Source: an uncultured virus (IMG/VR IMGVR_UViG_3300010391_000110)
Taxonomy: Duplodnaviria; Heunggongvirae; Uroviricota; Caudoviricetes
IMG/VR virus record: IMGVR_UViG_3300010391_000110
Length of the DNA: 64,000 nucleotides
Direction: 5' to 3' (one strand)
In this document: piece after piece, positions 1-64,000 of the stretch
How the letters are laid out: every line of letters begins with the position of its first letter
Position numbering within the stretch: position 1 is the stretch's first letter
The notes under the pieces: generated by a model
What the model was told of the DNA's origin: nothing
What the model saw: only the letters and a program-made list of their open reading frames with translations
The model's database searches: none
Made by a program: the position numbers and the translations under genes

Positions 1-245
1 GCGGTGATCGAGGCGCCCGTGTCGACCAGGGCCTGGACCTCCTCAAGGACCCCGTCCGCGCCCTTGGCCGATGCGCTCGGGAGCCCGATCCGTATGGGAA
101 GGATCGGGCCGCGACGCTGCATCGACATTACGATCTCGCCGGCTTGGCCGAGCGTCAGACGGCGTGGCACAGGCGCGCCCGCCATGCGGATCGGCCGGCC
201 GAGGAGAAACGCCTGACCGAGCCAAGGGCTTTCGTTCAACCTCAT
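1..245 (-). CDS. Retropepsin-like aspartic protease with LGQ-type leader (runs off the window; not in ORF track)
   Basis: Manual translation from ATG 245: MRLNESPWLGQAFLLGRPIRMAGAPVPRRLTLGQAGEIVMSMQRRGPILPIRIG...EEVQALVDTGASIT. ALVDTGAS is the clan AA catalytic motif (DTG at 23..15). Confidence 0.85.
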   Translation of the reverse strand, partial: MRLNESPWLGQAFLLGRPIRMAGAPVPRRLTLGQAGEIVMSMQRRGPILPIRIGLPSASAKGADGVLEEVQALVDTGASIT

Positions 246-247
246 CG

Positions 248-475
248 TTAGATCGTCTCCACGGACTCTGTCTTGGTGACTTCCTTGATCAGGAAGGGCG
301 GCTTGAACCCCGCCACGGCGGCCGCGTTGTAGGCGGCGGCGTAGGTGTCGTACACCTCGACCAGTTCGCCGTTCCGGATGAGCACGAAGTGCCCCTCCAT
401 GTCCTTGGACAGCAGGTCCCCCTTGATCTGCCGGTAGAGGTCATCGTCCTTCGGATTCGCCTGCGGGTCGGCCAT
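248..475 (-). CDS. Small DUF5678-like protein
   Basis: ATG 475 after GGAGG; ...DMEGHFVLIRNGELVEVYDTYAAAYNAA...PPFLIKEV resembles the small proteins often encoded next to retropepsin-like proteases (recognised from memory). Confidence 0.6.
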   Translation of the reverse strand: MADPQANPKDDDLYRQIKGDLLSKDMEGHFVLIRNGELVEVYDTYAAAYNAAAVAGFKPPFLIKEVTKTESVETI

Positions 476-477
476 AG

Positions 478-930
478 CTACTTCCCTCCTGTCCGCAAAA
501 TGCCGAGGCCGAGCAGCGCCAGGCCCGTGACGGCCAGGACGCCGACGACCGTACCGACTGCCGTGACCGTCGGCGTCGCAAAGAATACCGCCTGCGGCTT
601 GATCGGGGCGCCGGGGTCCGGATCCACCACTTCGCCGGACTCCGGGTCGATCGCCAGGAACCGCGCTTTCCCGGGGAGCACCTCGGGTTCCGGTTCCGGC
701 GCGGGTTCCCCTTCGGGTTCGGGTGGCGCCTCGGGCACGACCGCCGGCGTCTCGAGCTCGTCGTCGGGAACGCACTTCTCCCACGGAAACTCCTGGAGGT
801 AGACCTTGGTCGTCCCGGGCCCGCAGTTGAGGTCCACCTGCCCCTCCTCGAGGCCGAGGCGGGGACCGAAGCCGGCAAGGATGACCGGCCTGCCGACGTA
901 TCCCAGACCGTGCCCGTACAGGTCGTGCAT
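478..930 (-). CDS. Membrane-anchored virion-type protein with leader (GLG...PRLG) and C-terminal TM helix
   Basis: 150-aa ORF; Pro/Glu-rich linker; hydrophobic C-terminus VGTVVGVLAVTGLALLGLGILR. Confidence 0.65.
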   Translation of the reverse strand: MHDLYGHGLGYVGRPVILAGFGPRLGLEEGQVDLNCGPGTTKVYLQEFPWEKCVPDDELETPAVVPEAPPEPEGEPAPEPEPEVLPGKARFLAIDPESGEVVDPDPGAPIKPQAVFFATPTVTAVGTVVGVLAVTGLALLGLGILRTGGK

Positions 931-973
931 GCTGAGGTCCTATCCTACTCGGCCAGGCGGACGGGGACAAGCG

Positions 974-1002
974 TTGCATCCATCGTCCACGTGGACTATA
1001 CT
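974..1002 (+). promoter_or_regulatory. Putative sigma70 promoter TTGCAT-N17-TATACT
   Basis: Near-consensus boxes upstream of the 1037..2352 operon; a divergent TTGTCC-N17-TAGGAT lies on the other strand. Confidence 0.55.
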
Positions 1003-1036
1003 CCCTCAACGGCCACGGCACAACAGTGGAGGCCTC

Positions 1037-1252
1037 ATGCTGCTGTCGGAACTGGTCAACGCGATCTACGCTGCCGGATACGACTTCAACACCGCCCAGG
1101 AGGTCCGGCGCTACCTGGTCGAGCGTGATCCGAAGATCGGAGAGGCCATCTTCAGCCAGCCCATGAGCACGGCTCAGGCAGACCCTCTTGTCCCGGACAA
1201 GATGGGCTTCCAGATCCTCGACAAGCTCGACATTCCGTTTGAGGGATCATGA
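1037..1252 (+). CDS. Hypothetical protein
   Basis: GGAGG then ATG 1037; ATGA overlap with the next gene. Confidence 0.6.
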   Translation: MLLSELVNAIYAAGYDFNTAQEVRRYLVERDPKIGEAIFSQPMSTAQADPLVPDKMGFQILDKLDIPFEGS

Positions 1253-2352
1253 GCAAAGGCGTCTACATCGGGGTCCTGGAAGGCGGCGAGCGGACAGCGC
1301 TTCTTAAAAAGGTCCGCGAGCTGCTCCCCCTCAGGCCGTCCGACAAGAGGAAGGCCGTCCTCGCCGCCATCGAGGAGATGGACCAGATCGGGTTCTTCCT
1401 GTCCCCCGACAATACCAAGCTCGGCGGGATCATGAACTTCTCGCTGCCGGCGGGGCAGTGGTTCCGCGACGCGACGTGCCCCGGTGCCACCGAACGGTGC
1501 GAAAAAGTCTGTTACGCGCTCAAGGGGTACATCCAGTGGCAGGAGTACATCTACTACGTCAACTGGGCCTACGTCCTCCTCTGGCCGGAGCGCTTCGCCT
1601 CGGCCTTCAAGCACGCCAAGCTCTCGCCGGTCTTCCGCGTGCATGTGGGCGGCGATTTTTTCGAGCCCTGGTATCTCGACCTCTGGATAGACATCGTCAA
1701 GGCGCGCGACGACGTCCGCTTCTTCGCCCACACGCGCAGCTGGCAGAACGGGGAGGGGCGGATCGCCAAGAGGTTCATCGACCGGCTCCGGACGTTTGCA
1801 GGCCTCCCGAACGCCCGCCTGATCCTGTCTCTCGACAAGGAGACGGGGATCCCGCCCGTGGATCTCGTGCCCGGCGCGATCCGCGCGTGGATGGCCGTCG
1901 ATGACAAAGATATGCCTCCGGAACCCGTCGAGCTCATCTTCCGGCACAAGAAGCAGAGCACGATGGCGCTTTATCCGCGAGATGCAACAAGCCAGGAGGA
2001 TGGCACGACGGTCTGCCCTTACGAGCGGCTTCAGGAGCGCGGGGGCGACGACGCCAAGAAACTCAAGGAAGATTCGATCACTTGCCAGAACTGCGCCTGG
2101 TGCTGGGGGGCGGGGCATCTGGCCTACGGCCGGCGTGAAGACGACCTTTCACGGTTCGACATGTGGGCGGGCGCAGATCTCACGCAGCGCGTGAGCGGGA
2201 TGTTCCGGCAGTTCGTCCCGTGGCGCCAGAAGAAGTCCCCGGAAATGAGCGGCCCTGGCCCTGGAGGCGGAGACGCCGACTGCGCCTGCGGCGCCATGGT
2301 CCCCTGCCTTGGGTGCGGCGCCTGCATCGGGTGTGCCTGCCGATGCCCGTAG
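1249..2352 (+). CDS. GP88-family (Cys-cluster) phage protein with Cys-rich tail
   Basis: NTKLG..NFSLPAG...TCPGATERCEKVCYA and FRVHVGGDF...FFAHTRSW motifs typical of phage GP88 proteins; C-terminal CACG..CLGCGACIGCACRC. Confidence 0.7.
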   Translation: MSKGVYIGVLEGGERTALLKKVRELLPLRPSDKRKAVLAAIEEMDQIGFFLSPDNTKLGGIMNFSLPAGQWFRDATCPGATERCEKVCYALKGYIQWQEYIYYVNWAYVLLWPERFASAFKHAKLSPVFRVHVGGDFFEPWYLDLWIDIVKARDDVRFFAHTRSWQNGEGRIAKRFIDRLRTFAGLPNARLILSLDKETGIPPVDLVPGAIRAWMAVDDKDMPPEPVELIFRHKKQSTMALYPRDATSQEDGTTVCPYERLQERGGDDAKKLKEDSITCQNCAWCWGAGHLAYGRREDDLSRFDMWAGADLTQRVSGMFRQFVPWRQKKSPEMSGPGPGGGDADCACGAMVPCLGCGACIGCACRCP

Positions 2353-2355
2353 GCG

Positions 2356-2616
2356 CTACACGTCGGCGTTCTTGATGCGCTCGGCGATCCACCAGCAGAC
2401 CTCGTTCTGGATCCCGGCTTTCCGGTTTCGCCGCAGCGCCTGGCTCTCGGCCTGGCTGAAGGTCAGGCGGCCGCGCACGACGGTCGGAGGTGCCTCGCCG
2501 TAGACGAGACGCCGGACCACGTAGCGGCCGTTCCGGGCCTCGAGCGGGACGAACGCGGACTTCCCGGACAATTCGACTTCCACGGTGTCGCCGTTACGCA
2601 CAGTTCGGCCCTCCAC
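2356..2616 (-). CDS. Hypothetical protein
   Basis: 86-aa ORF at the end of the leftward operon. Confidence 0.5.
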   Translation of the reverse strand: MEGRTVRNGDTVEVELSGKSAFVPLEARNGRYVVRRLVYGEAPPTVVRGRLTFSQAESQALRRNRKAGIQNEVCWWIAERIKNADV

Positions 2617-2634
2617 AATGCCGCCCGCCCTCGC

Positions 2635-3771
2635 TTACTTGGCCGACAGCAGCCTTGACAACTCACGCGTCTCCCTCTGAAACTTCAGAGGCGCGGACTC
2701 CTTCAGCGACCACACGTAGCGGTTCTTCACCCGCGCCGTAACGATACCGATCGCCTTCTTGAGGCTGGCGCTGCCCTCGATCTGGTGGATGGGTATGCCC
2801 TTCGCCTTGGCCTCGGCCTTGAGCTTGCGGGTCTCCACAGGGCCCGCCGCCAGGCGCTCCTTGAGGAACTTGATCCCGTCCTCCAGAGTGAGAAGCGTGG
2901 TCGTCCGCGTGGCGGCGCCCCTGGACTCCTCATCCCCGGGAAAGATCGGAAAGTCCTCCTTGCTGGGGCCGAACCTCCTCCAGGTGAGGGACTTGCAGGG
3001 GCGCTTTCCCACATGTGCGCCCCATGCCTTGACGCACAGGGCGATCAGCTCCTGGGTGGACGCCTTACCCTCCTTCAAGGACCGGATGAGAAACGTCCTG
3101 AGTGTCCGTGTGGAGGAATCCTGAGCATCCCTGTCGTCGCCTATGTCGCCCACCCGATTGAAGAACTGCTCGCACAGATCCTCGCTGTACCTCGAGAAGA
3201 CGTAGTGCATAAAACTCATGGCCGCCGACGGGATGGCCCGCAGGATGTGATTGCGGCGGGCCCGGTTGGCCCACTGCACGGAATCGAGGACGTGGGGATG
3301 CTGGCTGATCAGGACGAATTGAAGGCCATTGGTCCAGCCCGCCCGAATCGCGTGCCAGAGCAACTTCTTCTGCTCATAGAGGTAGAGCCACGAAAGGGCG
3401 CTGCTGAGAACGTTTACGTTGGTGTAGCCCATCATCGAGAGCACGTCCCCCCCGGATCTCGGCTTTCCGGTATCCAAGGTCGGAAACACATCTCGGTCGC
3501 CCCCACGGACCAGGAGGGTCCTGAAGGGCGTGTCGCTCACGACGCAAGCCCAGAGCCGGTGCTGGCCGTCCAGAAGCTGGTCGTTCTGGTCAAGGACGAT
3601 CGGCTGACCATTCAGCTTCCACTTGTCCTCCTTCATCGTGGCGGCATACTGCTCAACACGGCCCTGGGAGAGGTGTCGGTTCTTGGTCGGAGAATCCTTC
3701 TGCTGCTCCAAGATTTGGCTCGCCTCCTTGGGCGTCATGGTCACCACTTCCGCGGATACCTTTGCGGACAT
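2635..3771 (-). CDS. ParB-like (DGQHR) domain protein with C-terminal winged-helix-like domain
   Basis: NRHLSQGRVEQYA...NGQPIVLD...LLDGQHRLWA...DTGKPRS; SD AGGAG. Confidence 0.8.
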   Translation of the reverse strand: MSAKVSAEVVTMTPKEASQILEQQKDSPTKNRHLSQGRVEQYAATMKEDKWKLNGQPIVLDQNDQLLDGQHRLWACVVSDTPFRTLLVRGGDRDVFPTLDTGKPRSGGDVLSMMGYTNVNVLSSALSWLYLYEQKKLLWHAIRAGWTNGLQFVLISQHPHVLDSVQWANRARRNHILRAIPSAAMSFMHYVFSRYSEDLCEQFFNRVGDIGDDRDAQDSSTRTLRTFLIRSLKEGKASTQELIALCVKAWGAHVGKRPCKSLTWRRFGPSKEDFPIFPGDEESRGAATRTTTLLTLEDGIKFLKERLAAGPVETRKLKAEAKAKGIPIHQIEGSASLKKAIGIVTARVKNRYVWSLKESAPLKFQRETRELSRLLSAK

Positions 3772-3814
3772 GCCTATCTCCTAGAAAAAAAAGAAGTCTT
3801 CTGCCGACCCTGGT

Positions 3815-5599
3815 TCACGGTGCCTCCTGGAACATCCTGCGAATCCGATCCGAGGGCATGTCGATCAGGATGGATGCCTCGCGCTTTGTAAGGTCGTTGG
3901 CGAACTCCGCCGGGATGCCCCGCCTCACGAGCAGCGCGGACTGCTTGTCGCTGGCTGGCTGGCGGCCCCACTTGGCGCTCTTATCCAGCAGCGGCACCTT
4001 GTGGGGGCGGCACTTCGCAACCCAGCCCTCGAGGCGTCCGACCAGCTTCGCGAGGGATGCGTCCGTCCCCATGGGGTGGACCACGGTCTGCCCATCCTTG
4101 CGACGGAAGATCTTGGCCTCGTACTTCCCGAGTTCGTTGCAGAACACCTCCAGGCGCTCGGAGATCCCCCAGAGGTTCTCCTTGTCGAGGACGCCCATAC
4201 CCCGCACCTGCCGCTCCATGGGCAGCCGGTCAAACTGCTCCTGGGTCTCGTTGCGCCACGAGATGACGTAGCGCTCCTCGAGTTTGGAGGGTTGGGCCCA
4301 GAAGAGTTCGGAGGGGATGTTGGCTCCGATCAGCGAGTCGTGGATGATCTTCATGCGCCGGACCTTGGACCGCAGCGCCGCCCCGAGATCCGCCGGCCCC
4401 GTCAGGCCGTCCACGGAGACCCCCAGGGTGTCGACCGCCTCCTCGAGTTCCTCGGCGTCCTTGGACACGGACCTGCCTCCGATGTCCCAGGCGTCAGGCA
4501 GGCCGAAGATCCTGCCGATGGAGCAGATGTCGTGGCCGTGGCCCACGTGGTCGAAGAGGTGAAGGACCTGCTTCCCGGACACCTTGCGCGTGCCGCGGCC
4601 GATCATCTGGGTATAGAGGGCCTGGGATCGGGTCGGCCGAACGATGTGAATCTCGTTGATCTCCGGCAGGTCGAACCCCTCCGTGAAGACGCCCACGTTG
4701 ACTAGGGCGTCGATCTCGCCCGCCCGGAGGGCGTCGATGGCGGACGCGCGTTCCACGGACGGCGTATCGTCCACGACCACGTAGGCACGGGCGCCGGCGG
4801 TGACGAGCGCCGCGCGAACGGCATGGGCGTGAGCCTTCGTGATGCAGAAGAAGAGCGCCCTGGACCCCGAGAGCAGGGCGCGGTTCCCGGCCCAGATCCC
4901 GGCGACCTCCCTGTTGTGCTCGACGGTGTTGAACATCCGGTCGAGATCGGCCTCGACGAAGTCCCCGCCGCGGATCTTGACCTCCGACATATCGATGGCG
5001 CTCTGGATCCGGTTGGCGTGGATGTCGGCAAGCCAGCCGTCCTGGATCCCCTCCCGCAGGCCGTAGCGGAAGACTACGTCGTCAAAGATTTTGTCGTAGC
5101 CCAGTTTGTCGAGGCGATCCGGCGTGGCCGTGGTCCCGATGGCCAGGATGCTACGGTTGGGCGGGTTCTCCCCGTAGAGGCCGAAGTGGTTAAGGACGTT
5201 CAGGTAAGATGCCGACGGCGCGTGATGAACCTCGTCGACCCAGACGATCCCGGGCCAGTCCGGCCGAATCGTGCCAAGACGCTTTCCATCGGAGCGGCCC
5301 ACGGTCTGGACGCTGGCCAGCACGACCTGGTCGTCCGGAGCGGCCGCGAGGTCCGCCTTCTCGATCCCGATCTTGAGGGTCGGGCTCACCCCGAGGAACG
5401 TCCCGCGGGCCTGGGCCAGGAGCTCCTCGCGGTGCATGAGCCCGAAGAGCCTGGGATGCTTCTGGGCTGCGTGGAAAGCGGCCACGGACAGCGACTTGCC
5501 GAGCCCCGTCGCCATGACGACCAGCTGGCGCGTCACGCCGCGCGCCGCTGCGGCTGACATGGCCTCGATGCACTTGACCTGGTAGGGGCGCAGCTGCAT
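3815..5599 (-). CDS. Superfamily 2 DEAD/DEAH helicase (ResIII/IRC3-like)
   Basis: LRPYQ, ATGLGKS, DEVHH, TATP, TEGFDLP and QMIGRGTR motifs. Confidence 0.92.
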   Translation of the reverse strand: MQLRPYQVKCIEAMSAAAARGVTRQLVVMATGLGKSLSVAAFHAAQKHPRLFGLMHREELLAQARGTFLGVSPTLKIGIEKADLAAAPDDQVVLASVQTVGRSDGKRLGTIRPDWPGIVWVDEVHHAPSASYLNVLNHFGLYGENPPNRSILAIGTTATPDRLDKLGYDKIFDDVVFRYGLREGIQDGWLADIHANRIQSAIDMSEVKIRGGDFVEADLDRMFNTVEHNREVAGIWAGNRALLSGSRALFFCITKAHAHAVRAALVTAGARAYVVVDDTPSVERASAIDALRAGEIDALVNVGVFTEGFDLPEINEIHIVRPTRSQALYTQMIGRGTRKVSGKQVLHLFDHVGHGHDICSIGRIFGLPDAWDIGGRSVSKDAEELEEAVDTLGVSVDGLTGPADLGAALRSKVRRMKIIHDSLIGANIPSELFWAQPSKLEERYVISWRNETQEQFDRLPMERQVRGMGVLDKENLWGISERLEVFCNELGKYEAKIFRRKDGQTVVHPMGTDASLAKLVGRLEGWVAKCRPHKVPLLDKSAKWGRQPASDKQSALLVRRGIPAEFANDLTKREASILIDMPSDRIRRMFQEAP

Positions 5600-5601
5600 G
5601 G

Positions 5602-5718
5602 TCAGGTCTTCCTGATGAGGTTATTCAGGACCCTGACCGCGGAGGCTACGGCGCCGCGCCAGCGGATCAGGTCCCACTGGTCCATGTCACAGCTATCCGT
5701 GTACCCCGACCTGCTCAT
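5602..5718 (-). pseudogene. Short, possibly truncated copy of a conserved phage protein (MSRSGY...IRWRGAVASA)
   Basis: Good SD (GAAGGAG) and an N-terminus I recognise from longer phage proteins, but the ORF stops after 38 aa. Confidence 0.35.
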
Positions 5719-5773
5719 GGCTTCTCCTTCGGTCCTCTCGGTTTTCTTCGGACGTCCGACGCACGGGCGCCCG

Positions 5774-5804
5774 AAGAAAAGGGCCCTCCACACAGGAGGG
5801 CCCT
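5774..5804 (-). terminator. Rho-independent terminator
   Basis: Minus strand AGGGCCCTCC-TGTGT-GGAGGGCCCT followed by TTTCTT. Confidence 0.7.
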
Positions 5805-5828
5805 CAAGGAGGGGTCGTGGTCATTCGA

Positions 5829-6029
5829 TCAGGTTTTCGCGGGAGACGCCTTTCCAGGGACGATGCGCCCCAGCGACCGGAACCCCCAGGCGACGGCCTT
5901 CGGGAAGGCCATCCAGAGCCACGTGAGCACGAAGCTCGAGCCGGCCAAGCGCCACTCAAACTGACAGAGCAGCGCGCCCGACACCATGAAGCCGACGGCC
6001 GTGACGAGCATCCAGGCGAACGCGATCAC
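5829..6029 (-). CDS. Small two-TM membrane protein
   Basis: Hydrophobic 66-aa ORF, GTGA-coupled to the upstream gene. Confidence 0.55.
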   Translation of the reverse strand: MIAFAWMLVTAVGFMVSGALLCQFEWRLAGSSFVLTWLWMAFPKAVAWGFRSLGRIVPGKASPAKT

Positions 6030-6229
6030 AGCTTGATCTCCCGCATGGCCTTGGCGATGGCCTTCTTGGCGGCCTTGTAGATTTTTCGGGCCACTCCAGG
6101 TCCCTCCGGATCGTACTTGTCGCTCACGGGCCAGTAGGCCTGAACGCCTTCCCGGACGACATCGTGGAGACGCTGCTCGAGGTGTGTCTTGATCCTCTGG
6201 ACCCAGACTCTGCGCTCTTGAGCGGTCAT
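6026..6229 (-). CDS. Hypothetical protein
   Basis: Likely start ATG 6229 (MTAQERR...); coupled stops and starts. Confidence 0.5.
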   Translation of the reverse strand: MTAQERRVWVQRIKTHLEQRLHDVVREGVQAYWPVSDKYDPEGPGVARKIYKAAKKAIAKAMREIKL

Positions 6230-6405
6230 GCCGGCACCACGGAGGACTCGATCGGAATGAAACGACCTGGCGCTCTCCGCTTGCAACGCGCGCAGCGCCG
6301 GACCAGGCGGTAGCCGTCGCGACCGTCCACGGTGGCGGCCTGGCGGAACGACAGTTCTTCCCAGGCGTGGATTCTGCAGTTCAGGTGTCGATGTTGCTCC
6401 ATGGC

Positions 6406-7035
6406 TCATCCCTGCGCGGCCTCCACGGCCGGCACGGCAGGTGCCGCCGATTCGGCAGGCACGGAGGACACCGCCGGCTCGACGAGCGCGACCAGCTGGC
6501 GAATGAACGTCTTGGCGTCGGTCAGGGAGACCGCCTCCCGCCTGGCCGTGTAGGAGATCGTGTAGAACCCGGTCGAGGCGTCCCTCTGGATGGAGGTGCC
6601 GGTGGGGGCCGCGAGGCCTTCAAGCTCGGCGGTGACCGCCTGGTCGTTGGCCGCCCGGTCGGCCATGCGTTCCCGGTTGTAGGTCACGGCGCAGCGGACC
6701 TTGTCCATGATCTCGTCCACGTCGTAACTGCTGGTCTTGATGTCGCGCCGGATGTCCTCGTTCTTCCAGTCCCCGAGGGGATGAGGGGTCTTGTGAGGGT
6801 CCTCCCGGTTGATCCAGACGGCGGGATCCGCGTTCCCGGCGCCCTTGGTGAGAAAGACGCTCACGCGGCAGGGCAGCGTCCAGGTGTAGTGCGCCTTCTC
6901 GCCCGAGTCGCGCTTGATGTACTTCCCGTCGACGCGCCCGAACTCCTTCTCGAGACGCGGCGCCAGGGCGTCGAGGAGCATCTGGGCGCGGCGGTTGTAC
7001 GGCCCGTGAAGCGGGGGCTTGATGCGCTGGGTCAC
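6406..7035 (-). CDS. Hypothetical protein
   Basis: SD AAGGAGGT; natural-looking 209-aa ORF. Confidence 0.7.
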   Translation of the reverse strand: MTQRIKPPLHGPYNRRAQMLLDALAPRLEKEFGRVDGKYIKRDSGEKAHYTWTLPCRVSVFLTKGAGNADPAVWINREDPHKTPHPLGDWKNEDIRRDIKTSSYDVDEIMDKVRCAVTYNRERMADRAANDQAVTAELEGLAAPTGTSIQRDASTGFYTISYTARREAVSLTDAKTFIRQLVALVEPAVSSVPAESAAPAVPAVEAAQG

Positions 7036-7038
7036 CGA

Positions 7039-7284
7039 TCACCTCCTTATGGAACTTGAATCAGGAAACAGTTCGTTCAAGATCTCTTCGAGTTCGTCAG
7101 CGGCCTCGGCGCACTTGGACGGAGGGGACATGCCCCGAACCACCCCCAGATGCTTGTGGGCTACTTCCGGGAGCGCGAGCAGGACGCGCCGAAGGTTCCG
7201 CCAGGACACGGAGGTCCCGTCCGGCGCCGTGATGCCGTCCGGCCGGAACGTCATGTCTCCGGCCGCCCTGATTTCGTGTTCCAC
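7039..7284 (-). CDS. Hypothetical protein
   Basis: SD GGAGGT; in operon. Confidence 0.55.
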   Translation of the reverse strand: MEHEIRAAGDMTFRPDGITAPDGTSVSWRNLRRVLLALPEVAHKHLGVVRGMSPPSKCAEAADELEEILNELFPDSSSIRR

Positions 7285-7599
7285 CTAAGACCTCCCGGAT
7301 CCTTCGGGCGACTTGCCAAACACAAAAAGATCTATAGCCGCCTCCGCCTCCCTGCGTTCCCGCTCGATGTCGCCGGCAGGACGCCGCACACAGCACGTCC
7401 GACAATGGGGAGCCTGAAGGACACAGTCAGCCAGGCTGCCATGCTCGATCAAGGTCGCGATCTTGCGGCCACCCCAATGGGCGGCTTTCCGGCAGACGCA
7501 GCAGCGCACGACGCCGCCCTTGCCGATCCGACGCAGGTAGACCTTGTACGGGTCTTCAGGCTTCGGGCCGTTCTTGTGGGGAGGCGGATAGTTCATCAT
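7285..7599 (-). CDS. Zn-finger-like hypothetical protein
   Basis: CCVC...HCRTC; ATGA overlap with the upstream gene. Confidence 0.55.
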   Translation of the reverse strand: MMNYPPPHKNGPKPEDPYKVYLRRIGKGGVVRCCVCRKAAHWGGRKIATLIEHGSLADCVLQAPHCRTCCVRRPAGDIERERREAEAAIDLFVFGKSPEGSGRS

Positions 7600-8384
7600 G
7601 CCGCCTCCTGGTCGACCTGCTTGGGCGTAGGGAGCCCCGCCGGCAGTTCGCGCCGAAGGCGCCGGTCGAGCGCCCAGGCGTAGCGGTGATTGCCGCGGTG
7701 GCGCAGGGGGCGGCTGACGATCGGGAGCCAGCGCTTGAGCCAGGCGGCCGGCTCCGCGTCGAGCGTCCCGGCGCCGTAGGACTGGAGCTTTTCGACGGCG
7801 GGCCCCCAGCCGTCCTCCTGGGCGCGGATCTTCTGGATGGTCCGGTCGTTGAACACCGTCCCGTCAGGCAGAAGCCTGAGGGTCCGCGCGGTCGCGCGCC
7901 CCAGATAGGCAGCGTTGGCCGCCTGGTAGATCGTGCCGACGTGGCCTGGAAGCACCAGGCCGCCGGTCGTCGAGCGCCGCGGCATCGGATCGCTGAAGCT
8001 GACGACGCCCCGGATCCGCCCGCGAAGCCGGTCGAACGCGCGCGCCAGGAACCAAGTCTCGCCGTTGCCTGGAACCTCGTCGAGGAGGACGAAGCGCCCG
8101 AGCTCCGTCGCCTCCATGACCTCGCAGGAGGGGAAGACATTCGTGAGCGTGCGGTCGTTCGTGGGGTAGCTGAACATCGCCACGCCCACGAGGATCCCAT
8201 GCCTGTAGAGGCCGAACGAGAACCGGCCCGAAGGGACGCTCCCGGAGTAGTGGTGCCGCTTGATGAACTCGATCGCCACGGGGTCCTTCCCCTTCGGCAT
8301 CTCCGAGACCTCGTACTCGGACGTGCGGATCAGTTCGCCGGCGGGACGCCAGCGGGCCCGGCCTTCTTCCCAGCGCTGATTCAC
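7596..8384 (-). CDS. mom: Mom-like (phage Mu Mom family, GNAT fold) DNA adenine modification protein
   Basis: FIKRHHYSG, FGLY..G.LVGVAMF, ELGRFVLLDEVPGNGETWFLA, VVSFSDP and GHVGTIYQAAN motifs. Confidence 0.8.
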   Translation of the reverse strand: MNQRWEEGRARWRPAGELIRTSEYEVSEMPKGKDPVAIEFIKRHHYSGSVPSGRFSFGLYRHGILVGVAMFSYPTNDRTLTNVFPSCEVMEATELGRFVLLDEVPGNGETWFLARAFDRLRGRIRGVVSFSDPMPRRSTTGGLVLPGHVGTIYQAANAAYLGRATARTLRLLPDGTVFNDRTIQKIRAQEDGWGPAVEKLQSYGAGTLDAEPAAWLKRWLPIVSRPLRHRGNHRYAWALDRRLRRELPAGLPTPKQVDQEAA

Positions 8385-9862
8385 CGAACACCCCCTCTCC
8401 GACCGTACTCCGTGAAGAGGTCAGGCTGCGCGAGCGCGATCCGGGCCAGCTTCGCCCCGAGCTTGCAGAGCGCGTCGTGGTAGGCCTCGCTCAGATGGTC
8501 GCCGCTGAAGTGATGCCCGAACTCATGGACCAGAAGTTCGTCGACCGCCTCGCGCGGCCCCTGATCGAACCACGCATGCCCCAGGCAGGCCAGATTGAAG
8601 GTCAGGGATCCCGGCGCATACCACGCCGCATGGCGCTCCGTGAAGCGGTTCACGATCCTGACGTGGAGGGTCGTGTCGAGAAGAAGGCTCCCGATCATGT
8701 GGGCGTATTTGAAAACCTGCGTCATGCCGTTCGTCCACTTCTCGAGCGGCACCTCGTCGTCCTTCCCGCCGCCGCTCTCGAGCACCTTAGGCGACGGGGT
8801 CACCTGGCCGGCGGGGAGCGCGGCCTCGTGGCGCCTCACGTTCGCCCACTCGTCCCTGGAGAGCGAGCCGCCGTGGATCACCGTGTAGCCCTGGGACATC
8901 GCGAGCTTCGTCCCTTCTGGGTCGGTCAGATCGGAGATCACCCGCTTCTCCCCGAAGCGCTGGGTGACGACGTGCTTGATCGCGGCCGAAGAGATGTCCT
9001 CGTCTTCGGCGGCGTCGCGGACCCACGGGGCCGTCGCCTCCTCCTGCTGGACCTCCTTGTACATCTCGTTCAGGACGAGCGTCCGGATCTCCTGCAGGTA
9101 GGCCGGGGTCACGTTGTCGCGGTCGGAGTTGAGGGGGACCTTCTGCATGACGTTGTAGTGCCACTTGTCGGCGGTCTCGACAACGGGGATCCCCATCTCG
9201 TAGACCGAGGCCGTCTCCCCCTGGAGAGGCTCAAAGACCTCGATGGCCGTCTTCCTGGCCGACCGGCGCAGGACGCCCTCGGCGTCCGCGATCTCGGTCG
9301 GCAGCGTCGCCTCGATCCGGCGTAGCGGCGTCCGGGCGGGCAGGATCGTGGCGCCGTTGAACGTGGTCACGACCCCGGCGGGAGGGATGAGCTTCATGAA
9401 CGCCGCCGCAACGGAGACGCGCTCCTCCTGGTTCATCCGCACCAGGGCCAAGAACCTGGAACCCGTCTCGCGCTTGGTCCGCAGCGCACGCCGGCCGTCG
9501 ACGTCGAAGGCCACTCCTCCGGTCGTCGTCTCGATGCTGGCCGTGCGGCAGAGTGCCAGGACGAGCTTCTCCCCAAGGTTGAAGCGGCCCCGCTTCTCGG
9601 CGTCGGCCTTCCTGTCGCTCTCGGCGTAGAGCGTCCAGGCGTGGGCGAGGTCCTTCCAGCCGTCCGGATGGTCGTCGATGACCTCGATCTGGGCGTAGCC
9701 CTTGATCTCGGAGCGGCGCAGCGAGACGTCGACCTTCTTAGCGTTGGTGTCCCAGCTGTTCTGGAGCAACTCGTAGAGGATGAACTCCTTGCCCTTGCGC
9801 TCCATGAGCTTGGCAAGGCCCTCCTTGTCGACCTGGAACCAAGATGCGGTGGGGACCGTCAC
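8381..9862 (-). CDS. GHKL (HSP90/MutL-like) ATPase fused to a C-terminal HExxH metallopeptidase-like domain
   Basis: ELLQNSWD, IDDHPDG and GRFNLGEK motifs; C-terminal LVHEFGHH...DH; likely start GTG 9862 overlapping the upstream TGA. Confidence 0.8.
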   Translation of the reverse strand: MTVPTASWFQVDKEGLAKLMERKGKEFILYELLQNSWDTNAKKVDVSLRRSEIKGYAQIEVIDDHPDGWKDLAHAWTLYAESDRKADAEKRGRFNLGEKLVLALCRTASIETTTGGVAFDVDGRRALRTKRETGSRFLALVRMNQEERVSVAAAFMKLIPPAGVVTTFNGATILPARTPLRRIEATLPTEIADAEGVLRRSARKTAIEVFEPLQGETASVYEMGIPVVETADKWHYNVMQKVPLNSDRDNVTPAYLQEIRTLVLNEMYKEVQQEEATAPWVRDAAEDEDISSAAIKHVVTQRFGEKRVISDLTDPEGTKLAMSQGYTVIHGGSLSRDEWANVRRHEAALPAGQVTPSPKVLESGGGKDDEVPLEKWTNGMTQVFKYAHMIGSLLLDTTLHVRIVNRFTERHAAWYAPGSLTFNLACLGHAWFDQGPREAVDELLVHEFGHHFSGDHLSEAYHDALCKLGAKLARIALAQPDLFTEYGRRGGVR

Positions 9863-10230
9863 AGCGCACCGCCCTTCGCGCTGTCCTCCGGGATCAGGAT
9901 CTCCACCCAGTCGCTGATGAGGCGGCCGGGCCTGGCGCCCTGCCAGAAGCGGCCGTTGTAGGAGAAGTGTCCGATCGTCTTCTTGCCGAGCTTGACGATG
10001 GGGCAGCCCCAGTTGCCGCCTCCGAGTTCCCACTTGTTCCGGTAGGCCTCGGCATGGGAGCGCATCTCGGCGAGCGTCAGGCCCGTGGCGACTTCCGGTT
10101 CGCTCACCGGGGCGTACTGCCCGAAGTCAGGGTTCCCGTAGCTCCGGAGCTTCATCGTGAAGCCACCGGCCTTCCGGACCTCCTCCGGCGTGAACGACAG
10201 CGTGACCTGCTTGACCGTGTCCGTGTCCAT
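9859..10230 (-). CDS. Conserved phage hypothetical protein (GNPDF...GGGNW...SYNGR)
   Basis: ATG 10230 with SD GGAGGGG; first gene behind the 10.37-kb promoter. Confidence 0.7.
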   Translation of the reverse strand: MDTDTVKQVTLSFTPEEVRKAGGFTMKLRSYGNPDFGQYAPVSEPEVATGLTLAEMRSHAEAYRNKWELGGGNWGCPIVKLGKKTIGHFSYNGRFWQGARPGRLISDWVEILIPEDSAKGGAL

Positions 10231-10253
10231 GACCGACCCCTCCGTGTTTCCCG

Positions 10254-10368
10254 TTGTCCCGGGCGCCGCGGCGCAGGCTCCATCCGATCGAGGGTGTGAA
10301 AGGACTCGACGAGGACGGCCCACGCCGCGACGCCTGGGACAAGAAGAAACGCCGAGCCCTTTCACGCC
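10254..10368 (-). ncRNA. Structured 5' leader with two interleaved long helices
   Basis: 10368-10350 pairs with 10311-10293 (19 positions, 2 GU, 1 mismatch); 10342-10323 pairs with 10273-10254 (20 positions, 1 GU, 1 mismatch). Confidence 0.6.
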
Positions 10369-10369
10369 A

Positions 10370-10401
10370 TGAGTTTACTGCGTATACTCACGCGGAGTCA
10401 A
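10370..10401 (-). promoter_or_regulatory. sigma70 promoter TTGACT-N18-TAAACT with overlapping palindromic operator
   Basis: TGAGTTTAC-TGC-GTATACTCA; ~50-bp near-identical copy at 12523-12572. Confidence 0.8.
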
Positions 10402-10443
10402 GGGGAATCGGCTATCTCATAGTGAGTTTCTCCGGCCGTTAGC

Positions 10444-10809
10444 TTAGAGATACCCCTGTATGCTCGCCACGCGCTCGACCTGGTCCGCCAGGGCGGTGAG
10501 CTGACGGACGTCCGTCGACAGCTGACCTGTCCGGTCGCCGCGCTTGACCGTCTCCTCCCACCGGGCCTCGGCACGAAGCGCGTCAGCGAAGGCCTTGAAG
10601 TCGGGCCGGCCGTTCAGGGTGCATCGGCCGTCCTGGAGTTCGGCGACTTGACTCTCGAGCTGTGCGAGCTCCTTGTCGTAGCTCTCGCAGAGCTCGCGCC
10701 AGCCTTCGACGGTCTTCGGCTCGCAGGAATCCCTGAGCTTGGACATGAAGCCCTGGACTTCCCGGAGGACGACCTCGCGGTGCTCCGGAGGTATCATGTT
10801 CCCGCTCAT
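10444..10809 (-). CDS. Coiled-coil hypothetical protein
   Basis: Likely start ATG 10809. Confidence 0.5.
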   Translation of the reverse strand: MSGNMIPPEHREVVLREVQGFMSKLRDSCEPKTVEGWRELCESYDKELAQLESQVAELQDGRCTLNGRPDFKAFADALRAEARWEETVKRGDRTGQLSTDVRQLTALADQVERVASIQGYL

Positions 10810-12102
10810 GCCCGCACCGTGACGGCGCGCTTGTAGACGAGCGCGGCCAGGACCGCCCAGCAGAAGACGGTCCCGGCGAGCTGGAGGGCATCCCATCCCG
10901 CCAGGCACGCGTTCACCGTCTGGATGCCACAGACCGCTCCCTGGATGCAGATCCAGGTCATCAGGGGTTGCTTCATGGTCAGACCTCCAATCTTAGGCGA
11001 CTACTCTACCCCCTGCGCGAATTCGGCCTCGTCACTTTGCGCGATCTGTCTCGCCGTCTCCTTGGCCCCGTAGAGGTCTAGCCCCTTATCGCAAAGCTCG
11101 TCGCAAGTGCAGGACTTGCAACCATCCCGATGCGCCCTGTACGCAGCGGCCGCCAGTTCCTTCACGTTCGGTTCGGGCATCTCGATCATCTGTAATTCTC
11201 CTTTTCCCAAGTTCAGTCAGTCCAGTTCTTTAGCGAACCAGCGACTCGTCGATCCGGATCCCGAGACGCGCAAGCGCCTCGATCGATTTCGGGTGAAGCC
11301 CGCACGCCTCGCACAGGTGGACCTGCTCGATCAGTTCTCCGTCAGCCTTCGTGACGCTGACCGAAAGGACCGCCTTCCTCTCACACTCGCATTTCCTCTC
11401 GTTCCGCATGCTTTCCTCCCTTTACGGCTTCGCGTGGACGCTCTCGGGGTAGTACCTCTTCCACCAGCAACTCGCGTGGAAGTCGCCGTCCTTGGTTCTC
11501 ACCCAGTCCCCATCGATCCTGAGTTTGCAATCCGCGCACGGTGAAGGGGGCCTGGGCCTCTTGCCGGTTCTTCCTGGCATATCAAGCGTTCGCCTTTCCG
11601 CTCTGCCCGATCCGCGCCGCCGCCAGCGCGCGGGCCTTCTCCTTTTCGTTCGCGAACCTGTTGTCGGGGACTTCCCAGCCTTCGGCGCAGGCCCGGCAGA
11701 TGCCGGTCTTGCTTTCGGGGGGCCCGAAAAGCGGAACGTTGCACGCCTCGGTGACCGTCTCGCTACGCCCCTTGCCGGTCTTGCCCGTCACGAGGTCAAG
11801 CGTCCCGTGGGTCCGCCTGAACGTCCGCATGACGGTGCAGGAGTTGTGGTAGCGGCGCTTCATGGCTGCACCTGGACCTGGCTCTCTTCCCTCTTCCCCA
11901 GCGCTTTCTGCTTCTCCAGCGCTTCCTTCTTCTCGAGCTCGACGCAGTAGTCCTGCCAGTGCCTCCAGCAGTACCTCTGCTGAAGTCCCTTGGCGTCCAG
12001 GAACTGGAGGCCGGCCCCGGGGTCCAGGGCCTGGCGGCACTTCGGGCGCGTGCAGTGCGTCGAGTTCCAGCCGTCGTCGTCCATGGAGTCTCTCTGCTTC
12101 AT
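10806..12102 (-). other. Run of small genes: one two-TM peptide (10806..10976) and several Cys/His Zn-finger-like peptides (e.g. 11001..11210, 11582..11863, 11860..12102)
   Basis: Coupled short ORFs with CxxC/HxxC pairs and SD sites; some fall below the ORF-track cut-off. Confidence 0.55.
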
Positions 12103-12104
12103 GG

Positions 12105-12503
12105 CTACACCAGTCCCGCGCAGACGGGGCCGATCCCGGTCTTCACCGACTCGGGATTCGTCAGGTGCCGATTGCAGACCAGGCAGCGGCCGTCCAGCAT
12201 GAACTCGTAGTTCTTGGCCCACGGCGAGAGCCCGGCGTCGAGGGAGAGGCTCCAGAGCATCTCGGCGTATTTCCCCCAGATCTCCCCCTGCTTGGCCTTC
12301 GACGTCCAGACGCGGATGCCCTCGTCCGCCACGAAGGCGAAGCCCGTGTAGTCGTGATCGTTGTCGGACCCCGTCAGGAGCCCGAGGATCCGCTGCCCGG
12401 ACGCGAACTCAGCGTCCTTGGGTTGCGTGTGGATCCGGAACGTCCGATGCTCCCCGGTGACACGGGATTTGAGCGTGTAGAAGCCGTTGAAAATTTTCGC
12501 CAC
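12105..12503 (-). CDS. DUF6011-like protein
   Basis: C-terminal GRCLVCNRHLTNPESVKTGIGPVC motif; SD GAGGAGG. Confidence 0.75.
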   Translation of the reverse strand: MAKIFNGFYTLKSRVTGEHRTFRIHTQPKDAEFASGQRILGLLTGSDNDHDYTGFAFVADEGIRVWTSKAKQGEIWGKYAEMLWSLSLDAGLSPWAKNYEFMLDGRCLVCNRHLTNPESVKTGIGPVCAGLV

Positions 12504-12538
12504 AAGCCCTCCTCGTCGTTAAGAGTCCTTTCACGCCA

Positions 12539-12570
12539 TGAGTATACTGCGTATACTCAAGGCAAGTCAA
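12539..12570 (-). promoter_or_regulatory. sigma70 promoter TTGACT-N18-TATACT with perfect palindromic operator TGAGTATAC-TGC-GTATACTCA
   Basis: Read directly; operator 12539-12559 overlaps the -10 box and spacer. Confidence 0.85.
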
Positions 12571-12602
12571 GGACAAATCGACGGGCCGTGGCGGGGCAGG
12601 CG

Positions 12603-13178
12603 TCAGGCCGGCTTTCCGTCGGGAGCCTGCGCCGGGGGGGCGTCCGGAGCGGGCGCGAGCGCGAACCCAGGCACCTTCTGGGCCACGGCCTCGAAAAGCC
12701 GAAGCATGGATCGGTAGCGGCCGGGATCGTACTCGTCCGGCCCACCGAAGGGCAGTTTGGCCAGGTCGACGAGCACCGTCCCGCGCGGGGTGAGGTAGGC
12801 CTTGCTCGTGCCGTCTTGGTAGAGGACCTGGGCGCCGCCGGCGCGCCGCATCCGGATCCGCGCAGCCTCCTCCGCGAACCACTGGCGGGTGGGCACGTCG
12901 GCAGCGATCTCTGGATTCCCCGCCCACTCGAGGATCCAGCATTCCTGGCAGAGGAAGCCGCCCTGGTGCGGGCCGCCCTTGAACGGGACGCTCGAAGGTT
13001 TCCGATGGACCGGGGCGCCGCACTGCGCGCACATCGTCGGGACCGGCGCGCCGCCCTGGAGGAGGAGCGGGTTCCCGATCTTGAGCGGCCCGCCCGGAGG
13101 ACGCAACTCCCCGAGAGGGGCTGCAGGGACGACCTTTCTCACCTCCGGGGCGCGCTGGATGTTGACGTCGTCGCTCAC
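12603..13178 (-). CDS. Zn-finger-containing hypothetical protein
   Basis: CAQC...CQEC; GTGA overlap. Confidence 0.6.
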   Translation of the reverse strand: MSDDVNIQRAPEVRKVVPAAPLGELRPPGGPLKIGNPLLLQGGAPVPTMCAQCGAPVHRKPSSVPFKGGPHQGGFLCQECWILEWAGNPEIAADVPTRQWFAEEAARIRMRRAGGAQVLYQDGTSKAYLTPRGTVLVDLAKLPFGGPDEYDPGRYRSMLRLFEAVAQKVPGFALAPAPDAPPAQAPDGKPA

Positions 13179-13786
13179 AGTCCGTCCTCCATCAGATGCC
13201 TCACTTCGTCCGCCGCAGCCGTTTCGTCCCGGCGGGCGAGGATCGCCAGGTGGATCCGCGCGGTCGTGCGCGCGTCGTCAAGGGCGCGGTGGAACCGCTC
13301 AGCCTTGACGCCGAAGAAGACCGCGGCTTCCGAGAGCTTCGGGCGCTTGGGCTTTCCGAAGCGCAACGGGAGCGCGCCGGCGGCGGCCATGACCGACTTG
13401 GCCGCCTCCATGATGCAGTCGCCCCAGAGCATGACCGGGACCGACCAGGGGGCCCGCCCGAGGAAACCGCGTTCGAACTCCAGCGGATAGGCGTGGAGCC
13501 GGCCGTACTTCCGGATCCACTCCCTGAACTCCAGGGCGACCTGGTCGATGGGCCTTGCGTTCCGAACCTCGGCCGGATCGATCCCGGAGATGTCGAAAGC
13601 GTTGGGATCAGAATTTTGCATGGCCCAGTCGCCTGGGAATGCCAGGCTCTGGAACTCACCGACCTCCAGGCCGCCCGGATCCACCGCGATGGCTCCCACC
13701 TCCACGACGCTGTGGTAGACGGGGTCCAGCCCGGAGGTCTCGAGATCGCAGTATACGCGGGCTACTTGCACCATGCTGTCCGTCAT
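13175..13786 (-). CDS. DEDDh 3'-5' exonuclease (DnaQ-like)
   Basis: DLETSGLDP...VEVGAI and HRALDDA motifs. Confidence 0.9.
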   Translation of the reverse strand: MTDSMVQVARVYCDLETSGLDPVYHSVVEVGAIAVDPGGLEVGEFQSLAFPGDWAMQNSDPNAFDISGIDPAEVRNARPIDQVALEFREWIRKYGRLHAYPLEFERGFLGRAPWSVPVMLWGDCIMEAAKSVMAAAGALPLRFGKPKRPKLSEAAVFFGVKAERFHRALDDARTTARIHLAILARRDETAAADEVRHLMEDGL

Positions 13787-13914
13787 CGTATCATTCCTGA
13801 TGCCGTAAGGCGACTTTCCCTTTTCTCCCTCTCTCCAGGTCGGGCCGCCGGTCGGGCGGGGAACCCTCGATCGGCGGCCTGGCTCCTTTGCATGCCGGCC
13901 GACGCGCAGAGAGC

Positions 13915-14163
13915 CTAGAAACTGTCCGGGTTGAAGTCACCTTCCCCTTCCCTTTCCCGGCCGGGATCCCGGCCATCGTCATCGCCATCGCCATCGCCTG
14001 CAAGGTAGCGCTCGTGGAGCTCCCGGAGCTTGGCCTCCTGCTTTGGGCTGATCGGACGACCGTCATTAAGGCGCAGCAGGACGCTCTCGAGAAAGTCAGC
14101 CTCCCAGCTGCTGACATCGCGGTCCATGCCGTCCAGGGCCACTGCCATCTCGAGAAGGGTCAT
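13915..14163 (-). CDS. Hypothetical protein (WE.DFLES...SPKQ)
   Basis: 82-aa ORF with acidic tail. Confidence 0.6.
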   Translation of the reverse strand: MTLLEMAVALDGMDRDVSSWEADFLESVLLRLNDGRPISPKQEAKLRELHERYLAGDGDGDDDGRDPGREREGEGDFNPDSF

Positions 14164-14185
14164 TCACACCTTCAAAGTGCATTTA

Positions 14186-14491
14186 TTACTTGTGCGGTTG
14201 TTCCGCCGGAGGAGGGTCGACCTGGCCGCCCTTCCTGACCGCCTGCGTCTCGGCCTTTACTTTCGCCCGCTGCTCCGGCGTGAGTTGCTCCCACGCCTTC
14301 TGGTTTTCGAAGTCCTTCTCGAATGCCGGTGGAAGCTCGATGCCGTAGTAGCGGACGCGATCCGCCGGGAAATTCCCGATGATGACGTCGTTCCGGATGA
14401 TGTGGATGACGTTCCCGTGTGCGGCCATCTTAGCCACGGTCGCGTCTGGAAACGCCAGGATGCGCCCTTCGGACACGATGTAGACGGGCAT
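14186..14491 (-). CDS. Hypothetical protein
   Basis: SD GAGGAG; 101 aa. Confidence 0.6.
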   Translation of the reverse strand: MPVYIVSEGRILAFPDATVAKMAAHGNVIHIIRNDVIIGNFPADRVRYYGIELPPAFEKDFENQKAWEQLTPEQRAKVKAETQAVRKGGQVDPPPAEQPHK

Positions 14492-14612
14492 TCTTTACTC
14501 CTCTACCACCTTCAACGAATCTTCCCCAACATCGAGCACGTCATGGGACCGCTTTTCAGGTGGTAGATCGCCGCTCGGACAGCCACTTCTGTTTTTGTCA
14601 TCTGGTTCTCGG

Positions 14613-14939
14613 TTACGGCGCCAGCCGAACCCCCATCTTCCGCTCGATCCGGTCGAGCACGGCCTTCTCCAAGTCGATCGGGCCGCCCGGGCTTTTAAGC
14701 GCGAGCTGAACCGTGCAGATCACGAGATCAGCGAGGTACTTCTCGACGTCCGAAACCTTAAACGGCTGATATCCGTGATCCGCCTCCTCGACCATCTCGA
14801 TGAGCCTTCCAGTTACCTTCATGACGTGCAGGAGCGCATGCTGGAAGTCCTTGTACCTGGATGGGGACTCCTTGAACTCCTTACTGTAGAGTTCGTCGGT
14901 CCACAGTTTCGGGAGCTCGCCCTGCAAGACCTTTAGCAT
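14613..14939 (-). CDS. MazG-like all-alpha NTP pyrophosphohydrolase-fold protein (degenerate)
   Basis: ALLHVMKVTGRL...LADLVI...IDLEKAV pattern; catalytic glutamates partly missing. Confidence 0.45.
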   Translation of the reverse strand: MLKVLQGELPKLWTDELYSKEFKESPSRYKDFQHALLHVMKVTGRLIEMVEEADHGYQPFKVSDVEKYLADLVICTVQLALKSPGGPIDLEKAVLDRIERKMGVRLAP

Positions 14940-15161
14940 ACCGATCTCCTCTAGTGCTCTTCTGCGCCGCGCTCAACGCTCGGCTTCGTTCAGAACTTGC
15001 TCCAGCATCTCATGCAGGGAAACTCCCGCCCGGTACTTAGCTTCCTGCCAAGTGAACAAGCCGGGGTGCGGATCCTTGAGGATCCCAAGGAGCCTTTCAC
15101 ACGCCTCGGCTATCTCTTTGTCCGCTGGGGCTTCCATGGAGTTCTCCTTGAGTTGGAGCGC

Positions 15162-15425
15162 TCAATCCGCCTTCTTCGCCTGCCCGTTCCCGTTGAAAGG
15201 CAGTTCTTGCTGAGCCTGGGTGCTCGGCTTCTCGTTGACCACGGGAGCCTCGGGCGCGGCTACTCCACGTCGGAGGTCCAGGCGCGGGCAGTTGTGGGCC
15301 GTCGGCTCCGCGTGCGCCTGGCACCACACCAGGTTGCAGCCGCGGCACCATTTGGACCACGGCGCACCGCACTGGGCGGCGCACTTCGCCGCCGGAAAGA
15401 CGGCCGCCGGCTCGCTATGTCTCAC
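15162..15425 (-). CDS. AN1-type Zn-finger-like protein
   Basis: CAAQC...CRGCNLVWCQAH....HNC. Confidence 0.6.
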   Translation of the reverse strand: MRHSEPAAVFPAAKCAAQCGAPWSKWCRGCNLVWCQAHAEPTAHNCPRLDLRRGVAAPEAPVVNEKPSTQAQQELPFNGNGQAKKAD

Positions 15426-15688
15426 AGGTCACCCTCCCAGAAAGGTATGCCCTCGAGTTTGAGGTGGGCCAGCATGCCGGACTTAGGAAACCCTGGATTC
15501 TTGAAGAAGTCGAGCAGCGCGCCGGTCAGCTTGCCGTCGCTAAGGTCCTCGAGGATCAGGCGGCACATGAAGCAGCCCCTGTCCTGCGCGTCGGGGATGC
15601 GTTTCCTGAGGGCGTCCATGAGCTCCGTCATACGGCGCTCCCGGTCGGGATCGGCCTGGGCAGCGTCGGTTGATGCTCCTTGAGCCAT
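15422..15688 (-). CDS. Hypothetical protein
   Basis: SD AAGGAG, ATG 15688; CFMC. Confidence 0.5.
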   Translation of the reverse strand: MAQGASTDAAQADPDRERRMTELMDALRKRIPDAQDRGCFMCRLILEDLSDGKLTGALLDFFKNPGFPKSGMLAHLKLEGIPFWEGDL

Positions 15689-16374
15689 GCCAGGATCTCC
15701 TTTTCGTAGCCGTTCCCGCGGATCCTTCCGGCAGCCGCCCTCTCGAGCGCCCGGACGACCCTGACGCGCTTGAGGCAGAACTGCCTCGGGTTGCGCCAGA
15801 ACCTCCTGCCGAAGGCGATGTACCAGCTGGGGTTCCGGCTCTCGACCACGCGAATCTTGTGGCCGTCGAAGTGCGGGTCCGGGGCGGGGACGAGCGCGAT
15901 CCGGTTCTGCTCGCGCTCGAGCGCCTCCAGGGCGCACCTGGCCAGATCGATCTCCTCGGGGGTGGCGTACCGCGTCATCGTGCGCGAGTCGATCCCCTTC
16001 GGGGCGCTTGGCTGCTTGACGGGCCGGTACTTGACGTCGGGCCGGCGCGCGCGCCTGTAGCGCCCTGGATGACGCTGGATTCCCGCCCGGCCCTTCCGCG
16101 CCATATCCTGCATGTTCTCCTCCCGCGTCCCCCAGGACAGGTGTGATGGATTGCAGCAGCAAGGGTTGTCGCAAGCGTGGCAGGCGTGGAGGTCCGGGTC
16201 CGGCATCCCCCTGGAAAGGATGAGCGCCGCTCTGGGGGCCGTCACCGTTCCGCCCTCGAGATGGAATCGTCCTCGGCCGTCCTCGTCCTTCCAGCCCGTC
16301 CACGGCCAGCAGGCCTCCGGGCCGGCCGAGCGATCGACGCGCCCCCAGAACCGTTCCGACAGGTCCTGGGTCAC
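15628..16374 (-). CDS. HNH endonuclease-domain protein
   Basis: RFWGRVD...CWPWTG...ACHACDNPCCCNPSHLSWGTREENMQD. Confidence 0.85.
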   Translation of the reverse strand: MTQDLSERFWGRVDRSAGPEACWPWTGWKDEDGRGRFHLEGGTVTAPRAALILSRGMPDPDLHACHACDNPCCCNPSHLSWGTREENMQDMARKGRAGIQRHPGRYRRARRPDVKYRPVKQPSAPKGIDSRTMTRYATPEEIDLARCALEALEREQNRIALVPAPDPHFDGHKIRVVESRNPSWYIAFGRRFWRNPRQFCLKRVRVVRALERAAAGRIRGNGYEKEILAWLKEHQPTLPRPIPTGSAV

Positions 16375-16754
16375 TTCTTCTCCCCGGACTTTCCGGCCTC
16401 CATCTTGAAGAGGTTCAGCATGTAGTCGTTCCCCGGATCGATCCCGCGGCAGATGCAGGAGAAAATCGCGTTCATATCCTCGACCAGGGCGAGGAAGGCC
16501 GCCGGGTTCCGCTTGAGGTCGCCCATCGTGTTAACGTCCTTCATCTCCCCGTGACCCTTTCGGTGGGAGAGGGCCATCATGACCGCCAGGTTGAGCGCGG
16601 CGTGCAAGAGCGCCGAGCCCTTGTGGCAATCCGGCAGCTTAGTGAGACTGACGATGCCGACCGCAGTGGAGCTCGCAGCGGACATGATCGCGAAGGCCTG
16701 GTCGGCCAGGACGTTCACGGCGGCGGCCTCTTCCTTCGTGAGGGGGCAGAACAT
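16371..16754 (-). CDS. Hypothetical protein
   Basis: 127-aa ORF in operon. Confidence 0.55.
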   Translation of the reverse strand: MFCPLTKEEAAAVNVLADQAFAIMSAASSTAVGIVSLTKLPDCHKGSALLHAALNLAVMMALSHRKGHGEMKDVNTMGDLKRNPAAFLALVEDMNAIFSCICRGIDPGNDYMLNLFKMEAGKSGEKK

Positions 16755-16756
16755 TT

Positions 16757-17221
16757 TTATCGAGCCTCCGATGCTTGGGGAAAAGTCTTCTGGATCAGTT
16801 CGACTGCACGAAGAGCCCCGTCGCGCTCAGCGCCGGGTTCAGTCAGGGCCAGGTCGACCATCGTCTGCCACGGCGTGCCTCGAGCGCCGAAGCGGATCGG
16901 CGTCGACACGCCTGGCATCGAGACGATCGCGGTCAGGCCGGAGGCCTTGAACGTCGAGACGGTCATGGCCTCGATCACCGCGAAGTCCTCCTGGCCGCTG
17001 AGTTCGTAGGGCCAGCAGCCTCCGTTGCGCTCGAGGAGGAGCGCCACCCAGCGGAGCTTTCCGCGGCAGAAAGCGGTCTCGCCGGCGCCGCAGCCACAAC
17101 TGCCTTTCCAGCCTGAAGCGCAGCGCAGGCCCCGCATCCAGGTCTCGCCCAGGTAGGCCGCCCCCTTCTTGAGGCGGTCGTCCATGGCCTCCAGTTTGAG
17201 CTCGATAAGCCTGTCGGTCAT
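16757..17221 (-). CDS. Hypothetical Cys-containing protein
   Basis: SD GGAGGA, ATG 17221. Confidence 0.55.
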   Translation of the reverse strand: MTDRLIELKLEAMDDRLKKGAAYLGETWMRGLRCASGWKGSCGCGAGETAFCRGKLRWVALLLERNGGCWPYELSGQEDFAVIEAMTVSTFKASGLTAIVSMPGVSTPIRFGARGTPWQTMVDLALTEPGAERDGALRAVELIQKTFPQASEAR

Positions 17222-17238
17222 GCAGTCCTCCGGTATGG

Positions 17239-17600
17239 GGGACAGTCTGTCCCATGGGGCACATGAAGTGCCTTTTTGTGCTTTGGGGCACATGGATTTT
17301 TCGCATGTGCTCCAAGGTAACCAGTTGGGCAGCAATGGTATCTGGATTTTTCGTCGCCTTGGGGCACATTGGGGCACGTGCGAGCAATATCCATACTTAT
17401 ATACCCCCTCTTATATATATTTTCCCCCTCCCCTCCTCCCCCTCCCCCCCTCTTTTTTCTCTTTCTCTGCGTAAGAGATATAACAATAGGAGTTTTGGTG
17501 CCCCAATCTGCCCCATTCTTCGACTCCAAACGCGCATCCAGTTGAAAATCAGTGATTAAAAAACGGGGCATGTTCATTGGGGCACCAAAGTGCTCATTCG
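17239..17600 (+). repeat. Putative replication origin: (T)TGGGGCAC iterons flanking an AT-rich/polypyrimidine tract
   Basis: Direct copies at 17255, 17283, 17359, 17369 and 17577; inverted copies at 17498 and 17509; TATATAT and C/T tract at 17395-17470; lies just downstream of the primase-helicase. Confidence 0.7.
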
Positions 17601-17721
17601 CCATGAACCGCATTTGCTTTGAAATTTCACAGCCTGTAGACTTTCCATACACGAGGCCTGATCGGCCGCCGTCGAGCGCCAGGCCGATCTCCATGGCCGC
17701 GTTCATGCCCATGTTCCAGTC

Positions 17722-20196
17722 CTAGAACTCCGCTTCCGGCCCGTCGTTATGGGTTCTTGCGCGCCCGTCTGGGGTTTCTTCGCCCCTGCTGCCGACGCGG
17801 AAATCGCGCACCTCGTTGGCTGGAGGGCTCCCGTCGAGCCAGTCGAGTCCGTCCCAGATTCGGGTGCCGCCGATCTTGTGGTCGATCGCTCCGAAGCCCC
17901 TAGCGGCCTTGGCGAAGTTCCTCGACGAGAGCGACTTCATGCCCTGCTCGTCGCACCAGCCGGCGTAGCGGGCGTAGAGATCCTTGCGCGTGATGCAGCC
18001 GACGCCGGGGACGGTCTTCTTGCAGTACTCAGCCATGAAGTCGAGGGCCGTCGAGCACTCGCGCTTGTAGTCCTCGATGGCCTTGAAGCTCGAGGCCGGG
18101 ATCGTGAAGCGCTTGTGATGCATGAGCCGCCGGAGCCCGGCCAGGGCGCGGTTCAGCAGCGCCGACATGAACTTCGGTTTCTGAATCAGCACCTGGTCGT
18201 AGTCGAGCACCTGGGCCTCGGTGTTCCTGAACCTGTTGGGGAACTCGACGAAGATGAGCCGGTCGAAGTAGGCGTCGGTCTTGTCGGTCGATCGAGGGAA
18301 CTCGTTGGCCGAAAAGACGAGCCGCGTGAATGGCGAGAAGGAGTAATGGTCCTTGTACTTCCGCTCCGCGCTGATGGGATCGCCCGAGACGATCGACTTG
18401 AACTTTCCGGTCGACTGGAGCACCCGGGGATCCAGGTCGTGGTAGACGTTGGCCAGCTTTCCGAGCAGCCCCGCCGCGGCGAACTTGTCCTCCTGGATCT
18501 GGTGGAGCGACATCGAGCAGACGTTGTCCTCTCCGATCAGGTGCGTGAGGATCTTGAGGAACGTGCCCTTGCCGTTTCCGCCCGAGCCGATCGCCACGAA
18601 GGCCTTCTGGAGCGAGGTCGAGGGGAGCATGAGGTAGCCCAGCATTTCCTCGATCAAGGGGATGCAGTCGGGCAGGAAGACCTCCGCGAGGAAGCGGTCG
18701 AGGTCCTCGCTCTTGGCCTCCGGGTCGTACTCGGCGCCCATCTGGACCAGGCCGTGGTAGGCCGGGTCGTGCGGGAGCAGCTTTCCGGTCCTCCACTCGA
18801 TCATCCCGTTCTTGACGTTGACCAGGTCGAGGGCCTTCTTGTTGATCTCAGCATACTCGATCTTGACGTACTCGGTCAGCATGTGGATCACCTCCCCGAG
18901 GCGTTCCTTGCTCGAGAGCGCGCCCAGGTGCCGCTGGGTCTCGGTGCGGACGAAGCTCGCACCCTTCGGGATGTAGACGCCGCCTTCGTACTTGTAGAGC
19001 GTGACGCCCTCCCCGTTCTCGGCGACCGGCGTGGCGAGGAAGTGGTACTCGCGGCGGAACCACTGGGCCATGATCGGGGCGTTGAAGTCCCCTTCCTCGT
19101 TGAACCAGGGTTGCCCAAGCCGCTTCTCCTTGGACTTCTCCTTGAGGCTTTTTTCCTTCTCAGGCTTGCCCTGCTCGGCGCGCTTGATCTGCTCCTTGGC
19201 CCAGATGTCGTCCACGATCTGGGTGAGGGTCTCCTCCGGGAGCGGGGGGGAGTTCCGTTCGTTCCATTCCTTGAGGGCGTAGAGGACGAATTTCTTGGCG
19301 TTGAGTTTGGAGGCATAGTGGCCGGCGAGGGCGACTGCGGCGTTGCTCCGCCCCCCGTAGGGGCCGCCGCTCTCGGAGACGCCTTTCTTGGCCTCCTCGA
19401 TCTTGGGATCGCGCGAGACGGTGCGCGGCGTCTGCTGCTTGAGGTCGGCCTCCTCGCGCTCCTCCTCGCCGGGGCTCGGGATGATCGCGAACTCCGCGAA
19501 GTCGAGGACCGAGTAGCGCTTCTCCGTCCGCGTGGACACGCGGCACCAGGCCGGGTTCTTCGGGTCCTTGAGGTTCAGGAAGCCCGGGAACCGGAGGACC
19601 CGGTGGGCGTCATGGACGGCGTCGGCGATCTTGAAGTAGTCCTGGAGGCCGCAGACGATGGGCCGCGCGTCGGCTACGGGGTAGGGGATGTCGAAGAGCC
19701 AGTAGGCGTGCAGTCCGTGCCCCGATTCGATGATGTAGCTCGGCTCCAGGCCCAGTTTTGTCAGGTCCTCGATGCACATGTCGAACTGCTTCCGGATGCC
19801 GGCCTCGACGTTGCCGAAGTCGACGTCCACCCACGCGGCGACGTAGTGGCTGACGTCGGAGTTCTTGCCGTGTTTCTTGGGTTTCTGGAAGCGCGGGTTC
19901 ACGGCGTGGTGGATGTTGGCTACCTGGGTGCGGTTCTGCCTCTCGAGGTCGACGTGGATCAGCTCCCAGTTCTCGAGCGCCTGCTGGACGGTGTAGAACA
20001 TGGCCGACATGCGCTTGTCGTCCGGGTTCTCCTGCGTGGGACGGTACTGGAGGAAGTCGATCTCGACCAGCCAGGTCGGATCGGCGATCTTCCAGAGGTC
20101 CTGGACGAACTTACGGGTCTCCTGGATCCGAACTTCAATTGGGTAGTCCGAGCTACGCGGCAACGGGGGCGGACCCGCCCCGGAACTGGTTTCCAC
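17722..20196 (-). CDS. Primase-helicase (RepB-type AEP + PriCT-1 + D5_N + P4/D5-family SF3 helicase)
   Basis: WVDVD, ESGHGLHAYW, RVLRFPG; GRSNAA...WNERNSPPL; NVKNGM; GSGGNGKGT; FSANEFP. Start placed at GTG 20196 after AGGAGG. Confidence 0.92.
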   Translation of the reverse strand: METSSGAGPPPLPRSSDYPIEVRIQETRKFVQDLWKIADPTWLVEIDFLQYRPTQENPDDKRMSAMFYTVQQALENWELIHVDLERQNRTQVANIHHAVNPRFQKPKKHGKNSDVSHYVAAWVDVDFGNVEAGIRKQFDMCIEDLTKLGLEPSYIIESGHGLHAYWLFDIPYPVADARPIVCGLQDYFKIADAVHDAHRVLRFPGFLNLKDPKNPAWCRVSTRTEKRYSVLDFAEFAIIPSPGEEEREEADLKQQTPRTVSRDPKIEEAKKGVSESGGPYGGRSNAAVALAGHYASKLNAKKFVLYALKEWNERNSPPLPEETLTQIVDDIWAKEQIKRAEQGKPEKEKSLKEKSKEKRLGQPWFNEEGDFNAPIMAQWFRREYHFLATPVAENGEGVTLYKYEGGVYIPKGASFVRTETQRHLGALSSKERLGEVIHMLTEYVKIEYAEINKKALDLVNVKNGMIEWRTGKLLPHDPAYHGLVQMGAEYDPEAKSEDLDRFLAEVFLPDCIPLIEEMLGYLMLPSTSLQKAFVAIGSGGNGKGTFLKILTHLIGEDNVCSMSLHQIQEDKFAAAGLLGKLANVYHDLDPRVLQSTGKFKSIVSGDPISAERKYKDHYSFSPFTRLVFSANEFPRSTDKTDAYFDRLIFVEFPNRFRNTEAQVLDYDQVLIQKPKFMSALLNRALAGLRRLMHHKRFTIPASSFKAIEDYKRECSTALDFMAEYCKKTVPGVGCITRKDLYARYAGWCDEQGMKSLSSRNFAKAARGFGAIDHKIGGTRIWDGLDWLDGSPPANEVRDFRVGSRGEETPDGRARTHNDGPEAEF

Positions 20197-20340
20197 CGAA
20201 CCCTCCTGTTTCCCCAATCGGCCTGCAAAATCTGCTTCTCGCCTATGCTGCGCTCCGCACTGGGGAGTCCGGAGCGCAGGAAGGAGAGAAGGCGACGCCC
20301 GGCACGGTGCATGCCGGGCGCGCCTGTCCGATGGGTAGAC

Positions 20341-20919
20341 CTAGAAGGCCGGTTCCTCCTCCTGGCCCGTGGGCGCGCCGCCCGCCGGGGCCCCTGCCGC
20401 CTGCTTCCCGTCGCCCGCGCCCGCGGCCTTCGGGGACCACGCGTTGATGAAGCTGACCTCGCTCTGCTTGAAGCCGCGCTTGTTGAGCTTGTTCACGATG
20501 CCCACCTCGCAGGTCCGCCCGACCCAGACGATCGTCTTGAGTTCGGACAGGCTCGTGAGTTCGCGCCCGAGGATCGTCTTGACGTCGCGCTTCAGGAAGC
20601 TGAGGTTCTTCTGCGTGATCCAGAAGACGTACTCGACCACCTCGCCCTTGGTCTTGACCTTCTCGCCGGTGGTCTTGTTGACCATGATCTCGGGGGTGAG
20701 GATCTCGAGGAAGATCTTGAAGCCCTTCGTGCCCGTGTTGGCCTCGAAGGTCTCGTGGTCGACCTGCGTGCCGTCGCCCTTCAGGTCCTGCTTGGAGCAG
20801 ACGACCTGGTAGGTGCCGTCCGGGACGGCGCCCACGCCCATGCCGGCCTCCGCCTCCTTGCTCTGCTTGAAGTCGTTCTCGAAGTTCTCGTACTCGTTGT
20901 TCTCGGGATGAGTCGCCAT
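20341..20919 (-). CDS. DUF669-like ssDNA-binding protein
   Basis: AVPDGTYQVV N-terminus, Gly/Ala linker, acidic tail EEEPAF; adjacent to a Sak4-like ATPase. Confidence 0.7.
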   Translation of the reverse strand: MATHPENNEYENFENDFKQSKEAEAGMGVGAVPDGTYQVVCSKQDLKGDGTQVDHETFEANTGTKGFKIFLEILTPEIMVNKTTGEKVKTKGEVVEYVFWITQKNLSFLKRDVKTILGRELTSLSELKTIVWVGRTCEVGIVNKLNKRGFKQSEVSFINAWSPKAAGAGDGKQAAGAPAGGAPTGQEEEPAF

Positions 20920-21001
20920 GGTCCTGTTCTCCTACCTACATGAAAACCACGCCACACACAACACCGCACCGGCACCATGCCGATGCGGGAACACGCTGCC
21001 G

Positions 21002-22159
21002 CTAGGAAGCTATCTCGGCCCGTGCGGCCGGGCAGATGATCGGAATCCCCTTCTCGTCCCGGGCCAGGCGCGCGCGACCGGCGAGGACCTCGCCGAGCTT
21101 GACGTAGAGGGCGTCCACCTGGGACGCCTTGAGGTCCTTGGTCGAATCCACGCGGAAGAACGCCTTGAGCATCGCCTTGCCGTCCTTGCTCGAGAACTTG
21201 GTGTCGTCCTCCCAGCGGAGTTGGCCCGCCCGGGTCATGAGCACCTTGATGCTCTCGCCGGAAGCGACGGGCTCGTCGGGAGACGGCGGGGCGAACGTCG
21301 CCAGGATCTGGCCGACGGACTCGGCCATGGACGACGCCGGCGGAAGGCCACCACCCTCCTGGGCGGGCTTCTCGGCCGCGGGATCCACGGGATCCCCGAG
21401 CGGAGCAGCCGGGGGCGTGCCGCCCCGGACCTTCTCCCCCTTGCCACCGGACAGCACCGCCTCCATGGGCGCGAAGAGGGTGTCGTAGAGCTTCTTCTTG
21501 GTGATGTCGTAGACGGCGTACTTCGGGAGCTCGTCCCGGCGGGAGCCGTCCACCTGGACCATGTGCTTGGACTCCTTCGCCTTCTTCGCCTCCTCCGTGT
21601 ACGTGTGGAGGATGAAGTCGAAGACGTAGCCGGTCGACTTCTCGGCGTCCATCAGGTGCTCCCCGGTCCTCCGGGACTTCTCCTCGCCGGTCTTCGGGTC
21701 GATGTAGGAGTCGTACTGGTCCTTTTCCCGCATGACGAGCACGACATGCATGTCGAGGTCGATCAGGCGGTTGAGCATCGCCTTCCAGCGGCGCTTGATC
21801 ATCCCCCAGTCGCCGGTCGAAAGGATCTCGTTGCCGCGCCGGTTCCGGACGTACTCGACCTGGGCGTCGCAGAGGTCCTGCCAGAAGATGGTCAGCGGAT
21901 CGATCACGAGCGTCATGAACCCGTGCTCGTTCTTCTCGAGCCAGTCGAGGGTGTCCAGGAGCTCGGTCCAGTGGTTGGCGTCCCTGACATCGAAGTTGAA
22001 CTTGTCCGAGTACATGAGCGTGCCGCGCTCGCCGTCGATCACGCTGCACTTGGGGAACGACAGCGCCCCCAGGGTTTTGCCGCTCTTCTTGTCGCCCCAG
22101 AGGGCGACCTTGAAGAACCTCTTGGCCTTGGTCGCCTTGACGAACATCTGCTGGGTCAT
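21002..22159 (-). CDS. AAA_24 / Sak4-like ATPase (recombination)
   Basis: GDKKSGKT, IDGERG, TLVIDPLT and DWGMIK motifs. Confidence 0.85.
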   Translation of the reverse strand: MTQQMFVKATKAKRFFKVALWGDKKSGKTLGALSFPKCSVIDGERGTLMYSDKFNFDVRDANHWTELLDTLDWLEKNEHGFMTLVIDPLTIFWQDLCDAQVEYVRNRRGNEILSTGDWGMIKRRWKAMLNRLIDLDMHVVLVMREKDQYDSYIDPKTGEEKSRRTGEHLMDAEKSTGYVFDFILHTYTEEAKKAKESKHMVQVDGSRRDELPKYAVYDITKKKLYDTLFAPMEAVLSGGKGEKVRGGTPPAAPLGDPVDPAAEKPAQEGGGLPPASSMAESVGQILATFAPPSPDEPVASGESIKVLMTRAGQLRWEDDTKFSSKDGKAMLKAFFRVDSTKDLKASQVDALYVKLGEVLAGRARLARDEKGIPIICPAARAEIAS

Positions 22160-22210
22160 GGATCGCTCCTAACTTTCCCCCGACCTTGTAAAAAACCCTC
22201 TCTTCTCGAG

Positions 22211-22606
22211 TTACGGCTTGCGCTTCTTCCGGCCCTGCTCGGACGGCGGCGGCCACCTCCTTTCGTAGATGAACTTGGCGTTGTCCGGCAGGGCGTTCCG
22301 GTACTCCTCCGGGATGTCGCCCACGGACCACAGATTCTGGGTGACGACCGTACGACCGTCCTTGAACTTGATCTTGAACTCCGCGCCCCCGAAGCCGCGG
22401 CCACCGGTGGCCGAGAAGCCCTCGGACACCGGCGGGTGGATCTCGAAGAGGTGCCCGCGGACCCGCACCTGGTCGGACTCCCAGGCCTGCGTGATCGCCT
22501 GGAGCCAGCGCTGGTGGGGGAGGCACTTCCGGCACCAGTCGCCGTATTCCGGGTTGTACGTCTCGCAGCGGACGCACTTCGGGGGCATCTCGATCCGGCG
22601 ACCCAT
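22211..22606 (-). CDS. Zn-finger hypothetical protein
   Basis: CVRC..CRKC; GFGGAEF...TQNLWSVGDIP...LPDNAKF conserved phage-type motif. Confidence 0.65.
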   Translation of the reverse strand: MGRRIEMPPKCVRCETYNPEYGDWCRKCLPHQRWLQAITQAWESDQVRVRGHLFEIHPPVSEGFSATGGRGFGGAEFKIKFKDGRTVVTQNLWSVGDIPEEYRNALPDNAKFIYERRWPPPSEQGRKKRKP

Positions 22607-22607
22607 G

Positions 22608-24380
22608 CTACACCGCCACCTCGATGTCGTCCCGGCGGATCGCCTTCGGCGGGTAGCGGTTCAGGGCCTCCTTGAACCAGGGCGGCAGCATGTGCCCGTG
22701 CTTCCCGAAGAAGAACTGGAAGCCGCTGTCGACGATGTAGGTGTACCCCCAGTCGCCCTTGAAGCGGCAGATGCGCCCGTAGGACTGGACGAGCTTGAGC
22801 GCCGTCAGCCAGCCGTAGTAGGAATCGTCCCGGTCGGCCCGCTCCTTGATGAGCTTGTCCCCGAGCGAGGGCCACGGGATCTTCGCGATGATCTGGAAGC
22901 GCGCGAGGTCACCCTTGAAGTCGAAGCCCTCGGCCATGCTCGGGGCCACGATCACGCTGTCGGGACGCGTCGCGTGCTCGGCCATCATGGCCTTCTTGTC
23001 GCCCTTGAAGTTGTCCTGGAAGAGGAAGCGCGTGGACCCCACCTCGTCCCGGAGGAGGTTGGAGATGTCGAACGAGTGGCTGTGGATGATCCCGCGCTGG
23101 CCCTTGTGGCGCTCGAGGATCTGCTTGACCTTCCGGACGAACTTCGGGGCCGTGGGGTCCTTGGGGTTCTCCTTGGCCGTGAGATACTTCTTCCCCATGT
23201 TGCCGCAGGTCTCCAGGTGGATCGGGCGGTCCTCGGAGGGGAACTCGAGCGGGGCCTCGATGTAGGCGAGTTCGGCGGGATTGATCCCTAGGTTCCGCGC
23301 CCAGAGTTCGACGTTCAGGATGGTGGCCGACATGACGATGACGCGCTCGGCGTGGGCGAAGAGGAGATCCTGGGCGAAGTTCTTGGCGTAGAGCGGGCGG
23401 CCGACGATCTTGACGCGCCGCTCTCCCCGGACGAAGTAGGGCACCGTCTCGACGATCCACTCCTCCCTCTCCAGGTACTGCAGGAAGAGCGTGAGCTTGT
23501 CCTTCAGTTCGGTGAGGGCATCCTTCTCGACCTCGCGAAGGTCCTTGTCGGTCGAGTTCCCCTCGTCGTCGAGTTGGCCCAGCTTCGTGGCGATCTTGGC
23601 TGAAACCTCCTTCTCGCGGAGCCAGTCCACCAGCTGCTGCTTGTCCGTGATCTGGCGGTCGATCTCGAGGTCGATGATGCCGAGCGCCCAGTCGGTGAGT
23701 TCGATGGTGACGTACTTCAGGACCTCCTCCTCGATCCGGTGCCCCTCGTCGATGATGAGGATGGAGCGCTTCTGGAAGCGGCCGATCCTGCGCTGAAAGA
23801 GGAAACTGGAAAAGTTAAAGAGCGTGAGCGACGAGTCGCTGCACTTTTGAAGTTGCTTCCAGTACGGGCAGAAGTGCATCGAGGGCGAAAGCTCTAGCCT
23901 GACCGCCGCCGAGAGGATGCCCTTGGGTTCGCCGTCATCGTCGACCGCCCCCGTCCAGCCTGAGCCATCCACGCAGTCCTTGAGAATGCCTTTCTTGAGC
24001 GCGTGGCAGACGGCGTGGCCGGCGTCCATCCCGGGCGTGGCCCGCGGGTGGGTGCAGGCGTAGTTGGATCGCCCCTTGAGGAGTTCCATCTGCGGGCTGG
24101 GAAAGTCGCGCTCGTACTGGTCCTGGAGCGCCTTCTGCGGGGTGATCATGTACGCGCCGAACTCTTCGGCGACGACGTCCCCGAAGGCCTTGGCCACGTC
24201 GCTCTTCCCGGCGCCCGTTGGGAGGGCGCCGATCAGGAAACGCTTGCCGTTCCTGAAGGCCTCGACGCCCTGGGCGATGAAATCCTTCTGGGCCTGCCTG
24301 GGGGTCTTCCTGGGGTCGAACTTGGCTGCGATCTCATCGTAGCCATGGGTCCACGGAGGCAACTTTACCGCATCAACCAC
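22608..24380 (-). CDS. DinG/XPD-family helicase
   Basis: PTGAGKS, LKGRSNYAC, Fe-S Cys, DEGH, MSAT, EGFDF and QSYGRICR motifs. Confidence 0.9.
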   Translation of the reverse strand: MVDAVKLPPWTHGYDEIAAKFDPRKTPRQAQKDFIAQGVEAFRNGKRFLIGALPTGAGKSDVAKAFGDVVAEEFGAYMITPQKALQDQYERDFPSPQMELLKGRSNYACTHPRATPGMDAGHAVCHALKKGILKDCVDGSGWTGAVDDDGEPKGILSAAVRLELSPSMHFCPYWKQLQKCSDSSLTLFNFSSFLFQRRIGRFQKRSILIIDEGHRIEEEVLKYVTIELTDWALGIIDLEIDRQITDKQQLVDWLREKEVSAKIATKLGQLDDEGNSTDKDLREVEKDALTELKDKLTLFLQYLEREEWIVETVPYFVRGERRVKIVGRPLYAKNFAQDLLFAHAERVIVMSATILNVELWARNLGINPAELAYIEAPLEFPSEDRPIHLETCGNMGKKYLTAKENPKDPTAPKFVRKVKQILERHKGQRGIIHSHSFDISNLLRDEVGSTRFLFQDNFKGDKKAMMAEHATRPDSVIVAPSMAEGFDFKGDLARFQIIAKIPWPSLGDKLIKERADRDDSYYGWLTALKLVQSYGRICRFKGDWGYTYIVDSGFQFFFGKHGHMLPPWFKEALNRYPPKAIRRDDIEVAV

Positions 24381-24444
24381 ACCGCACCTCGCCTTCTCTC
24401 CGGTCGAACCGGGCCGCGCGCACTCCCCTACGTGCGTCCCGGGA

Positions 24445-24569
24445 GAACCCCCCAGACTGCGCCGCGCCGCCCCTCGTCCGATGGGGGCGAAGTGTGAGCA
24501 TCGACCCCACGAGGCAAACGGGCGGCGCAGACGGGGAGGTTCGAAGAAGTCTCCGGGTCGATGCTCACA
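24445..24569 (-). ncRNA. Structured 5' leader with two interleaved helices
   Basis: Perfect 15-bp inverted repeat 24555-24569/24493-24507; loop segment 24522-24542 pairs with 24445-24465. Confidence 0.6.
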
Positions 24570-24573
24570 AGGC

Positions 24574-24603
24574 TGAGTATACTGAGTAAACGCATAGGGT
24601 CAA
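24574..24603 (-). promoter_or_regulatory. sigma70 promoter TTGACC-N16-TATACT with GAGTATACTGAGTAAAC operator variant
   Basis: Read directly; heads the replication operon. Confidence 0.7.
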
Positions 24604-24673
24604 GCGAAATCGCCTCCATCCGTCGAAATATTTGTACGCGACGGGCGTGTCAGGATGCGTCATACTCTGGGGC

Positions 24674-25105
24674 ATGGCGAAGGACGTCTGCTCGGGCTGC
24701 GCGGCGGCCCTTGAGGGTCCGAACGCGGGTATCGAGCTCTGGGGAAGCCGGTTCTGCACGGGCTGCTTCATCACCCAGTCGTCGGAACTCCACCGGGAAA
24801 TGAAACCCGAGGACATGGCGGTTCTCCGGCGCATGGGGCGCGACCTGGCCGGGCTCCTCCCGCCGCACCTGATCGGGATGGTCTTCGCCGGATTCCACAA
24901 GCGCGCGACCGGATCCACGGCTCCGCCGCCCGCGGAGGAGCTCGAGCGGGCGATCGGAGAGATCCAGCGGCTGACCGCCTTCGCGGTGGCCCGACGGATC
25001 CTGAACCTGCTGTCCACCTGGCAGTCGATGTTCAACGAGTTTGCCGAGACCCAGCAGCGCGAGATCCAGGAGAAGCTGAAAAAGCTCGCGGACCTTGACC
25101 CGTAG
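24674..25105 (+). CDS. Zn-finger hypothetical protein (possibly leaderless)
   Basis: CSGC...CTGC; CATACT box ends 7 nt before ATG 24674; no SD. Confidence 0.6.
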   Translation: MAKDVCSGCAAALEGPNAGIELWGSRFCTGCFITQSSELHREMKPEDMAVLRRMGRDLAGLLPPHLIGMVFAGFHKRATGSTAPPPAEELERAIGEIQRLTAFAVARRILNLLSTWQSMFNEFAETQQREIQEKLKKLADLDP

Positions 25106-25170
25106 GCCTCCATGGGAGACAATGCCCGGCGTAGCTGTTGTGCGGTGAGGTGAGGTCTGGAGGTGAGGTC

Positions 25171-25425
25171 ATGCCGGACGCCGAGATCAAGCTCGCACCC
25201 CCCTACCAGTTCGACGTATCGGAGGATGTCCGCGGGTACTACGGGTACAAGGACGGGCACGTCGAACTCGAGGTGAAGCTCCCGTTCCCGCTCTCGACGG
25301 TGAAGAAAGTCTACCGCGAGGTCTTCACGCTCACCGACTTCCTGAAGTTCATGGAGGGGGCCGAAAAAGCCGTCATGTGGGGAAAACTGCCCGACTACCA
25401 GAGGGAACGTGACGGCGCCAAGTGA
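25171..25425 (+). CDS. Hypothetical protein
   Basis: SD GGAGGT, ATG 25171. Confidence 0.6.
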   Translation: MPDAEIKLAPPYQFDVSEDVRGYYGYKDGHVELEVKLPFPLSTVKKVYREVFTLTDFLKFMEGAEKAVMWGKLPDYQRERDGAK

Positions 25426-25547
25426 CTGGTCTTGAGAGTGTCTCGAGGGAGTCTTGAGAGGTATGTCACTTGACATAGGGGTGGCAGGCTGGTACAGGAG
25501 TCTGCGTGCTTGCAGGTAGAGGTGCGGTGGTGAAAGGAGAGTGAGTG

Positions 25548-27731
25548 ATGGCAGAAGACACCCCCCCAGTCCAGGTCCACGTGAACAGCAGAAAAGCCAG
25601 CGGCAAGAAGCTCACAAAGGAGCAGAAGGCGCAGGTGGGTGAGCGCAACATGCGGGGGCAGTCGCCAGGTGACATCGCCAGGGAGATGGGCCTGGATCCG
25701 ATGCGCGTGAGCGGCACGGTGCGCGCCCTCATCAACGCCGGACATCTGCCTCCGAACAGCGGAGGCGGCTCTTCTTCTAATATCGGGAGCCCTGCCATGA
25801 ACACACCCTTCGGCACGCCGGTGCCCGTCCCCCCGCAGATCCAGTCCGACGGCTACGCCTGGTCTCAGATGCCGACCGGGCAGGGCGGGTTCGCCCACCC
25901 CTCGCAGGTCGTCAAGTACGTGGTGGAGCGTTACGCTCCGCAGAACGAAGGCATGGTGGGCTGGTCGGCCACGCCGCCGTCGGACGACGAGGTCGCCCAG
26001 AAGTACGGGCAGGGCAGCTACCGCATCAGCAAGCAGGTCCCGGGAAAACTTCCGGAGTCCCGGGAACTGACCGTCAGCGCCGCCTTCGGCCGGCCGCGCT
26101 ACCCCAACCAGCAGCAGCAGTTCGACGCGCCGGTTGCCGGCCGGCCGCCCGTTCCTGGACCCCGCCCGTGGGCGGCTCAGGCGCCGGGGTTCCGCGACGA
26201 GGGCAGCGAGGATCCGGGACAGCAGCGTCCGCCGTTCTCGCGCCAATTCCGCTACCCGGGCTACGGATTCGAGGACCGCGACCGCGACCGCGACCGGGCG
26301 CTCTCCGATTTTGCCCGCCAGGCAAGCGGCACCGAGTCGTCGATCGCGGTGGCCGTCGTCGACAAGCTGTCGAACCTGCAAGAGAAGACCCTCCAGCGGA
26401 TGGAAGCTCAGTCCGCGCGCGGCCCGGACACCTTCGTCCGCGACTTCTACAAGGAGCAGACGGAGTACCAGCACCGGATCTCCGAGGAGGAGCGTCGCAA
26501 GACGGAAGCCAAGCAGGAGGAGGAGCGCAAGCGCGAGGAGCAGCGCCGGCGGGATGACGAGGAGCGCTGGCGCCGCTGGCAGTCCGAAGCCGACGAGCGG
26601 CACCGCCGGGACATGGAACGGATCAAGGAGGAGCGCCAGACGCTGCTCGACCTCGAGGCCAAGAAGCTCGACCTCATCCGCGAGGAGTCCAAGGCCCGGG
26701 AGGGGACCCTGCGGAAGGAGATCGAGTCCTACAGCAAGCGCGTCGAGGAGGTCCAGGCCCAGTCCGAGGCCCGCATCGAAGAGATGCAGGAGTCGCTCAA
26801 GGAGGATCTCGGACGCGGCCGTTCGACGTTGGAGCGTGAGTTTGAGATTCGCGAGAAGGCGCTCGACAACGAGCACGGGCTCCGGCAGGAGATGATCAAG
26901 CTCCGGGAGGAGATGATCAAGACCCAGGGCCAGGACGACATGACCCGGATGCTCGGGCAGCTGGTCGACGGCGTCAAGGAGACGGTGGGCAAGGTCGTCG
27001 AGCTGAAGAAATTCGAGATGGCCTCCCCAGAGGACCGCGCGGCGGCGATCGCCCACGGCGGCGGGAACATCCACGAGGTCCCGGCCGCCGCCCAGGCGTC
27101 GCTTCCGGCGACCCCGGTGGGATCCCGTTCGGCGCCGGCGGCTCCCAAACCCCAGGCCGCGCGCGCCGCAGCCGGAGCCGCCCCGGGCGGGAACGGAGCC
27201 ACTCCAGGCGGAGGCGCCGAGCAGGCGATCCAGGAAGGACTCAAGAGTCCCATCGCGCAGCACATCCTCAGTGAATGGGGACTTGCCCTCCAGAACGGAA
27301 AGGATCCCGCGCTCTTCGTCAACTCCTTCATGGAGTGGATGAAGGACGAGACGCCGGCCGGCGCGGAGGGGCGGAAGGCCTGCGCCGCCTTCGCCCAACT
27401 CATGGACAACCGGGACTGGCTGGCCATGAAGCGCCTCATCGCCCCGTCCATTCCGGCCGACGCCAAGAAATCCTTCGACGGCGATGGCGCCGACCGCTTC
27501 TACAACGCGTTCCGCGTCATGGTCTGCGAAAGCGTCCGTGATTATTGGCAGATGTATTTGGCCGAGAAACAGCGTATGATGCAGGAGCGGAGCACGGCGC
27601 AGCACGCGGCGGCGGAGGCCGCCCAGGCGCCCGCGCCGGTTCTGCCAGCCGCCGAGGATGCGCCCGCGGCCGTGGTCGACGAAGAAGCGCCCGTCGAAGA
27701 CGTCGAAAAGGAAGTCCCGAAGGAGGCGTAA
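25548..27731 (+). CDS. Large coiled-coil protein with N-terminal HTH-like motif
   Basis: GQSPGDIAREMGLDPMRVSG; long E/R/K-rich heptads; SD AAAGGAG; TTGACA box at 25470. Confidence 0.75.
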   Translation: MAEDTPPVQVHVNSRKASGKKLTKEQKAQVGERNMRGQSPGDIAREMGLDPMRVSGTVRALINAGHLPPNSGGGSSSNIGSPAMNTPFGTPVPVPPQIQSDGYAWSQMPTGQGGFAHPSQVVKYVVERYAPQNEGMVGWSATPPSDDEVAQKYGQGSYRISKQVPGKLPESRELTVSAAFGRPRYPNQQQQFDAPVAGRPPVPGPRPWAAQAPGFRDEGSEDPGQQRPPFSRQFRYPGYGFEDRDRDRDRALSDFARQASGTESSIAVAVVDKLSNLQEKTLQRMEAQSARGPDTFVRDFYKEQTEYQHRISEEERRKTEAKQEEERKREEQRRRDDEERWRRWQSEADERHRRDMERIKEERQTLLDLEAKKLDLIREESKAREGTLRKEIESYSKRVEEVQAQSEARIEEMQESLKEDLGRGRSTLEREFEIREKALDNEHGLRQEMIKLREEMIKTQGQDDMTRMLGQLVDGVKETVGKVVELKKFEMASPEDRAAAIAHGGGNIHEVPAAAQASLPATPVGSRSAPAAPKPQAARAAAGAAPGGNGATPGGGAEQAIQEGLKSPIAQHILSEWGLALQNGKDPALFVNSFMEWMKDETPAGAEGRKACAAFAQLMDNRDWLAMKRLIAPSIPADAKKSFDGDGADRFYNAFRVMVCESVRDYWQMYLAEKQRMMQERSTAQHAAAEAAQAPAPVLPAAEDAPAAVVDEEAPVEDVEKEVPKEA

Positions 27732-27740
27732 AGGAAACGC

Positions 27741-28469
27741 ATGCTGCACCGGGCCAGGCTGTCCGATCCGACGCGACGCGCGGCTGCGGGGCGGGCGCTC
27801 TCCGAAGCGCCTCCCGGACCCAACGAGGTCCGGCGCACGGCGCTCCCGGACACCTTCGACGGAATCCGTTTCGAGGTGGGGCGGATGGCCAAGTACGTCC
27901 AGGATGCGCGCGGCGACGCGGTCGTGATCGACTGCGCCCGCCTGGCCGCCTCGCACTGGGCGAAAATGGTCGAGGAGATGTCGGCCCGGCAGGGCAACCG
28001 GGTGAGCGCGCACAATTCGAAGGCAATCGCGCTCGAGGGGATCGATCTCTGGTGCCGGGCGAACTTCTGCTACCAGAACGACGGCACGAACGTCGAGGTG
28101 ATCCAGACGCCCAGACGCATGGTCAACATGACGCGGGTGTCCAAGGACGTGCTCAAGCACTTCATGGAACCCTTCTACCGCGCGTTCGAAAAGAACGATC
28201 CGTCGTTCTACCGCGGCTCGTACTCCCCGCCTCCGCTCTTCATCGGCGACTGCGACGAGGCCGCGATCATCATCTGCTCCATGGCCGCCGCCCTCGACAT
28301 CACGCCGGTCGCCTTCCGGTTCGGCGGCGGGGGAGGAACGCTCCATCACGTCTGGGCCCGCGTCTTCGCCGACGGCGAGTGGTACGACTCGGACATCACG
28401 GAACCGGAGTTCCAGCTGGGGCAGACCTCCCCGTTCGACCATTACGAATCCTACGAGATCCCTCTATGA
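27741..28469 (+). CDS. Transglutaminase-like (papain-fold) protein
   Basis: GDCDE (Cys), HHVWARV (His), WYDSDIT (Asp) triad. Confidence 0.85.
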   Translation: MLHRARLSDPTRRAAAGRALSEAPPGPNEVRRTALPDTFDGIRFEVGRMAKYVQDARGDAVVIDCARLAASHWAKMVEEMSARQGNRVSAHNSKAIALEGIDLWCRANFCYQNDGTNVEVIQTPRRMVNMTRVSKDVLKHFMEPFYRAFEKNDPSFYRGSYSPPPLFIGDCDEAAIIICSMAAALDITPVAFRFGGGGGTLHHVWARVFADGEWYDSDITEPEFQLGQTSPFDHYESYEIPL

Positions 28470-29194
28470 CGCCGATCGTCGCGCATCGTCTCGGAGCCAT
28501 CGAACTGCTCGAGCTCGGGCGTTCGCGTTCCACGCCGACCCTCCGGCGCCCGTTCCTGGCGAACGGGCCCGCGCCGCGGCTCGCCGGCCCGTCCCTCGAC
28601 GGGCTCAACTTCGCGTCGATCGGCTCGTTCCTGACGGGGGCTTTCGAGTTCCTTTTCAAGACGCTGGCCGACGTGATCTCGGTCCCGCTCGATCTCCTGA
28701 GCAAGGGGACCGGCCTCCTCTTCGACGGCCTGGCGGGGATGCTCGTCAACGTGCCGATCATCGGGGTCCTGGCCTCCCAGGTCCTGCTCCTCACCAAGTC
28801 GCTTATCCAGTGGGGACTCTCGCTCCCGGGGCTCCTCCTCGACGGACTCGGAAACATCTTCGGCGAGATCAAGAAGGCGATCGACGCGACGCAAACTCCG
28901 GAAAAAAAGAAGGCCGACGAGACGAAGGCCAAGGGCGAGATCGCCAAGAAAGCCGAGGCCAAGGGCGGCACGGAGTTCAAGGACACCGTCATGCAGGCAA
29001 TCAACGGGGATCCGCCCAAGGATTCCTCGGGCAATCCCGTCTCGGGGACGCCCATCAAGCAGGACCAGAATCTGCCGCCCGGAGCCGACCAGGTCGGGAC
29101 GTCGACGGGGACCGCGGCCGGCCTCGAGAAGGCTGTGTCGATCGGACTTCCGGTTGCAGGTGCAGCAGTACTTGTTTTTTTGGCGGTCAGTTAG
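28466..29194 (+). CDS. Membrane protein with leader and C-terminal TM anchor
   Basis: ATGA overlap at 28466; ...PRLAG leader; amphipathic repeats; SIGLPVAGAAVLVFLAVS end. Confidence 0.7.
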   Translation: MTPIVAHRLGAIELLELGRSRSTPTLRRPFLANGPAPRLAGPSLDGLNFASIGSFLTGAFEFLFKTLADVISVPLDLLSKGTGLLFDGLAGMLVNVPIIGVLASQVLLLTKSLIQWGLSLPGLLLDGLGNIFGEIKKAIDATQTPEKKKADETKAKGEIAKKAEAKGGTEFKDTVMQAINGDPPKDSSGNPVSGTPIKQDQNLPPGADQVGTSTGTAAGLEKAVSIGLPVAGAAVLVFLAVS

Positions 29195-29250
29195 CATAAT
29201 CCGTGTGTACGGAGCCTGGTCTGTCGCCCGGCTCTCTGGAGGACTCCGAC

Positions 29251-29970
29251 ATGGCATGTGAGGAGAACGGCATGAAGAAGCCGCAGAAGGGCATGCCGGC
29301 CGAGCAGGGCAACGTCACGACAATCGACCTGGGCGAGAAAATGGACCAGGTGATCCGTGATGAGGCCGCGCGGCTGGCAGGCCGTCCCGGGACGCCGCAG
29401 TCCCGGATCTCGCGCTTCTCGGGCGGCTACCGCCCGGGGATGTACGGTGGCTACCGGCCCTGGTACGCCTCCCGGCTGCAGCAGGGGCAGGGACAGGGAC
29501 TGGGCGCCGGCGACTGGAAGCTCGGGTCGCTCATGAGGCTGCCCGACGGGATCCGCGAGAAGTCCAAGGAACTCTTCTCCGGCGGCCTGATCGGAACCGT
29601 GGGCAACCGGGTGATCGCGTGGGTCGCCCCGGACGTCCTGAAGACGACGAACGCGCTGGCCGTCGAGGGCGTGGCCTTCGGCGTGACGCTGCTTCCCTAC
29701 GTCTTCAAGCAGAACGTCATGACGCTCGGCATCGCGCTGCCGGGCTTCTTCTTCTTCCTGGGCGCGCTGACCGAGAGCCTGATCGGCTACACGAAGCTGC
29801 TCGGGCCCAAGCCCGCGCTCGAGGGGCGGCAGGCGCCGCAGGCCCAGGGCGCGCACGCCGACGCCGTCATGGCCGCTCGCCGGAAGCTCGCCGAGGCGCA
29901 GGTCCGGATGCAGCAGCAGCGGCAGCTGGCCGGGGCGCCCGTCATGGCCCGGCCCCGCGTGGCGTCGTAG
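29251..29970 (+). CDS. Multi-TM virion membrane protein candidate
   Basis: SD GGAGG; 2-3 hydrophobic segments; directly upstream of the candidate capsid genes. Confidence 0.65.
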   Translation: MACEENGMKKPQKGMPAEQGNVTTIDLGEKMDQVIRDEAARLAGRPGTPQSRISRFSGGYRPGMYGGYRPWYASRLQQGQGQGLGAGDWKLGSLMRLPDGIREKSKELFSGGLIGTVGNRVIAWVAPDVLKTTNALAVEGVAFGVTLLPYVFKQNVMTLGIALPGFFFFLGALTESLIGYTKLLGPKPALEGRQAPQAQGAHADAVMAARRKLAEAQVRMQQQRQLAGAPVMARPRVAS

Positions 29971-30120
29971 TTCTTTCCGTGGTGCAGTAGGCGGTGCGGT
30001 TCTCCGTGGTGAGGTCCGCGGCGCGGCGACAAGGAGCCGCGTCGCGAAGAGGTGCTGTCCGAGCGGTCGCAGTAGTACGTGTGCGTGACCTTTGACCTCT
30101 TTTTGACGGAGAACGTCGCA

Positions 30121-30840
30121 ATGCAAAACAACTATCGCTTCGTGGCGCCCGAATACGCGGCGCTGATCAACCCCACGGCCTGCTCCGCCTTCGCCATGCG
30201 GTGCGAGGGCCGCTCGGACATCAAGCAGCGCTCGAGCGTGTCCACCGGCACGGTCCTCGACGGCACGGCCCTGTCGGCCGAGATCGTCAACGAGACGACC
30301 GAGAACGCGGTCTGCGACGCCAAGATGTTCGTGACCCCGTTCGTCGAACTCTGGAACGACGTCAGCCTCGGCTACGGCTGCCGCTTCGTGACGGCCAAGC
30401 TCAACTTCTCGATCGACGGCGAGCCGGTCGTCCAGGACAGCGCGGTGAACAACCACCTGCTCTGCCCGGCGTGCCTGGTGGCCCGCCAGCCGACCGACGC
30501 CCTCACCGTGCTGATCGGCTGCGGCTGCGAGCTGGCCCTCCTCGGCATGTGCCAGATGTTCTTCTTGCCCAACGGCACGCGGATCCTGGCCACCCTCTCG
30601 GACATCCCGACGGGCGGCGGCGACCTGTGCCTGAACGGCGGCGTGATCCTGGTGAACTACACCACGAAGGTCAGGCAAGGCTGCCTCTTTTCGGTGGGAG
30701 CCTTGGACGCGAATGCTCAGGCTTTTGCCGTCCACTACCCCTGCAACTCCTCGTTCGCGGCCCCCGGCGGCGGCACCGAGTCGGTGCCCCTCTCCGGCCC
30801 GGCGGCCGGCCCGAGCTTCGGCCCGGCCAACGTCGGCTAG
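30121..30840 (+). CDS. Candidate major capsid protein (beta-rich, 12 Cys)
   Basis: Strongly C/G-ending codons, SD GGAG, flanked by strong hairpins, beta-strand-like pattern. The capsid assignment is an inference. Confidence 0.45.
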   Translation: MQNNYRFVAPEYAALINPTACSAFAMRCEGRSDIKQRSSVSTGTVLDGTALSAEIVNETTENAVCDAKMFVTPFVELWNDVSLGYGCRFVTAKLNFSIDGEPVVQDSAVNNHLLCPACLVARQPTDALTVLIGCGCELALLGMCQMFFLPNGTRILATLSDIPTGGGDLCLNGGVILVNYTTKVRQGCLFSVGALDANAQAFAVHYPCNSSFAAPGGGTESVPLSGPAAGPSFGPANVG

Positions 30841-30880
30841 GCCCTGCCCGGTTCCCTGACGGGAAGACGCTGAACCGGAC

Positions 30881-30908
30881 GGGTGGGGGCGCGAAAGCGC
30901 TCCCACCC
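30881..30908 (+). terminator. 12-bp GAAA-tetraloop hairpin after the candidate capsid gene
   Basis: GGGTGGGGGCGC-GAAA-GCGCTCCCACCC; no U-tract, so it may be a stability element. Confidence 0.45.
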
Positions 30909-30960
30909 TCCGGCCCCTTCCCCCAGTGGAGTTTCCGCAGCGGATTCCAGGAGGTGGTAG

Positions 30961-31644
30961 GTGCAGTCGTCGCGATTCACCCCCGCTGTCAACCCGCTGC
31001 GCGGCGGTGGCCCCCAACTCGGCACCCCGGCGGCAATGATGGCTGGAAAAGCCAACGACAAGCTCGGAGAATGGCTCGCCGAATGCCCCCAGATGAGCCT
31101 GGGCAGCTACATCCGGGCCTGCATGGGCAAAGGCGGATTCCCGGCGGCGCCTTGGGCGGATGGCGACCGTCCCACCACGGTGAGGGACCTGGTCTCGATC
31201 CTCTGCTACCTCGGAGAATTCGAACCCGCAGGCGCGAGCCGGCCAGGCGCCTGCAATCTCGTCACGGTCTTCGACAAGGGCATCGGACTTCCTCCGGCCA
31301 CGATCGGTCCCGACGGCAAGGTGATCCCGTCGACCGGAAAACTGATCAAGATCTGCGCTCCGGCGGACAAGTCTCTCGTCGTCCACAAGCTCCGGGGCCT
31401 GCCCGCGAACCTGACGGCGTCCGAGAGCGGATCGGTCTTCTCGAAAGTCATGCAGGTGATGGGGTTCTCGGAGGGCTTCTGCCCGCCCGGCGAACCCGGT
31501 GACGGGGGCGACATCGGCACTTTCCAGAACATCGAGCACGTGGTCCTCTGTCCGGGCGCCGGATTCGACCTTTACGCGCGGAACTACAGCCCCTTCTCCC
31601 CGGCGCTCTTTAGCGTGCATGCGGAGATGTGGGCGACGTGCTGA
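30961..31644 (+). CDS. Second Cys-rich beta protein, candidate capsid component
   Basis: SD AGGAGGT; similar size and composition to 30121..30840. Confidence 0.45.
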   Translation: MQSSRFTPAVNPLRGGGPQLGTPAAMMAGKANDKLGEWLAECPQMSLGSYIRACMGKGGFPAAPWADGDRPTTVRDLVSILCYLGEFEPAGASRPGACNLVTVFDKGIGLPPATIGPDGKVIPSTGKLIKICAPADKSLVVHKLRGLPANLTASESGSVFSKVMQVMGFSEGFCPPGEPGDGGDIGTFQNIEHVVLCPGAGFDLYARNYSPFSPALFSVHAEMWATC

Positions 31645-32204
31645 CCTTGAACGCCCCATCGCGCCGGCATGCCCACTGGATCGGCCAGGCCGTCCCGGAA
31701 ATCGAATCGGCGGTCGTCACGCTGGCCGGGGAGATCGCGCTTCACGCCAGCCACTTGGCCTCGGACCTCAAGGCCGTCTCGGAGGGGCGCCCCCAGGATG
31801 TTCCGGTGGCGGGCGTCATGTCCCGGGGGGACGTCCTCTGCGCCGTCGTGATGGCGGCCCAGGAGCTCGATGCGGCGACGCTTTCCGTCCTCGAGGCCCC
31901 TCTTGGGGTTTACCTTACGCCAGCGGCGGCCGCGTCCTTCGAGTCATCGCGGATCCTGCTCGGGGAGATCGCCGCGACCGCCCCGGCCTGCGGCCCTCTC
32001 CAGCCCGAGTCCAGGGCTGTCGCGGAGGACTATATCGAGACGCATCTCGGCGGGGTCTCCGAGACCATGCACGCCGCCGAGCGCCTGGTCGTACTTGAGG
32101 AGCAAGTCTACATCAACGTGTACGAGCCGAACGAGGTGAGCAGTCCGAACCTGTGGGCGGCCTGCGGGATCGCGGTCATTGCGCTTCTGATCGTCGCGGT
32201 GTAG
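31638..32204 (+). CDS. C-terminally TM-anchored protein
   Basis: Ends LWAACGIAVIALLIVAV; start uncertain (31629 or 31638). Confidence 0.6.
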   Translation: MLTLNAPSRRHAHWIGQAVPEIESAVVTLAGEIALHASHLASDLKAVSEGRPQDVPVAGVMSRGDVLCAVVMAAQELDAATLSVLEAPLGVYLTPAAAASFESSRILLGEIAATAPACGPLQPESRAVAEDYIETHLGGVSETMHAAERLVVLEEQVYINVYEPNEVSSPNLWAACGIAVIALLIVAV

Positions 32205-32221
32205 CCTGACGGGGAACTAGG

Positions 32222-33109
32222 ATGGCGGAACAAGATACGAGCGTTGCGAGCCGGCAGAAGGACGACGACCTTTTCCGGCATTCAGAACCCCTGGCCGACG
32301 GCGCGAGCGTCGCGCTCCCCGTCCGCCTGGTCTCCGGCTACGGCGCGATCAAGTTCCTCGGAATCTCGGACGAGAGCTTCCGGATCAGGGTCGAAGAGGC
32401 CTGCGTCCCGGGAGGGCCGTGGACGGAGACCCATCGGATCGATTCCGGGGTCAATCCCGCCGGGACCGATCAGATCGTCTGCCAGGCGATCTTCCCCTGC
32501 GGCTCGTACATGCGCGTCTTCATCGACAACATCGCGGGCGCCAACCAGACGCGCTTCGACCTCTGCGGCGCCGGGCACCCGATCGCCGGCGCTTCAGGCG
32601 ACTCGGGCGGCGGGGGCGGCGGCGGGTCGAACACGCTCAAGGACTGCGCGACCGACACCCAGGCCTCGGTCAAGGGCAACGGGATCCCGTATTCCGGCTC
32701 CCCGTGCGACGGCGGCCTCCAGATCTCCGGACGCGATTCGACCGTCGGCCCGAACGTCCAGCGCCACATCGCCGTCGACTCGATGGGACGGCTCATCGTG
32801 GTCGGATCGGATGTCCTCCCCGGGACCGTGATCGGCCCCACGCCGGCCGACACCGTGGTCGGGATCGGAGCGACGGTTCCGCTGCCGGCGATCCCGGTGA
32901 ACACCCGGCGCATGACCATCCAGAACACGGGACCGGCCCTGAGCTTCATCCGGCTCCGGGAGCTCGGCGGCCTTGCGGGCGCCGGCGAACTCCTCGGACG
33001 CTTCTCGTCCAGGATGTTCGGAGGCGCGGACGGCGCCATCGCCCCTCTTGAAGTCGAGGACGTATCCGGCGTCGCGACCACGGTGAACATCATGTTCGAA
33101 AGGGACTAG
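32222..33109 (+). CDS. Two-domain beta-rich virion protein candidate (vertex/penton-like)
   Basis: Poly-Gly linker between beta-rich domains; precedes the spike gene. Confidence 0.5.
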   Translation: MAEQDTSVASRQKDDDLFRHSEPLADGASVALPVRLVSGYGAIKFLGISDESFRIRVEEACVPGGPWTETHRIDSGVNPAGTDQIVCQAIFPCGSYMRVFIDNIAGANQTRFDLCGAGHPIAGASGDSGGGGGGGSNTLKDCATDTQASVKGNGIPYSGSPCDGGLQISGRDSTVGPNVQRHIAVDSMGRLIVVGSDVLPGTVIGPTPADTVVGIGATVPLPAIPVNTRRMTIQNTGPALSFIRLRELGGLAGAGELLGRFSSRMFGGADGAIAPLEVEDVSGVATTVNIMFERD

Positions 33110-33113
33110 GCCG

Positions 33114-34679
33114 ATGGTTGCGCCTACCACCATCGACTTCGTCCCGGGCCTCGACGACGTCGCGTCCGTAGACCGGATCCTACGCAGGAACATTCAGGTC
33201 CCGGTCAAGCTCGTCTCGGCCCCCTATCTCGCGACCGTCCTCGACTGGAACGTCTGCGGGGACGCGACGCTTGGGGCGTTCACGGTCAGCCTCCCGTCAG
33301 CCGTTGGCCTCGACGGGATGTGCTTCGAATTCAAGAAGATCGACGCCTCGGCATTCTTTGTGACGGTCGATCCGTTCGGCGCCCAGACGATCGACGGGGC
33401 CCTCACGGTCGACCTCAAAAAGCAGTACGACTGCGTCGTCATCCGCTCCGACGGGGCCAACTGGAAGAAGATCGCGGGCATCGGCAGCCAGATCGTCTTG
33501 GGCGGCGCGGGCTCCCTCTGGGGGAACACGATCTTCATCGACATCGTGAACGGGAACGACGCGACCGGAGTCCGTGGGGATTCGGCCTTCCCGTTCCTCA
33601 CGGTCGCGGCGGCGATCGCGGTCGCGCTGGCCGGGGACACGATCTTCGTCCGGCCGGGCGTCTATACCGTGGCGGCGTTCGCGCTGCCCGCCGATGTCGC
33701 GATCGTCGGGCTGGGCGGCCCCCAGTCGGTCGTCTTCACCGCGACCGTTGCGGCCAACACCACCCTCATCAACATGGCAAACGACGCCCGGATCCAGAAT
33801 GTGGAGATCCGGCTCCTGTCGGCGGATCACTTTACCCTCACGGCCGTTCGCTTCGCAGGCTCCCAGTCGGCTTCGGCGCAACTCGTCGACTGCGTCGTGG
33901 TGGTGGACAACGGATCTGCCGGAGGCGGCGGGAGTTCGGACCTCACCGGACTCGACCTTGGGGCGACGGGGAACACCCAGCACAACGAATGCGTCCAGAG
34001 GGTCCGTGTCTTCGTCCGGTCGACCGGTCAGGGGACGAAGCGCGGGATCCACGCCCAGGCGAGCGGCGAGGTCGCCGTCCGGGACATGGCCGTCCGCGTC
34101 GAAAAGCAGGGCGGAGGGACGGCCTCTTACCGCGGGGCGGAGACGACGGCTGCTTCCACGGTTCTCATCCTGAAGGGCGGAATCATCGACGCGACCGTGC
34201 AGGGCGGTAGCGCTTCAGTCCACGACGACATCCTTCAGTCGGCCGGGGTGATCCAGCTTGAGGACACGTCCCTCGTCAACAACGACGCGGGCGGCCTCGG
34301 CTTCATCTCGCCCTATTCGAGCTACGAGGAGACGTGGTTCTCCGAAGGTATCGTCAACGCGGCGGCCCGGTTCCTCTTCCCCGGAACCGCGATCCCTTCG
34401 GCAAATGAGATCTTCCGGGCGGTCATCCGGCCGACCCTCATCAAAGCCATGCGGGTCAGGGCGCGGGTGGCCTCGGGTGGCGGTAACTCCACGACATGGA
34501 CGCTACGCAAGAACGGCGCAGCGACCGGGATCACCGTCACGATCGCGGGAGGCACGACCGAGGCGACCATCACGACGGTCTCGGTCGCGTTCGCGATTGG
34601 CGACGACATCTCGATTCAGCAGACCCAGACGGGTGGCTCGGCCGCGACCGACATCGCGGTCTGTTTGGAGAATTACTAA
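33114..34679 (+). CDS. Spike / receptor-binding protein with beta-helix domain
   Basis: TVSLPSA...FKKID...QTIDG...SDGANW fibre module; NGNDATG...PFLTVAAAI...GDTIFVRPGVY beta-helix start. Confidence 0.75.
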   Translation: MVAPTTIDFVPGLDDVASVDRILRRNIQVPVKLVSAPYLATVLDWNVCGDATLGAFTVSLPSAVGLDGMCFEFKKIDASAFFVTVDPFGAQTIDGALTVDLKKQYDCVVIRSDGANWKKIAGIGSQIVLGGAGSLWGNTIFIDIVNGNDATGVRGDSAFPFLTVAAAIAVALAGDTIFVRPGVYTVAAFALPADVAIVGLGGPQSVVFTATVAANTTLINMANDARIQNVEIRLLSADHFTLTAVRFAGSQSASAQLVDCVVVVDNGSAGGGGSSDLTGLDLGATGNTQHNECVQRVRVFVRSTGQGTKRGIHAQASGEVAVRDMAVRVEKQGGGTASYRGAETTAASTVLILKGGIIDATVQGGSASVHDDILQSAGVIQLEDTSLVNNDAGGLGFISPYSSYEETWFSEGIVNAAARFLFPGTAIPSANEIFRAVIRPTLIKAMRVRARVASGGGNSTTWTLRKNGAATGITVTIAGGTTEATITTVSVAFAIGDDISIQQTQTGGSAATDIAVCLENY

Positions 34680-35245
34680 TGGCCGTAGGAGTTCCCGGAG
34701 CCCCGGGCACGGACATCGTGGTCAAGCGTGGGACCTCGTTCGTCGAGGTCCAATACAGCGTCTCCGCTGGCTCCTACGACCCTCTCGTCTGGCTCATCAA
34801 CCCGGATCTCACTCCGGTCGCCGGAGTCCCCAACTGGTACTGGAAAACCGTGGCCGACACCGTGGTCGAGCAGACCGTGGCGGAAAAGGCCGCGACCGAT
34901 GCCCAGATCGTGCTCGAGCACCGTTCGCCGATCATCGACTTCATTCCGTCTCGTCCCGTGAACGCGGCGATCCTCAAGAAGTTCCTCGTGAACGCGGGGT
35001 TTCCGGGCACGCTGGTCGTGACGCCGATCGTCGACCCGGTCGACCCGCTTCTTTCGAAAGCTGTCAAGATCGAGCTCCCGGCGGCTCCGAACTCGGAGCA
35101 GCTCGCGATGCTCTCGGTCTACATCGGGAACACCTACGTGAAGCCCCCGTCCTACGCGCAGCCGGTCGGCCGCTCTCCGGACGGGACGATCTGGAAGATG
35201 GCCGTGACCAACGGTGGCCTTCTCGATACGAGTGTGATCCCGTAG
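34679..35245 (+). CDS. Hypothetical spike-associated protein
   Basis: TAATG overlap at 34677-34681. Confidence 0.6.
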   Translation: MAVGVPGAPGTDIVVKRGTSFVEVQYSVSAGSYDPLVWLINPDLTPVAGVPNWYWKTVADTVVEQTVAEKAATDAQIVLEHRSPIIDFIPSRPVNAAILKKFLVNAGFPGTLVVTPIVDPVDPLLSKAVKIELPAAPNSEQLAMLSVYIGNTYVKPPSYAQPVGRSPDGTIWKMAVTNGGLLDTSVIP

Positions 35246-35283
35246 AGGTGGCTAACTAGTCGAAAGAGAAGGTGGCACCTTGA

Positions 35284-35463
35284 ATGGACGCAACGTGCTG
35301 GAAGATACTCGGCGGCACCGTGACCGCGATCCTCGCCCTCTCCGCCGTCATCAAGCTCCTGTGGGGTAAACTGGAGGTGGCCAGGGCGGAGATCGTCGAA
35401 CTGCACAAGCAGAAGGTCCGGGAACTCGAAGAATTCAAGAAAATGGTGGAGAAGAAGCCGTGA
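35284..35463 (+). CDS. Small TM + coiled-coil protein (holin-like; not in ORF track)
   Basis: MDATCWKILGGTVTAILALSAVIKLLWGKLEVARAEIVELHKQKVRELEEFKKMVEKKP; GTGA overlap. Confidence 0.6.
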   Translation: MDATCWKILGGTVTAILALSAVIKLLWGKLEVARAEIVELHKQKVRELEEFKKMVEKKP

Positions 35464-35902
35464 GCGTTTTGACGAAGAAGCAGATGCGCGAGGTGGAAGA
35501 GGAAGAGGCCAAGGCGCGCAGCCTCATCGCGGACATCGTCCCCCTCCTTCATGAACTTCCCAAGGACGCCATCCCCGAGGTGTCCCGGCATCTGGAGGAG
35601 GCGCTCAAGGAGGCCAAGAAGGCCACCGGGCGCACCGACCGTGACAAGGACGTGGTAACGCCGTGAAGATCGCGTACTGTGTGAAGTGCAACCCGGTCGC
35701 CGTCGTGGCGATCGGCGCGGTGCCCTCCGAGGTCGTCATCAGGGGGAAGAAGAAGGCGGTCAAGCCCCCGAGCCACGCGGTGAAGGGGGAAGTCCACGAG
35801 GCGAAGCTCGCCGAGGTCCCCGAGCTCCCGCGTCTCCTCGGAGAGGCGCTCGACGCCTACCTCAAGCGTGTCGTCGACGCGAACAAGGCAGTCCTGGTGT
35901 AG
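35460..35902 (+). other. Two small coupled CDS (35460..35666, 35663..35902)
   Basis: GTGA overlaps; the second begins YCVKC. Confidence 0.55.
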
Positions 35903-35914
35903 GAGGATCCTGGG

Positions 35915-36274
35915 ATGGAACACATCGACGCCAAGGTATTTGCGCTCATCACACTCGGCACGGCCGTCGCGGTGAGCATCCTGAAGTCGTTCCTGAAGCG
36001 ATTCGTGGACGGGAAGGAGGAGGCCTGGTCCCAGCTCCTTCCGATTGTCTTCACCGTGGCCGCGAAGTGCGGCGGCCTCTTCCAGTCGACGAGCTGGGTG
36101 GACGCGCTCCTCTTCGCGGTCGGCGGCGGCCTGGGCGCGAACATCATCCACGACAAGCTCGGAAGCATCCTCAAGATGGTCAAAGGCCTGCTGGGCGGCG
36201 GCGCCGGCCAGGGCAGTCCCGACGGGGCCGTGAAGCCGCCCGATCCTCCGGCTCCGGGGCCTCCTGCGCAATGA
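35915..36274 (+). CDS. Holin-like three-TM protein
   Basis: SD AGGAGG; three hydrophobic helices. Confidence 0.55.
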   Translation: MEHIDAKVFALITLGTAVAVSILKSFLKRFVDGKEEAWSQLLPIVFTVAAKCGGLFQSTSWVDALLFAVGGGLGANIIHDKLGSILKMVKGLLGGGAGQGSPDGAVKPPDPPAPGPPAQ

Positions 36275-36338
36275 CGGACATCCGGATTCCAGGTCCCGCC
36301 TCCAAGACGTGCCGTGCCGGGAGGGGGCACGTTTGAGC

Positions 36339-36368
36339 GTGACATCCTGGCCTCGTCCATCCTATAAT
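36339..36368 (+). promoter_or_regulatory. Putative sigma70 promoter GTGACA-N18-TATAAT
   Basis: Perfect -10 box in a GC-rich intergenic gap. Confidence 0.55.
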
Positions 36369-36400
36369 CCCATGGACTGGATCGGAAGACGGGAGGCGTC

Positions 36401-36649
36401 ATGCGCACGTTCCTGACGGCAGTGGTCCTGGCGCTGGCGACCGGCTGCTGTGCGACGGGCGCCCGCGAGTCGGCCTACCACGACGGCGTCAAGCAGTACG
36501 CCGTCGAAAGCGGCCTGCTCGACGAATACGAGAAGTACATCGACGCCGACCCGGTCCTGAAGCCCCAGACGAAGGTGATCCGGAAGGGCACCGTCAAGGG
36601 CTTCCGGGCGCTCATCACGGAAGAGGAAAAGTCCCTCAAGAAGGACTAG
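36401..36649 (+). CDS. Predicted lipoprotein
   Basis: MRTFLTAVVLALATGC signal peptide/lipobox. Confidence 0.65.
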   Translation: MRTFLTAVVLALATGCCATGARESAYHDGVKQYAVESGLLDEYEKYIDADPVLKPQTKVIRKGTVKGFRALITEEEKSLKKD

Positions 36650-36661
36650 AGGCAGAAGACC

Positions 36662-37015
36662 ATGCCCGACGCACCGGATCTCTCGGAGGAGGCGAAGAAG
36701 ATCGCCCAGGCGGCCTTCTCCGTGTTCAAGGACTCCCTGACCGGGTTCGTCGAGCGCCAGGACGTCGACGAGTTCGCCCGGGAGCGCGTCGAGCAGTACA
36801 CCCAGGAGTGGTGGGCCGCCAAGACCGCCACAACGGACGAGGACCGCGCCGAGCACGAGCAGAACCTCAAGCACCTCGTAGCCCAGGCCAGGGGCGAGGC
36901 CCGGCGGCTCCAGATTGCCATCTCCCAGGAGGCCGAGGACACCGTGGGCCGGGTCCTGGAAACCGTCGGCGGAATGATCCTGAAAGTGCTTCCGGCCGTC
37001 ATCGCCGCCTTGTAG
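36662..37015 (+). CDS. Helical protein with hydrophobic C-terminus
   Basis: 117-aa ORF. Confidence 0.6.
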   Translation: MPDAPDLSEEAKKIAQAAFSVFKDSLTGFVERQDVDEFARERVEQYTQEWWAAKTATTDEDRAEHEQNLKHLVAQARGEARRLQIAISQEAEDTVGRVLETVGGMILKVLPAVIAAL

Positions 37016-37025
37016 GAGAAGAGAC

Positions 37026-37448
37026 GTGAATCTTGGAGCCGTGAGACTCGCGTCGCCCGGCCTGCGGCAGGGCGTGCGCATGGGCCAGGCCAAATCCGCC
37101 CTGCTCGTGATGGTCACGCTCGACGGCGGGGCCGCCATGGACGTGCCTCTCGAGATCCTCTACTCGGACGGGTCGAACGTCCAGGGGAAGACGGGCGCCG
37201 CGGGCTTCTTCGAAGCCCCTTACGGCCCGACCCAGTACGGGCCGGCCATCGTCCGGATCTCGCCGCCCCCGGGTGTCGAGGACATCGGGGAAGGCACCGC
37301 GCAGCCGGCCGAACTCACCGCCGCCGGCGTCAAGGTCTCGTTCGCCCTCACGTCGCGTCCGGCCGCCGACAGCGCCAAGCGCCCAGACAGCACGACGGTC
37401 GCGCTCGTGACCGCCGCGCTCCTGGTGGCCGTGGGGATCAGCCTCTAG
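37026..37448 (+). CDS. Leader-bearing, C-terminally TM-anchored protein
   Basis: MNLGAVRLASPGLRQGVRMGQ...; TM end. Confidence 0.7.
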   Translation: MNLGAVRLASPGLRQGVRMGQAKSALLVMVTLDGGAAMDVPLEILYSDGSNVQGKTGAAGFFEAPYGPTQYGPAIVRISPPPGVEDIGEGTAQPAELTAAGVKVSFALTSRPAADSAKRPDSTTVALVTAALLVAVGISL

Positions 37449-37458
37449 GACCACGACG

Positions 37459-38100
37459 ATGCAAAACCACAACGACAAGCCGGAAAGCCTGCGCGCGTGG
37501 TACACCCACTCCACGCGCAAGGCGGTTCGCAGCCTCATCGCCGCCACCGTCGTGTCGTCGCTGGCGATGGTCGCGTTCTGGTTCGTCGTCCCGGCGGATC
37601 TCACCGCGCGGATCCAGGTGGCCAACGGCGCCTTCACGATCCCCATCTTCGGGGGCCTCTGGATCCTGGCCTTCATGTGCATCTGGCTCATCCCGATGCG
37701 GGAGGTCAGCTTCCGGGGGCAGGAATCGCTCGACCGGACGGAGGAGCGCCTGAAGAGCGCCCTCGATGACCGGCTTCTCCCGGCGATCGAATTGTGGACC
37801 CGGATCGGAACGAAAGTCGAGACGGAACTCCTCCCGAAGCTCGAGCGCGTGGTCGACGACGCTCAGAAGGCCGTCAAGTCGTTTCATGACCGGGTTGTTC
37901 CAGCCCATGAGAGCGTGCGCAGGACCGAGAACCTGGTCCAGGCACAACTTGGGATCCTCACCTCCGAGGTGGCCGCCGCGTCTAAGTCCGTCCGGGGCTT
38001 CTTCGGCCCCCAAGGGGCTCCCGCGGACGTCGGGGAGGCGATCCAACTCATGAGCCGTCCTGGGAAGAACGGAAGCGGCCTTCCGGTCAGGAGAATGTAA
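37459..38100 (+). CDS. Two-TM coiled-coil protein
   Basis: Two N-terminal TM helices followed by heptads. Confidence 0.65.
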   Translation: MQNHNDKPESLRAWYTHSTRKAVRSLIAATVVSSLAMVAFWFVVPADLTARIQVANGAFTIPIFGGLWILAFMCIWLIPMREVSFRGQESLDRTEERLKSALDDRLLPAIELWTRIGTKVETELLPKLERVVDDAQKAVKSFHDRVVPAHESVRRTENLVQAQLGILTSEVAAASKSVRGFFGPQGAPADVGEAIQLMSRPGKNGSGLPVRRM

Positions 38101-38103
38101 CGT

Positions 38104-38547
38104 ATGTCCCACACGATCTTCTCGGCATCGCCGTTCCGCGGCGGCTACAGCCATGCGGTCGTCCCGTTCCGCCTGGGCGGTGGGCGGGTGGATGGTGTAC
38201 TGGACTTCCTCGGCCTCGACGAAGACGACGCCGAAGGCCTTCTCAAGCCGCTCGACGAGGCGATCGCCGCGGTCCCCGTCGGCGCCCTGAAAAGCGACTT
38301 CGAAAAGCGCCGCGATGGGTGCATGGCGGAGAAAATCATATCCAAGTACAAGTGCCTGTACGACCTCTTCCAGGACGTCAAGAGCGCCATCAAGGACGGC
38401 GACCAGGCGCCACCCACGGGCGGGACTCCGACAGGAGGGGCGAAGACGACGCCTCCGAGCGAGTTCCCCTGGGTGCCTGTCGGAATCGCCGCTGGCGTCG
38501 GAGTCGCCGCGCTGCTATACTTCGCGTTCAAGAAGAAGAGTGCATAG
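38104..38547 (+). CDS. Leader-bearing, C-terminally TM-anchored protein
   Basis: ...PFRLGG leader; FPWVPVGIAAGVGVAALLYFAFKKK end. Confidence 0.7.
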   Translation: MSHTIFSASPFRGGYSHAVVPFRLGGGRVDGVLDFLGLDEDDAEGLLKPLDEAIAAVPVGALKSDFEKRRDGCMAEKIISKYKCLYDLFQDVKSAIKDGDQAPPTGGTPTGGAKTTPPSEFPWVPVGIAAGVGVAALLYFAFKKKSA

Positions 38548-38562
38548 ATAGGAGAACCGGCC

Positions 38563-39132
38563 ATGCCTTATGCTGCGAGCTTCCGTCCGGCGGCGCACGG
38601 CGCCTTCCTCCCTCAGGTGCGTCTGGCGGGATCCATGACGCGCCAGGTGGCCTACCCGGTCCAGCCGTTCCTGGGCCAGGTCCGCATGGGCGTCACCACC
38701 GAGGAGTGGTACAAGCGGGCGAGCGCCTCGCTCGAGCGCTACCGCTTCCTCAAGAGCCAGATCCAGTCGGTCAACAACGACGTCGGCCGCCAGAGCCTGA
38801 CGATGTGGCTCGGCACCATCGCCGTCGACGAGTCGCCGGAGTACCGCTACGCCACGGTGCTCAGCGACTTCAACGACGCCAAGAAGACCGGCCTGACGGT
38901 CTACGACATCGACCGGCGCACGGGCCGCATCGAGAAGCTCGAGAACATCAACGACCAGTTCAACCAGAAGATCGAGGCCGCCCGGATCAGCTACGGCACC
39001 CGCGACGTGCCCGCCACGACGCCTCCGGGCGGAACCCCGGGCGGGCAGCAGCCGCCGACCAAGACCCCGGACCTGACGGTTCCGCTCCTGGTCGCCGGCG
39101 CCGCGGTCGCCGTGGCCATCATCTTCGGGTAG
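38563..39132 (+). CDS. Leader-bearing, C-terminally TM-anchored protein
   Basis: SFRPAA...PQVRLAG...FLGQVRMG leader; TM end. Confidence 0.75.
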   Translation: MPYAASFRPAAHGAFLPQVRLAGSMTRQVAYPVQPFLGQVRMGVTTEEWYKRASASLERYRFLKSQIQSVNNDVGRQSLTMWLGTIAVDESPEYRYATVLSDFNDAKKTGLTVYDIDRRTGRIEKLENINDQFNQKIEAARISYGTRDVPATTPPGGTPGGQQPPTKTPDLTVPLLVAGAAVAVAIIFG

Positions 39133-39145
39133 GGGAGGTCGCCAG

Positions 39146-39520
39146 ATGCAACTCGCCTACCATCCGGCGCCGCCTGGGCGCCGCGCTGCATGGAAGCCGG
39201 CCGCCATGCGCGGGCCGTTCCAACTCAGCCAGACAAACTCCGAAGAGTTCGGCATCGGGGACGTGCTCATGCCGATCATACGCCTCGGTGCCGCGGGCGC
39301 CGTCGCATACGTGGGGATGCACGCGGCCCTGAACCAGAAGGGGATGCTTTCGGCCCTGGGTTGGGTCGCGTGGGCCGCCGGATTCTTCTCGGCCTTCTCC
39401 ACGCTCGGGGGGCTCTTCATGATGGGGGCGACCCCGAAGTCCTCCCTGGAGCCCGTGGTCGTGTCCGCGCCGACTCCGGCCGCGCCGACGACGGTGCCTT
39501 CGGGGCCCATGGAATTCTGA
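39146..39520 (+). CDS. Leader-bearing two-TM protein
   Basis: AWKPAA...FQLSQ leader; two TM helices. Confidence 0.7.
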   Translation: MQLAYHPAPPGRRAAWKPAAMRGPFQLSQTNSEEFGIGDVLMPIIRLGAAGAVAYVGMHAALNQKGMLSALGWVAWAAGFFSAFSTLGGLFMMGATPKSSLEPVVVSAPTPAAPTTVPSGPMEF

Positions 39521-39598
39521 TCTTCGCACAGTCCAGGGTTGAGCGGTGCGGTGGCGTCACGGTGGCTGGAAGGTTGAATGAAGACGGAGAGCACGACG

Positions 39599-39742
39599 AT
39601 GCCGAAGATCAAAGGGCGCAATTTCCGGCGCGTGTCCCAGAACAAGGACGGCAGCTGCCCGAAGGGCGCGCGGAAGTTCCGCCGCGGGAAGACCCAGACC
39701 ACGGGTTGCTACGCGCCCATGGCCAAGGCCAAGAAGCGGTAG
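39599..39742 (+). CDS. 47-aa highly basic peptide, candidate DNA-condensing core protein (not in ORF track)
   Basis: MPKIKGRNFRRVSQNKDGSCPKGARKFRRGKTQTTGCYAPMAKAKKR; SD GGAG. Confidence 0.65.
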   Translation: MPKIKGRNFRRVSQNKDGSCPKGARKFRRGKTQTTGCYAPMAKAKKR

Positions 39743-39758
39743 AGCAAACCCGATCCCA

Positions 39759-41960
39759 ATGAACGGTGTCGCGCCTGGCGGCGCCGTGCCGGTCGTCAAC
39801 TTCCTCCCGGCGCGTGGCGATGCTCGGCGCGGCGCATGGCTGAGAAATTCGGGGGTCCCCGTGGGACTCCCCCTCCAGCCGCGCTTCGGACTCGGACAGT
39901 TTGCCTGGACCCCGCCTCCGACCGGAGACGCGACCGCCACCAAGTGCTACCACTGCGGGCTGCAGGGGTATCGCCTCATGACCCCGACGATGGCTGCCAT
40001 GGTCCCGGGCGGCTGCACGGAGGTGGATGCGACGCTTTGCGCACCGGCCACTGCGCCTGCGCCCGCTCCGACGGGAGGAACTCCCTGGCCGGGGACCGCT
40101 CCCGCGCAGGCCCACTGGACGGACGGGCCGACCCGGATCAACGTCCTCGTGTTCGAACCCGGCGAACTCAAGCCGTACACGGCCGCCGTCCCGGTCATCA
40201 TCTCGGTCTACAAGTACACGGCCATAGGCGCGGCCGTCACGGAAGTGACCCGCGGCACGACCGGCCCCGACGGCCGGTTCACCTGGCAGGGGTCCGCCCC
40301 GAGCGCGAACAAGGACTATCATTTCCGCGTGCAGGTGCAGGCGCCGGGCAACGCGAAGACGCTCGACGTGGCAGCCCGGCTCGCCCACATCATGGGAGCT
40401 GGGGGCGGCGTCGTATCCGAGAGTTCCCTCACCGTCGTGGCCTGTCCGTCCGGAACCGACTCGCTCGTCTGCGCGGTCGCGCAGGCGCAACTCGACTGGA
40501 AGCAGATCTACGACTCCCAGATCGTGGCCTGGGGGAATTCCACGCAGGCCCAGGGGTTCGCGGCGGACATGGCGCATGCGAACGTGCCGCTCACCCACCC
40601 CGCTCTCAAGGCGAGGTGGGACGTGTACAGCTGGTGGCTGGGCGACCGCGGGATCCCGCCCAAGGATTGGCCTCATCTCGACCGTGAGTTCACCCGGACG
40701 TGGAAACTCTTCGCCACGATCCCGTTCCCGCGCTGGCCGGAGATCGAGGACCTCTTCACGAACTGCTGCAAGGGCGTCCCCATCGGGCAGGGGAAGGACA
40801 ATGCGCGCTACGGGGTCGCCTCCCCGAGACTCTACTCGAAGACCTGGTCGGACTACTTCCCCAGGACCGACAAGCAGATCCTCAAGGATATGGCCGCGGC
40901 TTACCTGCTGGCTCTCGGGTCGATCTTCAGGTGCATGGAGCACAAGATCAGGCGGAAGGCTGCGGATACGGAGCGAACCATCAAGAAAATGGCGCTCATC
41001 TCCTACGCCATAGTGCTCGTCAACCTGCCGTGGCTCATCGCCGCCGGGCCCGGAGGCATCGCCGCGCTTGCGACCGAGACCTGGGACTTCGTCCAGATTA
41101 TGCAGGGAGGGTCAGCCCTCGGATACGGCACAAGCGCCGCGATCGCCGCGGCCGCGATGGCGGCCGGGGATCCAGCTCTGGTCGTGGCCGCGCTCGAGCC
41201 GATCATCAACGAGATCCTCGGCACGGCGGACCCAGCTGTGGCCGCGGCCATCAAGGCGATCTATCCGCAGGTCGTCGGCCTGGCGATGTCCGCCGTGGGG
41301 TCCATCGCCGGCGCTTCCGTGCAGCAGGGGTCGAACGTCATCGCCAACGGCGCGTCGAGTTTCCTCGATCTGTCGACGATCGCGTCGGCCATTGCGGTCA
41401 TGGCCGTCAAAGCGATGGCTGCGGTCCCGAAGATGATCGCCGCCGAGAAGATCGAGCAGTTCCATGACGCCGCTAACAGTATGAACCTCGCCGCGGTCGA
41501 CGTGCTCAACTACGTGGCCGGCGAGGAAGTCTCGCCGATCTTCAAGCCGTTCCTCGTGTGGGTGGTCGAGGCGATGGGACTTCTCGACCTGTTCAGTCAG
41601 GCTATCGACCAGTTCCTCGACCAGTTCCAGCAGTCCCTCGCGGTGGGGGACCAGCAGGGCGGAGGCGTGACGGTCGTGCCCGAAGAGGGCGGAGGCGGCC
41701 CGGCCATCGCTCCCACGGACCCGGACGGCGTGCCGACCGACGTGAACGGAAATCCGCTTCCCGGGGGCGAGGCTCCGCTCACCCCTCCGTCCGGCGGCGG
41801 GCAGGTGCCTGGGTCACCGTCCCCGGACATGCCTGACATGCCGATGGAAACGACCACGAGCGGCATCGGCGGGGTGGGCGGGACAAGCCCCGTGACTGCG
41901 ATCGGCGTGGGCGGAGGTGCAGCAGCGCTTCTCCTTGTGGTGGGGAGTGTGCTATCATGA
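39759..41960 (+). CDS. Large leader-bearing membrane protein
   Basis: ...QPRFGLGQ leader; Ala-rich hydrophobic core; C-terminal TM. Confidence 0.75.
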   Translation: MNGVAPGGAVPVVNFLPARGDARRGAWLRNSGVPVGLPLQPRFGLGQFAWTPPPTGDATATKCYHCGLQGYRLMTPTMAAMVPGGCTEVDATLCAPATAPAPAPTGGTPWPGTAPAQAHWTDGPTRINVLVFEPGELKPYTAAVPVIISVYKYTAIGAAVTEVTRGTTGPDGRFTWQGSAPSANKDYHFRVQVQAPGNAKTLDVAARLAHIMGAGGGVVSESSLTVVACPSGTDSLVCAVAQAQLDWKQIYDSQIVAWGNSTQAQGFAADMAHANVPLTHPALKARWDVYSWWLGDRGIPPKDWPHLDREFTRTWKLFATIPFPRWPEIEDLFTNCCKGVPIGQGKDNARYGVASPRLYSKTWSDYFPRTDKQILKDMAAAYLLALGSIFRCMEHKIRRKAADTERTIKKMALISYAIVLVNLPWLIAAGPGGIAALATETWDFVQIMQGGSALGYGTSAAIAAAAMAAGDPALVVAALEPIINEILGTADPAVAAAIKAIYPQVVGLAMSAVGSIAGASVQQGSNVIANGASSFLDLSTIASAIAVMAVKAMAAVPKMIAAEKIEQFHDAANSMNLAAVDVLNYVAGEEVSPIFKPFLVWVVEAMGLLDLFSQAIDQFLDQFQQSLAVGDQQGGGVTVVPEEGGGGPAIAPTDPDGVPTDVNGNPLPGGEAPLTPPSGGGQVPGSPSPDMPDMPMETTTSGIGGVGGTSPVTAIGVGGGAAALLLVVGSVLS

Positions 41961-41979
41961 TCCGTCAGGAGGAGATCCC

Positions 41980-42462
41980 ATGAAAGCAGATGCCTTCAAG
42001 CCGCAGGGCAAGCAGGTCACCGTCCGGAGCGTCGGAGGGGCGCCCGACTCGATGATCGGGCAGCATTTCCGGATGGGCGGCGCGCAGCAGATGCAGGCGC
42101 CTCCGATCGACGTCAGGCAGGGCGGGGATCGCTTCGTGCCCGTCGGAGGGAACGGAGCCCTGCCGCTCGCGACCTAGCCCGCCATTCAGCAGCAGGCGGT
42201 GCCGCAGCGCCAGCAGCCGCGTGCCTTCCAGCCGGCCGCGCAGCAGCAGTCCGTCCAGGAGCAACTCGCATCCAGGCAGCAACTCGCCGCGCAGCAGCAA
42301 CAGCAGCAGCTCGGCGCGGCCCGGCTCGACGACGGAGGCGAGACCTTCGCCGTCTACATCGACGGGGTCGGCCCGGACGGGGCGCCGTTCTCGACCGACG
42401 CCATCGCGGTGCGCTTCCCGGCGGGCTCGCAGCTCTCCGGGATGAGGTACGAGAAGGTCTGA
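41980..42462 (+). CDS. Gln-rich protein interrupted by an in-frame TAG at 42175-42177 (readthrough, nonsense mutation or two genes)
   Basis: SD AGGAGGAG at ATG 41980; ORFs 41917..42177 and 42199..42462 share a frame. Confidence 0.5.
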
Positions 42463-42464
42463 CC

Positions 42465-42830
42465 GTGAACTTCACCATGATCCCCGTCGCGCCGACTCTG
42501 GACGCGGCGCAGCAGGCCAGGCTGGACGGCGTCGTCCAGGCGGCGCGAGAGCTCATCTCCTTCTCGGACGCGGACCCGGCCCTGGCGGCCCGCGCCGGCG
42601 TCGAGGTGCTCGCGCTCGAGGCGAAGATGGCGCTTCAGGGATCAAGGCTCGGGGGAGGATCGATCGACGCCTACGAGCGCCTGGACGGCATCGTCGCGCT
42701 GGCGGGAAACCGGATCGGGGAATGCGTGGCGGCCATGGACCGCGAGATGTCCGGCAGTCCCGTCGAGCGCCTGAGCAGGATCATCGGCCTGGCCGGAGGG
42801 GCCATCGGGGTCATCCGCAGCATCTTTTAA
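42465..42830 (+). CDS. Hypothetical protein with hydrophobic C-terminus
   Basis: 121-aa ORF. Confidence 0.6.
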   Translation: MNFTMIPVAPTLDAAQQARLDGVVQAARELISFSDADPALAARAGVEVLALEAKMALQGSRLGGGSIDAYERLDGIVALAGNRIGECVAAMDREMSGSPVERLSRIIGLAGGAIGVIRSIF

Positions 42831-42847
42831 CGTCGAGAGGAAAGCTC

Positions 42848-43660
42848 ATGAACCATTCGCTGGGTTGAGGGATGAAGGTGAACCTCCGTTCGTCGAACGG
42901 AGTCGCGCCCCGTCAGGCCGCCCCGGAAGAGGAGCATCCGCGCTCGCTCGGCTGAGGGGGCGGCGGCGCGTTCGTCGCGCCTCCTCCGTCGGAGGAGAGA
43001 CAGTCCCTCCCGCCCGGCTACACCGCGGCCATCCGCGGGAGCGTGCCGGCGCAGCAGGTCGCCCGGCCGGTCTCCGGACGTCCCGGGGGTTTTCAGATCG
43101 GATCGCCCGGCCCGCGCTTCGTCCCGACCGCGCACGAGAAGGGGTTCCGTCCACTGCTCATGGGCGGCGTCCTCGGGCAGGTGCGGCTCGCCCAGCCCGG
43201 CCAGCAGTCCAGGCCGATCCTGGGGCAGGCCACGACGACGGTGACGCCCACGACGGAACCCGTCGAGTCGCAGCCGGTCGGGCAGCCCAAGAAACTCCCC
43301 GCCACCGAGGCGCAGGCGGGTCAGGGTCAGGAATCCAACTGGCGCCGGAAGGCCTGGGGGCATTTCCGCCGCATGGATGCCGCCGAGATGGCGGTCTACC
43401 TGCATGGCATCGAAGAGCGCATGGACCAGGTCAAGGTCCCCCGCGGCATCGTCGAGCAGATCCGGAAGCGCCTGGAGAGCTTCGCCACGACGGCGAAGAC
43501 CGACGCCGAGGCGATCACCATCGACGAACAGGAGGTCGCGGCGCTCGACAACGCCATCATGTTCCTCGAACAGACCGAGGCGGCGCAGGGGCCGAATCTC
43601 GGCGCCATCGCGGCGGCGGTGGCGGGTCTCGGCCTTCTGACGGCGGTGCTGGTGGCGTGA
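42848..43660 (+). CDS. TM-anchored protein with two in-frame TGA codons (candidate double selenoprotein)
   Basis: SD GAGG 7 nt before ATG 42848; MNHSLG*GMKV...PRSLG*GGGG... continues in frame into ORF 43043..43660. Confidence 0.7.
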
Positions 43661-43995
43661 TGATGCGGATCGAGAAGCCGTCCGGATTCTCTCCCGCCCG
43701 CCAGTTCGCGCTCCGTCCGGTTGTGCCCGCGCCCCGTCCGGTTGTGCCCGCGCCCGCGCCACGCCGGCTGGAGGCCTCGCACCCCGTCCTCGCCCAGGCC
43801 GTCCTGGCCGATCCGGAGCTTCGCGAGATCGGGGGGTTCCTGTCCGAGGCCCGGGAGCAGCTCGCCGCGATCGAGCGCAGCTACGTGAACCTGGCCATCG
43901 CCCTCGGGCAGGCCGAGGCCGACCTGGCCGTGGCACAGGCCCGAGCGACCGTCGAGATGTACGAGGCCGCCTACGTCCGGGCGGGAGGAGCGTAA
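43660..43995 (+). CDS. Leader-bearing coiled-coil protein
   Basis: TGATG overlap; 21-bp tandem duplication encoding RPVVPAP twice. Confidence 0.65.
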   Translation: MMRIEKPSGFSPARQFALRPVVPAPRPVVPAPAPRRLEASHPVLAQAVLADPELREIGGFLSEAREQLAAIERSYVNLAIALGQAEADLAVAQARATVEMYEAAYVRAGGA

Positions 43996-43997
43996 CC

Positions 43998-44291
43998 GTG
44001 AAGATCCGCGTCACCGGCTGAGAACTGTCCGGACTCGTCAGGCCCGTCGGGCCCGTCACGATCGAGAAGACCAAGGTGGTCCAGAAGGACGTCCTCGTCG
44101 CCAAACTCTCCGGGGCGGCGCAGGGTACGATTGCTGTTGTGCGCGACGCCAAGCACAACTATCATGTGGTGGCTCCGAAGGAGCTCGGAGGAACGCGGGC
44201 CGTTCCCGCGGATTCCCTCACCGACTGTCTGCATCAGGCGGTTTACGAGATATCGGAAGCGAAGAAGAGCCGAGGAGGTCGGAAGCGATGA
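43998..44291 (+). CDS. Small protein with in-frame TGA at codon 8 (candidate selenoprotein)
   Basis: SD GGAGGAG, GTG 43998; MKIRVTG*ELSG... is in frame with ORF 44076..44291. Confidence 0.7.
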
Positions 44292-44758
44292 ACGCAACGG
44301 GATTCCCGGTCCAGTTCCCCACGGCCCCGTCGATGCCTCAGGTGCGGCTGGCGCAGCCGTGGGCCCCGGCGCGGCGTCAGCAGCCCCTGGCCGTCCGCGC
44401 GACGCGCCCCGTGGTTCCGACCCTGGGCGGCTCCAGGGTGGGGCAGACCACCGCGCAGCTGTGGGCTCGCGGGTCGGACATCAGCTTCTCGATCCTGACG
44501 GGCGTCGCCGCCATCGTGAGCGGCATCGCGCTCGTCGTGAACTTCGGGAAGGGCGACCCCGCCATTCCGCCGCGCATCGTGCCCGGCATGCCGCCCGTCC
44601 CAGGACGCTCGGCGACCTCCGGGAAGCCGATGTGGTACGTGATCGGCGGGCTGATCTCGGTCCTGGGGGCCGCGAACATCTGGTCGAGCATCAACCGGGC
44701 CTCGGCGATCCAGGCGGCATCGGCGCCGCCGGCCGCTGCGCCGCCGTCGGGGGGCTAG
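44288..44758 (+). CDS. Leader-bearing two-TM protein
   Basis: MPQVRLAQPWAPA...SRVGQ leader. Confidence 0.7.
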   Translation: MNATGFPVQFPTAPSMPQVRLAQPWAPARRQQPLAVRATRPVVPTLGGSRVGQTTAQLWARGSDISFSILTGVAAIVSGIALVVNFGKGDPAIPPRIVPGMPPVPGRSATSGKPMWYVIGGLISVLGAANIWSSINRASAIQAASAPPAAAPPSGG

Positions 44759-44793
44759 GCCTTTCGGACAGACAGACGAGGAGGACTCAAGCA

Positions 44794-45138
44794 ATGCAAG
44801 CCATCTCCTTTCCGGCCACCTCGATGCCCGGCCGGTGGCGGCCGGACCACCAGGTCGACGCCGCCCTGCACGGGACGTGGACGCCCGCGCAGCGCCAGGC
44901 GTGGGCGGTCGCCCGGAGCCACGCGCTCCAGGGGCGCCTCTCCCAGGCTTCGACCGCGGCGGTCGAGACGCCCACCGAGCTCATGATCTCGGTGTCGGCG
45001 GCCTTGGCCGCGCTCTTCGGAGGCCTGTCGCTGGCCTTCGGCGCGCCGAGGGGCGCACCCACGCTCACGTGGGTGGGCATCCTGGCGGCCACGGTCGGCG
45101 GCTTGAAGCTCCTGCAGACGGGCTCCAAGCTCGCGTAG
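44794..45138 (+). CDS. Leader-bearing two-TM protein
   Basis: SD GAGGAGG; WTPA...GRLSQ leader. Confidence 0.65.
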   Translation: MQAISFPATSMPGRWRPDHQVDAALHGTWTPAQRQAWAVARSHALQGRLSQASTAAVETPTELMISVSAALAALFGGLSLAFGAPRGAPTLTWVGILAATVGGLKLLQTGSKLA

Positions 45139-45146
45139 GAGGCGGC

Positions 45147-45458
45147 GTGAAAGTGGACAACCCTGCGGTGATGCTCTCGGCCCGTCCGCCCATGGCGAGG
45201 CCGTGGAAGCCCGCTCCGTTCCGGCAGGGACCGTCTCCGTTCAGCAGGAGCCTGGCCGGGGCGTCCGTAGGGCAGCCGTCGAAAGGGACGCTCTTCGACG
45301 ACCCCTTCGTGGCCCTTCTCCTGAGCGGCGCTTCGACGGTCCTTGCGGCCATCAGCACGGTCAAGCTGGAGGGCGCCGCGCGCATCCTGGCGTGGGCGGT
45401 CATGATCGGGGCCGGCACGCAGACGCTCGTCAGCGGGGTGCGCTATCTCCGGTCCTAG
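45147..45458 (+). CDS. Leader-bearing two-TM protein
   Basis: SD AGGAGG; WKPAPF...SVGQ leader. Confidence 0.65.
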   Translation: MKVDNPAVMLSARPPMARPWKPAPFRQGPSPFSRSLAGASVGQPSKGTLFDDPFVALLLSGASTVLAAISTVKLEGAARILAWAVMIGAGTQTLVSGVRYLRS

Positions 45459-45470
45459 TCGGGAGCTGCT

Positions 45471-45722
45471 ATGAAGATGCGGTTCAGCGAACTGGCGCCG
45501 GGCTCCTGTTTCACGCGTGGCAGCCGCGGTGGCGTCCGGAAGAAGCTGCCGGACGGACGGGTTGTGGGCGTGTCGGATGTGGGAAAACCAAGGACTCGAG
45601 GCATGAAGGGCGACCCGGAAGTGAACGACGTCTCGTGCCCCCTCAACCTGCTCGGCGTCGGACTCAGGAAAAATCCGGCCGCCGTGATCGAGATCGGATC
45701 CGTCGTTCGCCGATGCCGGTGA
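45471..45722 (+). CDS. Small basic protein
   Basis: 83 aa, R/K-rich. Confidence 0.55.
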   Translation: MKMRFSELAPGSCFTRGSRGGVRKKLPDGRVVGVSDVGKPRTRGMKGDPEVNDVSCPLNLLGVGLRKNPAAVIEIGSVVRRCR

Positions 45723-45732
45723 GAGGTGGCGA

Positions 45733-46146
45733 ATGGCCGTCGAACTGATCGAACTCGGAGCCCGGCGCGGGAAGATCCTGCGTAAAGGGTACACGCGGAA
45801 GGGCGGGAAGCGCGTCAAGCAGACGTACGTGAAAGACACTGGCAAGCCCGGCAAGACGCCCAAGTCGAAACGCGTGCTCCCGCCCATCAAGCCGGGCACC
45901 CTAGCCTGCGAAGGCGACGCCTGGAGGCACGGCGACGCGCCCGAGAAGCGGATGCGGGTCCTGCGGTGCATCATCGTCAGCCGGCACGTCCCGTGCGTGA
46001 CAGTCATCCGGGACCTGAACGTCGTGGCCAACTATTCGGAGCGGACGTCCCCGGCCACACACAAGGCCGCTCGAGAAGATATGGAACGCCTCCGGATGCA
46101 GGGCGTCTGTCTCAGGAGCAGATCGAACGGACAGGCGGCTCCTTGA
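45733..46146 (+). CDS. Basic protein resembling an NCLDV family (DUF5771-like)
   Basis: RKGYTRK...KDTGKPGK...LPPIKPGTL...VIRDLNVVANYSERTSP; similarity recalled from memory. Confidence 0.5.
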   Translation: MAVELIELGARRGKILRKGYTRKGGKRVKQTYVKDTGKPGKTPKSKRVLPPIKPGTLACEGDAWRHGDAPEKRMRVLRCIIVSRHVPCVTVIRDLNVVANYSERTSPATHKAAREDMERLRMQGVCLRSRSNGQAAP

Positions 46147-46179
46147 TCCGCCGCTGAACCGGAGAAGGAGGCGTGGTCC

Positions 46180-47130
46180 TTGTCGCTGTCGATGCTCGCC
46201 CAGACCCAGAGGTCAGGCCTCGCCCCCGCAGGATCCGGCCGCACGGCCGTCCTGTCCCGGGCCGAAGCCGAGATGATGGTCCGCATCGTCAGGGCGGTCT
46301 CTGAATTCGCCACAGGCTTCCCGGTCGAGTTCCACGCGTACTGCCCGGTTGCCCGTTGGGAGCCCATCCTGGCGGCCGCCGCCCAGGCGGTCGGGCAGAT
46401 CGAGACCCAGCTTGCGTCGGCCGCCAAGACCATCGTCGTTCCGCTGGACCTCCTCATGTCCATCGTCGACCTCGAGGAGTGCGTGTCCGGCGCGCGTGAC
46501 GCGCGGCTTTCGAACGGGAAGGTGGCCCTCATCATCGCGACCGTCGGCGTTATCGGGCAGAGTTTTTTCGGGCTGACCTATCTGGCGACCCCGGCGTACA
46601 TCATCGCGCTGGCGATCTCGCTTGGTCGGCCGCTCCTCCAGCTCGTCAAAGGGGAGCCCGCGGCGCCCTTCGTCCCGGACACGGTTCCCGGCGCCAGGAT
46701 CACCGGGCTTTCCGGAGGCGGCTGCTCGCCGGCGCCGTCGCTCGGGCATCACACGAGCAAGGCCAAGGTGATCGAGCGCGTGATCGTCTCCCCGGAACGC
46801 CGCCTCCAGAGATTCCACTGGGGGAGCGTCACGCCGATGACCCTCTCCGGACAGGCCGGGACGTGCCTGGTCAAGGGCGAGTGGCGCGTCCGGGTCGAGG
46901 GCTGGGGCGACGACCGGATCACCCTCACCGACGGGTGGGAGTTCGCGCAGCGCGACCAGTGCTTCGACGCCAGGAATGAGATCTCCGTGCGCGAACCCTG
47001 CGGGGTTCCCGCGCGGGATACGGGATTCGGCGATATTCAGGTATACTCAGGGCATGAGAAGAGCATCTGGGCCGAGTACGTGGGCCCGTTCACCGAAGGC
47101 ACCTGCCGCGTGGCGGGGCCCTTCGGCTGA
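46180..47130 (+). CDS. Membrane protein with Cys-rich C-terminal domain; may extend through TGA to 47244
   Basis: SD AAGGAGG, TTG start; two TM helices. Confidence 0.65.
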   Translation: MSLSMLAQTQRSGLAPAGSGRTAVLSRAEAEMMVRIVRAVSEFATGFPVEFHAYCPVARWEPILAAAAQAVGQIETQLASAAKTIVVPLDLLMSIVDLEECVSGARDARLSNGKVALIIATVGVIGQSFFGLTYLATPAYIIALAISLGRPLLQLVKGEPAAPFVPDTVPGARITGLSGGGCSPAPSLGHHTSKAKVIERVIVSPERRLQRFHWGSVTPMTLSGQAGTCLVKGEWRVRVEGWGDDRITLTDGWEFAQRDQCFDARNEISVREPCGVPARDTGFGDIQVYSGHEKSIWAEYVGPFTEGTCRVAGPFG

Positions 47131-47240
47131 ACCGGCGACGCCCAGGAGCATGCCGTCATGGACGGCGGCATGAGCCTCCCCGGAGGGGACGGCGCGTATA
47201 TCCTGTACGACGCGGACGGCAACGTCGTCGAGGAGTCGCC

Positions 47241-47759
47241 ATGAAACGGAAGGACGCCCTAGCCGACAGGCTGATCGCCGGGACATCCGACGCGGCGCTG
47301 CGCCTCGCGTGGTGGCCCCGGCACAGCGCCATGGTCGGACTCTACATCGACAGCATGGACCAGGCCCAGCCCTTCAAGGGCCGCGACGTCATGTTCCACG
47401 CGGCCAAGTACTGGGACGCCCTCGTCCTGGACGCTTCCGGGCTGATGAGCGAGCACACGGCGCTCGAGATCGCCCTCGTCGATGCCGTGGCGGTCAAGGA
47501 CACGTCCGCCGTGGACCGCGTGAGCGAGCTGCTGAGCGCCAACATCCAGCAGCAGCAGGCCATGTACGTCGCCAGGATCCCGGAGTTCCCGGCCGGCCGA
47601 TTCTCGGAACTCATACGCGAACATGCGCGCCTCTTCTTCGAGACGCTGGCCAGCAAGACGGCCGGGGATGTCAGGAAGCGCTTGCTGTGCGATGCCAAAA
47701 GAGGGCACAATGCCGTATCTCTCGGGGCGTTTATGACCGAATGGGTGACGGGGAACTGA
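47241..47759 (+). CDS. Helical hypothetical protein
   Basis: SD GAGGAG; 172 aa. Confidence 0.65.
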   Translation: MKRKDALADRLIAGTSDAALRLAWWPRHSAMVGLYIDSMDQAQPFKGRDVMFHAAKYWDALVLDASGLMSEHTALEIALVDAVAVKDTSAVDRVSELLSANIQQQQAMYVARIPEFPAGRFSELIREHARLFFETLASKTAGDVRKRLLCDAKRGHNAVSLGAFMTEWVTGN

Positions 47760-48568
47760 TGGAGCACAACGCCGCGTGCCCGCCGAATGCGCCGGTCGCC
47801 CTCGCGGACGGCAAGCTCATCATGCCGGACGACCAGGTGACGCTGGCCGATCTCTGCGAGCTCATCCCGCTCATCCTGGAGACCATGGCCGCAGCGCAGG
47901 GCGGCGGAGGAGGGGGCGCGGGCCTTCTCGTGCCCGGCGCCCAGGTCCCGATCGCCGGCGCGCCCATGCTCGGACCTTTCGGGACGCCGGCGCTGCCTTC
48001 GAACACGAGCCCGTTCGGTCCCCCGAAAGGGAGCGCCATCGCCGCTTCCGGGGGCGGCGGAGGTTTCGGGGGCGGGGGCGGTGGAGGCGGCCGCGGCGCA
48101 CGCGGCCTGCAGGGGCCTGCCGGGCCGGCGGGCGCGCCCGGACCCGGCACGATCGTGCCCATGATCAAAACCGACGGGAACTTCACGGTCGCGTCCGTTT
48201 CTCCGTTCCTTCCCATCCCGGGCACCCAGAAGAAGATCACGCTCCTGGAGGCCGGGCCCGCCATCTTCCTGATTCAGGGGGTCTTCGGAGGCAACTCGAT
48301 AGCGGGCGTGTCGAACGGTCAGATCGGGCTCCGGGTGGACGGCACCGATTACCCGCTCACGGCGAACCTGATCCACACGTTCGTGGGTGGCGTCGGCGAG
48401 TTCCTCGCGTCGGCGACCGCGAACTTTCCGATCATGCTGGCCGCCGGAGAGCATGACGTGGAGCTCATCGTGCGCGGAGACTCGTCGCTCGGAGCGCCGA
48501 CCGGACTGCCCGTCGTGGTCCAGGCGACGCCGGCGATCCCGCTCGCGCTCACGATCATCCACAAGTAG
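47759..48568 (+). CDS. Protein with short collagen-like (GXY) stalk and C-terminal beta domain, candidate short spike
   Basis: TGATG overlap; GARGLQGPAGPAGAPGPG. Confidence 0.65.
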   Translation: MEHNAACPPNAPVALADGKLIMPDDQVTLADLCELIPLILETMAAAQGGGGGGAGLLVPGAQVPIAGAPMLGPFGTPALPSNTSPFGPPKGSAIAASGGGGGFGGGGGGGGRGARGLQGPAGPAGAPGPGTIVPMIKTDGNFTVASVSPFLPIPGTQKKITLLEAGPAIFLIQGVFGGNSIAGVSNGQIGLRVDGTDYPLTANLIHTFVGGVGEFLASATANFPIMLAAGEHDVELIVRGDSSLGAPTGLPVVVQATPAIPLALTIIHK

Positions 48569-48570
48569 GC

Positions 48571-49233
48571 ATGAACACCTGGACGCCCGCTCCCTACCGA
48601 GCGCGCCTGGGGCAGACGTCGTTCCAGAAGACGGCCCAAGCCATCGTCGAGGAGGCCGAACCCAAGCTGCGCCGGGTGATCGCCGACGAGCGGGGGCGCA
48701 TCGTGGACGCGGCTGATTCGGCACTGCCTTTTCTCGGCCTCTCCGCGGCCGCCTATCTCGGGACCGCCTACCTTGCCCCGGACGGCGTCATGAAGCCGGT
48801 CGGGTACGGTGCGTCCGCCGTTCTCCTGGCCGTCGGAATCTTGCGCGGCCTAGCGATGATGGACCAGGAGGAAGAGGCCGCTCCGGCCGCCCCGGAACCC
48901 AAGACGGGGCTCATCGGAGACGTGATCGGGACGCTCGTCGACCCCGCCAGCCGGAAGATGGCGACGGCGATCGTCGCGGAGGCCGTGCCCGCCGTCCAGG
49001 GGATCCTCGTCGACGAGCGCGCGTTGGTTGCCGACGCGGTCCAGACTGCGGTGCCTTTCATCGCAGTCGCTGTTGCAGTCTTCCTCGGAACGGCGTATCT
49101 TGTACCCGAGACGATGCCGATGGCGAAGATGGGCGGATACCTGGCGGCCGCCGGCGGGGGCCTGTTCGGCCTCTACCGCGGCGCCGAAAAGGTGCGCGGC
49201 GAATCGGCACCCCCACAGGAGGTGCGCGCGTGA
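48571..49233 (+). CDS. Leader-bearing four-TM protein with internal duplication
   Basis: MNTWTPAPYRARLGQ; AIV.EA.P....I..DER....DA...A.PF......LGTAYL.P repeated twice. Confidence 0.75.
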   Translation: MNTWTPAPYRARLGQTSFQKTAQAIVEEAEPKLRRVIADERGRIVDAADSALPFLGLSAAAYLGTAYLAPDGVMKPVGYGASAVLLAVGILRGLAMMDQEEEAAPAAPEPKTGLIGDVIGTLVDPASRKMATAIVAEAVPAVQGILVDERALVADAVQTAVPFIAVAVAVFLGTAYLVPETMPMAKMGGYLAAAGGGLFGLYRGAEKVRGESAPPQEVRA

Positions 49234-49490
49234 GATCCACGTTTTCCATGGCTCCATGCGCGCCGTCCGGGATGGGCGTGCGCCGCGCAACGCTCGGCCA
49301 GCAGTGACCTACTGACGGCGGAGGGGCCGTGTGCCCCACAGGTGACGTACCGCCGACCGGAGGCACGGTGCCGCCAACCGGAGGCACGGAGCCGACCGGA
49401 ACGCAGCCTTCGGCGCCGGCGGGAATCCCCGTCGTCCCGATCGCCATCGGCGTTGGCGCGATCGCGCTCCTGGCGGCCATCGCTTCTTGA
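49230..49490 (+). CDS. 86-aa TM-anchored protein with in-frame TGA (candidate selenoprotein; not in ORF track)
   Basis: SD AGGAGGT, GTGA overlap; ...RRATLGQQ*PTDGGGAVCPTGD...IPVVPIAIGVGAIALLAAIAS. Confidence 0.75.
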
Positions 49491-49504
49491 TCGGAGGTCG
49501 GTCC

Positions 49505-49876
49505 ATGGCGTCGCTGCGCAGATTCGAACCCGCTGGATACGGACCCGTTCACCTCGGCGTCGTTGAAGCCTGGTGGAGTTCGGGCGGCGTCGTAGCGATG
49601 GATCCAGGGCCGGCACTTGAGCCGCCCGTGCCCGTGGCGTATTCCCATGCTCCGTACCCGACGCGCGGCATCTCCCGCACTCCAGTCACCACGCGGCCGG
49701 TCTGCGCCTGCAAGTTCTTCGGCTTGGGGCAGGGCGGCTGCGCCACGCCGGTGGAGGGCGCTCCCGTAGTCGCGGGAGGCGGATCCGCCCCGGCATCGGG
49801 GCCGTCGACGCTGACCATTGTCGGCGGCGTCGGGGTCCTCGGGGTGCTTGGCCTGCTGGCGGCGGGCGTGATCTAG
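49505..49876 (+). CDS. Leader-bearing, C-terminally TM-anchored protein
   Basis: SD GGAGGT; CACKFFGLGQGGC; TM end. Confidence 0.7.
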   Translation: MASLRRFEPAGYGPVHLGVVEAWWSSGGVVAMDPGPALEPPVPVAYSHAPYPTRGISRTPVTTRPVCACKFFGLGQGGCATPVEGAPVVAGGGSAPASGPSTLTIVGGVGVLGVLGLLAAGVI

Positions 49877-49937
49877 CGGAACGTCTTGCATCCAAGGGCG
49901 GTCACGGTAGAATTGCTGAAGGTTGAGGGGAATGGAC

Positions 49938-50729
49938 ATGATGAGCCACCGAGGCCTGACCCCGATCGACCGCTCGATGAGCGGCCTCCGGAGTTCGGCC
50001 CTGGCCCCGCGGCTGAGCGCGTTCATGCCCCAGGTCCGTCTGGCCGGCGCGCGCGGCCCGGCGCCTTACCGGGCGCCTTACCGGGCGCCCTACCGGCCGC
50101 CGCTCTTGGCGTCGCCTTCCAGCCCGCGGATGGGCGTCAGCTGGTCGGATGTGCCCTCGACGATCGTCCTGGGGGCGGCCGGAATCGGATCGATGATCCT
50201 CTCCGGGATCATGCCCGACCCGTTCAAGACCATCGCCCAGGTCGCTGGCGTTGGACTCATCGCCGTCGGCATCCTCAACCTGATGACCGGCGCCGCGTCG
50301 GCTGCTGAGACCACCACGCCGAGTTCTCAGTTCACCGCGGCGGCGCCCGTCGAATTCCAGCAGGTGACCGCAAAGGTCATGAAGCCCGCCCGGGACGAAG
50401 AGGTCCATCGCGGCTACTTCAGCAGCGACTACGACGTCGAGGTGCTCTGGACAAATCCGTCGCCCAAGGATGTGACGATCCCTTACCAGGTCTACGTGGA
50501 GGAACTTCCGGAGGGCGGCTTCTTCCAGGACAAGTTCAGCGGCGTCGTCCACACGGGCGTCGTCCAGCTCGCGAAAAACGGGGGCACCAAGATCGTGCCC
50601 CTCGAGCTCGACCTCCAGCATCGCGGGCTGGGCGCGGCCCTCGTGACCGGAATCCGTCTTACCATTCGTAAGATCGCCTCGGACGGCCAGAGCTTCGACG
50701 CGACGTCAACTCGGTTCTTCGTGTACTAG
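49938..50729 (+). CDS. Leader + two TM + beta-sandwich protein (paralog 1)
   Basis: MPQVRLAG...PRMG leader; TTGCAT-N16-TAGAAT upstream; start uncertain. Confidence 0.7.
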   Translation: MMSHRGLTPIDRSMSGLRSSALAPRLSAFMPQVRLAGARGPAPYRAPYRAPYRPPLLASPSSPRMGVSWSDVPSTIVLGAAGIGSMILSGIMPDPFKTIAQVAGVGLIAVGILNLMTGAASAAETTTPSSQFTAAAPVEFQQVTAKVMKPARDEEVHRGYFSSDYDVEVLWTNPSPKDVTIPYQVYVEELPEGGFFQDKFSGVVHTGVVQLAKNGGTKIVPLELDLQHRGLGAALVTGIRLTIRKIASDGQSFDATSTRFFVY

Positions 50730-50739
50730 GAGGCGGCTT

Positions 50740-51501
50740 GTGCTGACGCAGGGGGCGGTTCGCATCTCGAGGCAGGGGTTCACTGCTCTCGGTATGTTGC
50801 CGCAGGCGCCTCCGCTCAGGCGCGCACCCAGGCCATATGTGCCCGCGTTCCGTCCCGCACCGCTCCGTCAACTCGGGCGTCCGAATCGCCTATCGATGGG
50901 GCAGACATTCAAGTTGGAAAACCTCCCTCGCGCCATCTCATTTGGCGTTCTCGGTGGAGCTTCGATCGTTCTGGGGACCACGCTTCCAGGAACAACTGGA
51001 ACCCTCGCAACGGCGATCGGCTTGGGCCTGGTCGGGTACGGCTTGTACAGCGCCTTCTCCGGTCCCGCCGCGCCGCCGAAGACCGAGGTCGAAGTGGACC
51101 GTCAGGCACTTCCGGAAGAGCAGACGAGAGAGAACGTGCGTGTCACCGCGGGGTTCACCTATCCTCCTAAGGACAGCATCATCAATCAGAGTCTACTGGG
51201 GCATTACCGCCTTGCGTTCTCGGTCATGAACCGCGGGGAGGTTCCGGTGGACGTGATCGCCATGGTCCGCGTAGAAGAATTCACGCGCATCACGAGAGAA
51301 AAAGGGGTTCAAGAGAAGACCTACGAAATCCGCGGGATCAAACCCGGAGCCCAGAGGGGGGTCGTAGACCCAGAGTTCCCCTCGAGTTTTATCACGGGCC
51401 GCCATGACGCGGTCGCGACCCTGTCCCTTCAGGTTGCCAACGACGATGCCGGCGCCCCGTACGGCTTCGCGGTATTATTCGCGATAGACCCGGGCGTGTA
51501 A
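50740..51501 (+). CDS. Leader + two TM + beta-sandwich protein (paralog 2)
   Basis: QGAVRISRQGF...FRPAP...SMGQ. Confidence 0.7.
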   Translation: MLTQGAVRISRQGFTALGMLPQAPPLRRAPRPYVPAFRPAPLRQLGRPNRLSMGQTFKLENLPRAISFGVLGGASIVLGTTLPGTTGTLATAIGLGLVGYGLYSAFSGPAAPPKTEVEVDRQALPEEQTRENVRVTAGFTYPPKDSIINQSLLGHYRLAFSVMNRGEVPVDVIAMVRVEEFTRITREKGVQEKTYEIRGIKPGAQRGVVDPEFPSSFITGRHDAVATLSLQVANDDAGAPYGFAVLFAIDPGV

Positions 51502-51512
51502 GGAGAATATCC

Positions 51513-52325
51513 GTGACGCAAATGCAAGGCGCGGTTCGCATCTCGAAGCAGGGATTCATGCCTTCGGGCGCGACTCCACGCCTGCGGCTGCTGGGGGACG
51601 CCCCCCGCCAGCACGCCCCCTTCCGTCCCGCTCCCCGCGCCTCCCTCGCCCAGATCGTCCAGGTGACGCCGCAGGTCGACGCGCCCATCAACATCAGCCT
51701 CGGATCGGCTCCGGTCGTCATCGGTGCGTTCGTGGGCGCCGGCGCCGCCGTCGCGATCGGCGCGGCCATCCCGGAGGCGCGCACGTTCACGACCTTGGCC
51801 GCGCTCGGCCTGGCCGGGTTCGGCGTCTACAACCTGCTCAAACGGAGTCCTCAGGGCGATGCGCCCATCGAGGGCGGCGGCGAGCTCCCGGGTTCCGTCT
51901 CGACGCCCGGCGGCGGCTCTGCCGCGAGCGCCCCCATCGCGGCCAGTTCCGAACAGCTCGTCGCCGGAATCTCCGGCCGCGTGATCAGCCCGGCCGAGTT
52001 CCAGACCGTGGATCTCTCCCCATTCACCTCCGGGGTTCCGATCCGCGTCCGCCTGAGCAATCCAGCCTCCCAAGGCGTCACCTTCGACCTCGTGCTTATC
52101 GTGAACGAGATCCCGGTCCCGTTCGAAGGCGGCGAGCAGACCAACTCGGTATCCTCCCGGGTGTCGCTCGGCGCCGGGGAGACGCGGGACGTCGACATCC
52201 CGATCAGCCTCGTCACCTGGGGCTGGAGCGCCAATCAGGTGGACGTCTACCTGACCGTTCAGAAGCGCACGATCGCCGGAGGGGCTCCGTCGCTCGTGGA
52301 CACCCGCCACTTCGTGGTGGATTAA
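51513..52325 (+). CDS. Leader + two TM + beta-sandwich protein (paralog 3)
   Basis: QGAVRISKQGF...FRPAP..SLAQ. Confidence 0.7.
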   Translation: MTQMQGAVRISKQGFMPSGATPRLRLLGDAPRQHAPFRPAPRASLAQIVQVTPQVDAPINISLGSAPVVIGAFVGAGAAVAIGAAIPEARTFTTLAALGLAGFGVYNLLKRSPQGDAPIEGGGELPGSVSTPGGGSAASAPIAASSEQLVAGISGRVISPAEFQTVDLSPFTSGVPIRVRLSNPASQGVTFDLVLIVNEIPVPFEGGEQTNSVSSRVSLGAGETRDVDIPISLVTWGWSANQVDVYLTVQKRTIAGGAPSLVDTRHFVVD

Positions 52326-52341
52326 GCCCCCCGCCAAGCCC

Positions 52342-52379
52342 TTGACTCGGCTGAGTATACTGAGTATAACAAGTATACT
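52342..52379 (+). promoter_or_regulatory. sigma70 promoter TTGACT-N17-TATAAC with three tandem AGTATA(C/A) operator half-sites
   Basis: CTGAGTATACTGAGTATAACAAGTATACT. Confidence 0.8.
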
Positions 52380-52402
52380 TGCGTAACCGAGGAGCTTGAC
52401 CA

Positions 52403-52636
52403 ATGCCGACTTCCCAGGCCTCCAGGCCGGTTTCCAGGAGAGCCGTTCCAGCCGTCAAGAAACGGCGGGAGACGCCGTACACCATGGACACCTGCGTGGT
52501 GCGGCTGACCCACGAGGTCAAGCAGCACATCATCTCCAAGGCCAGGTGGGGGGAGTCGATCGACCAGACCCTTCGCCGGCTGTTCGCCATGGATCAGTGG
52601 AACGGGAAGAAGGGACGGGTGGCCGGTGGAAAATAA
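52403..52636 (+). CDS. Ribbon-helix-helix DNA-binding protein
   Basis: TCVVRLTHEVKQHIISKARWGESIDQTLRRLF fits the RHH pattern; SD GAGGAG. Confidence 0.65.
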   Translation: MPTSQASRPVSRRAVPAVKKRRETPYTMDTCVVRLTHEVKQHIISKARWGESIDQTLRRLFAMDQWNGKKGRVAGGK

Positions 52637-53153
52637 AAAAGAAGCGATCGACTTCAAGGTCTGCGGCTTCGCGGCCCTGACGGCCGATGCGGTCGCACGG
52701 GTCGACATGACGCCGGTGCATCTCCTCAAGATCGGCTGGCCCAACCGATTCCTCATCCTCGAGGTCTACGAGGATGCCGCGCAGGGCAAGCTCCTCCGCC
52801 TCGATCCCTGCTGTGCCTGGATGCGGGACCCCCTTGACGACACCAAGGAGGCCTGCAAGGCCCACCCCGCCAAGCATTTTGAGTCCCTGGTCGGTCACAT
52901 CGCCGACCAGGCCGACGCCGAGGCCGAGGCCAAAGAGGGCAGCGGTGCCGTGGACGACAACGGCAAGGGGCACCGCTACAGCGGATTCGGGCGCTCGGAG
53001 GGAGGGGAAGACACCGTCGGCGTCGAGTTCGTCGAGGACGGCGACAAGCCGCCCTCCTTCTTCTTCCGGCGCGCGGGTGCGAGCCCCGTGGTCCTCCGCG
53101 GGGAGGCCGCCAACAAGATCAGGACAGTGCTGGGAAAACTGGGTATCCTGTAG
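52626..53153 (+). CDS. Hypothetical protein
   Basis: 175 aa. Confidence 0.6.
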   Translation: MENKKEAIDFKVCGFAALTADAVARVDMTPVHLLKIGWPNRFLILEVYEDAAQGKLLRLDPCCAWMRDPLDDTKEACKAHPAKHFESLVGHIADQADAEAEAKEGSGAVDDNGKGHRYSGFGRSEGGEDTVGVEFVEDGDKPPSFFFRRAGASPVVLRGEAANKIRTVLGKLGIL

Positions 53154-53169
53154 GCGCCCCGGAGGAGCC

Positions 53170-53613
53170 ATGTCTAAGCAGAAGCTCAAGATCCCGAACA
53201 TCCCCATCAAGACGCCGGTTCCGCCGAAGGACGCGTCCAAGGACCCGAATGCGAAGCACTACGCGGTGGTGCTTCGCGCGGGCGCGGGACACCAGCCCTT
53301 CACGTTTTCGATGGACAACGACCTGTCGGCGTGCGTGGCGGCGCTCTTCCTGGCGCAGCAGTACTTCCCGTACGTCCACACACTCGAGGTCTACCGGAAG
53401 GCGAGCGGGGATCCCAACGTGCTCTCCGACGTGGGCGAGGGGATCTGCAAGGTTCCGATGTCACAACTTCTCAAGTTCGCTTCGTCCTACATGGAGAAGC
53501 TGACCGGCGTGGAAGTCCCCTCGCTCGTCACGCCGATCAACCGTCCGGAGCTCGGCGCGGCGGACCTGGCCGCGCAAGCCAAGGACACGCCCCGCGGGGC
53601 GAAGAAGGGGTAG
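53170..53613 (+). CDS. Hypothetical protein
   Basis: SD GGAGGAG, ATG 53170. Confidence 0.65.
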   Translation: MSKQKLKIPNIPIKTPVPPKDASKDPNAKHYAVVLRAGAGHQPFTFSMDNDLSACVAALFLAQQYFPYVHTLEVYRKASGDPNVLSDVGEGICKVPMSQLLKFASSYMEKLTGVEVPSLVTPINRPELGAADLAAQAKDTPRGAKKG

Positions 53614-53684
53614 GAGGCGCTTATGATGGCAGGAAAGCCTTGGCGCAAATGGATGCTCCGGGCGACGGCCCATTGCAAAAGCGG

Positions 53685-54008
53685 ATGTTGACGGTGCTCG
53701 CTTTAGCGATCTTTGTTCTGGCGGTTTACGGTCTATCCAATGGCGCGACCGTGCTCAAGGCAAGGGTGGTGACGCGATTTCTGCTCGAAAGGATTCCGGT
53801 CGTGCGCGGCATCGCTCACTGCCCGGCGTGTTTCGCCTTCTGGGCGGCGCTGGCGGCCTCCATCTTCATCCTGTCCCCGTCGGCCAAGGTGATCGAGTCT
53901 CCGTGGGGAGCCAATCTGGCCGACGCCCTGATCGGGTCCGGCACCACCTGGCTTCTTCACGCCGCGCAGGAGCGACTGCTCCACGGCGTTCCGGAACTGA
54001 AAGACTAG
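53685..54008 (+). CDS. DUF1360-like membrane protein with CxxC
   Basis: TM helices with IAHCPACFAFW. Confidence 0.65.
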   Translation: MLTVLALAIFVLAVYGLSNGATVLKARVVTRFLLERIPVVRGIAHCPACFAFWAALAASIFILSPSAKVIESPWGANLADALIGSGTTWLLHAAQERLLHGVPELKD

Positions 54009-54026
54009 CTGTCGAGAGGTGAGGTC

Positions 54027-54986
54027 GTGAAAGATTCAGAGGTTCCCGTCCTCGTCGCCGGCGACGGCTGGGTCGGCCGCAGGGTCGCGGCGGCGTTCCC
54101 GGCCCCCTTCAGGGCCTTCCACATCGGGCGCGCCCAGTACGATCTCCGGAACGAGGCGGATGCCGCCCTCTCGATGCTCCTCGCGCGCCCGGCCATCGTC
54201 ATCGACGCCGTCGCGGACCTGTCGGACCCGGGGAACGCCTTCCGGACCACAATGGCGGCCGGGATGAATCTGGTCCACGCGTCGGCGGCCCAGCAGGCCA
54301 GGTTCGTCCACCTGGCGCCCGCCCACCTTTCCGCGCTCTACCCGTGGGAGAGCACCTCCATCATCTTGGCGCACTACCATGCCAAGGAAGCCCTCGGGCG
54401 CATGTGCCGGGCCTACGAGGAGCGGCACGTCCAGTTCGACTTCGCGGAGGTCCGGCTGCCCCGGCTCTACGGCCCGAACTCAGAGTGGCTCGACCCGATC
54501 ACGGTCGCGGTCGCATGGACGGTCAAGGCGAGCCGGGAGAGCGAGAAGGAATTGAAGCTCCCCTTCTTCAAGGGCGATACGTTTGAACTCCTGGACGTCT
54601 CCACGGCTGCACATGCGGTCGCGCGCGTGGCCACCAGGGCGCTTTCGACCGAGGAAGAGCAGATGGCCGGACGGGTGTTCGCCCTGGCGCCGAACCTCAC
54701 CATCGGCGCGGCCGAGCTCGCCTGCGTCGTGACGGAGCAACTCGGATTCAAGGGCCCGATCACGTTCTGCGGACGCGGCAAGGTGGACCTCTACCGCGGG
54801 TCGGGAGCGGACTTGGAAAGGCAGGTCGTCATCCGCTTGACCCCGAGAAAACCGGCCGAAGCCGTCCGCGAGGCGATCCTGGCGATGGGCGTGGCGATGC
54901 CGGTTGCGGTCGATCCAGTCCCGGCACCGCCCCCGCCGCGTGATCCGAAACCCGAGAAGGAGAAGAAGGAGAAGGTGGCGCCATGA
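54027..54986 (+). CDS. Degenerate NAD-dependent epimerase / GDP-fucose synthase paralog
   Basis: VAGDGWVG, YDLRNEAD, YHAKE and LYGP motifs. Confidence 0.65.
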   Translation: MKDSEVPVLVAGDGWVGRRVAAAFPAPFRAFHIGRAQYDLRNEADAALSMLLARPAIVIDAVADLSDPGNAFRTTMAAGMNLVHASAAQQARFVHLAPAHLSALYPWESTSIILAHYHAKEALGRMCRAYEERHVQFDFAEVRLPRLYGPNSEWLDPITVAVAWTVKASRESEKELKLPFFKGDTFELLDVSTAAHAVARVATRALSTEEEQMAGRVFALAPNLTIGAAELACVVTEQLGFKGPITFCGRGKVDLYRGSGADLERQVVIRLTPRKPAEAVREAILAMGVAMPVAVDPVPAPPPPRDPKPEKEKKEKVAP

Positions 54987-55552
54987 AGACGCTCATATTC
55001 GAGCGCCCCACGAAGGACGTGGACGGGCTTCTCGTGGAACTCAGGAAGATCGGGCCGGTGATCTCGGTGGCGTCGGATCCGAGGCGGACCTACGTCTACC
55101 TCCCCCAGGACGTCGCCCTCAACGTCAAGCCCGTGGTCAGGATCTGGGAGGACGTGCCCGAGATCAGGGTCGAGTCCATGAATCCGGCGGGCCCGGACGG
55201 CGCGTCGGTCGCGATGGCCGACGGAACCGACAGCCACTCCCTCCTCGTCCAGAAGACCACCTCCCAGGGGGAGTTGATCCAGGACGACATGAAGATCGTC
55301 GTGAGTTCCGAGTCCGCGGTGAAGATCACGCCCGCGAAAGGGCGGCTCGAGAAGGGCCTTCTTTCGGTCGCGGTCGGGCCGTCCGTCCAGGCCGGGGACG
55401 TCCTGCTCGAGGTCCGGGACGCCGCCGGACGCATGAAGGCGGCGTCGGTCAGGCTTCGATTCGTTGTGCCGGCCGAGACACCTCCTCCGGCCGCTCCCGA
55501 CGCGGTTTCCGAAGGCATGTGGCAGAAGCTCAAGCGGGTTCTCGGCTTCTAG
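54983..55552 (+). CDS. Ig-like (invasin/Big-1-like) domain protein
   Basis: MADGTDSHSLLV...beta-rich pattern. Confidence 0.45.
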   Translation: MKTLIFERPTKDVDGLLVELRKIGPVISVASDPRRTYVYLPQDVALNVKPVVRIWEDVPEIRVESMNPAGPDGASVAMADGTDSHSLLVQKTTSQGELIQDDMKIVVSSESAVKITPAKGRLEKGLLSVAVGPSVQAGDVLLEVRDAAGRMKAASVRLRFVVPAETPPPAAPDAVSEGMWQKLKRVLGF

Positions 55553-55560
55553 GGGTCCAG

Positions 55561-56508
55561 ATGACTTTCGGGTCAGGTTTCGGGAAGGATTGGCGGACGT
55601 CGCACCGGAAGCGCGTCGGCACCGCCAAGCCGGGGCAGGCGAACGCCAATATCATCCGTCCCATGACGAACCGGACTCCGTCCGTGCCCGCCAAGGCTGT
55701 CCGGCACGAACCCGGCCCGTCCGTTCAGGCGCCGGCCGTGCTCTACGATTCGAACGGTCCCGCGCTCCCGCCTCCTCAACTTGGCCCCGCCGTCTTCATC
55801 CCTGCCGTCCAGGGGGACGAACGGCCGCCCGGCCAGTTCAGCGTGGTGATCCTCTCGGCGAGCCCCGCCAACCTCAAGGCCTCCCTGCGCGGCCTGTTCA
55901 TGAACGAACCCGGCATGATGGGTCGGGTGATCGTGGTCGATGACGGAGCCAAGAAGGGGTTTGAGGATCTGCCTGGCGTGGTCTGGGTCGACGGCCAGAA
56001 ACCCTTCGTCTTCGCCCGGAATTCCAACATCGGGATCCGGAAGGCCGGGCAGCATGACGTCATCCTGCTGAACGACGATGCCGTGCTCCAGACTCCCGGC
56101 GGGTTCACACTCCTCGAGCAGGCCTGCCGTCTTCGTCCGGGCCTGGGCATCTGTTCGGCCGGCATCATGGGTCACGTAGGAAACCCGAATCAGGTCTCCC
56201 AAGGCACCCCGGGCGTCCGTCTTGAACTCCAAAAACTCGCCTTCGTCTGCGTCTACATCCCGCGTTCGGTGATCCACGAGATCGGGATGCTCGATGAACG
56301 CTTCGTCGGGTACGGCTATGAGGACGACGATTACTGCACGCGGGTGTCGCGGGCCGGCCTCTCGATGGGCGTCTTCGACGGGTGTTTCGTCGAGCACGAG
56401 TCCGTCCCCTCGACCTTCCGCGCCAAGCCGGATTACGCCCAGCTCATCACGGAGAACCGCCTGCGCTACGAGGAGAAGTGGCGCGATCCGTCAAAATCCG
56501 GACGCTGA
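55561..56508 (+). CDS. Glycosyltransferase family 2
   Basis: VIVVDDG, FARNSNIG, LLNDD and LDERFVGYGYEDDDY motifs. Confidence 0.9.
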   Translation: MTFGSGFGKDWRTSHRKRVGTAKPGQANANIIRPMTNRTPSVPAKAVRHEPGPSVQAPAVLYDSNGPALPPPQLGPAVFIPAVQGDERPPGQFSVVILSASPANLKASLRGLFMNEPGMMGRVIVVDDGAKKGFEDLPGVVWVDGQKPFVFARNSNIGIRKAGQHDVILLNDDAVLQTPGGFTLLEQACRLRPGLGICSAGIMGHVGNPNQVSQGTPGVRLELQKLAFVCVYIPRSVIHEIGMLDERFVGYGYEDDDYCTRVSRAGLSMGVFDGCFVEHESVPSTFRAKPDYAQLITENRLRYEEKWRDPSKSGR

Positions 56509-56516
56509 GGGGACGC

Positions 56517-57191
56517 ATGGTTGAAACCAAGTCAAGGGCGCTGACGGTCGTCGTCCTCTGCTACAACAAGATGCAGGAGAGCAAGCGCTTCATGGCCTCG
56601 CTCAAGAAGCAGGCCCGGCAGCCGGACCAGGTGGTCGTGGTCGACGACTGCTCGACGGATGCGCCGGCCTCGTACTACCGGGACGTCTTCAAGCCGTGGC
56701 CGCTCATCCGTCTGCCGGAGAATCGCGGACAGGGGAATGCCCGAAACGTGGGCGCCTCGTTCGCGAAGGGGGAGCTGATCATCTTCCTGGACGGCGACAT
56801 CGACATGCGGCCCGACATGCTTCAGAAGCTGGAAGGGGCCCTCAAGGCCAACCCCGACGCATCGATCGCCTATTCCCATTATGACAGGATCGGGACGAGG
56901 ACCGATCACGTCAGGGCCCTTCCGTGGAGTGCCCAGCGGCTGAAGGAGCAGAACTACGTCACCATGATGGCCATGGTCCGCCGGCAGGACCTCCCCCAGC
57001 CTCCGTTCGACGAGAGCCTTGAGCGGTACGAGGACTGGGACCTCTGGCTCACGATGTCCGAGGCCGGCAAGAAGGGCGTCATGGTCCCGGAGATCCTGTT
57101 CGGCGCCTATTACAAGACCGGAGATCTGTCCGGCACCGGAGAGTCCGGGTCTTGGTACGCGGCTGTCCGAAAGAAACATCGGTTGGGTTAG
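56517..57191 (+). CDS. Glycosyltransferase family 2
   Basis: VVVDDCSTD, ARNVG, FLDGD and EDWDLW motifs. Confidence 0.9.
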   Translation: MVETKSRALTVVVLCYNKMQESKRFMASLKKQARQPDQVVVVDDCSTDAPASYYRDVFKPWPLIRLPENRGQGNARNVGASFAKGELIIFLDGDIDMRPDMLQKLEGALKANPDASIAYSHYDRIGTRTDHVRALPWSAQRLKEQNYVTMMAMVRRQDLPQPPFDESLERYEDWDLWLTMSEAGKKGVMVPEILFGAYYKTGDLSGTGESGSWYAAVRKKHRLG

Positions 57192-57195
57192 GCCG

Positions 57196-57915
57196 ATGTT
57201 CCCGAGGACCTTCTTCGCCCCGTTCCAGAGGCGGTCTCCGAAACGGAGGCTGAGCGCCGTCGTCCTCTCCTACAACAAGGAGTGGGTGATCCGGCCGTTC
57301 TTCGCATCGCTGCAGAAGCAGACCCGGAAGCCGGACCAGGTCGTCGTCGTTGATGACGCGTCAACCGACAGGACCTCCGAGGTCCTGGTGAAGGAATTCC
57401 ACCAATACCAGATAATCCGGCTGCCAGAAAACAGGGGGCAATCGGCGGCGAGGAACGTCGGATTCCACGCAACGAGCGGCGACTACATCATCTTCCTGGA
57501 CGGCGACATCATCATGAAGCCGGACATGCTGGCCGCGATGGAGCGCGTGCTCGAGAACGTGCCAAACGCCAGCATCGCCTACTGCCACTACGACCGATCC
57601 GGGTCAAGGCGGGATCATGTCCGGTCGTTCCCGTGGGACGCTGACCGGCTGAAGCGTGAGAACTACATCTCCATGGTCAGCATGATCCGGAGAAAGGACA
57701 TGCCGAGCCCGCCGCTCGACGAAAGCCTTCGGCGGTACGAGGACTGGGACCTCTGGATCCGGATGATGAAGGCAGGGAAGCGCGGCGCACTCGTCGATCA
57801 GGTCCTCTTCGTCGCGCGCTATCAGCCGGATGACCTGTCCGGATCCGGAGAATCCATTCAGTGGCGGGAGATCGTGGAGCAGAAGCACGGTCTTCCGTCA
57901 TGGAAAGAAGGATAG
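57196..57915 (+). CDS. Glycosyltransferase family 2 (close paralog of 56517..57191)
   Basis: VVVDDASTD, ARNVG, FLDGD and EDWDLW motifs. Confidence 0.9.
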   Translation: MFPRTFFAPFQRRSPKRRLSAVVLSYNKEWVIRPFFASLQKQTRKPDQVVVVDDASTDRTSEVLVKEFHQYQIIRLPENRGQSAARNVGFHATSGDYIIFLDGDIIMKPDMLAAMERVLENVPNASIAYCHYDRSGSRRDHVRSFPWDADRLKRENYISMVSMIRRKDMPSPPLDESLRRYEDWDLWIRMMKAGKRGALVDQVLFVARYQPDDLSGSGESIQWREIVEQKHGLPSWKEG

Positions 57916-57928
57916 GACGGAGGAAGGC

Positions 57929-58879
57929 ATGGGCGCTCTCTCGGGTATGCGGATCATGGTGACCGGGGCTTCCGGTTTCCTCGGTAGGCACGTCGTGGAG
58001 GCCCTGGCCGGCATCGGGGCGGAGGTCGTTCCGGTGAGCCGGAGGACCGGGTACGACCTTCGGAACGAAGGGGACGCCCTGTCCGCCATGCTCGTCTCCC
58101 GTCCGGACATCGTGGTTCATTTGGCTGCCACCGTCGGCGGCATCGGGGCGAACATGGCGTCTCCAGCCGTCTTCTTCCGGGACAACATGGCGATGGGCAT
58201 GAACATGATCGAGGCCGCCGTGAAGCAGAGGGCGCGCCTAGTCATGCTCGGGACGGTCTGCAGTTACCCGAAGGACTGTCCGATCCCGTTCAAGGAGGAA
58301 TCCTACTGGGAGGGGTATCCGGAACCGACCAACGCGCCCTACGGGATCGCCAAGAAGGCCCTGCACGTCATGTGCAAGGCCTACAGGGACCAGTATGGCC
58401 TGACCTATTCGTATCTCGTCCCCTGCAACCTCTACGGGCCTGGAGACAACTTCAACGACCAGGCGTCGCACGTCATCCCGGCCATGATCAAGCGCTTCGT
58501 GGAAGCCCGGGAACAGAAGCGCGAACAGGTTCATTGCTGGGGCACCGGGAAGGCCACGCGATCCTTCCTCTACGCTCCAGATGCCGCCAAGGCGATCGCT
58601 TCGGCCTGCGCCACACCGATGACCCATGAGGGCGTCATCAATCTTCCCGGGACGGAAGAGATCGCCATGAGCGCGTTGGCCGCCATGGTCGCCGATGCGT
58701 GCAGGTACACGGGCCGGATCGAATGGGACGCCCACCGCCCCGACGGGCAACCCAGGCGAATGGTGGACGGCGAACTCGCTGGGAAGGTGCTCGGCTGGCG
58801 GCCGGAGACCTCGTTCAAGGACGGCCTACGGGCGACGGTGGCCTGGTTCGAACAGACCGTCGGGGCGATGAAAGCGTGA
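57929..58879 (+). CDS. fcl: GDP-L-fucose synthase
   Basis: TGASGFLG, HLAATVGGIGAN, GTVCSYPK, YGIAK, NLYGPGDNF, SHVIPA and PDGQPRR motifs. Confidence 0.93.
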   Translation: MGALSGMRIMVTGASGFLGRHVVEALAGIGAEVVPVSRRTGYDLRNEGDALSAMLVSRPDIVVHLAATVGGIGANMASPAVFFRDNMAMGMNMIEAAVKQRARLVMLGTVCSYPKDCPIPFKEESYWEGYPEPTNAPYGIAKKALHVMCKAYRDQYGLTYSYLVPCNLYGPGDNFNDQASHVIPAMIKRFVEAREQKREQVHCWGTGKATRSFLYAPDAAKAIASACATPMTHEGVINLPGTEEIAMSALAAMVADACRYTGRIEWDAHRPDGQPRRMVDGELAGKVLGWRPETSFKDGLRATVAWFEQTVGAMKA

Positions 58880-59781
58880 ACCACGTCGACTTCCTGGCGC
58901 TCTCCCAGTGGCATGGCGATCTTCCGAGAGAGCGCCAGGACGCGTTCAAGGCGCTGCATCCCTCGCAACTGGGGGACCGCCTGCTTCCGGGGTCCCATGG
59001 GAGCGGCCTGTACGAGAACCTCGTCGCGGCGGGCCGGCGGTTCGGGGAACTTGCCGCATCGGGCTCCCCCTTCTACCTCGCCAGGGTCGGCGATTGCGAG
59101 AACGCGGTTTTATCCTGCGGATATTTCCCGCACACGGGACATTCGCTTCCACCTCATGCCTTCCATGCGTGCGGGTTTGGGAAAAACGTCCTCTCCGCGT
59201 ATCGCGGGGAACTGATCGAGGCCTTCCGGAACGCCCACCTGCTGGGGGTTCAGCAGAACTGGCGGCCTTGGACGCTCAACACCGTGGGCATCTTCCACAT
59301 GCTCGGACTCCCGGTGTCCCATCCGAACGCGGTCGAGGTCCACCTGCCCTACCAGATGCTGGTGGATGGAACGCTCTTCGGATATCTGCAGGGCAAGCGG
59401 ATCGTCCTGGTGGGGGCGCTGGCGCCCGCCCTTGCCCAGGCGTGGGTGAGGACGGAGTTCATCTCCGCTCACCTCCGGTTCGGGCCGCTCAACTGGGTCA
59501 AGTCCATCCAGGCAGTCCCGCTCCGTGGGCGGGATTTCGGGGGTGGGGCCCAGAACGACATAGATGCGGCCTCGGAGACGCTGTCCAAGATGAACTTCGA
59601 TGTGGCGCTCATCGCCGCCGCCGTCCCAGCCAAGATCATTGCATACAGGGTCTGGAAGATGGGCCGCGTTGCGCTGGACGTCGGCTTCGTCTTCGACGCG
59701 CTCCTCGGGATGAATCCAAGTGAACGCGCGGTGAGGCCCTGCTTTCGCGACGTTCAGAAGTGGCCGGAAAAGACATGGTGA
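58876..59781 (+). CDS. GT-D-fold (DUF1792-like) glycosyltransferase
   Basis: LARVGDCE, FDVALIAAAVPAK and ALDVG motifs. Confidence 0.7.
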   Translation: MNHVDFLALSQWHGDLPRERQDAFKALHPSQLGDRLLPGSHGSGLYENLVAAGRRFGELAASGSPFYLARVGDCENAVLSCGYFPHTGHSLPPHAFHACGFGKNVLSAYRGELIEAFRNAHLLGVQQNWRPWTLNTVGIFHMLGLPVSHPNAVEVHLPYQMLVDGTLFGYLQGKRIVLVGALAPALAQAWVRTEFISAHLRFGPLNWVKSIQAVPLRGRDFGGGAQNDIDAASETLSKMNFDVALIAAAVPAKIIAYRVWKMGRVALDVGFVFDALLGMNPSERAVRPCFRDVQKWPEKTW

Positions 59782-60617
59782 TCCGAGAACTCTTCCATTG
59801 CCGCTTTGACATTGTCGGACAACCTGTGCTTGACGGCCGCCTTCTCGAACATCCTGCCCCCGAACCCGCGCAGCAGGCCCCTGTCTGCAGCCAGCGCCGC
59901 CATGGTTTCTGCCGCAAGGCGCCCGTGAGGGGCGGCGATGAAATCGACTCCGGGCTCGTAGGGGAACGGATCCTCGCAGGTTTCGGAAACGACCGGAAGC
60001 CGGTAGGCCGCGGCCAACGCAAACCTGAGCGGCTCGAAGTACGGATCCCCGTCCTGGTGGATGTTGAGCAGGAGCGATGCGCCGAGGAGCCTCCGGTGTC
60101 TCTCATTACCGAATGCGTTCTGTCCGATCGAGCACCGGAGCGCGCCCACCACGGCGTCCCTTCTCGGGTTCATCCAGGCCATGAGGCAGACGTCGTTCGG
60201 TTCCGGGGCTCCAGCCCCTTCCGCAAGCCGTTCGTCGCTTCCGACCGGGACGAAACGGAACTGTTCCGAGTGCGGCCTGAGCTTGGAGTAGAGCGCTCGG
60301 TCGGATACCCAGACCTCGTCCACTCCGGTGGACAGGAGGTTGTGGGCGATCCACCGGAATTCGGCGCCTCCGAAAAGGACCGCGCGCTCGAGGAACCACC
60401 AGACCACTCCGCAGTGCCGTCCCGGAGCGCCGGCAAGCGCGGAGATGGCGGCGCGCTCCTCACCGCTCCAGACCGGGGACACGATGTAGGTGCAGGTCCG
60501 ACCTGGAGCCGTAGCGGAAAGCGGGCACGACTCGAATCCTCCGACCCTGACCAGGCTCCGGTAGTCCGTATACGACGGGAACTGGACGTCGGAATGCGCG
60601 AACACGATTTCCCGCAT
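59754..60617 (-). CDS. GT-B-like glycosyltransferase
   Basis: LLLNIHQD..YFEPLRF...PVVSE; inverted relative to the cluster. Confidence 0.65.
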   Translation of the reverse strand: MREIVFAHSDVQFPSYTDYRSLVRVGGFESCPLSATAPGRTCTYIVSPVWSGEERAAISALAGAPGRHCGVVWWFLERAVLFGGAEFRWIAHNLLSTGVDEVWVSDRALYSKLRPHSEQFRFVPVGSDERLAEGAGAPEPNDVCLMAWMNPRRDAVVGALRCSIGQNAFGNERHRRLLGASLLLNIHQDGDPYFEPLRFALAAAYRLPVVSETCEDPFPYEPGVDFIAAPHGRLAAETMAALAADRGLLRGFGGRMFEKAAVKHRLSDNVKAAMEEFSDHHVFSGHF

Positions 60618-60649
60618 CGGACCTCGAGCATAGCCGGAATAGCCTGAAG

Positions 60650-61285
60650 ATGGAACTGGTCAACGTCGTGACGGCGCTTTCACGGCCCGAAAACATCCCG
60701 GTCATCCTGGAGGGGATGGAGGAGGCCGTGGAATGGTCCGACGTGGAGGTCCTCTGGGTCATCGTCCTGGATGCACACCGGAGACTTCCGCCCAAGGTAC
60801 TCGACCGGCTCGATCGCGCGCGCGGAGTCAGGGTCCTCAAGGCCGCGTATCCAGGCTGGCCGGCGCGGTACGGGATCCCGCAGAAGAACATGGGGATCGA
60901 CCTGTGCCGGAATGGATTCCTGTACATCCTCGACGACGACAACATCGTCCACCCGGACCTGTTCCGGGAGCTCGGGGATGCCTTCAAACGGCATCCTGGA
61001 AAGCTGGCGTTTGCCTTCGGCCAGCGCCGGTGGGATCGCTATGGGGACATGATGCCTGCACCGGAAAGGATGGGCATCGGAAAGATCGACAATTCGATGT
61101 TCGTGGTCCACACGAGGCTCGTCGGATCGGAGAGATACAACGGGAATCTAGCCGGCTGGGAGGACTACTACTTCTTCAAGGGGTTGCACGACGCTCACCC
61201 GGACGCGTTCGTAATCCTTGGCCGATATCTGGCCTATTACAACTACCTCTCCCACCACCCTTGGCGCACGGGAGGGTCCGCATGA
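60650..61285 (+). CDS. GT-A glycosyltransferase
   Basis: VVTALSRPEN, ILDDDN and IDNSMF motifs. Confidence 0.75.
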   Translation: MELVNVVTALSRPENIPVILEGMEEAVEWSDVEVLWVIVLDAHRRLPPKVLDRLDRARGVRVLKAAYPGWPARYGIPQKNMGIDLCRNGFLYILDDDNIVHPDLFRELGDAFKRHPGKLAFAFGQRRWDRYGDMMPAPERMGIGKIDNSMFVVHTRLVGSERYNGNLAGWEDYYFFKGLHDAHPDAFVILGRYLAYYNYLSHHPWRTGGSA

Positions 61286-62043
61286 TCGCGTTCCCGGAGC
61301 TCATCAAATGGGGTCGCCTCGGGAACCATCTTTTCGAGATGGCGACCACGATCGCCCTGGCTAAGGACCACGATGACGAGTTCGGGTTCAACAGGTCCTG
61401 GAACGGGAGCCCGTGGTCGTACTTCGACAGGTTCCCAATCGGAAAGTTGCCATGCTTCCACGACCAGGTCCCTCCGGGGCCGGAATATCGCGAGCCGGTG
61501 TTCCACTACACGCCCATCCCGTACCAGAAGGACCTGCGCCTGTACGGGTACTTCTTCAGCCCGAAGTACTTTCAGCACCGCGCGGACCTGATCAGATCCC
61601 TGCTGACCCCGTATGGAGTGCCGGATCGCTCGGCCTATAAGAACGTCTGCAGCGTCCATGTCCGGCGTGGGGATTACGTCCACCTTCAGGACCAGCATCC
61701 GGTCCTTCCGATCCGGTATTACGAGACGGCCACGAACATGATGGCCCAGAAGTACGGGGTCGGCCATTTCATCGTCTTCTCGGACGACTCTGCGTGGTGC
61801 AGGGGCGTCTTCGGGAAGAACTTCGAGATTGCGCACGATGCCCAGGACACCCGGCACCTGGCCACCATGATCGCCTGCGAGCATCACATCGTTGCCAACT
61901 CGACGTTTTCCTGGTGGGGGGCGTGGCTGAATCCAGCTCCCGGGGCGATCGTCCGCCCGTCCAAATGGTTTGGCCCTGCCTACAGCCACGACGAGAAAGA
62001 CCTCTGGCCGGAGTCGTGGATCCCGGTGGACTGCAAGCCGTGA
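61282..62043 (+). CDS. Alpha-1,2-fucosyltransferase (GT11)
   Basis: GRLGNHLF, LYGYF, VHVRRGDY, FSDD and ANSTFSWWGAWL motifs. Confidence 0.92.
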   Translation: MIAFPELIKWGRLGNHLFEMATTIALAKDHDDEFGFNRSWNGSPWSYFDRFPIGKLPCFHDQVPPGPEYREPVFHYTPIPYQKDLRLYGYFFSPKYFQHRADLIRSLLTPYGVPDRSAYKNVCSVHVRRGDYVHLQDQHPVLPIRYYETATNMMAQKYGVGHFIVFSDDSAWCRGVFGKNFEIAHDAQDTRHLATMIACEHHIVANSTFSWWGAWLNPAPGAIVRPSKWFGPAYSHDEKDLWPESWIPVDCKP

Positions 62044-62795
62044 TCACATTCCCCGACCTCGGGAGAAGGGGGCGTCTTGGAAACCAGCTGTTCCAGATGG
62101 CGGCGACGATCGCGACCGCCACCGAACATGGAGACCTCTTCGGGTTCCCTGAGTGGCCGTATGCCCAGGAGTTCCCCATCTCAGGATGCTTCTACGACAG
62201 GCTTCCCAAAGGCCCGGAACACAGGGATTTCAGCCCGGGGTACAGGCCGATCCCTTACGCCGGCGGATTGCGCCTGTACGGGTACTTCGCCAGCGAGAAG
62301 TTCTTCGCGAAATCGGCAGTCCTGGTCCGTAAGCTGCTGACTCCGAAAAAAGCCGCCCAGGGCGGGGATTACGGGAGATCGGCCAGCGTGCATGTGCGCC
62401 GGACGGACTACGTGGGGCACCCACAATACGCGCAACTCGGGATCGGATACTACGCGAGAGCCATGGAGTTCATGAGGGCGAACAGGGATATCGACCGGTT
62501 CACGCTCCTGTCTGACGACCCGGAATGGTGCGGGAAGGCGTTCTCTGGGTTCAAGGACATCGAAATCGTCGAACCCCTGCATGATTCGTGGCATCTCGCA
62601 ATCATGGCGTCGTGCGCCCACCATGTGATCGCCAACTCGACGTTCTCCTGGTGGGGGGCGTGGTTGAATCCTTCCACGGAAAAACTTGTAATCGCTCCGA
62701 GTCGATGGTTTGGGGCGGGCTCAAGCCCCCCGCAGCCGGACGCATCGGACCTGTACCCTGAAGGCTGGTTGCTCGAATCCGTGGAGGAACCGTGA
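62040..62795 (+). CDS. Alpha-1,2-fucosyltransferase (GT11), second copy
   Basis: GRLGNQLFQ, VHVRRTDY and ANSTFSWWGAWL motifs. Confidence 0.92.
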   Translation: MITFPDLGRRGRLGNQLFQMAATIATATEHGDLFGFPEWPYAQEFPISGCFYDRLPKGPEHRDFSPGYRPIPYAGGLRLYGYFASEKFFAKSAVLVRKLLTPKKAAQGGDYGRSASVHVRRTDYVGHPQYAQLGIGYYARAMEFMRANRDIDRFTLLSDDPEWCGKAFSGFKDIEIVEPLHDSWHLAIMASCAHHVIANSTFSWWGAWLNPSTEKLVIAPSRWFGAGSSPPQPDASDLYPEGWLLESVEEP

Positions 62796-64000
62796 GGATC
62801 GCATCTGCGCTCGTCACCGCCGATCGCCCCGGAAACTGTCTTTCGGCCACCCTTGAAAGCCTTGCCGATACAGGGTTCTTCAAGGTGCCGGAGTTTCTTC
62901 CGCTGCACATCTTCTTCGACCGGAAAGACCTCCCGGCCGTCTCGGTGCATCAGGGGACGCCAGGCCTCACGTTCCACGGAATGAGCGACGTCGAGTTCGC
63001 GGAGTATGAGAAGCTGGAGCCGATCGGAAGGTGTGCGTTCGCCCACCACAGGCCGATCAGGTTCATGGCCGAACTCGCCCGGTTCGACCTTCTCGATGCC
63101 GCCCTTGTCCTCGAGGACGACGTGGTGTTCTCTAAGGGCTGGATCGACTACATGCGCTGCGTCCTTCATGAGATCTCGGAGAACATGAGGGCTAACGCCC
63201 AGCCAGCGACGCGCTGGATCTGCTCCCTGTACAGGCTGCATCAGGACGTCGAGCGGTTCCACCGGGCCGGCTTGCGGTGGAGTCGGGTGGCCAATTCGGA
63301 CTTCTTCGGAACCCAGGCGAACATCTATGGGAAGGACGCCGTCCGGACCCTTCCGGAATGGGTCTTCCAGAAAACGCTTGTCGAGAAGTTGTACGCGATC
63401 GACCTTGCGGTATGCGCGTATTCCGAATGGAACGGGATTCCCACGTACATCTCGGTGCCCAGCGTCGTCCAACACGCCGGGCGGTTTACCACGGGCCAGA
63501 GCCGGTGGTTTCACCAGTCCCCGTGCTTCTTCGACGCGGCGCCGGAATGGCCGGACCCTCCCGACGTCGGATCCGGAGGCGGGGAGGAGGTTGTCGCGGC
63601 CGCCGCCGGCCTGACCGGGATCGCGGCGTCCGCGACGATCATCCAGGCCGGCGCCTACGACGCCTCGACGACCCACCGCCTGGCGGCCGCGTTCGGAGAG
63701 GACCGCGTGCCGGCCATCCACATCTTCGAGCCCGACCCAAGGAACGTGGGCAGGATCGCGGGGATGACGCTACCCAGGAACGCGCGCCTCATCGGCAAGG
63801 CTCTCGGCGTGTCGGAAGGGGACGCCACGCTTCACATGTCGGACGAATTCCCGATGTTCTCGTCCACGAGGAAGCCCAAGCTGTCCCCGCTCCCGTCCGT
63901 CGAGGTCAGGTTCCAGAAGACGTCCGCCGTCCCCGGGACGACGCTGGACGGCTACGCGAAGGCGGCCGGACTGGAGAAAGTGGATCTCCTGTGGTGCGAC
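62792..64000 (+). CDS. GT-A glycosyltransferase fused to FkbM-family methyltransferase (runs off the window; not in ORF track)
   Basis: Manual translation from GTG 62792: LVLEDDVVF, FFGTQA, PSVVQHAG, then IIQAGAYDA, IFEPDPRN, TTLDGY...VDLLWCD. Confidence 0.8.
   Translation, partial: MRIASALVTADRPGNCLSATLESLADTGFFKVPEFLPLHIFFDRKDLPAVSVHQGTPGLTFHGMSDVEFAEYEKLEPIGRCAFAHHRPIRFMAELARFDLLDAALVLEDDVVFSKGWIDYMRCVLHEISENMRANAQPATRWICSLYRLHQDVERFHRAGLRWSRVANSDFFGTQANIYGKDAVRTLPEWVFQKTLVEKLYAIDLAVCAYSEWNGIPTYISVPSVVQHAGRFTTGQSRWFHQSPCFFDAAPEWPDPPDVGSGGGEEVVAAAAGLTGIAASATIIQAGAYDASTTHRLAAAFGEDRVPAIHIFEPDPRNVGRIAGMTLPRNARLIGKALGVSEGDATLHMSDEFPMFSSTRKPKLSPLPSVEVRFQKTSAVPGTTLDGYAKAAGLEKVDLLWCD

Follow-up and report, generated by a model that had tools for sequence, protein, structure and literature searches.

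Evidence for a new selenoprotein family, with selenocysteine proposed at codon 8, on a phage-like mobile element

Is the TGA at position 44019 of an uncultured virus record (IMG/VR IMGVR_UViG_3300010391_000110) the end of a seven-codon reading frame, or a selenocysteine (Sec) codon near the start of a longer gene? The window analyzed here is the whole stretch of 64,000 nt from this record. Recoding of UGA by a downstream hairpin and SelB is a textbook mechanism. The initial annotation, made from the DNA letters, had noted a strong Shine-Dalgarno (SD) sequence and a GTG at 43998 that open a frame into the ORF 44076..44291, interrupted by the TGA and followed by a small hairpin. From the comparative sequence evidence below, we consider it quite probable that the gene extends from GTG 43998 to TGA 44289-91 and encodes 97 residues, with residue 8 being Sec inserted by means of a bacterial SECIS (bSECIS) and the host SelB. 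The features of the locus are listed in Table 1.

Table 1. Coordinates of features at and around the 43998-44291 gene (positions in the window).
Feature	Position	Strand	Description
Second candidate selenoprotein gene	42848..43660	+	About 270 codons; C-terminal membrane anchor; two in-frame TGAs; two genes upstream of the Sec gene
In-frame TGA	42866..42868	+	Motif [LM]G-U-G[LM].V.LRS; conserved
Hairpin CTCCGTTC-GTC-GAACGGAG	42884..42902	+	8 bp; loop 23 nt past TGA 42866
Second in-frame TGA	42953..42955	+	Motif [LMIV]G-U-[GK]; conserved
Hairpin CTCCTCC-GTC-GGAGGAG	42981..42997	+	7 bp; loop 32 nt past TGA 42953
Gene between the two candidates	43660..43995	+	111 codons; coiled-coil-like; ATG overlaps upstream stop (TGATG)
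Shine-Dalgarno-like GGGAGGAG	43983..43990	+	7 nt upstream of GTG 43998; direct reading
Small Sec/Cys protein gene	43998..44291	+	97 codons; GTG start; codon 8 = proposed Sec; stop TGA 44289-91
In-frame TGA, codon 8, proposed selenocysteine codon	44019..44021	+	TGA/Cys column in homologues
bSECIS-like apical hairpin GGCCC-GUC-GGGCC	44041..44053	+	Codons 15-19 (R-P-V-G-P); 5' arm 44041-45, loop 44046-48, 3' arm 44049-53; loop 24 nt past TGA
GTG	44076..44078	+	Gene callers' start for the 71-aa form (P0002) = codon 27 (V27) of the full gene
Downstream gene	44288..44758	+	156 codons; two hydrophobic segments; start ATG 44288 overlaps Sec-gene stop TGA 44289-91 (ATGA)

All features of the initial annotation were found at their given positions, and the third-position G+C (GC3) signal of this frame sets in at about 43975, not at 44076. 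GGAG-type sites are also present at the equivalent place in related metagenome loci. Seven codons (GTG AAG ATC CGC GTC ACC GGC) precede the TGA. GTG 44076 is in frame with GTG 43998 and aligns within a conserved strand of the family. Homologue alignments cover residues 1 to 97 of the 43998-44291 product; homologues span the whole N-terminal stretch and none starts at MVQKD, which bears out the upstream start. No ATG, GTG or TTG able to yield the conserved segment GLVRPxGPVKIEKT lies 3' of the TGA in the window or in the related loci L003 and L006. The number of codons before the TGA is always exactly seven, and the peptide [M/V]-K-[I/F]-x-[V/M/I]-[T/S]-x is kept with synonymous changes. Pairwise differences at codon positions 1, 2 and 3 are 0.44, 0.36 and 0.60 upstream of the TGA versus 0.41, 0.22 and 0.56 downstream. 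This codon-position pattern on both sides of TGA 44019 indicates that the first seven codons are translated.

Codon 8 was then compared among 18 related metagenome loci: it is TGA in ten, TGC or TGT in eight, and no other codon was found. Counting distinct sequences, there are nine TGA forms (including the window) and seven Cys forms. At the protein level, residue 8 is Cys in 14 of 14 full-length homologues (seven among the 37 aligned and seven further representatives). The aligned homologues keep the N-terminal stretch that had been read as coding from the window, and carry Cys where the TGA is absent. The motif around residue 8 is [T/S]-x-U in TGA forms and [C/T]-x-C in Cys forms. Three changes between Sec and Cys are needed on the family tree, in which L013, a TGA form, and L010, a Cys form, are sisters (support 92/94), while the starred branches by themselves force one change only; judged from the sequences, the switch has likely occurred more than once. 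A sequencing error, which the initial annotation had raised as an objection, is at odds with the recurrence of the TGA at the same codon in ten of 18 independent metagenome loci. A second assembly, in the form of a Logan contig from the presumed source run, covers 42800-44400 at depth 24 with one difference (43570) and all three TGAs unchanged; since the run is probably the source sample, this agreement is not independent. Contigs of three other runs (X2-X4) gave short, diverged pieces only and were uninformative on the TGAs; the runs listed for the locus included no RNA data set.

The hairpin at 44041-44053 was compared with the published bSECIS constraints, which are a loop of 3-9 nt, a stem of 4-16 bp, a UGA-loop distance of 16-37 nt and a minimum free energy of -7.5 kcal/mol or lower, with a G within the first two loop positions, mostly as G[G|U] (PMC13188914, Fig. 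2). A bSECIS filter for TGA triplets was built on the constraints in that figure. The window hairpin falls within all four limits (GUC loop of 3 nt, stem of 5 bp, 24 nt, -7.9 kcal/mol). Taken alone, it is short and passes the energy limit narrowly (-7.9 versus -7.5 kcal/mol). Its spacing of 24 nt is near the 23 nt measured at the 42866 site, a similarity that had been pointed out initially together with the shared GUC loop. Spacing of 24 nt is also found in six of the eight other distinct TGA forms. RNAalifold predicts the hairpin independently. Among the hairpin alignment cells, 88.9% are paired, versus 37-54% for slid partners, a level reached by none of 500 shuffles. The hairpin covaries with its coding context (CGC/GCG, CGU/ACG, GG/CC): alignment pair 63-76 is GC in four forms, CG in three and UA in one, and the encoded residue shifts with the pair (P/A/T). 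Part of the arm complementarity is imposed by the conserved R-P-x-G-P codons.

Stems of 5-8 bp are found in the relatives, and the loops at the homologous hairpin (n = 9) are GUC in five, GUU in two, CGUGGA in L013 and GCC in L005. L005 passes the filter only through another hairpin, at 33 nt. L011 has a GGAC loop on a 4-bp stem and is the sole TGA form that fails the strict filter. The filter is passed by eight of nine distinct TGA forms and by none of seven Cys forms, counts that are not independent events since the loci are related. By comparison, 171 of 1488 TGA triplets in the window (11.5%) pass, as does one of the 17 TGAs that end GC3-coherent ORFs. The neighboring stop TGAs at 42460, 43658 and 44289 all fail (0/3); the internal TGAs at 42866, 42953 and 44019 all pass (3/3). 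The in-frame TGA in selD of the reference genome G001, used as a positive control, also passes. Local folds of 33 nt gave -11.4 kcal/mol for the window and -10.8 to -17.7 kcal/mol for the other TGA forms; Cys forms L016 and L017 have stable local hairpins as well (-14.1 and -14.8 kcal/mol), yet fail the strict filter. The Rfam search returned nothing above gathering scores across the window, with two chance-level rows in 42700-44400 (E 1.2 and 4.9). The initial proposal that codon 8 is recoded with the aid of the downstream hairpin is supported by the covariation, by a bSECIS consensus confined to TGA forms and by the Cys column.

On the proposed mechanism, a ribosome would reach UGA 44019 and the hairpin in codons 15-19 would act as a bacterial SECIS, recruiting the host SelB-GTP-Sec-tRNA(Sec) complex, and Sec would be inserted instead of termination by release factor 2. 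Neither a tRNA gene in the window nor a SelA, SelB or SelD domain among its scanned ORFs was detected; decoding would presumably be SelB-dependent and rely on SelA, SelB, SelC and SelD of the host. G001, labeled as an uncultured Solibacteraceae MAG, is the sole reference genome with a family remnant. It carries Sec machinery: a tRNA-Sec (69.9 bits), SelB (334.6 bits) and a TGA-containing SelD (362 bits).

The parallel that had been drawn with the 42866 site can be extended, for TGA 42866 and a third TGA at 42953 are both conserved in the neighboring gene 42848-43660. One frame bears the GC3 signal from about 42850 in this gene, and tblastn with its product aligned residues 1-269 in L001 and L002, 4-269 in L003 and 3-268 in L005. 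A TGA at the 42866 place is found in the window and 13 loci (L001, L002, L003, L005, L006, L007 and L011-L017), where Cys never replaces it, and one at the 42953 place in the window and L001, L002, L003, L005, L006/L007, L011, L012 and L013. The bSECIS filter is passed at the 42884-42902 hairpin site in ten of 11 distinct loci, where the stem sequences differ and the place is the same, and at the 42981-42997 site in seven of nine. The search for Cys forms of this protein gave only the truncated call of the window itself and one other truncated protein, so the Sec reading of TGAs 42866 and 42953 is drawn from their conservation and hairpins. The 42848-43660 gene is accordingly regarded as a candidate carrier of two further Sec codons like codon 8 of the 43998 gene.

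Four other explanations of TGA 44019 were weighed. It may be a true stop that ends a 7-codon uORF (MKIRVTG), followed by re-initiation nearby or by an independent start at GTG 44076; the product would be a shorter protein, and the hairpin a by-product of R-P-x-G-P or a coupling or pausing signal. An ATG does follow one or two codons past the TGA in six of nine distinct TGA forms (TGA GAG ATG in L001, L002, L004 and L005; TGA ATG in L011 and L013), many gene-caller proteins begin there (M[SAG]GL...), the hairpin derives partly from conserved codons, and Cys forms L016 and L017 fold locally too. There is, however, no reason for a leader ORF to end at the very position where all homologues free of the TGA have Cys. 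In the window, L003 and L006, no start codon is placed such that the conserved segment could be made from it, and initiation at 44076 would remove the greater part of strand 1 in the predicted domain. The SECIS consensus in eight of nine TGA forms versus none of seven Cys forms, and a covariation that costs amino acid changes, also argue against re-initiation, which we regard as quite improbable. Read-through without Sec, by a near-cognate tRNA (Trp, Cys, Arg) or an unseen suppressor tRNA at low efficiency and with stimulation by the hairpin, appears quite improbable. Such a tRNA could be carried on the approximately 14 kb of the 78,431-nt contig beyond the window, although the window itself has none. 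The two TGAs of the upstream gene are in Gly-rich contexts and its Cys homologue was not found, and Sec machinery in the host is presumed. To our knowledge, hairpin-assisted UGA recoding with the hairpin directly downstream is known in bacteria only for SelB, which counts against this explanation; the loop start (GU/GG) and the 23-24 nt spacing match the SelB consensus, and Cys as the sole alternative in the column suits Sec.

A broken gene (a nonsense change of TGY to TGA) or an assembly or sequencing error is very improbable. One base change would convert TGC or TGT to TGA, and the window does have one apparently real in-frame stop that is absent in relatives (TAG 42175). The same TGA, however, is found in ten of 18 loci that share just 43-72% protein identity, with frames intact on both sides, the TGA forms show no decay elsewhere in the gene, and the second assembly mentioned above retains the TGA at depth 24. 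Equally hard to credit is reassignment of TGA to an amino acid, as in genetic code tables 4 and 25. TAG is the commonest stop among 50 GC3-coherent ORFs (26 TAG, 17 TGA, 7 TAA), which is unusual at 65.7% G+C, and the TGAs of the upstream gene, if read as Gly, would lengthen glycine runs. Against this, 17 of these 50 ORFs end in TGA, the GC3 frame signal stops at TGA 42460, 43658 and 44289, and the Sec gene itself ends with TGA in the window, L002, L003, L005 and L011. A systematic scan of the window found no further TGA that is coded through. As TGA terminates neighboring genes, reassignment of the genetic code was rejected. An RF2-type +1 frameshift was dropped, the frame being identical before and after each TGA.

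An AF2 model of the 97-residue protein has a mean pLDDT of 69.3, with residues 1-15 below 50. The model shows a small domain of five strands and a C-terminal helix; strand 1 (residues 20-29) lies mostly upstream of GTG 44076 (V27). Sec is predicted by the model to be located on a flexible or disordered N-terminal arm, ahead of the domain of five strands and helix, with a basic C-terminal tail. The Sec arm may have a redox, metal-binding or cross-linking role. Foldseek found no match in the PDB at E <= 0.001, and the best VIA-align Z score (6.2) is within the stated background; no fold was assigned. Language-model look-up with Cys form P0022 ranked NTR clusters first, at 0.94 and with 186 of 256 features in common. 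Pfam gave no match to the NTR and TIMP families (PF01759, PF00965), and the top 50 fold matches contain no such chain. Neither the read-through protein nor any of the natural Cys forms searched (P0022, P0042, P0045) hit a Pfam or NCBIfam family at E <= 0.01, and the protein family has no PHROG match.

Small proteins, most of them membrane-associated, are encoded by the conserved operon to which the gene belongs. The 43660-43995 gene, which has no Pfam family, keeps its synteny in related loci, and 44288-44758 is syntenic in L001-L003 and L005. NCBIfam showed no match for the Sec gene or the neighbors searched (all except 43660-43995). Replication-type genes in the window are phage-like (D5 primase-helicase, AAA_24, Mom, GP88, DUF6011). 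No terminase, portal, capsid or tail hallmark was matched in Pfam among the scanned ORFs of the window, and PHROGs gave no match for 37 late-region queries (among 40 proteins given), a result that does not bear on 43660-43995 or 45140-45455. The late region of approximately 30 kb is without a gene recognized by Pfam or PHROG searches. A 728-aa late protein has Uroviricota proteins as its nearest Atlas clusters, at a score of only 0.76; it had no tblastn match in phages. DNA 42400-45200 had no match in the phage collection, and an IMG/VR scan with the family alignment gave 32 pattern matches, none of which was confirmed. The carrier is taken to be a phage-like mobile element, and we infer its viral nature.

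In a set of 1.84 billion proteins, the family has 37 representative clusters. Its members are systematically truncated by gene callers, and consequently public databases hold mostly N-terminally cut fragments. Scanning of a genome collection gave one partial locus only, L019, a C-terminal remnant beside an unrelated gene, and among 401 genomes of the phylum of G001 a family match was found in G001 alone.

Taken with the upstream gene, the locus suggests a wider picture, to which we give slightly less than an even chance: a virus-like mobile element of sediment and soil bacteria would have its own selenoprotein module of two genes in one operon, in which each of three UGA-Sec codons has a SECIS to itself, and would hijack the host SelB machinery. 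In membrane-associated proteins, the three Sec residues would occupy flexible arms, Gly-rich or N-terminal ([T/S]-x-U once; LG-U-G twice). Possible roles are the formation of selenenylsulfide or diselenide links, or a relay of redox or metal type, and such links or relay might hold together or trigger the assembly of a particle or envelope. If this is true, selenoproteins would be seen here for the first time in a bacterial virus or mobile element; in the parts of the literature that were searched, viral selenoproteins are reported for poxviruses only and none for phages. The element would depend on the host Sec machinery, and its host range would be tied to selenium metabolism. With Sec at codon 8 and the SECIS beginning 19 nt later, the gene would also be a compact natural test of how early SelB acts in elongation. 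Other small 'hypothetical' genes with SD-less starts in high-GC metagenomes may be selenoproteins too.

Among known systems, NTR/TIMP modules (PF01759, PF00965) resemble the predicted protein in their five-strand domain with a C-terminal helix and a Cys-x-Cys near the N-terminus. In contrast to it, the look-up matches are eukaryotic secreted proteins, and there is no sequence match; the likeness is offered as a lead only. The viral selenoproteins named in a review of recoding are the glutathione peroxidases (GPx) of poxviruses (molluscum contagiosum, fowlpox) (PMC8310308). On the reading proposed here, they share with the present gene a virus-borne location and a UGA decoded by the Sec machinery of the host, and the fowlpox SECIS is also located within the coding region (PMC8310308). 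The poxvirus enzymes are captured cellular genes of eukaryotic viruses with a eukaryotic SECIS, whereas the signal here is of the bacterial type, no cellular counterpart of the 43998-44291 family was found in our searches, and the element is presumably viral.

A review of prokaryotic selenoproteins catalogs 119 families and subfamilies (PMC13188914, Table 1), and makes no mention of TxU, SxU or GUG motifs, nor of phage, viral, mobile or Acidobacteria. Many predicted entries of that table are, like the 43998 product, small proteins without assigned function that have a short Sec motif and Cys-form homologues; most of the entries examined carry a domain identification, unlike this family, with its lack of a Pfam or NCBIfam match at E <= 0.01. 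Bacterial selenoprotein genes in which SelB reads a SECIS within the ORF have E. coli fdhF as their prototype, and the same source summarizes the consensus model of Zhang and Gladyshev (PMC13188914). The present gene differs from bacterial SelB/SECIS genes in that Sec is at codon 8 on a predicted disordered arm and not in a thioredoxin-like or other recognized redox fold, the minimal stem is only 5 bp, the carrier is a phage-like element and not a cellular metabolic operon, and the part played by SelB is deduced. It agrees with them in the in-frame UGA, the Cys homologues, the use of UGA as a stop elsewhere, and a small GC-rich stem-loop in the ORF with a loop of 3-9 nt that starts with G then U/G, 16-37 nt past the UGA (PMC13188914). 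Judged by sequence comparison, 43998-44291 very probably represents a new selenoprotein family on a phage-like mobile element and not an ordinary bacterial gene.

The gene proposed to encode selenocysteine (Sec) spans 43998..44291 on the plus strand (97 codons). The initial annotation had described a strong Shine-Dalgarno sequence, a GTG start at 43998, an in-frame TGA and a hairpin, and had placed this start in frame with ORF 44076..44291. All of these elements are present, the frame continues through GTG 44076 to the stop at 44289-91, and the claimed loop spacing is correct. The third-position G+C (GC3) signal of this frame is high already from ~43975, i.e., upstream of GTG 44076. The terminal TGA shares bases with the ATG of the next gene (ATGA).

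Features of the Sec gene and of the upstream two-TGA gene
Feature	Position	Strand	Remark
Shine-Dalgarno-like GGGAGGAG	43983-90	+	7 nt before GTG start
Start codon GTG	43998	+	followed by six codons, K I R V T G
In-frame TGA, codon 8	44019-21	+	read directly
Open frame from TGA codon 8 on through GTG 44076	stop TGA 44289-91	+	read directly
Hairpin GGCCC-GTC-GGGCC	arm 44041-45, loop 44046-48, arm 44049-53	+	loop 24 nt after TGA
Two-TGA gene	ATG 42848 to TGA 43658-60	+	in-frame TGAs 42866, 42953
Hairpin CTCCGTTC-GTC-GAACGGAG	42884-42902	+	after TGA 42866
Hairpin CTCCTCC-GTC-GGAGGAG	42981-42997	+	after TGA 42953

A search with the read-through protein found 38 proteins. Seven of the 37 aligned homologues are full length (P0020, P0022, P0026, P0028, P0030, P0035 and P0039), with N-termini of the form MK[FI][KR]M[CT]xC.W..GL.RP, and the window TGA aligns to the second, invariant Cys of these proteins. 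Of the remaining aligned homologues, most are gene calls starting 1 to 6 codons past the TGA/Cys column. A profile run against 1.84 billion representatives returned only 37 proteins at E <= 0.001; seven further full-length proteins from this search all carry Cys at the column (7/7). In a metagenome scan we found 18 related loci, with every tblastn match beginning at query residue 1. Codon 8 is TGA in ten of them (L001, L002, L003, L004, L005, L006, L007, L011, L013 and L014, with the near-duplicate pairs L006/L007 and L013/L014 and the close pair L001/L002) and TGC or TGT in the other eight (L008, L009, L010, L012, L015, L016, L017 and L018). Every locus has a start codon exactly seven codons ahead of codon 8, preceded by a GGAG-type site; L004 has an additional GTG three codons further upstream. 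The peptide of the first seven codons is kept with synonymous changes (L001 vs the window: AAA/AAG, AGA/CGC, ACT/ACC and GGT/GGC). The residue two before the column is T or S in TGA forms and C or T in Cys forms. Loci and full-length proteins extend through the N-terminal seven codons, which bears out the upstream start, and the TGA column is Cys in every homologue without TGA.

RNAalifold on nine distinct TGA-form sequences predicted exactly this hairpin as a six-pair helix and no other structure. In these nine forms 88.9% of cells are paired vs 37-54% with slid partners, and none of 500 shuffles reached 88.9%. One pair of the helix covaries (GC in four, CG in three, UA in one), joining an Arg codon to the one that follows Gly: CGC/GCG (Ala), CGU/ACG (Thr), and AGG or CGG/CCN (Pro). 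RNA pairing is retained at the expense of the encoded amino acid. The bacterial SECIS (bSECIS) consensus, as set out in the Fig. 2 legend of PMC13188914, has a stem of 4-16 bp that carries a loop of 3-9 nt whose first two positions hold G (mostly G[G|U]), lies 16-37 nt from the UGA and has an MFE <= -7.5 kcal/mol. We coded it as a strict filter, with bulges disallowed and the energy taken for the hairpin by itself. The filter was passed by 8/9 distinct TGA forms (L011 fails; L005 passes via another hairpin at 33 nt) and by 0/7 Cys forms, counts that are not independent trials because the sequences are related. It was also passed by 171/1488 TGA triplets of the window on both strands (11.5%), 1/17 TGAs ending GC3-coherent ORFs and none of the three neighboring stops at 42460, 43658 and 44289. 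The in-frame TGA of selD in G001, a reference genome titled uncultured Solibacteraceae MAG, passed as a positive control (n = 1). The stem in the window is just 5 bp, at -7.9 kcal/mol (limit -7.5). When folded locally over 33 nt, Cys forms L016 (-14.1) and L017 (-14.8) are as stable as the TGA forms (-10.8 to -17.7), and the remaining Cys forms range from -1.5 to -9.4.

The reading of a recoded TGA served by a hairpin is supported by the TGA/Cys column and by the covarying hairpin that fits the bSECIS consensus. The best-supported reading, in our judgment a quite likely one, is that Sec is inserted at codon 8 in a SelB-dependent manner, guided by the hairpin that occupies codons 15-19. A general reassignment of TGA is ruled out, as TGA terminates 17 of the 50 GC3-coherent ORFs; the frame signal switches at TGA 42460, 43658 and 44289, and the Sec gene itself stops at TGA in the window, L002, L003, L005 and L011. 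A scan of the window for other stops flanked on either side by coding signal gave no further TGA candidate, within length and GC3 limits that excluded 42866 and 44019, which were judged separately. Recoding is thus local and context-dependent. On the family tree three Sec/Cys changes are needed, of which well-supported branches force just one. Seven Sec forms make up a Sec-only group; L011 and L013 are placed among Cys forms, L013 as sister to L010 (92/94). One may speculate that an ATG just after the TGA, found in 6/9 distinct forms, allows a shorter product when selenium is scarce. As to stop usage in general, the 50 GC3-coherent ORFs end in 26 TAG, 17 TGA and 7 TAA; TAG as the commonest stop is unusual at the 65.7% G+C of the window. 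Every minus-strand replication gene at 17.7-24.6 kb ends in TAG.

No tRNA gene was found in the window, and no Sec machinery among the window ORFs scanned. Among the reference genomes, only G001 bears a trace of the family, a C-terminal remnant on contig C76 (partial locus L019, 3001-3078) in which just the last ~26 residues (EVPADSLTDCLH...) are left, fused behind an unrelated signal-peptide-like ORF. G001 encodes a tRNA-Sec (69.9 bits, cut-off 47), SelB (334.6 bits against a cut-off of 242) and a SelD (362 bits) whose frame contains a TGA. It is a selenocysteine user, and the remnant is probably left over from an old insertion in this Solibacteraceae MAG. Its Sec machinery gives indirect support to Sec decoding of the window's gene.

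The initial annotation had compared the hairpin with one at 42866, and that site indeed proved to be a conserved in-frame TGA with its own hairpin, in a gene two genes upstream. TGA 42866 lies in the motif [LM]G-U-G[LM].V.LRS and is found in the window and 13 loci, including L012, L015, L016 and L017, in which the gene downstream is a Cys form. TGA 42953 lies in [LMIV]G-U-[GK] and is found in the window and nine loci (L001, L002, L003, L005, L006, L007, L011, L012 and L013). L008 and L009 lack the entire N-terminal motif. Both hairpins covary, and relatives have very different stems at the same positions (AGGUCGUC-GGA-GACGACCU; GAUGCG-GUC-CGCAUC), and another stem pair is GUCGUCA-GGA-UGACGAC vs GUCAUCA-GGA-UGAUGAC. 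The bSECIS filter was passed by 10/11 distinct sequences at the first site and 7/9 at the second. We rate both TGAs as probable, not near-certain, Sec codons because the homologue search found no Cys form of this gene. Its product is a candidate membrane-anchored selenoprotein with two Sec.

An AF2 model of the Sec protein (46 sequences, mean pLDDT 69.3) has residues 1-15 disordered, strands at 20-29, 32-39, 43-51, 54-58 and 66-69, and a C-terminal helix at 74-92 followed by a basic tail. No match stands out in fold comparison of the model. A language-model look-up with the natural Cys form P0022 gave NTR/TIMP modules at 0.94, a likeness that we take as a lead only. A flexible [T/S]-x-U arm and a partner with two LG-U-G arms suggest redox chemistry, metal binding or covalent Se-S/Se-Se linking in a membrane-associated assembly.

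The operon order is kept: a 121-aa gene is followed by the two-TGA gene, next comes a 111-aa coiled-coil gene, then the Sec gene and a two-TM gene. The 111-codon gene has a tandem duplication of ~21 nt at 43713-43754 (CCGTCCGGTTGTGCCCGCGCC, twice), giving RPVVPAP x2. The same-frame ORFs 41917-42177 and 42199-42462 form a single uninterrupted gene in L001, L002 and L003; in the window an in-frame TAG (42175-42177) lies inside the Pro/Ala/Gln-rich linker of this region (41917-42462) and could be a gene-splitting nonsense mutation or be read through. The left part of the window carries phage-type replication genes (D5-like primase-helicase, AAA_24, two helicases, Mom, GP88 and DUF6011), and the primase is similar to those in 1282 phage records at <60% identity. 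The Mom-family protein (7599-8420, minus strand, E 7.6e-26) belongs by name to the DNA-modification family of phage Mu. Between 25.5 and 55.5 kb, 37 queries (one out of frame) gave no PHROG match and Pfam matches were weak only; 45733-46146 (+) has a sub-threshold DUF5771 match (22 bits, cut-off 26.2). This ~30 kb of plus-strand genes (25545-55552), with many small proteins bearing hydrophobic segments, could form the late or structural module of a kind of virus or mobile element not described before. The right end (56382-64000) is a glycosylation cluster that may belong either to the element or to the host. Besides glycosyltransferases (one GT2) and two GT11 fucosyltransferase-like genes, it holds an FkbM methyltransferase and a gene resembling GDP-L-fucose synthase. 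The Sec gene family was absent from an IMG/VR scan and from 400/401 genomes searched in the phylum of G001; we therefore speak of a phage-like mobile element rather than a demonstrated phage as the carrier.

The 2026 review PMC13188914 counts 119 families of prokaryotic selenoproteins; of those in its accessible sections most have a model in Pfam, NCBIfam or CDD, and phage, viral or mobile elements are nowhere mentioned in the review. The Sec protein and its neighbors, compared with Pfam and NCBIfam models, matched none of the listed families. A literature search by title and abstract found no natural phage selenoprotein among the papers listed, and in the accessible part of a 2021 recoding review (PMC8310308) two poxviruses are the only viruses named with selenoprotein genes. 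The feature is real, and very probably it marks a novel family of selenoproteins borne by an unusual carrier, its decoding in the host and its function being predictions.

Follow-up and report, generated by a model that had tools for sequence, protein, structure and literature searches.

An internal, probably translated TGA in a small predicted membrane-protein gene of an uncultured Caudoviricetes virus, with selenocysteine as the most likely residue

In the genome of an uncultured virus (IMG/VR IMGVR_UViG_3300010391_000110; Caudoviricetes), of which a stretch of 64,000 nucleotides was analyzed (hereafter the window), a reading frame at 49230–49490 on the + strand is interrupted by a TGA at 49305–49307, two residues past a Leu-Gly-Gln (LGQ) motif, and continues in the same frame to another TGA at 49488–49490. 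A preliminary description proposed that a hidden gene spans the first TGA and that this codon encodes a cysteine analogue, which makes it a candidate selenocysteine (Sec) or otherwise recoded codon. The locus thus raises the questions of whether the gene is real, whether its internal TGA is translated, and as what.

The frame carries the elements of a viral gene on the + strand. A Shine-Dalgarno sequence, AGGAGGT (49217–49223), lies 7 nt upstream of the start codon GTG 49230, and a GGAG-type site precedes the start in all five orthologues. The start overlaps the TGA (49231–49233) of the gene at 48571–49233, and these signals, the GTGA overlap, and the frame coordinates all agree with the preliminary description. 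A 25-codon leader ending in T-L-G-Q-Q (49230–49304), read in both assemblies, opens the frame, whose order is MRSTFSMAPCAPSGMGVRRATLGQQ, TGA 49305–49307, PTDGGGAVCPTGDVPPTGG...IAIGVGAIALLAAIAS, and TGA 49488–49490. Past the internal TGA, a Val-Cys pair (GTG TGC, 49329–49334) is invariant in the five orthologues, and its GTG is the sole possible restart codon past the TGA in the window. It is followed by a Pro/Thr/Gly stalk encoded by a 21-nt tandem array detected with Tandem Repeats Finder (49350–49400; VPPTGGT repeated 2.1 to 2.6 times) and by a C-terminal hydrophobic anchor, IPVVPIAIGVGAIALLAAIAS (49425–49487), with the motif FP[VL][VI]PV.AG.G kept in the orthologues. The proposal that the residues following the TGA (PTDG) mirror a CPTGD motif as part of an internal repeat had to be abandoned: the resemblance is no greater than chance, and the array at 49350–49400 holds neither the TGA in question nor the Cys codon.

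In the source gene calls, 49234–49504 is empty, and we attribute the omission of this gene by gene callers to its internal TGA. Seven of the eight ORFs checked by exact look-up were absent from the source calls, only the next gene (49505–49876) being recorded. On codon usage the frame scores low, at −1.1 in the leader and 5.3 in the C-terminal half compared with averages of 13.9 and 29.7 in windows of true genes, yet among the six frames the C-terminal half ranks best and the leader second-best. No promoter or terminator was found by scanning 48900–50000, and no RNA run was listed as containing the sequence.

A Logan contig from run X1 (44,014 nt, depth 24.3) spans 47000–52000 and reads the TGA unchanged at 49305, neither TGC nor TGT being found there; because it reads the same codon, an error of assembly does not explain the TGA. 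This contig probably comes from the same sample as the window and hence does not represent independent sampling; runs X2–X4 yielded short or unrelated pieces that do not cover 49305. Over 47000–52000, the contig differs from the window at only two positions, 49259 (C>G) and 50013 (C>A). The former falls in codon 10 of the leader (49257–49259), where the window has TGC and the contig TGG, and all four orthologues have Trp in this column. Since this difference turns Cys10 into the Trp of the orthologues, we take the leader to be coding.

Orthologues, all from metagenomes, were reached solely through a neighboring gene. Those of L007 (8020–8334, 104 aa), L008 (8667–8942, 91 aa), and L005 (8067–8336, 89 aa) are uninterrupted and encode a leader, a phi-G-Q motif, a Cys pair, a Pro/Thr stalk, and a C-terminal anchor in an unbroken frame; the motif, in its broader form phi-[G/A]-Q, is found in all five orthologues. 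In these three viruses, the gene lies directly upstream of the orthologue of 49505–49876, and the gene order is shared by all four other viruses. Using the L007 protein as the query, tblastn returned a single HSP running over the TGA, both to the window (49218–49481, E 1.4e-5) and to a fourth virus, L003 (8592–8867, E 1.9e-5). The three uninterrupted orthologues and these HSPs bear out the hidden gene of the preliminary description, together with its LGQ leader before the TGA and its C-terminal anchor after it, both of which are conserved. The leader assignment rests on these orthologues, because single-ORF similarity tests lacked power: with a position matrix, a leave-one-out HMM, or short-query BLAST, left-out true members scored at noise level. 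A codon-score scan of the lower-GC loci and a frame-wide comparison with stops read as X gave no usable signal.

We read 49230–49490 as one real gene of 86 codons. The best explanation for its product, in which we place slightly better than even confidence as a whole, is a small virus-encoded membrane protein consisting of a leader with phi-G-Q, a Cys loop, a Pro/Thr/Gly stalk, and a transmembrane anchor. The leader would be cleaved at G-Q, and the product might sit in the virion membrane. It contains neither a redox-enzyme fold nor the CxxU or UxxC motif usual for selenoproteins.

The internal TGA is shared with a divergent relative. In L003, a TGA (8658–8660) occupies the same place, two residues past LGQ (...SLGQT-TGA-ELQPDGPAVC..., compared with ...TLGQQ-TGA-PTDGGGAVC... 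in the window). The two proteins are 37% identical and the DNAs have GC contents of 65.7% (window) and 55.7% (L003). Past the TGA, the frame is open and alignable for 60 codons in the window and 71 in L003, where the gene terminates in TAG. The TGA-bearing forms are thus two of the five orthologues and belong to sister lineages, their kinship being seen in a 316-aa protein (59% identity between the two vs 46–49% to the other viruses), so that each TGA may have arisen just once, in their common ancestor.

A second gene with an internal TGA lies upstream (46180–47244, + strand): a 316-codon frame is followed by TGA 47128–47130 and by 37 more conserved codons, and ends in an ATGA overlap with the gene at 47241. 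Among 354 TGAs, this one ranks first by coding score on both sides. L003 has a TGA (6503) in the same column, which is filled by Cys in L007, Ser in L005, and Asn in L008, and the domain holding it is conserved in all five viruses. Between the window and L003, the 37 codons past the TGA comprise 12 identical, 12 synonymous, and 13 non-synonymous ones, and identities at the three codon positions (30, 29, and 19 of 37) show the third to be the most variable. Amino-acid identity is 24/37 in frame vs 13/36 in each other frame. The first nine codons past this TGA hold no start codon and preserve seven of nine residues; the peptide following an Arg reads VAGPFG-x-TGDAQEHAVMDGG... A count of cysteine parity in this protein gave no consistent pattern. 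Taking the two sites together with the orthologues, we consider it quite probable that TGA 49305 is translated and not read as a stop.

Which residue the codon would specify is less clear-cut. The preliminary description placed the TGA at a Cys position, and this is only partly sustained. In an adjacent paralogous family, four of five viruses (L003, L005, L007, and L008) have LGQ-x-Cys, with the same offset as LGQ-x-TGA, the window having LGQ-GG-C. Among the orthologues themselves, L005, L007, and L008 share C-D-G-x-V-C, the second Cys of which is invariant in all five. In the best ungapped alignment, however, their first Cys sits two (window) or four (L003) residues downstream of the TGA, and in a strict alignment the TGA and this Cys stand in different columns. 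A search for homologues at this position therefore finds a TGA at the same place in L003 and a Cys nearby in the other three, not in the same column.

A hairpin noted in the preliminary description, GGGGC-CGUGU-GCCCC, is indeed present at 49323–49337 (+ strand; −8.4 kcal/mol), its loop starting 20 nt past the TGA, which makes it a candidate SECIS-like element. In L003 the aligned codons form CCUGC-UGUAU-GCAG (−8.8 kcal/mol), with a loop starting 23 nt past its TGA. Two of the four consensus pairs are compensatory between the two, and 36 of 1960 control codon positions (1.8%) in coding alignments of the window and L003 do as well; a column-conserved hairpin occurs at 9.4% of control positions. 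The aligned codons of the three Cys forms (L005, L007, and L008) showed no hairpin. Comparable hairpins follow about 28% of TGA triplets in the window (209/728 on the + strand, 206/761 on the − strand) and 6 of 26 ordinary TGA stops, and the 71-nt fold around the TGA is no more stable than shuffled sequences (z +0.34). The model of the bacterial SECIS given in PMC13188914 has a loop of 3–9 nt with a G in its first two positions, a stem of at least 4 bp, a loop start 16–37 nt past the UGA, and an MFE of at most −7.5 kcal/mol. By these values, which form a loose model, the hairpins of both the window and L003 fit. A further hairpin, CAUGCCGUC-AUGGAC-GGCGGCAUG, lies past the second TGA (47149–47172, + strand; −14.5 kcal/mol); it agrees with those values of PMC13188914 only in part, the window lacking a G in the first two loop positions and the L003 loop measuring 10 nt, and it also occurs at the same place in three orthologues that have no TGA. 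No Rfam family reached its gathering score, and nothing relevant appeared at E ≤ 10 near either TGA. We suggest that the hairpin at 49323–49337 could act as a recoding signal.

We also looked for relatives, decoding machinery, and a host. The read-through protein (TGA read as C) had no homologue in a word-indexed protein search (0 from 34 candidates) or in a full HMMER search of 1.84 billion representatives. Searches with DNA or with single proteins gave no close relative in the phage collection or in viral_contigs; nor was one found for the upstream gene in metagenome_contigs or for A4 in genome_contigs, and the neighboring gene had no match at ≥0.9 in the ESM Atlas. The 64-kb window and the seven loci scanned contained no tRNA gene, and a Pfam comparison of 66 ORFs revealed no Sel protein. 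L011–L013, from Latescibacterota and Gemmatimonadaceae genomes, were rejected as a host lead: they carry only a short FATGFPVEF-type motif within a host protein and are not prophages.

Several other explanations of the internal TGA have to be weighed. A genome-wide change of code, with TGA as sense (tables 4 or 25, or recoded phages), might draw on the TAG and TAA share of stops (33/59), which seems high for a 66% GC genome; it is refuted by the stop counts, TGA terminating 26 of the 59 window genes and 9 of 28 in L003 (a count that includes the second-site TGA), and we give it practically no weight. Several window TGA stops are directly followed by another TGA (e.g., 43658–43663), and the orthologues have their TAG stops at the position of TGA 49488. 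As TGA is a normal stop elsewhere in the window and in L003, the recoding would be local, and within gene 49230–49490 the codon would carry two meanings, in line with the dual role proposed in the preliminary description. Three same-frame ORFs on the minus strand that are split by TGAs (15164, 14975) were set aside as further cases, each having its own ATG and looking like a separate gene. That the frame is a pseudogene created by a nonsense mutation, or a chance non-coding frame, would agree with the missing gene call, the low codon-usage score, and the two protein searches without homologues. This is nevertheless very unlikely, since the TGA persists in a relative at 37% identity and 10 GC points away, the 60–71 downstream codons stay open and in frame with the anchor and V-C conserved, and orthologues keep the same gene order in four other viruses. 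Somewhat less improbable, though still doubtful, is a split gene in which the TGA ends a 25-residue leader peptide while the stalk and anchor are made by re-initiation, at GTG 49329 in the window and TTG 8664 in L003. GGAGG stands 4 nt upstream of that GTG, the L003 TTG is two codons past its TGA, the few residues between TGA and restart codon are weakly conserved (D-G), and the break would coincide with the presumed leader-processing site. The restart positions differ, however: the window GTG is GTA in L003, and the L003 TTG, the sole candidate there and lacking a GGAG site, corresponds to ACT/CCT in the window, so that no restart is conserved and the independent start at GTG 49329, which the preliminary description had named as a refuting observation, is disfavored. 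Moreover, GGAGG recurs from the Gly codons of the stalk (e.g., before GTG 49368), the two halves are in the same frame in the window and in L003, the leader retains Trp10 and LGQ although it would be partnerless as a free peptide, and re-initiation is untenable at TGA 47128, with its seven of nine conserved next residues, synonymous differences, and absent start codon.

More serious, if still unlikely, is that the TGA is translated without Sec, by a standard near-cognate tRNA (Trp, Cys, Arg, or Gly) or a Cys-charged SelC-like tRNA, which would yield little full-length protein alongside a leader peptide ended at the TGA. All the evidence for translation fits this equally well. In the window, the base after TGA 49305 is C, and UGA followed by C terminates weakly in E. 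coli. The variable second-site column (C, S, N) fits a position where residue identity matters little, the second-site hairpin is shared with forms that lack the TGA, and Sec machinery was not found in the window or the loci scanned. Yet the stops fall after a leader at the first site and inside a conserved domain at the second, which would leave the terminated products incomplete, whereas in known read-through pairs the shorter product is complete in itself. The four TGA sites also share no following base (C, G, A, A), relatives have Cys, Ser, Asn, or a neighboring Cys and never Trp, Arg, or Gly, and we know of no mechanism of hairpin-stimulated read-through in bacteria. Selenocysteine therefore seems to us the most likely residue at TGA 49305, with a probability of roughly 55% on what the sequences offer.

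If selenocysteine is inserted, the host SelB and tRNA-Sec machinery would place it at TGA 49305, guided by the hairpin 20 nt downstream, and TGA 49488, which lacks such a hairpin signal, would terminate. In the mature protein, Sec would lie two residues past the leader motif and pair with the invariant Cys nine residues on, this Sec-Cys pair standing where relatives have a Cys-Cys pair.

In bacterial selenoprotein genes, a Sec-UGA is accompanied by a SECIS hairpin within the ORF that is read by SelB, as in the E. coli formate dehydrogenase gene fdhF. The present locus resembles these genes in its in-frame UGA within a conserved ORF, with Cys at or near the position in relatives, and in the use of TGA as a terminator elsewhere, here even in the same gene. 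It differs from them in being virus-encoded, in specifying small membrane-anchored or structural-block products without a recognizable redox fold, and in the Sec and Cys columns not coinciding exactly among orthologues. The first-site hairpin, with G-U in the loop 20–23 nt downstream, resembles a bacterial SECIS and lies within the limits of the model in PMC13188914.

Selenoproteins of eukaryotic viruses, the glutathione-peroxidase homologues of poxviruses, are captured host redox enzymes with a eukaryotic SECIS in the 3′-UTR or the ORF. If the residue is Sec, the virus would likewise borrow host Sec decoding for its own gene, though unlike the poxvirus cases this would happen in a prokaryotic setting (Shine-Dalgarno sites and overlapping genes), in new families, and with a candidate hairpin of bacterial type. 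Phage Q-beta sometimes reads a UGA as sense and so extends its coat protein to A1; the unextended product is already the whole major coat protein, and the stop codon falls on a domain boundary. Q-beta is likewise a bacterial virus reading UGA as sense in a structural protein, yet here the stops come after a 25-residue leader and inside a conserved domain, and in relatives the position holds Cys, Ser, or Asn instead of Trp. Stop-codon-recoded phages reassign TAG or TGA across their late genes, and in them, as here, in-frame stops in late or structural genes break gene calls; unlike in those phages, only two TGA sites are involved, TGA is still the commonest terminator (26/59), and no suppressor tRNA is encoded in the 64 kb.

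A literature search retrieved no selenoprotein of a prokaryotic virus, and among the matches listed, 'viral selenoprotein' was used solely for eukaryotic viruses. The words 'phage', 'virus', and 'viral' are absent from a 2026 review of prokaryotic selenoproteomes and from a 2025 paper on selenoprotein prediction.

Were the residue something other than Sec, the site-specific translation of a TGA at two positions kept by both divergent DNA viruses would still be unusual for bacteria. In practical terms, gene callers leave real genes uncalled (49230–49490) or shortened (46180–47244) in such genomes. It is an even call whether the membrane and structural proteins of this uncultivated lineage of bacterial viruses include at least two selenoproteins, which would need SelB and tRNA-Sec from the host, with Sec replacing a disulfide-forming Cys near the mature N-terminus. 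If so, their genes would be the first of this kind in any prokaryotic virus and would add two selenoprotein families, both new and neither made up of redox enzymes, placing Sec in structural membrane proteins instead of enzymes. The reproduction of the virus would then be tied to Sec-competent hosts and to the selenium supply, and both in-frame TGAs would serve as a direct marker for host prediction.

All of the sequence features that the preliminary description listed for a hidden gene at 49230–49490, with an in-frame TGA at 49305–49307 (site 1), are present in the window. The Logan contig of sequencing run X1 (44,014 nt, depth 24.3), probably from the source sample, differs from the window over 47000–52000 only at 49259 (C>G) and 50013 (C>A); as it agrees at 49305, the TGA there stands. 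The source annotation contains no gene in 49234–49504, and of eight ORFs looked up only 49505–49876 is on record. Codon usage gave scores of −1.1 for the leader (13.9 ± 8.0 in true 25-codon windows) and 5.3 for the C-terminal half (29.7 ± 13.7 in true gene windows). Among the six frames, this one was best for the C-terminal half and second-best for the leader, and neither GC3 nor the codon-usage score clearly marked it as coding. The fold around the TGA is not unusually stable (z +0.34), a similar hairpin follows ~28% of all window TGA triplets and 6 of the 26 true TGA stops, and neither Rfam nor ARAGORN gave a match in the window. The proposed internal repeat with the TGA at its Cys position did not hold up: the only repeat is a VPPTGGT array at 49350–49400, which takes in neither the TGA nor the Cys codon. 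Homologue searches with the read-through protein found none. By themselves, these local observations are weak evidence; the LGQ motif also has no statistical power in a single 25-residue ORF, left-out true members scoring at noise in an HMM test, and orthologues were therefore needed.

Using the paralogues at 49923, 50740, and 51513 as queries, we found six relatives besides the window's own, and an alignment of the closest four led to 10 metagenome loci, four of them with 10 kb of flank and the gene order of the window. Directly before the orthologue of 49505–49876, three loci of related viruses carry a small orthologue (L005, 8067–8336; L007, 8020–8334; L008, 8667–8942). These are uninterrupted and read MRGSFF...R(M/L)(G/A)Q...C-D-G-x-V-C-R-(I/V)-T, followed by a Pro/Thr stalk and FPV(V/I)PVVAG(L/V)G. 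The L007 protein aligns with window 49218–49481 in a single HSP spanning the TGA (103 residues at 30% identity, E 1.4e-5), and likewise with 8592–8867 of L003, a fourth related locus (E 1.9e-5). The two halves of 49230–49490 are thus one gene, as the preliminary description had supposed.

L003 (55.7% GC) also carries the TGA, reading ATG...TCA CTT GGC CAG ACG TGA GAG TTG CAA CCT GAC GGC CCT GCT GTA TGC... up to a final TAG, and the leader before it ends in SLGQT (TLGQQ in the window). At 37% identity (31/83), the two small proteins resemble each other no more closely than each resembles the Cys forms. The 316-residue neighbour protein, however, places window and L003 closest together (59% identity versus 46–49% to the others), which makes inheritance of the TGA from a shared ancestor probable. 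A decaying pseudogene is excluded by the frame, which remains open past the TGA for 60 codons in the window and 71 in L003, with D-G, V-C, and the anchor kept in both. The leader, too, is under protein-level constraint, since the C>G variant of the Logan contig at 49259 converts codon 10 from TGC (Cys) to TGG and so gives the Trp found in this column in all four orthologues; the window base may be a minor allele or an error.

A second TGA is shared by the same two genomes. In a best-HSP comparison among the loci, the TGA at 47128–47130 (site 2), the "stop" of gene 46180–47130, was matched by a TGA at 6503 in L003, while L005, L007, and L008 continue through the position without a stop. The window reads AGPFG-TGA-TGDAQEHAVMDGGMSLPGGDGAYILYDADGNVVEESP, ending in an ATGA overlap with gene 47241, L003 reads AGPFG-TGA-TGDAKEHAEMDAGMDLPGGKGSYTLYDINGKVVEALG, and L007 reads AGPFE-C-RKSAMSHAVKNGG; the column holds Ser in L005 and Asn in L008, inside a C-terminal domain conserved in all five viruses. 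Over the 37 codons 3′ of the TGA, window and L003 have 12 identical, 12 synonymous, and 13 non-synonymous codons, with identities of 30, 29, and 19 of 37 at the three codon positions, and amino-acid identity is 24/37 in frame versus 13/36 in each other frame. The first nine of these codons include no start codon and specify seven identical residues. Of the 354 window TGAs with 30 open codons on each side, this one tops the codon-usage ranking (15.3 upstream, 23.0 downstream). Comparison of the two sequences indicates that both viruses do translate through site 2. With its downstream codons coding, the gene (46180–47244; 5597–6619 in L003) has 354 codons rather than 316, and the 110-nt "gap" before 47241 is coding as well. 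Read-through at site 2 greatly raises the likelihood of the same at 49305, and we put the probability that the site-1 TGA is translated at roughly 0.8.

A split gene with re-initiation past the site-1 TGA is, by comparison, improbable. It could use the GTG at 49329, which has a GGAGG ahead of it, but this codon is GTA in L003, no restart codon is conserved, and GGAGG is repeatedly produced by the Gly codons of the stalk. The sole candidate in L003 is a TTG two codons past the TGA, without a GGAG site. A genome-wide code change is ruled out, as TGA ends 26 of the 59 window genes (TAG 22, TAA 11) and 9 of the 28 in L003, and the TGA at 49488, aligned with TAG stops of the orthologues, is itself a stop; decoding as sense must therefore be local. 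Selenocysteine is the residue that we favour, at somewhat better than even odds. All four sites use TGA, the residues in relatives are Cys, Ser, or Asn and neighbouring Cys, and the stops fall after a leader or inside a domain, where a truncated product would be senseless. TGA has also been maintained although Cys lies a single substitution away (TGC or TGT), and the site-1 hairpin covaries. Against selenocysteine stand the inexact column match among orthologues and the variable site-2 column; some other read-through of the TGA is possible, at clearly lower probability, and all remaining readings together deserve very little weight.

The column match at site 1 was examined against the Cys forms. 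The second Cys (of V-C) is invariant in all five orthologues. The first Cys of L005, L007, and L008 immediately precedes D-G, a place taken by Thr or Pro in the two TGA forms, whose TGA lies two or four residues ahead of it; in this alignment, the TGA adjoins the Cys column rather than occupying it. By its architecture (leader, LGQ, Cys, linker, anchor), the adjacent gene is a paralogue; it reads LGQ-x-C in L003, L005, L007, and L008 but LGQ-GG-C in the window, and the offset of LGQ-x-TGA equals that of its LGQ-x-C.

Both TGA forms carry a hairpin over the codons x-Ala-Val-Cys-x, GGGGC/CGUGU/GCCCC in the window (−8.4 kcal/mol) and (GCC)CUGC/UGUAU/GCAG(U)GG(U) in L003 (−8.8 kcal/mol), with the loop starting 20 and 23 nt past the TGA, respectively, and G-U at loop positions 2–3. 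Both satisfy the bacterial SECIS model as given in PMC13188914 (loop of 3–9 nt, stem of 4 bp or more, a G within the first two loop positions, spacing of 16–37 nt, MFE ≤ −7.5 kcal/mol). RNAalifold kept four pairs, two of them changed on both sides (GC to CG and GC to UA), changes that stem from differing amino acids (Gly/Pro before the pair, Pro/Ser after). Under the same rules, 1960 codon positions of gap-free window–L003 coding alignments gave a column-conserved hairpin at 185 (9.4%) and at least two compensatory pairs at 36 (1.8%). The hairpin cannot form at the aligned codons of the three Cys forms. Covariation between two sequences is suggestive, not proof. The site-2 hairpin (47149–47172) is strong (−14.5 and −9.4 kcal/mol) and lies over the codons H-A-x...G-G. 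Its retention in all five orthologues, three of them without the TGA, and its loop deviations (the first two positions lack a G in the window, 10 nt in L003) count against a SECIS reading; it could be a relic SECIS or serve another purpose.

Also against selenocysteine, the product shows no redox motif, and no Sec machinery was seen in the window or related loci; genome matches L011–L013 were rejected as a host lead, being a short motif inside host proteins. We found no report of a selenoprotein of a prokaryotic virus in the full-text literature, subscription journals lying outside its coverage. Judging by titles, work on "viral selenoprotein" concerns viruses of animals or people throughout, and "phage," "virus," and "viral" do not occur in the main text of a 2026 review (PMC13188914) or of the deep-Sep paper (PMC12013277).

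Among the window's stops, the share of TAG and TAA is high for a 66% GC genome, and several TGA stops are followed by another TGA immediately or within two codons. On the minus strand, 14613–15425 holds three small ORFs in one frame with TGAs between them at 15164–15162, rank 2 in the coding-score scan, and 14975–14973. With an ATG of its own a few codons past the stop, each downstream ORF looks like a separate gene.

The window (65.7% GC) covers 64 kb of a contig of 78,431 bp. Its left-half genes match phage-type replication and modification families in Pfam (D5_N/PriCT_1/DUF5906 primase-helicase, AAA_24, DEAD_2 and ResIII helicases, RNase_T exonuclease, Mom, GP88, HNH_3, and DUF6011), and glycosyltransferase and epimerase genes follow the 29–59 kb block. 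In that block, 33 of the 35 plus-strand ORFs scanned had no PHROGs family, and only a few had weak Pfam matches. No similar DNA or close protein relatives were found in phage or IMG/VR collections, the primase matching only distant phage relatives (<60% identity). We interpret the source as an uncultivated bacterial virus that has strong Shine-Dalgarno sites and gene overlaps, an assignment made because of replication genes rather than recognised capsid genes.

In the protein at 47759–48568, Gly-rich and collagen-like (GPAGPAGAPGPG) stretches precede a C-terminal domain; it shares 57% identity with its L003 orthologue and may act as a fibre or in receptor binding. The 220-residue membrane protein at 48571–49233 is an internal duplication with two copies of A-x-A-I-V-x-EA-x-P...DER...PF...FLGTAYL(A/V)PE. 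Its sole relative in a large protein collection, P0002 (40% identity), has no N-terminal LGQ leader as called.

Leaders of this kind recur in the structural block (37026–52325), where [LM]-G-Q lies within the first 75 residues of 7 of the 18 called proteins, and LGQ occurs 10 times versus 4.2 expected in 15,027 residues. Leader-bearing genes start at 37026, 38563, 39146, 39759, 43043, 46180, 48571, 49230, 49505, 50740, and 51513. The leader ends in R-x(1-3)-φ-[G/A/S]-Q, often with a (P)QVRLA(G)-like motif in front, and φ-G-Q is kept by orthologues of four families in related viruses. Two copies of a 35-nt stretch encoding QGAVRIS(R/K)QGF (50748–50782 and 51524–51558, 89% identical) extend across the starts of paralogous genes 50740 and 51513. 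The related codons CCTCAGGTGCGTCTGGCG (PQVRLA) are found again at 38611, 44336, and 50028, and at 44336 they share the frame of ORF 44288–44758, which, rather than 44131–45138, is probably the real gene there. The φ-G-Q leader end has the look of a common site for processing (by a maturation protease, for example) or targeting; no protease was identified. Structural-block proteins had no PHROGs matches, and several close with a hydrophobic C-terminal helix that follows a Pro/Thr/Gly linker. At least nine window proteins finish in such a helix (36662–37015, 37026–37448, 38104–38547, 38563–39132, 39759–41960, 42465–42830, 43043–43660, 49230–49490, and 49505–49876), most with the Pro/Thr/Gly-rich linker before it, which points to a particle carrying numerous tail-anchored membrane proteins, possibly of an undescribed virus type.
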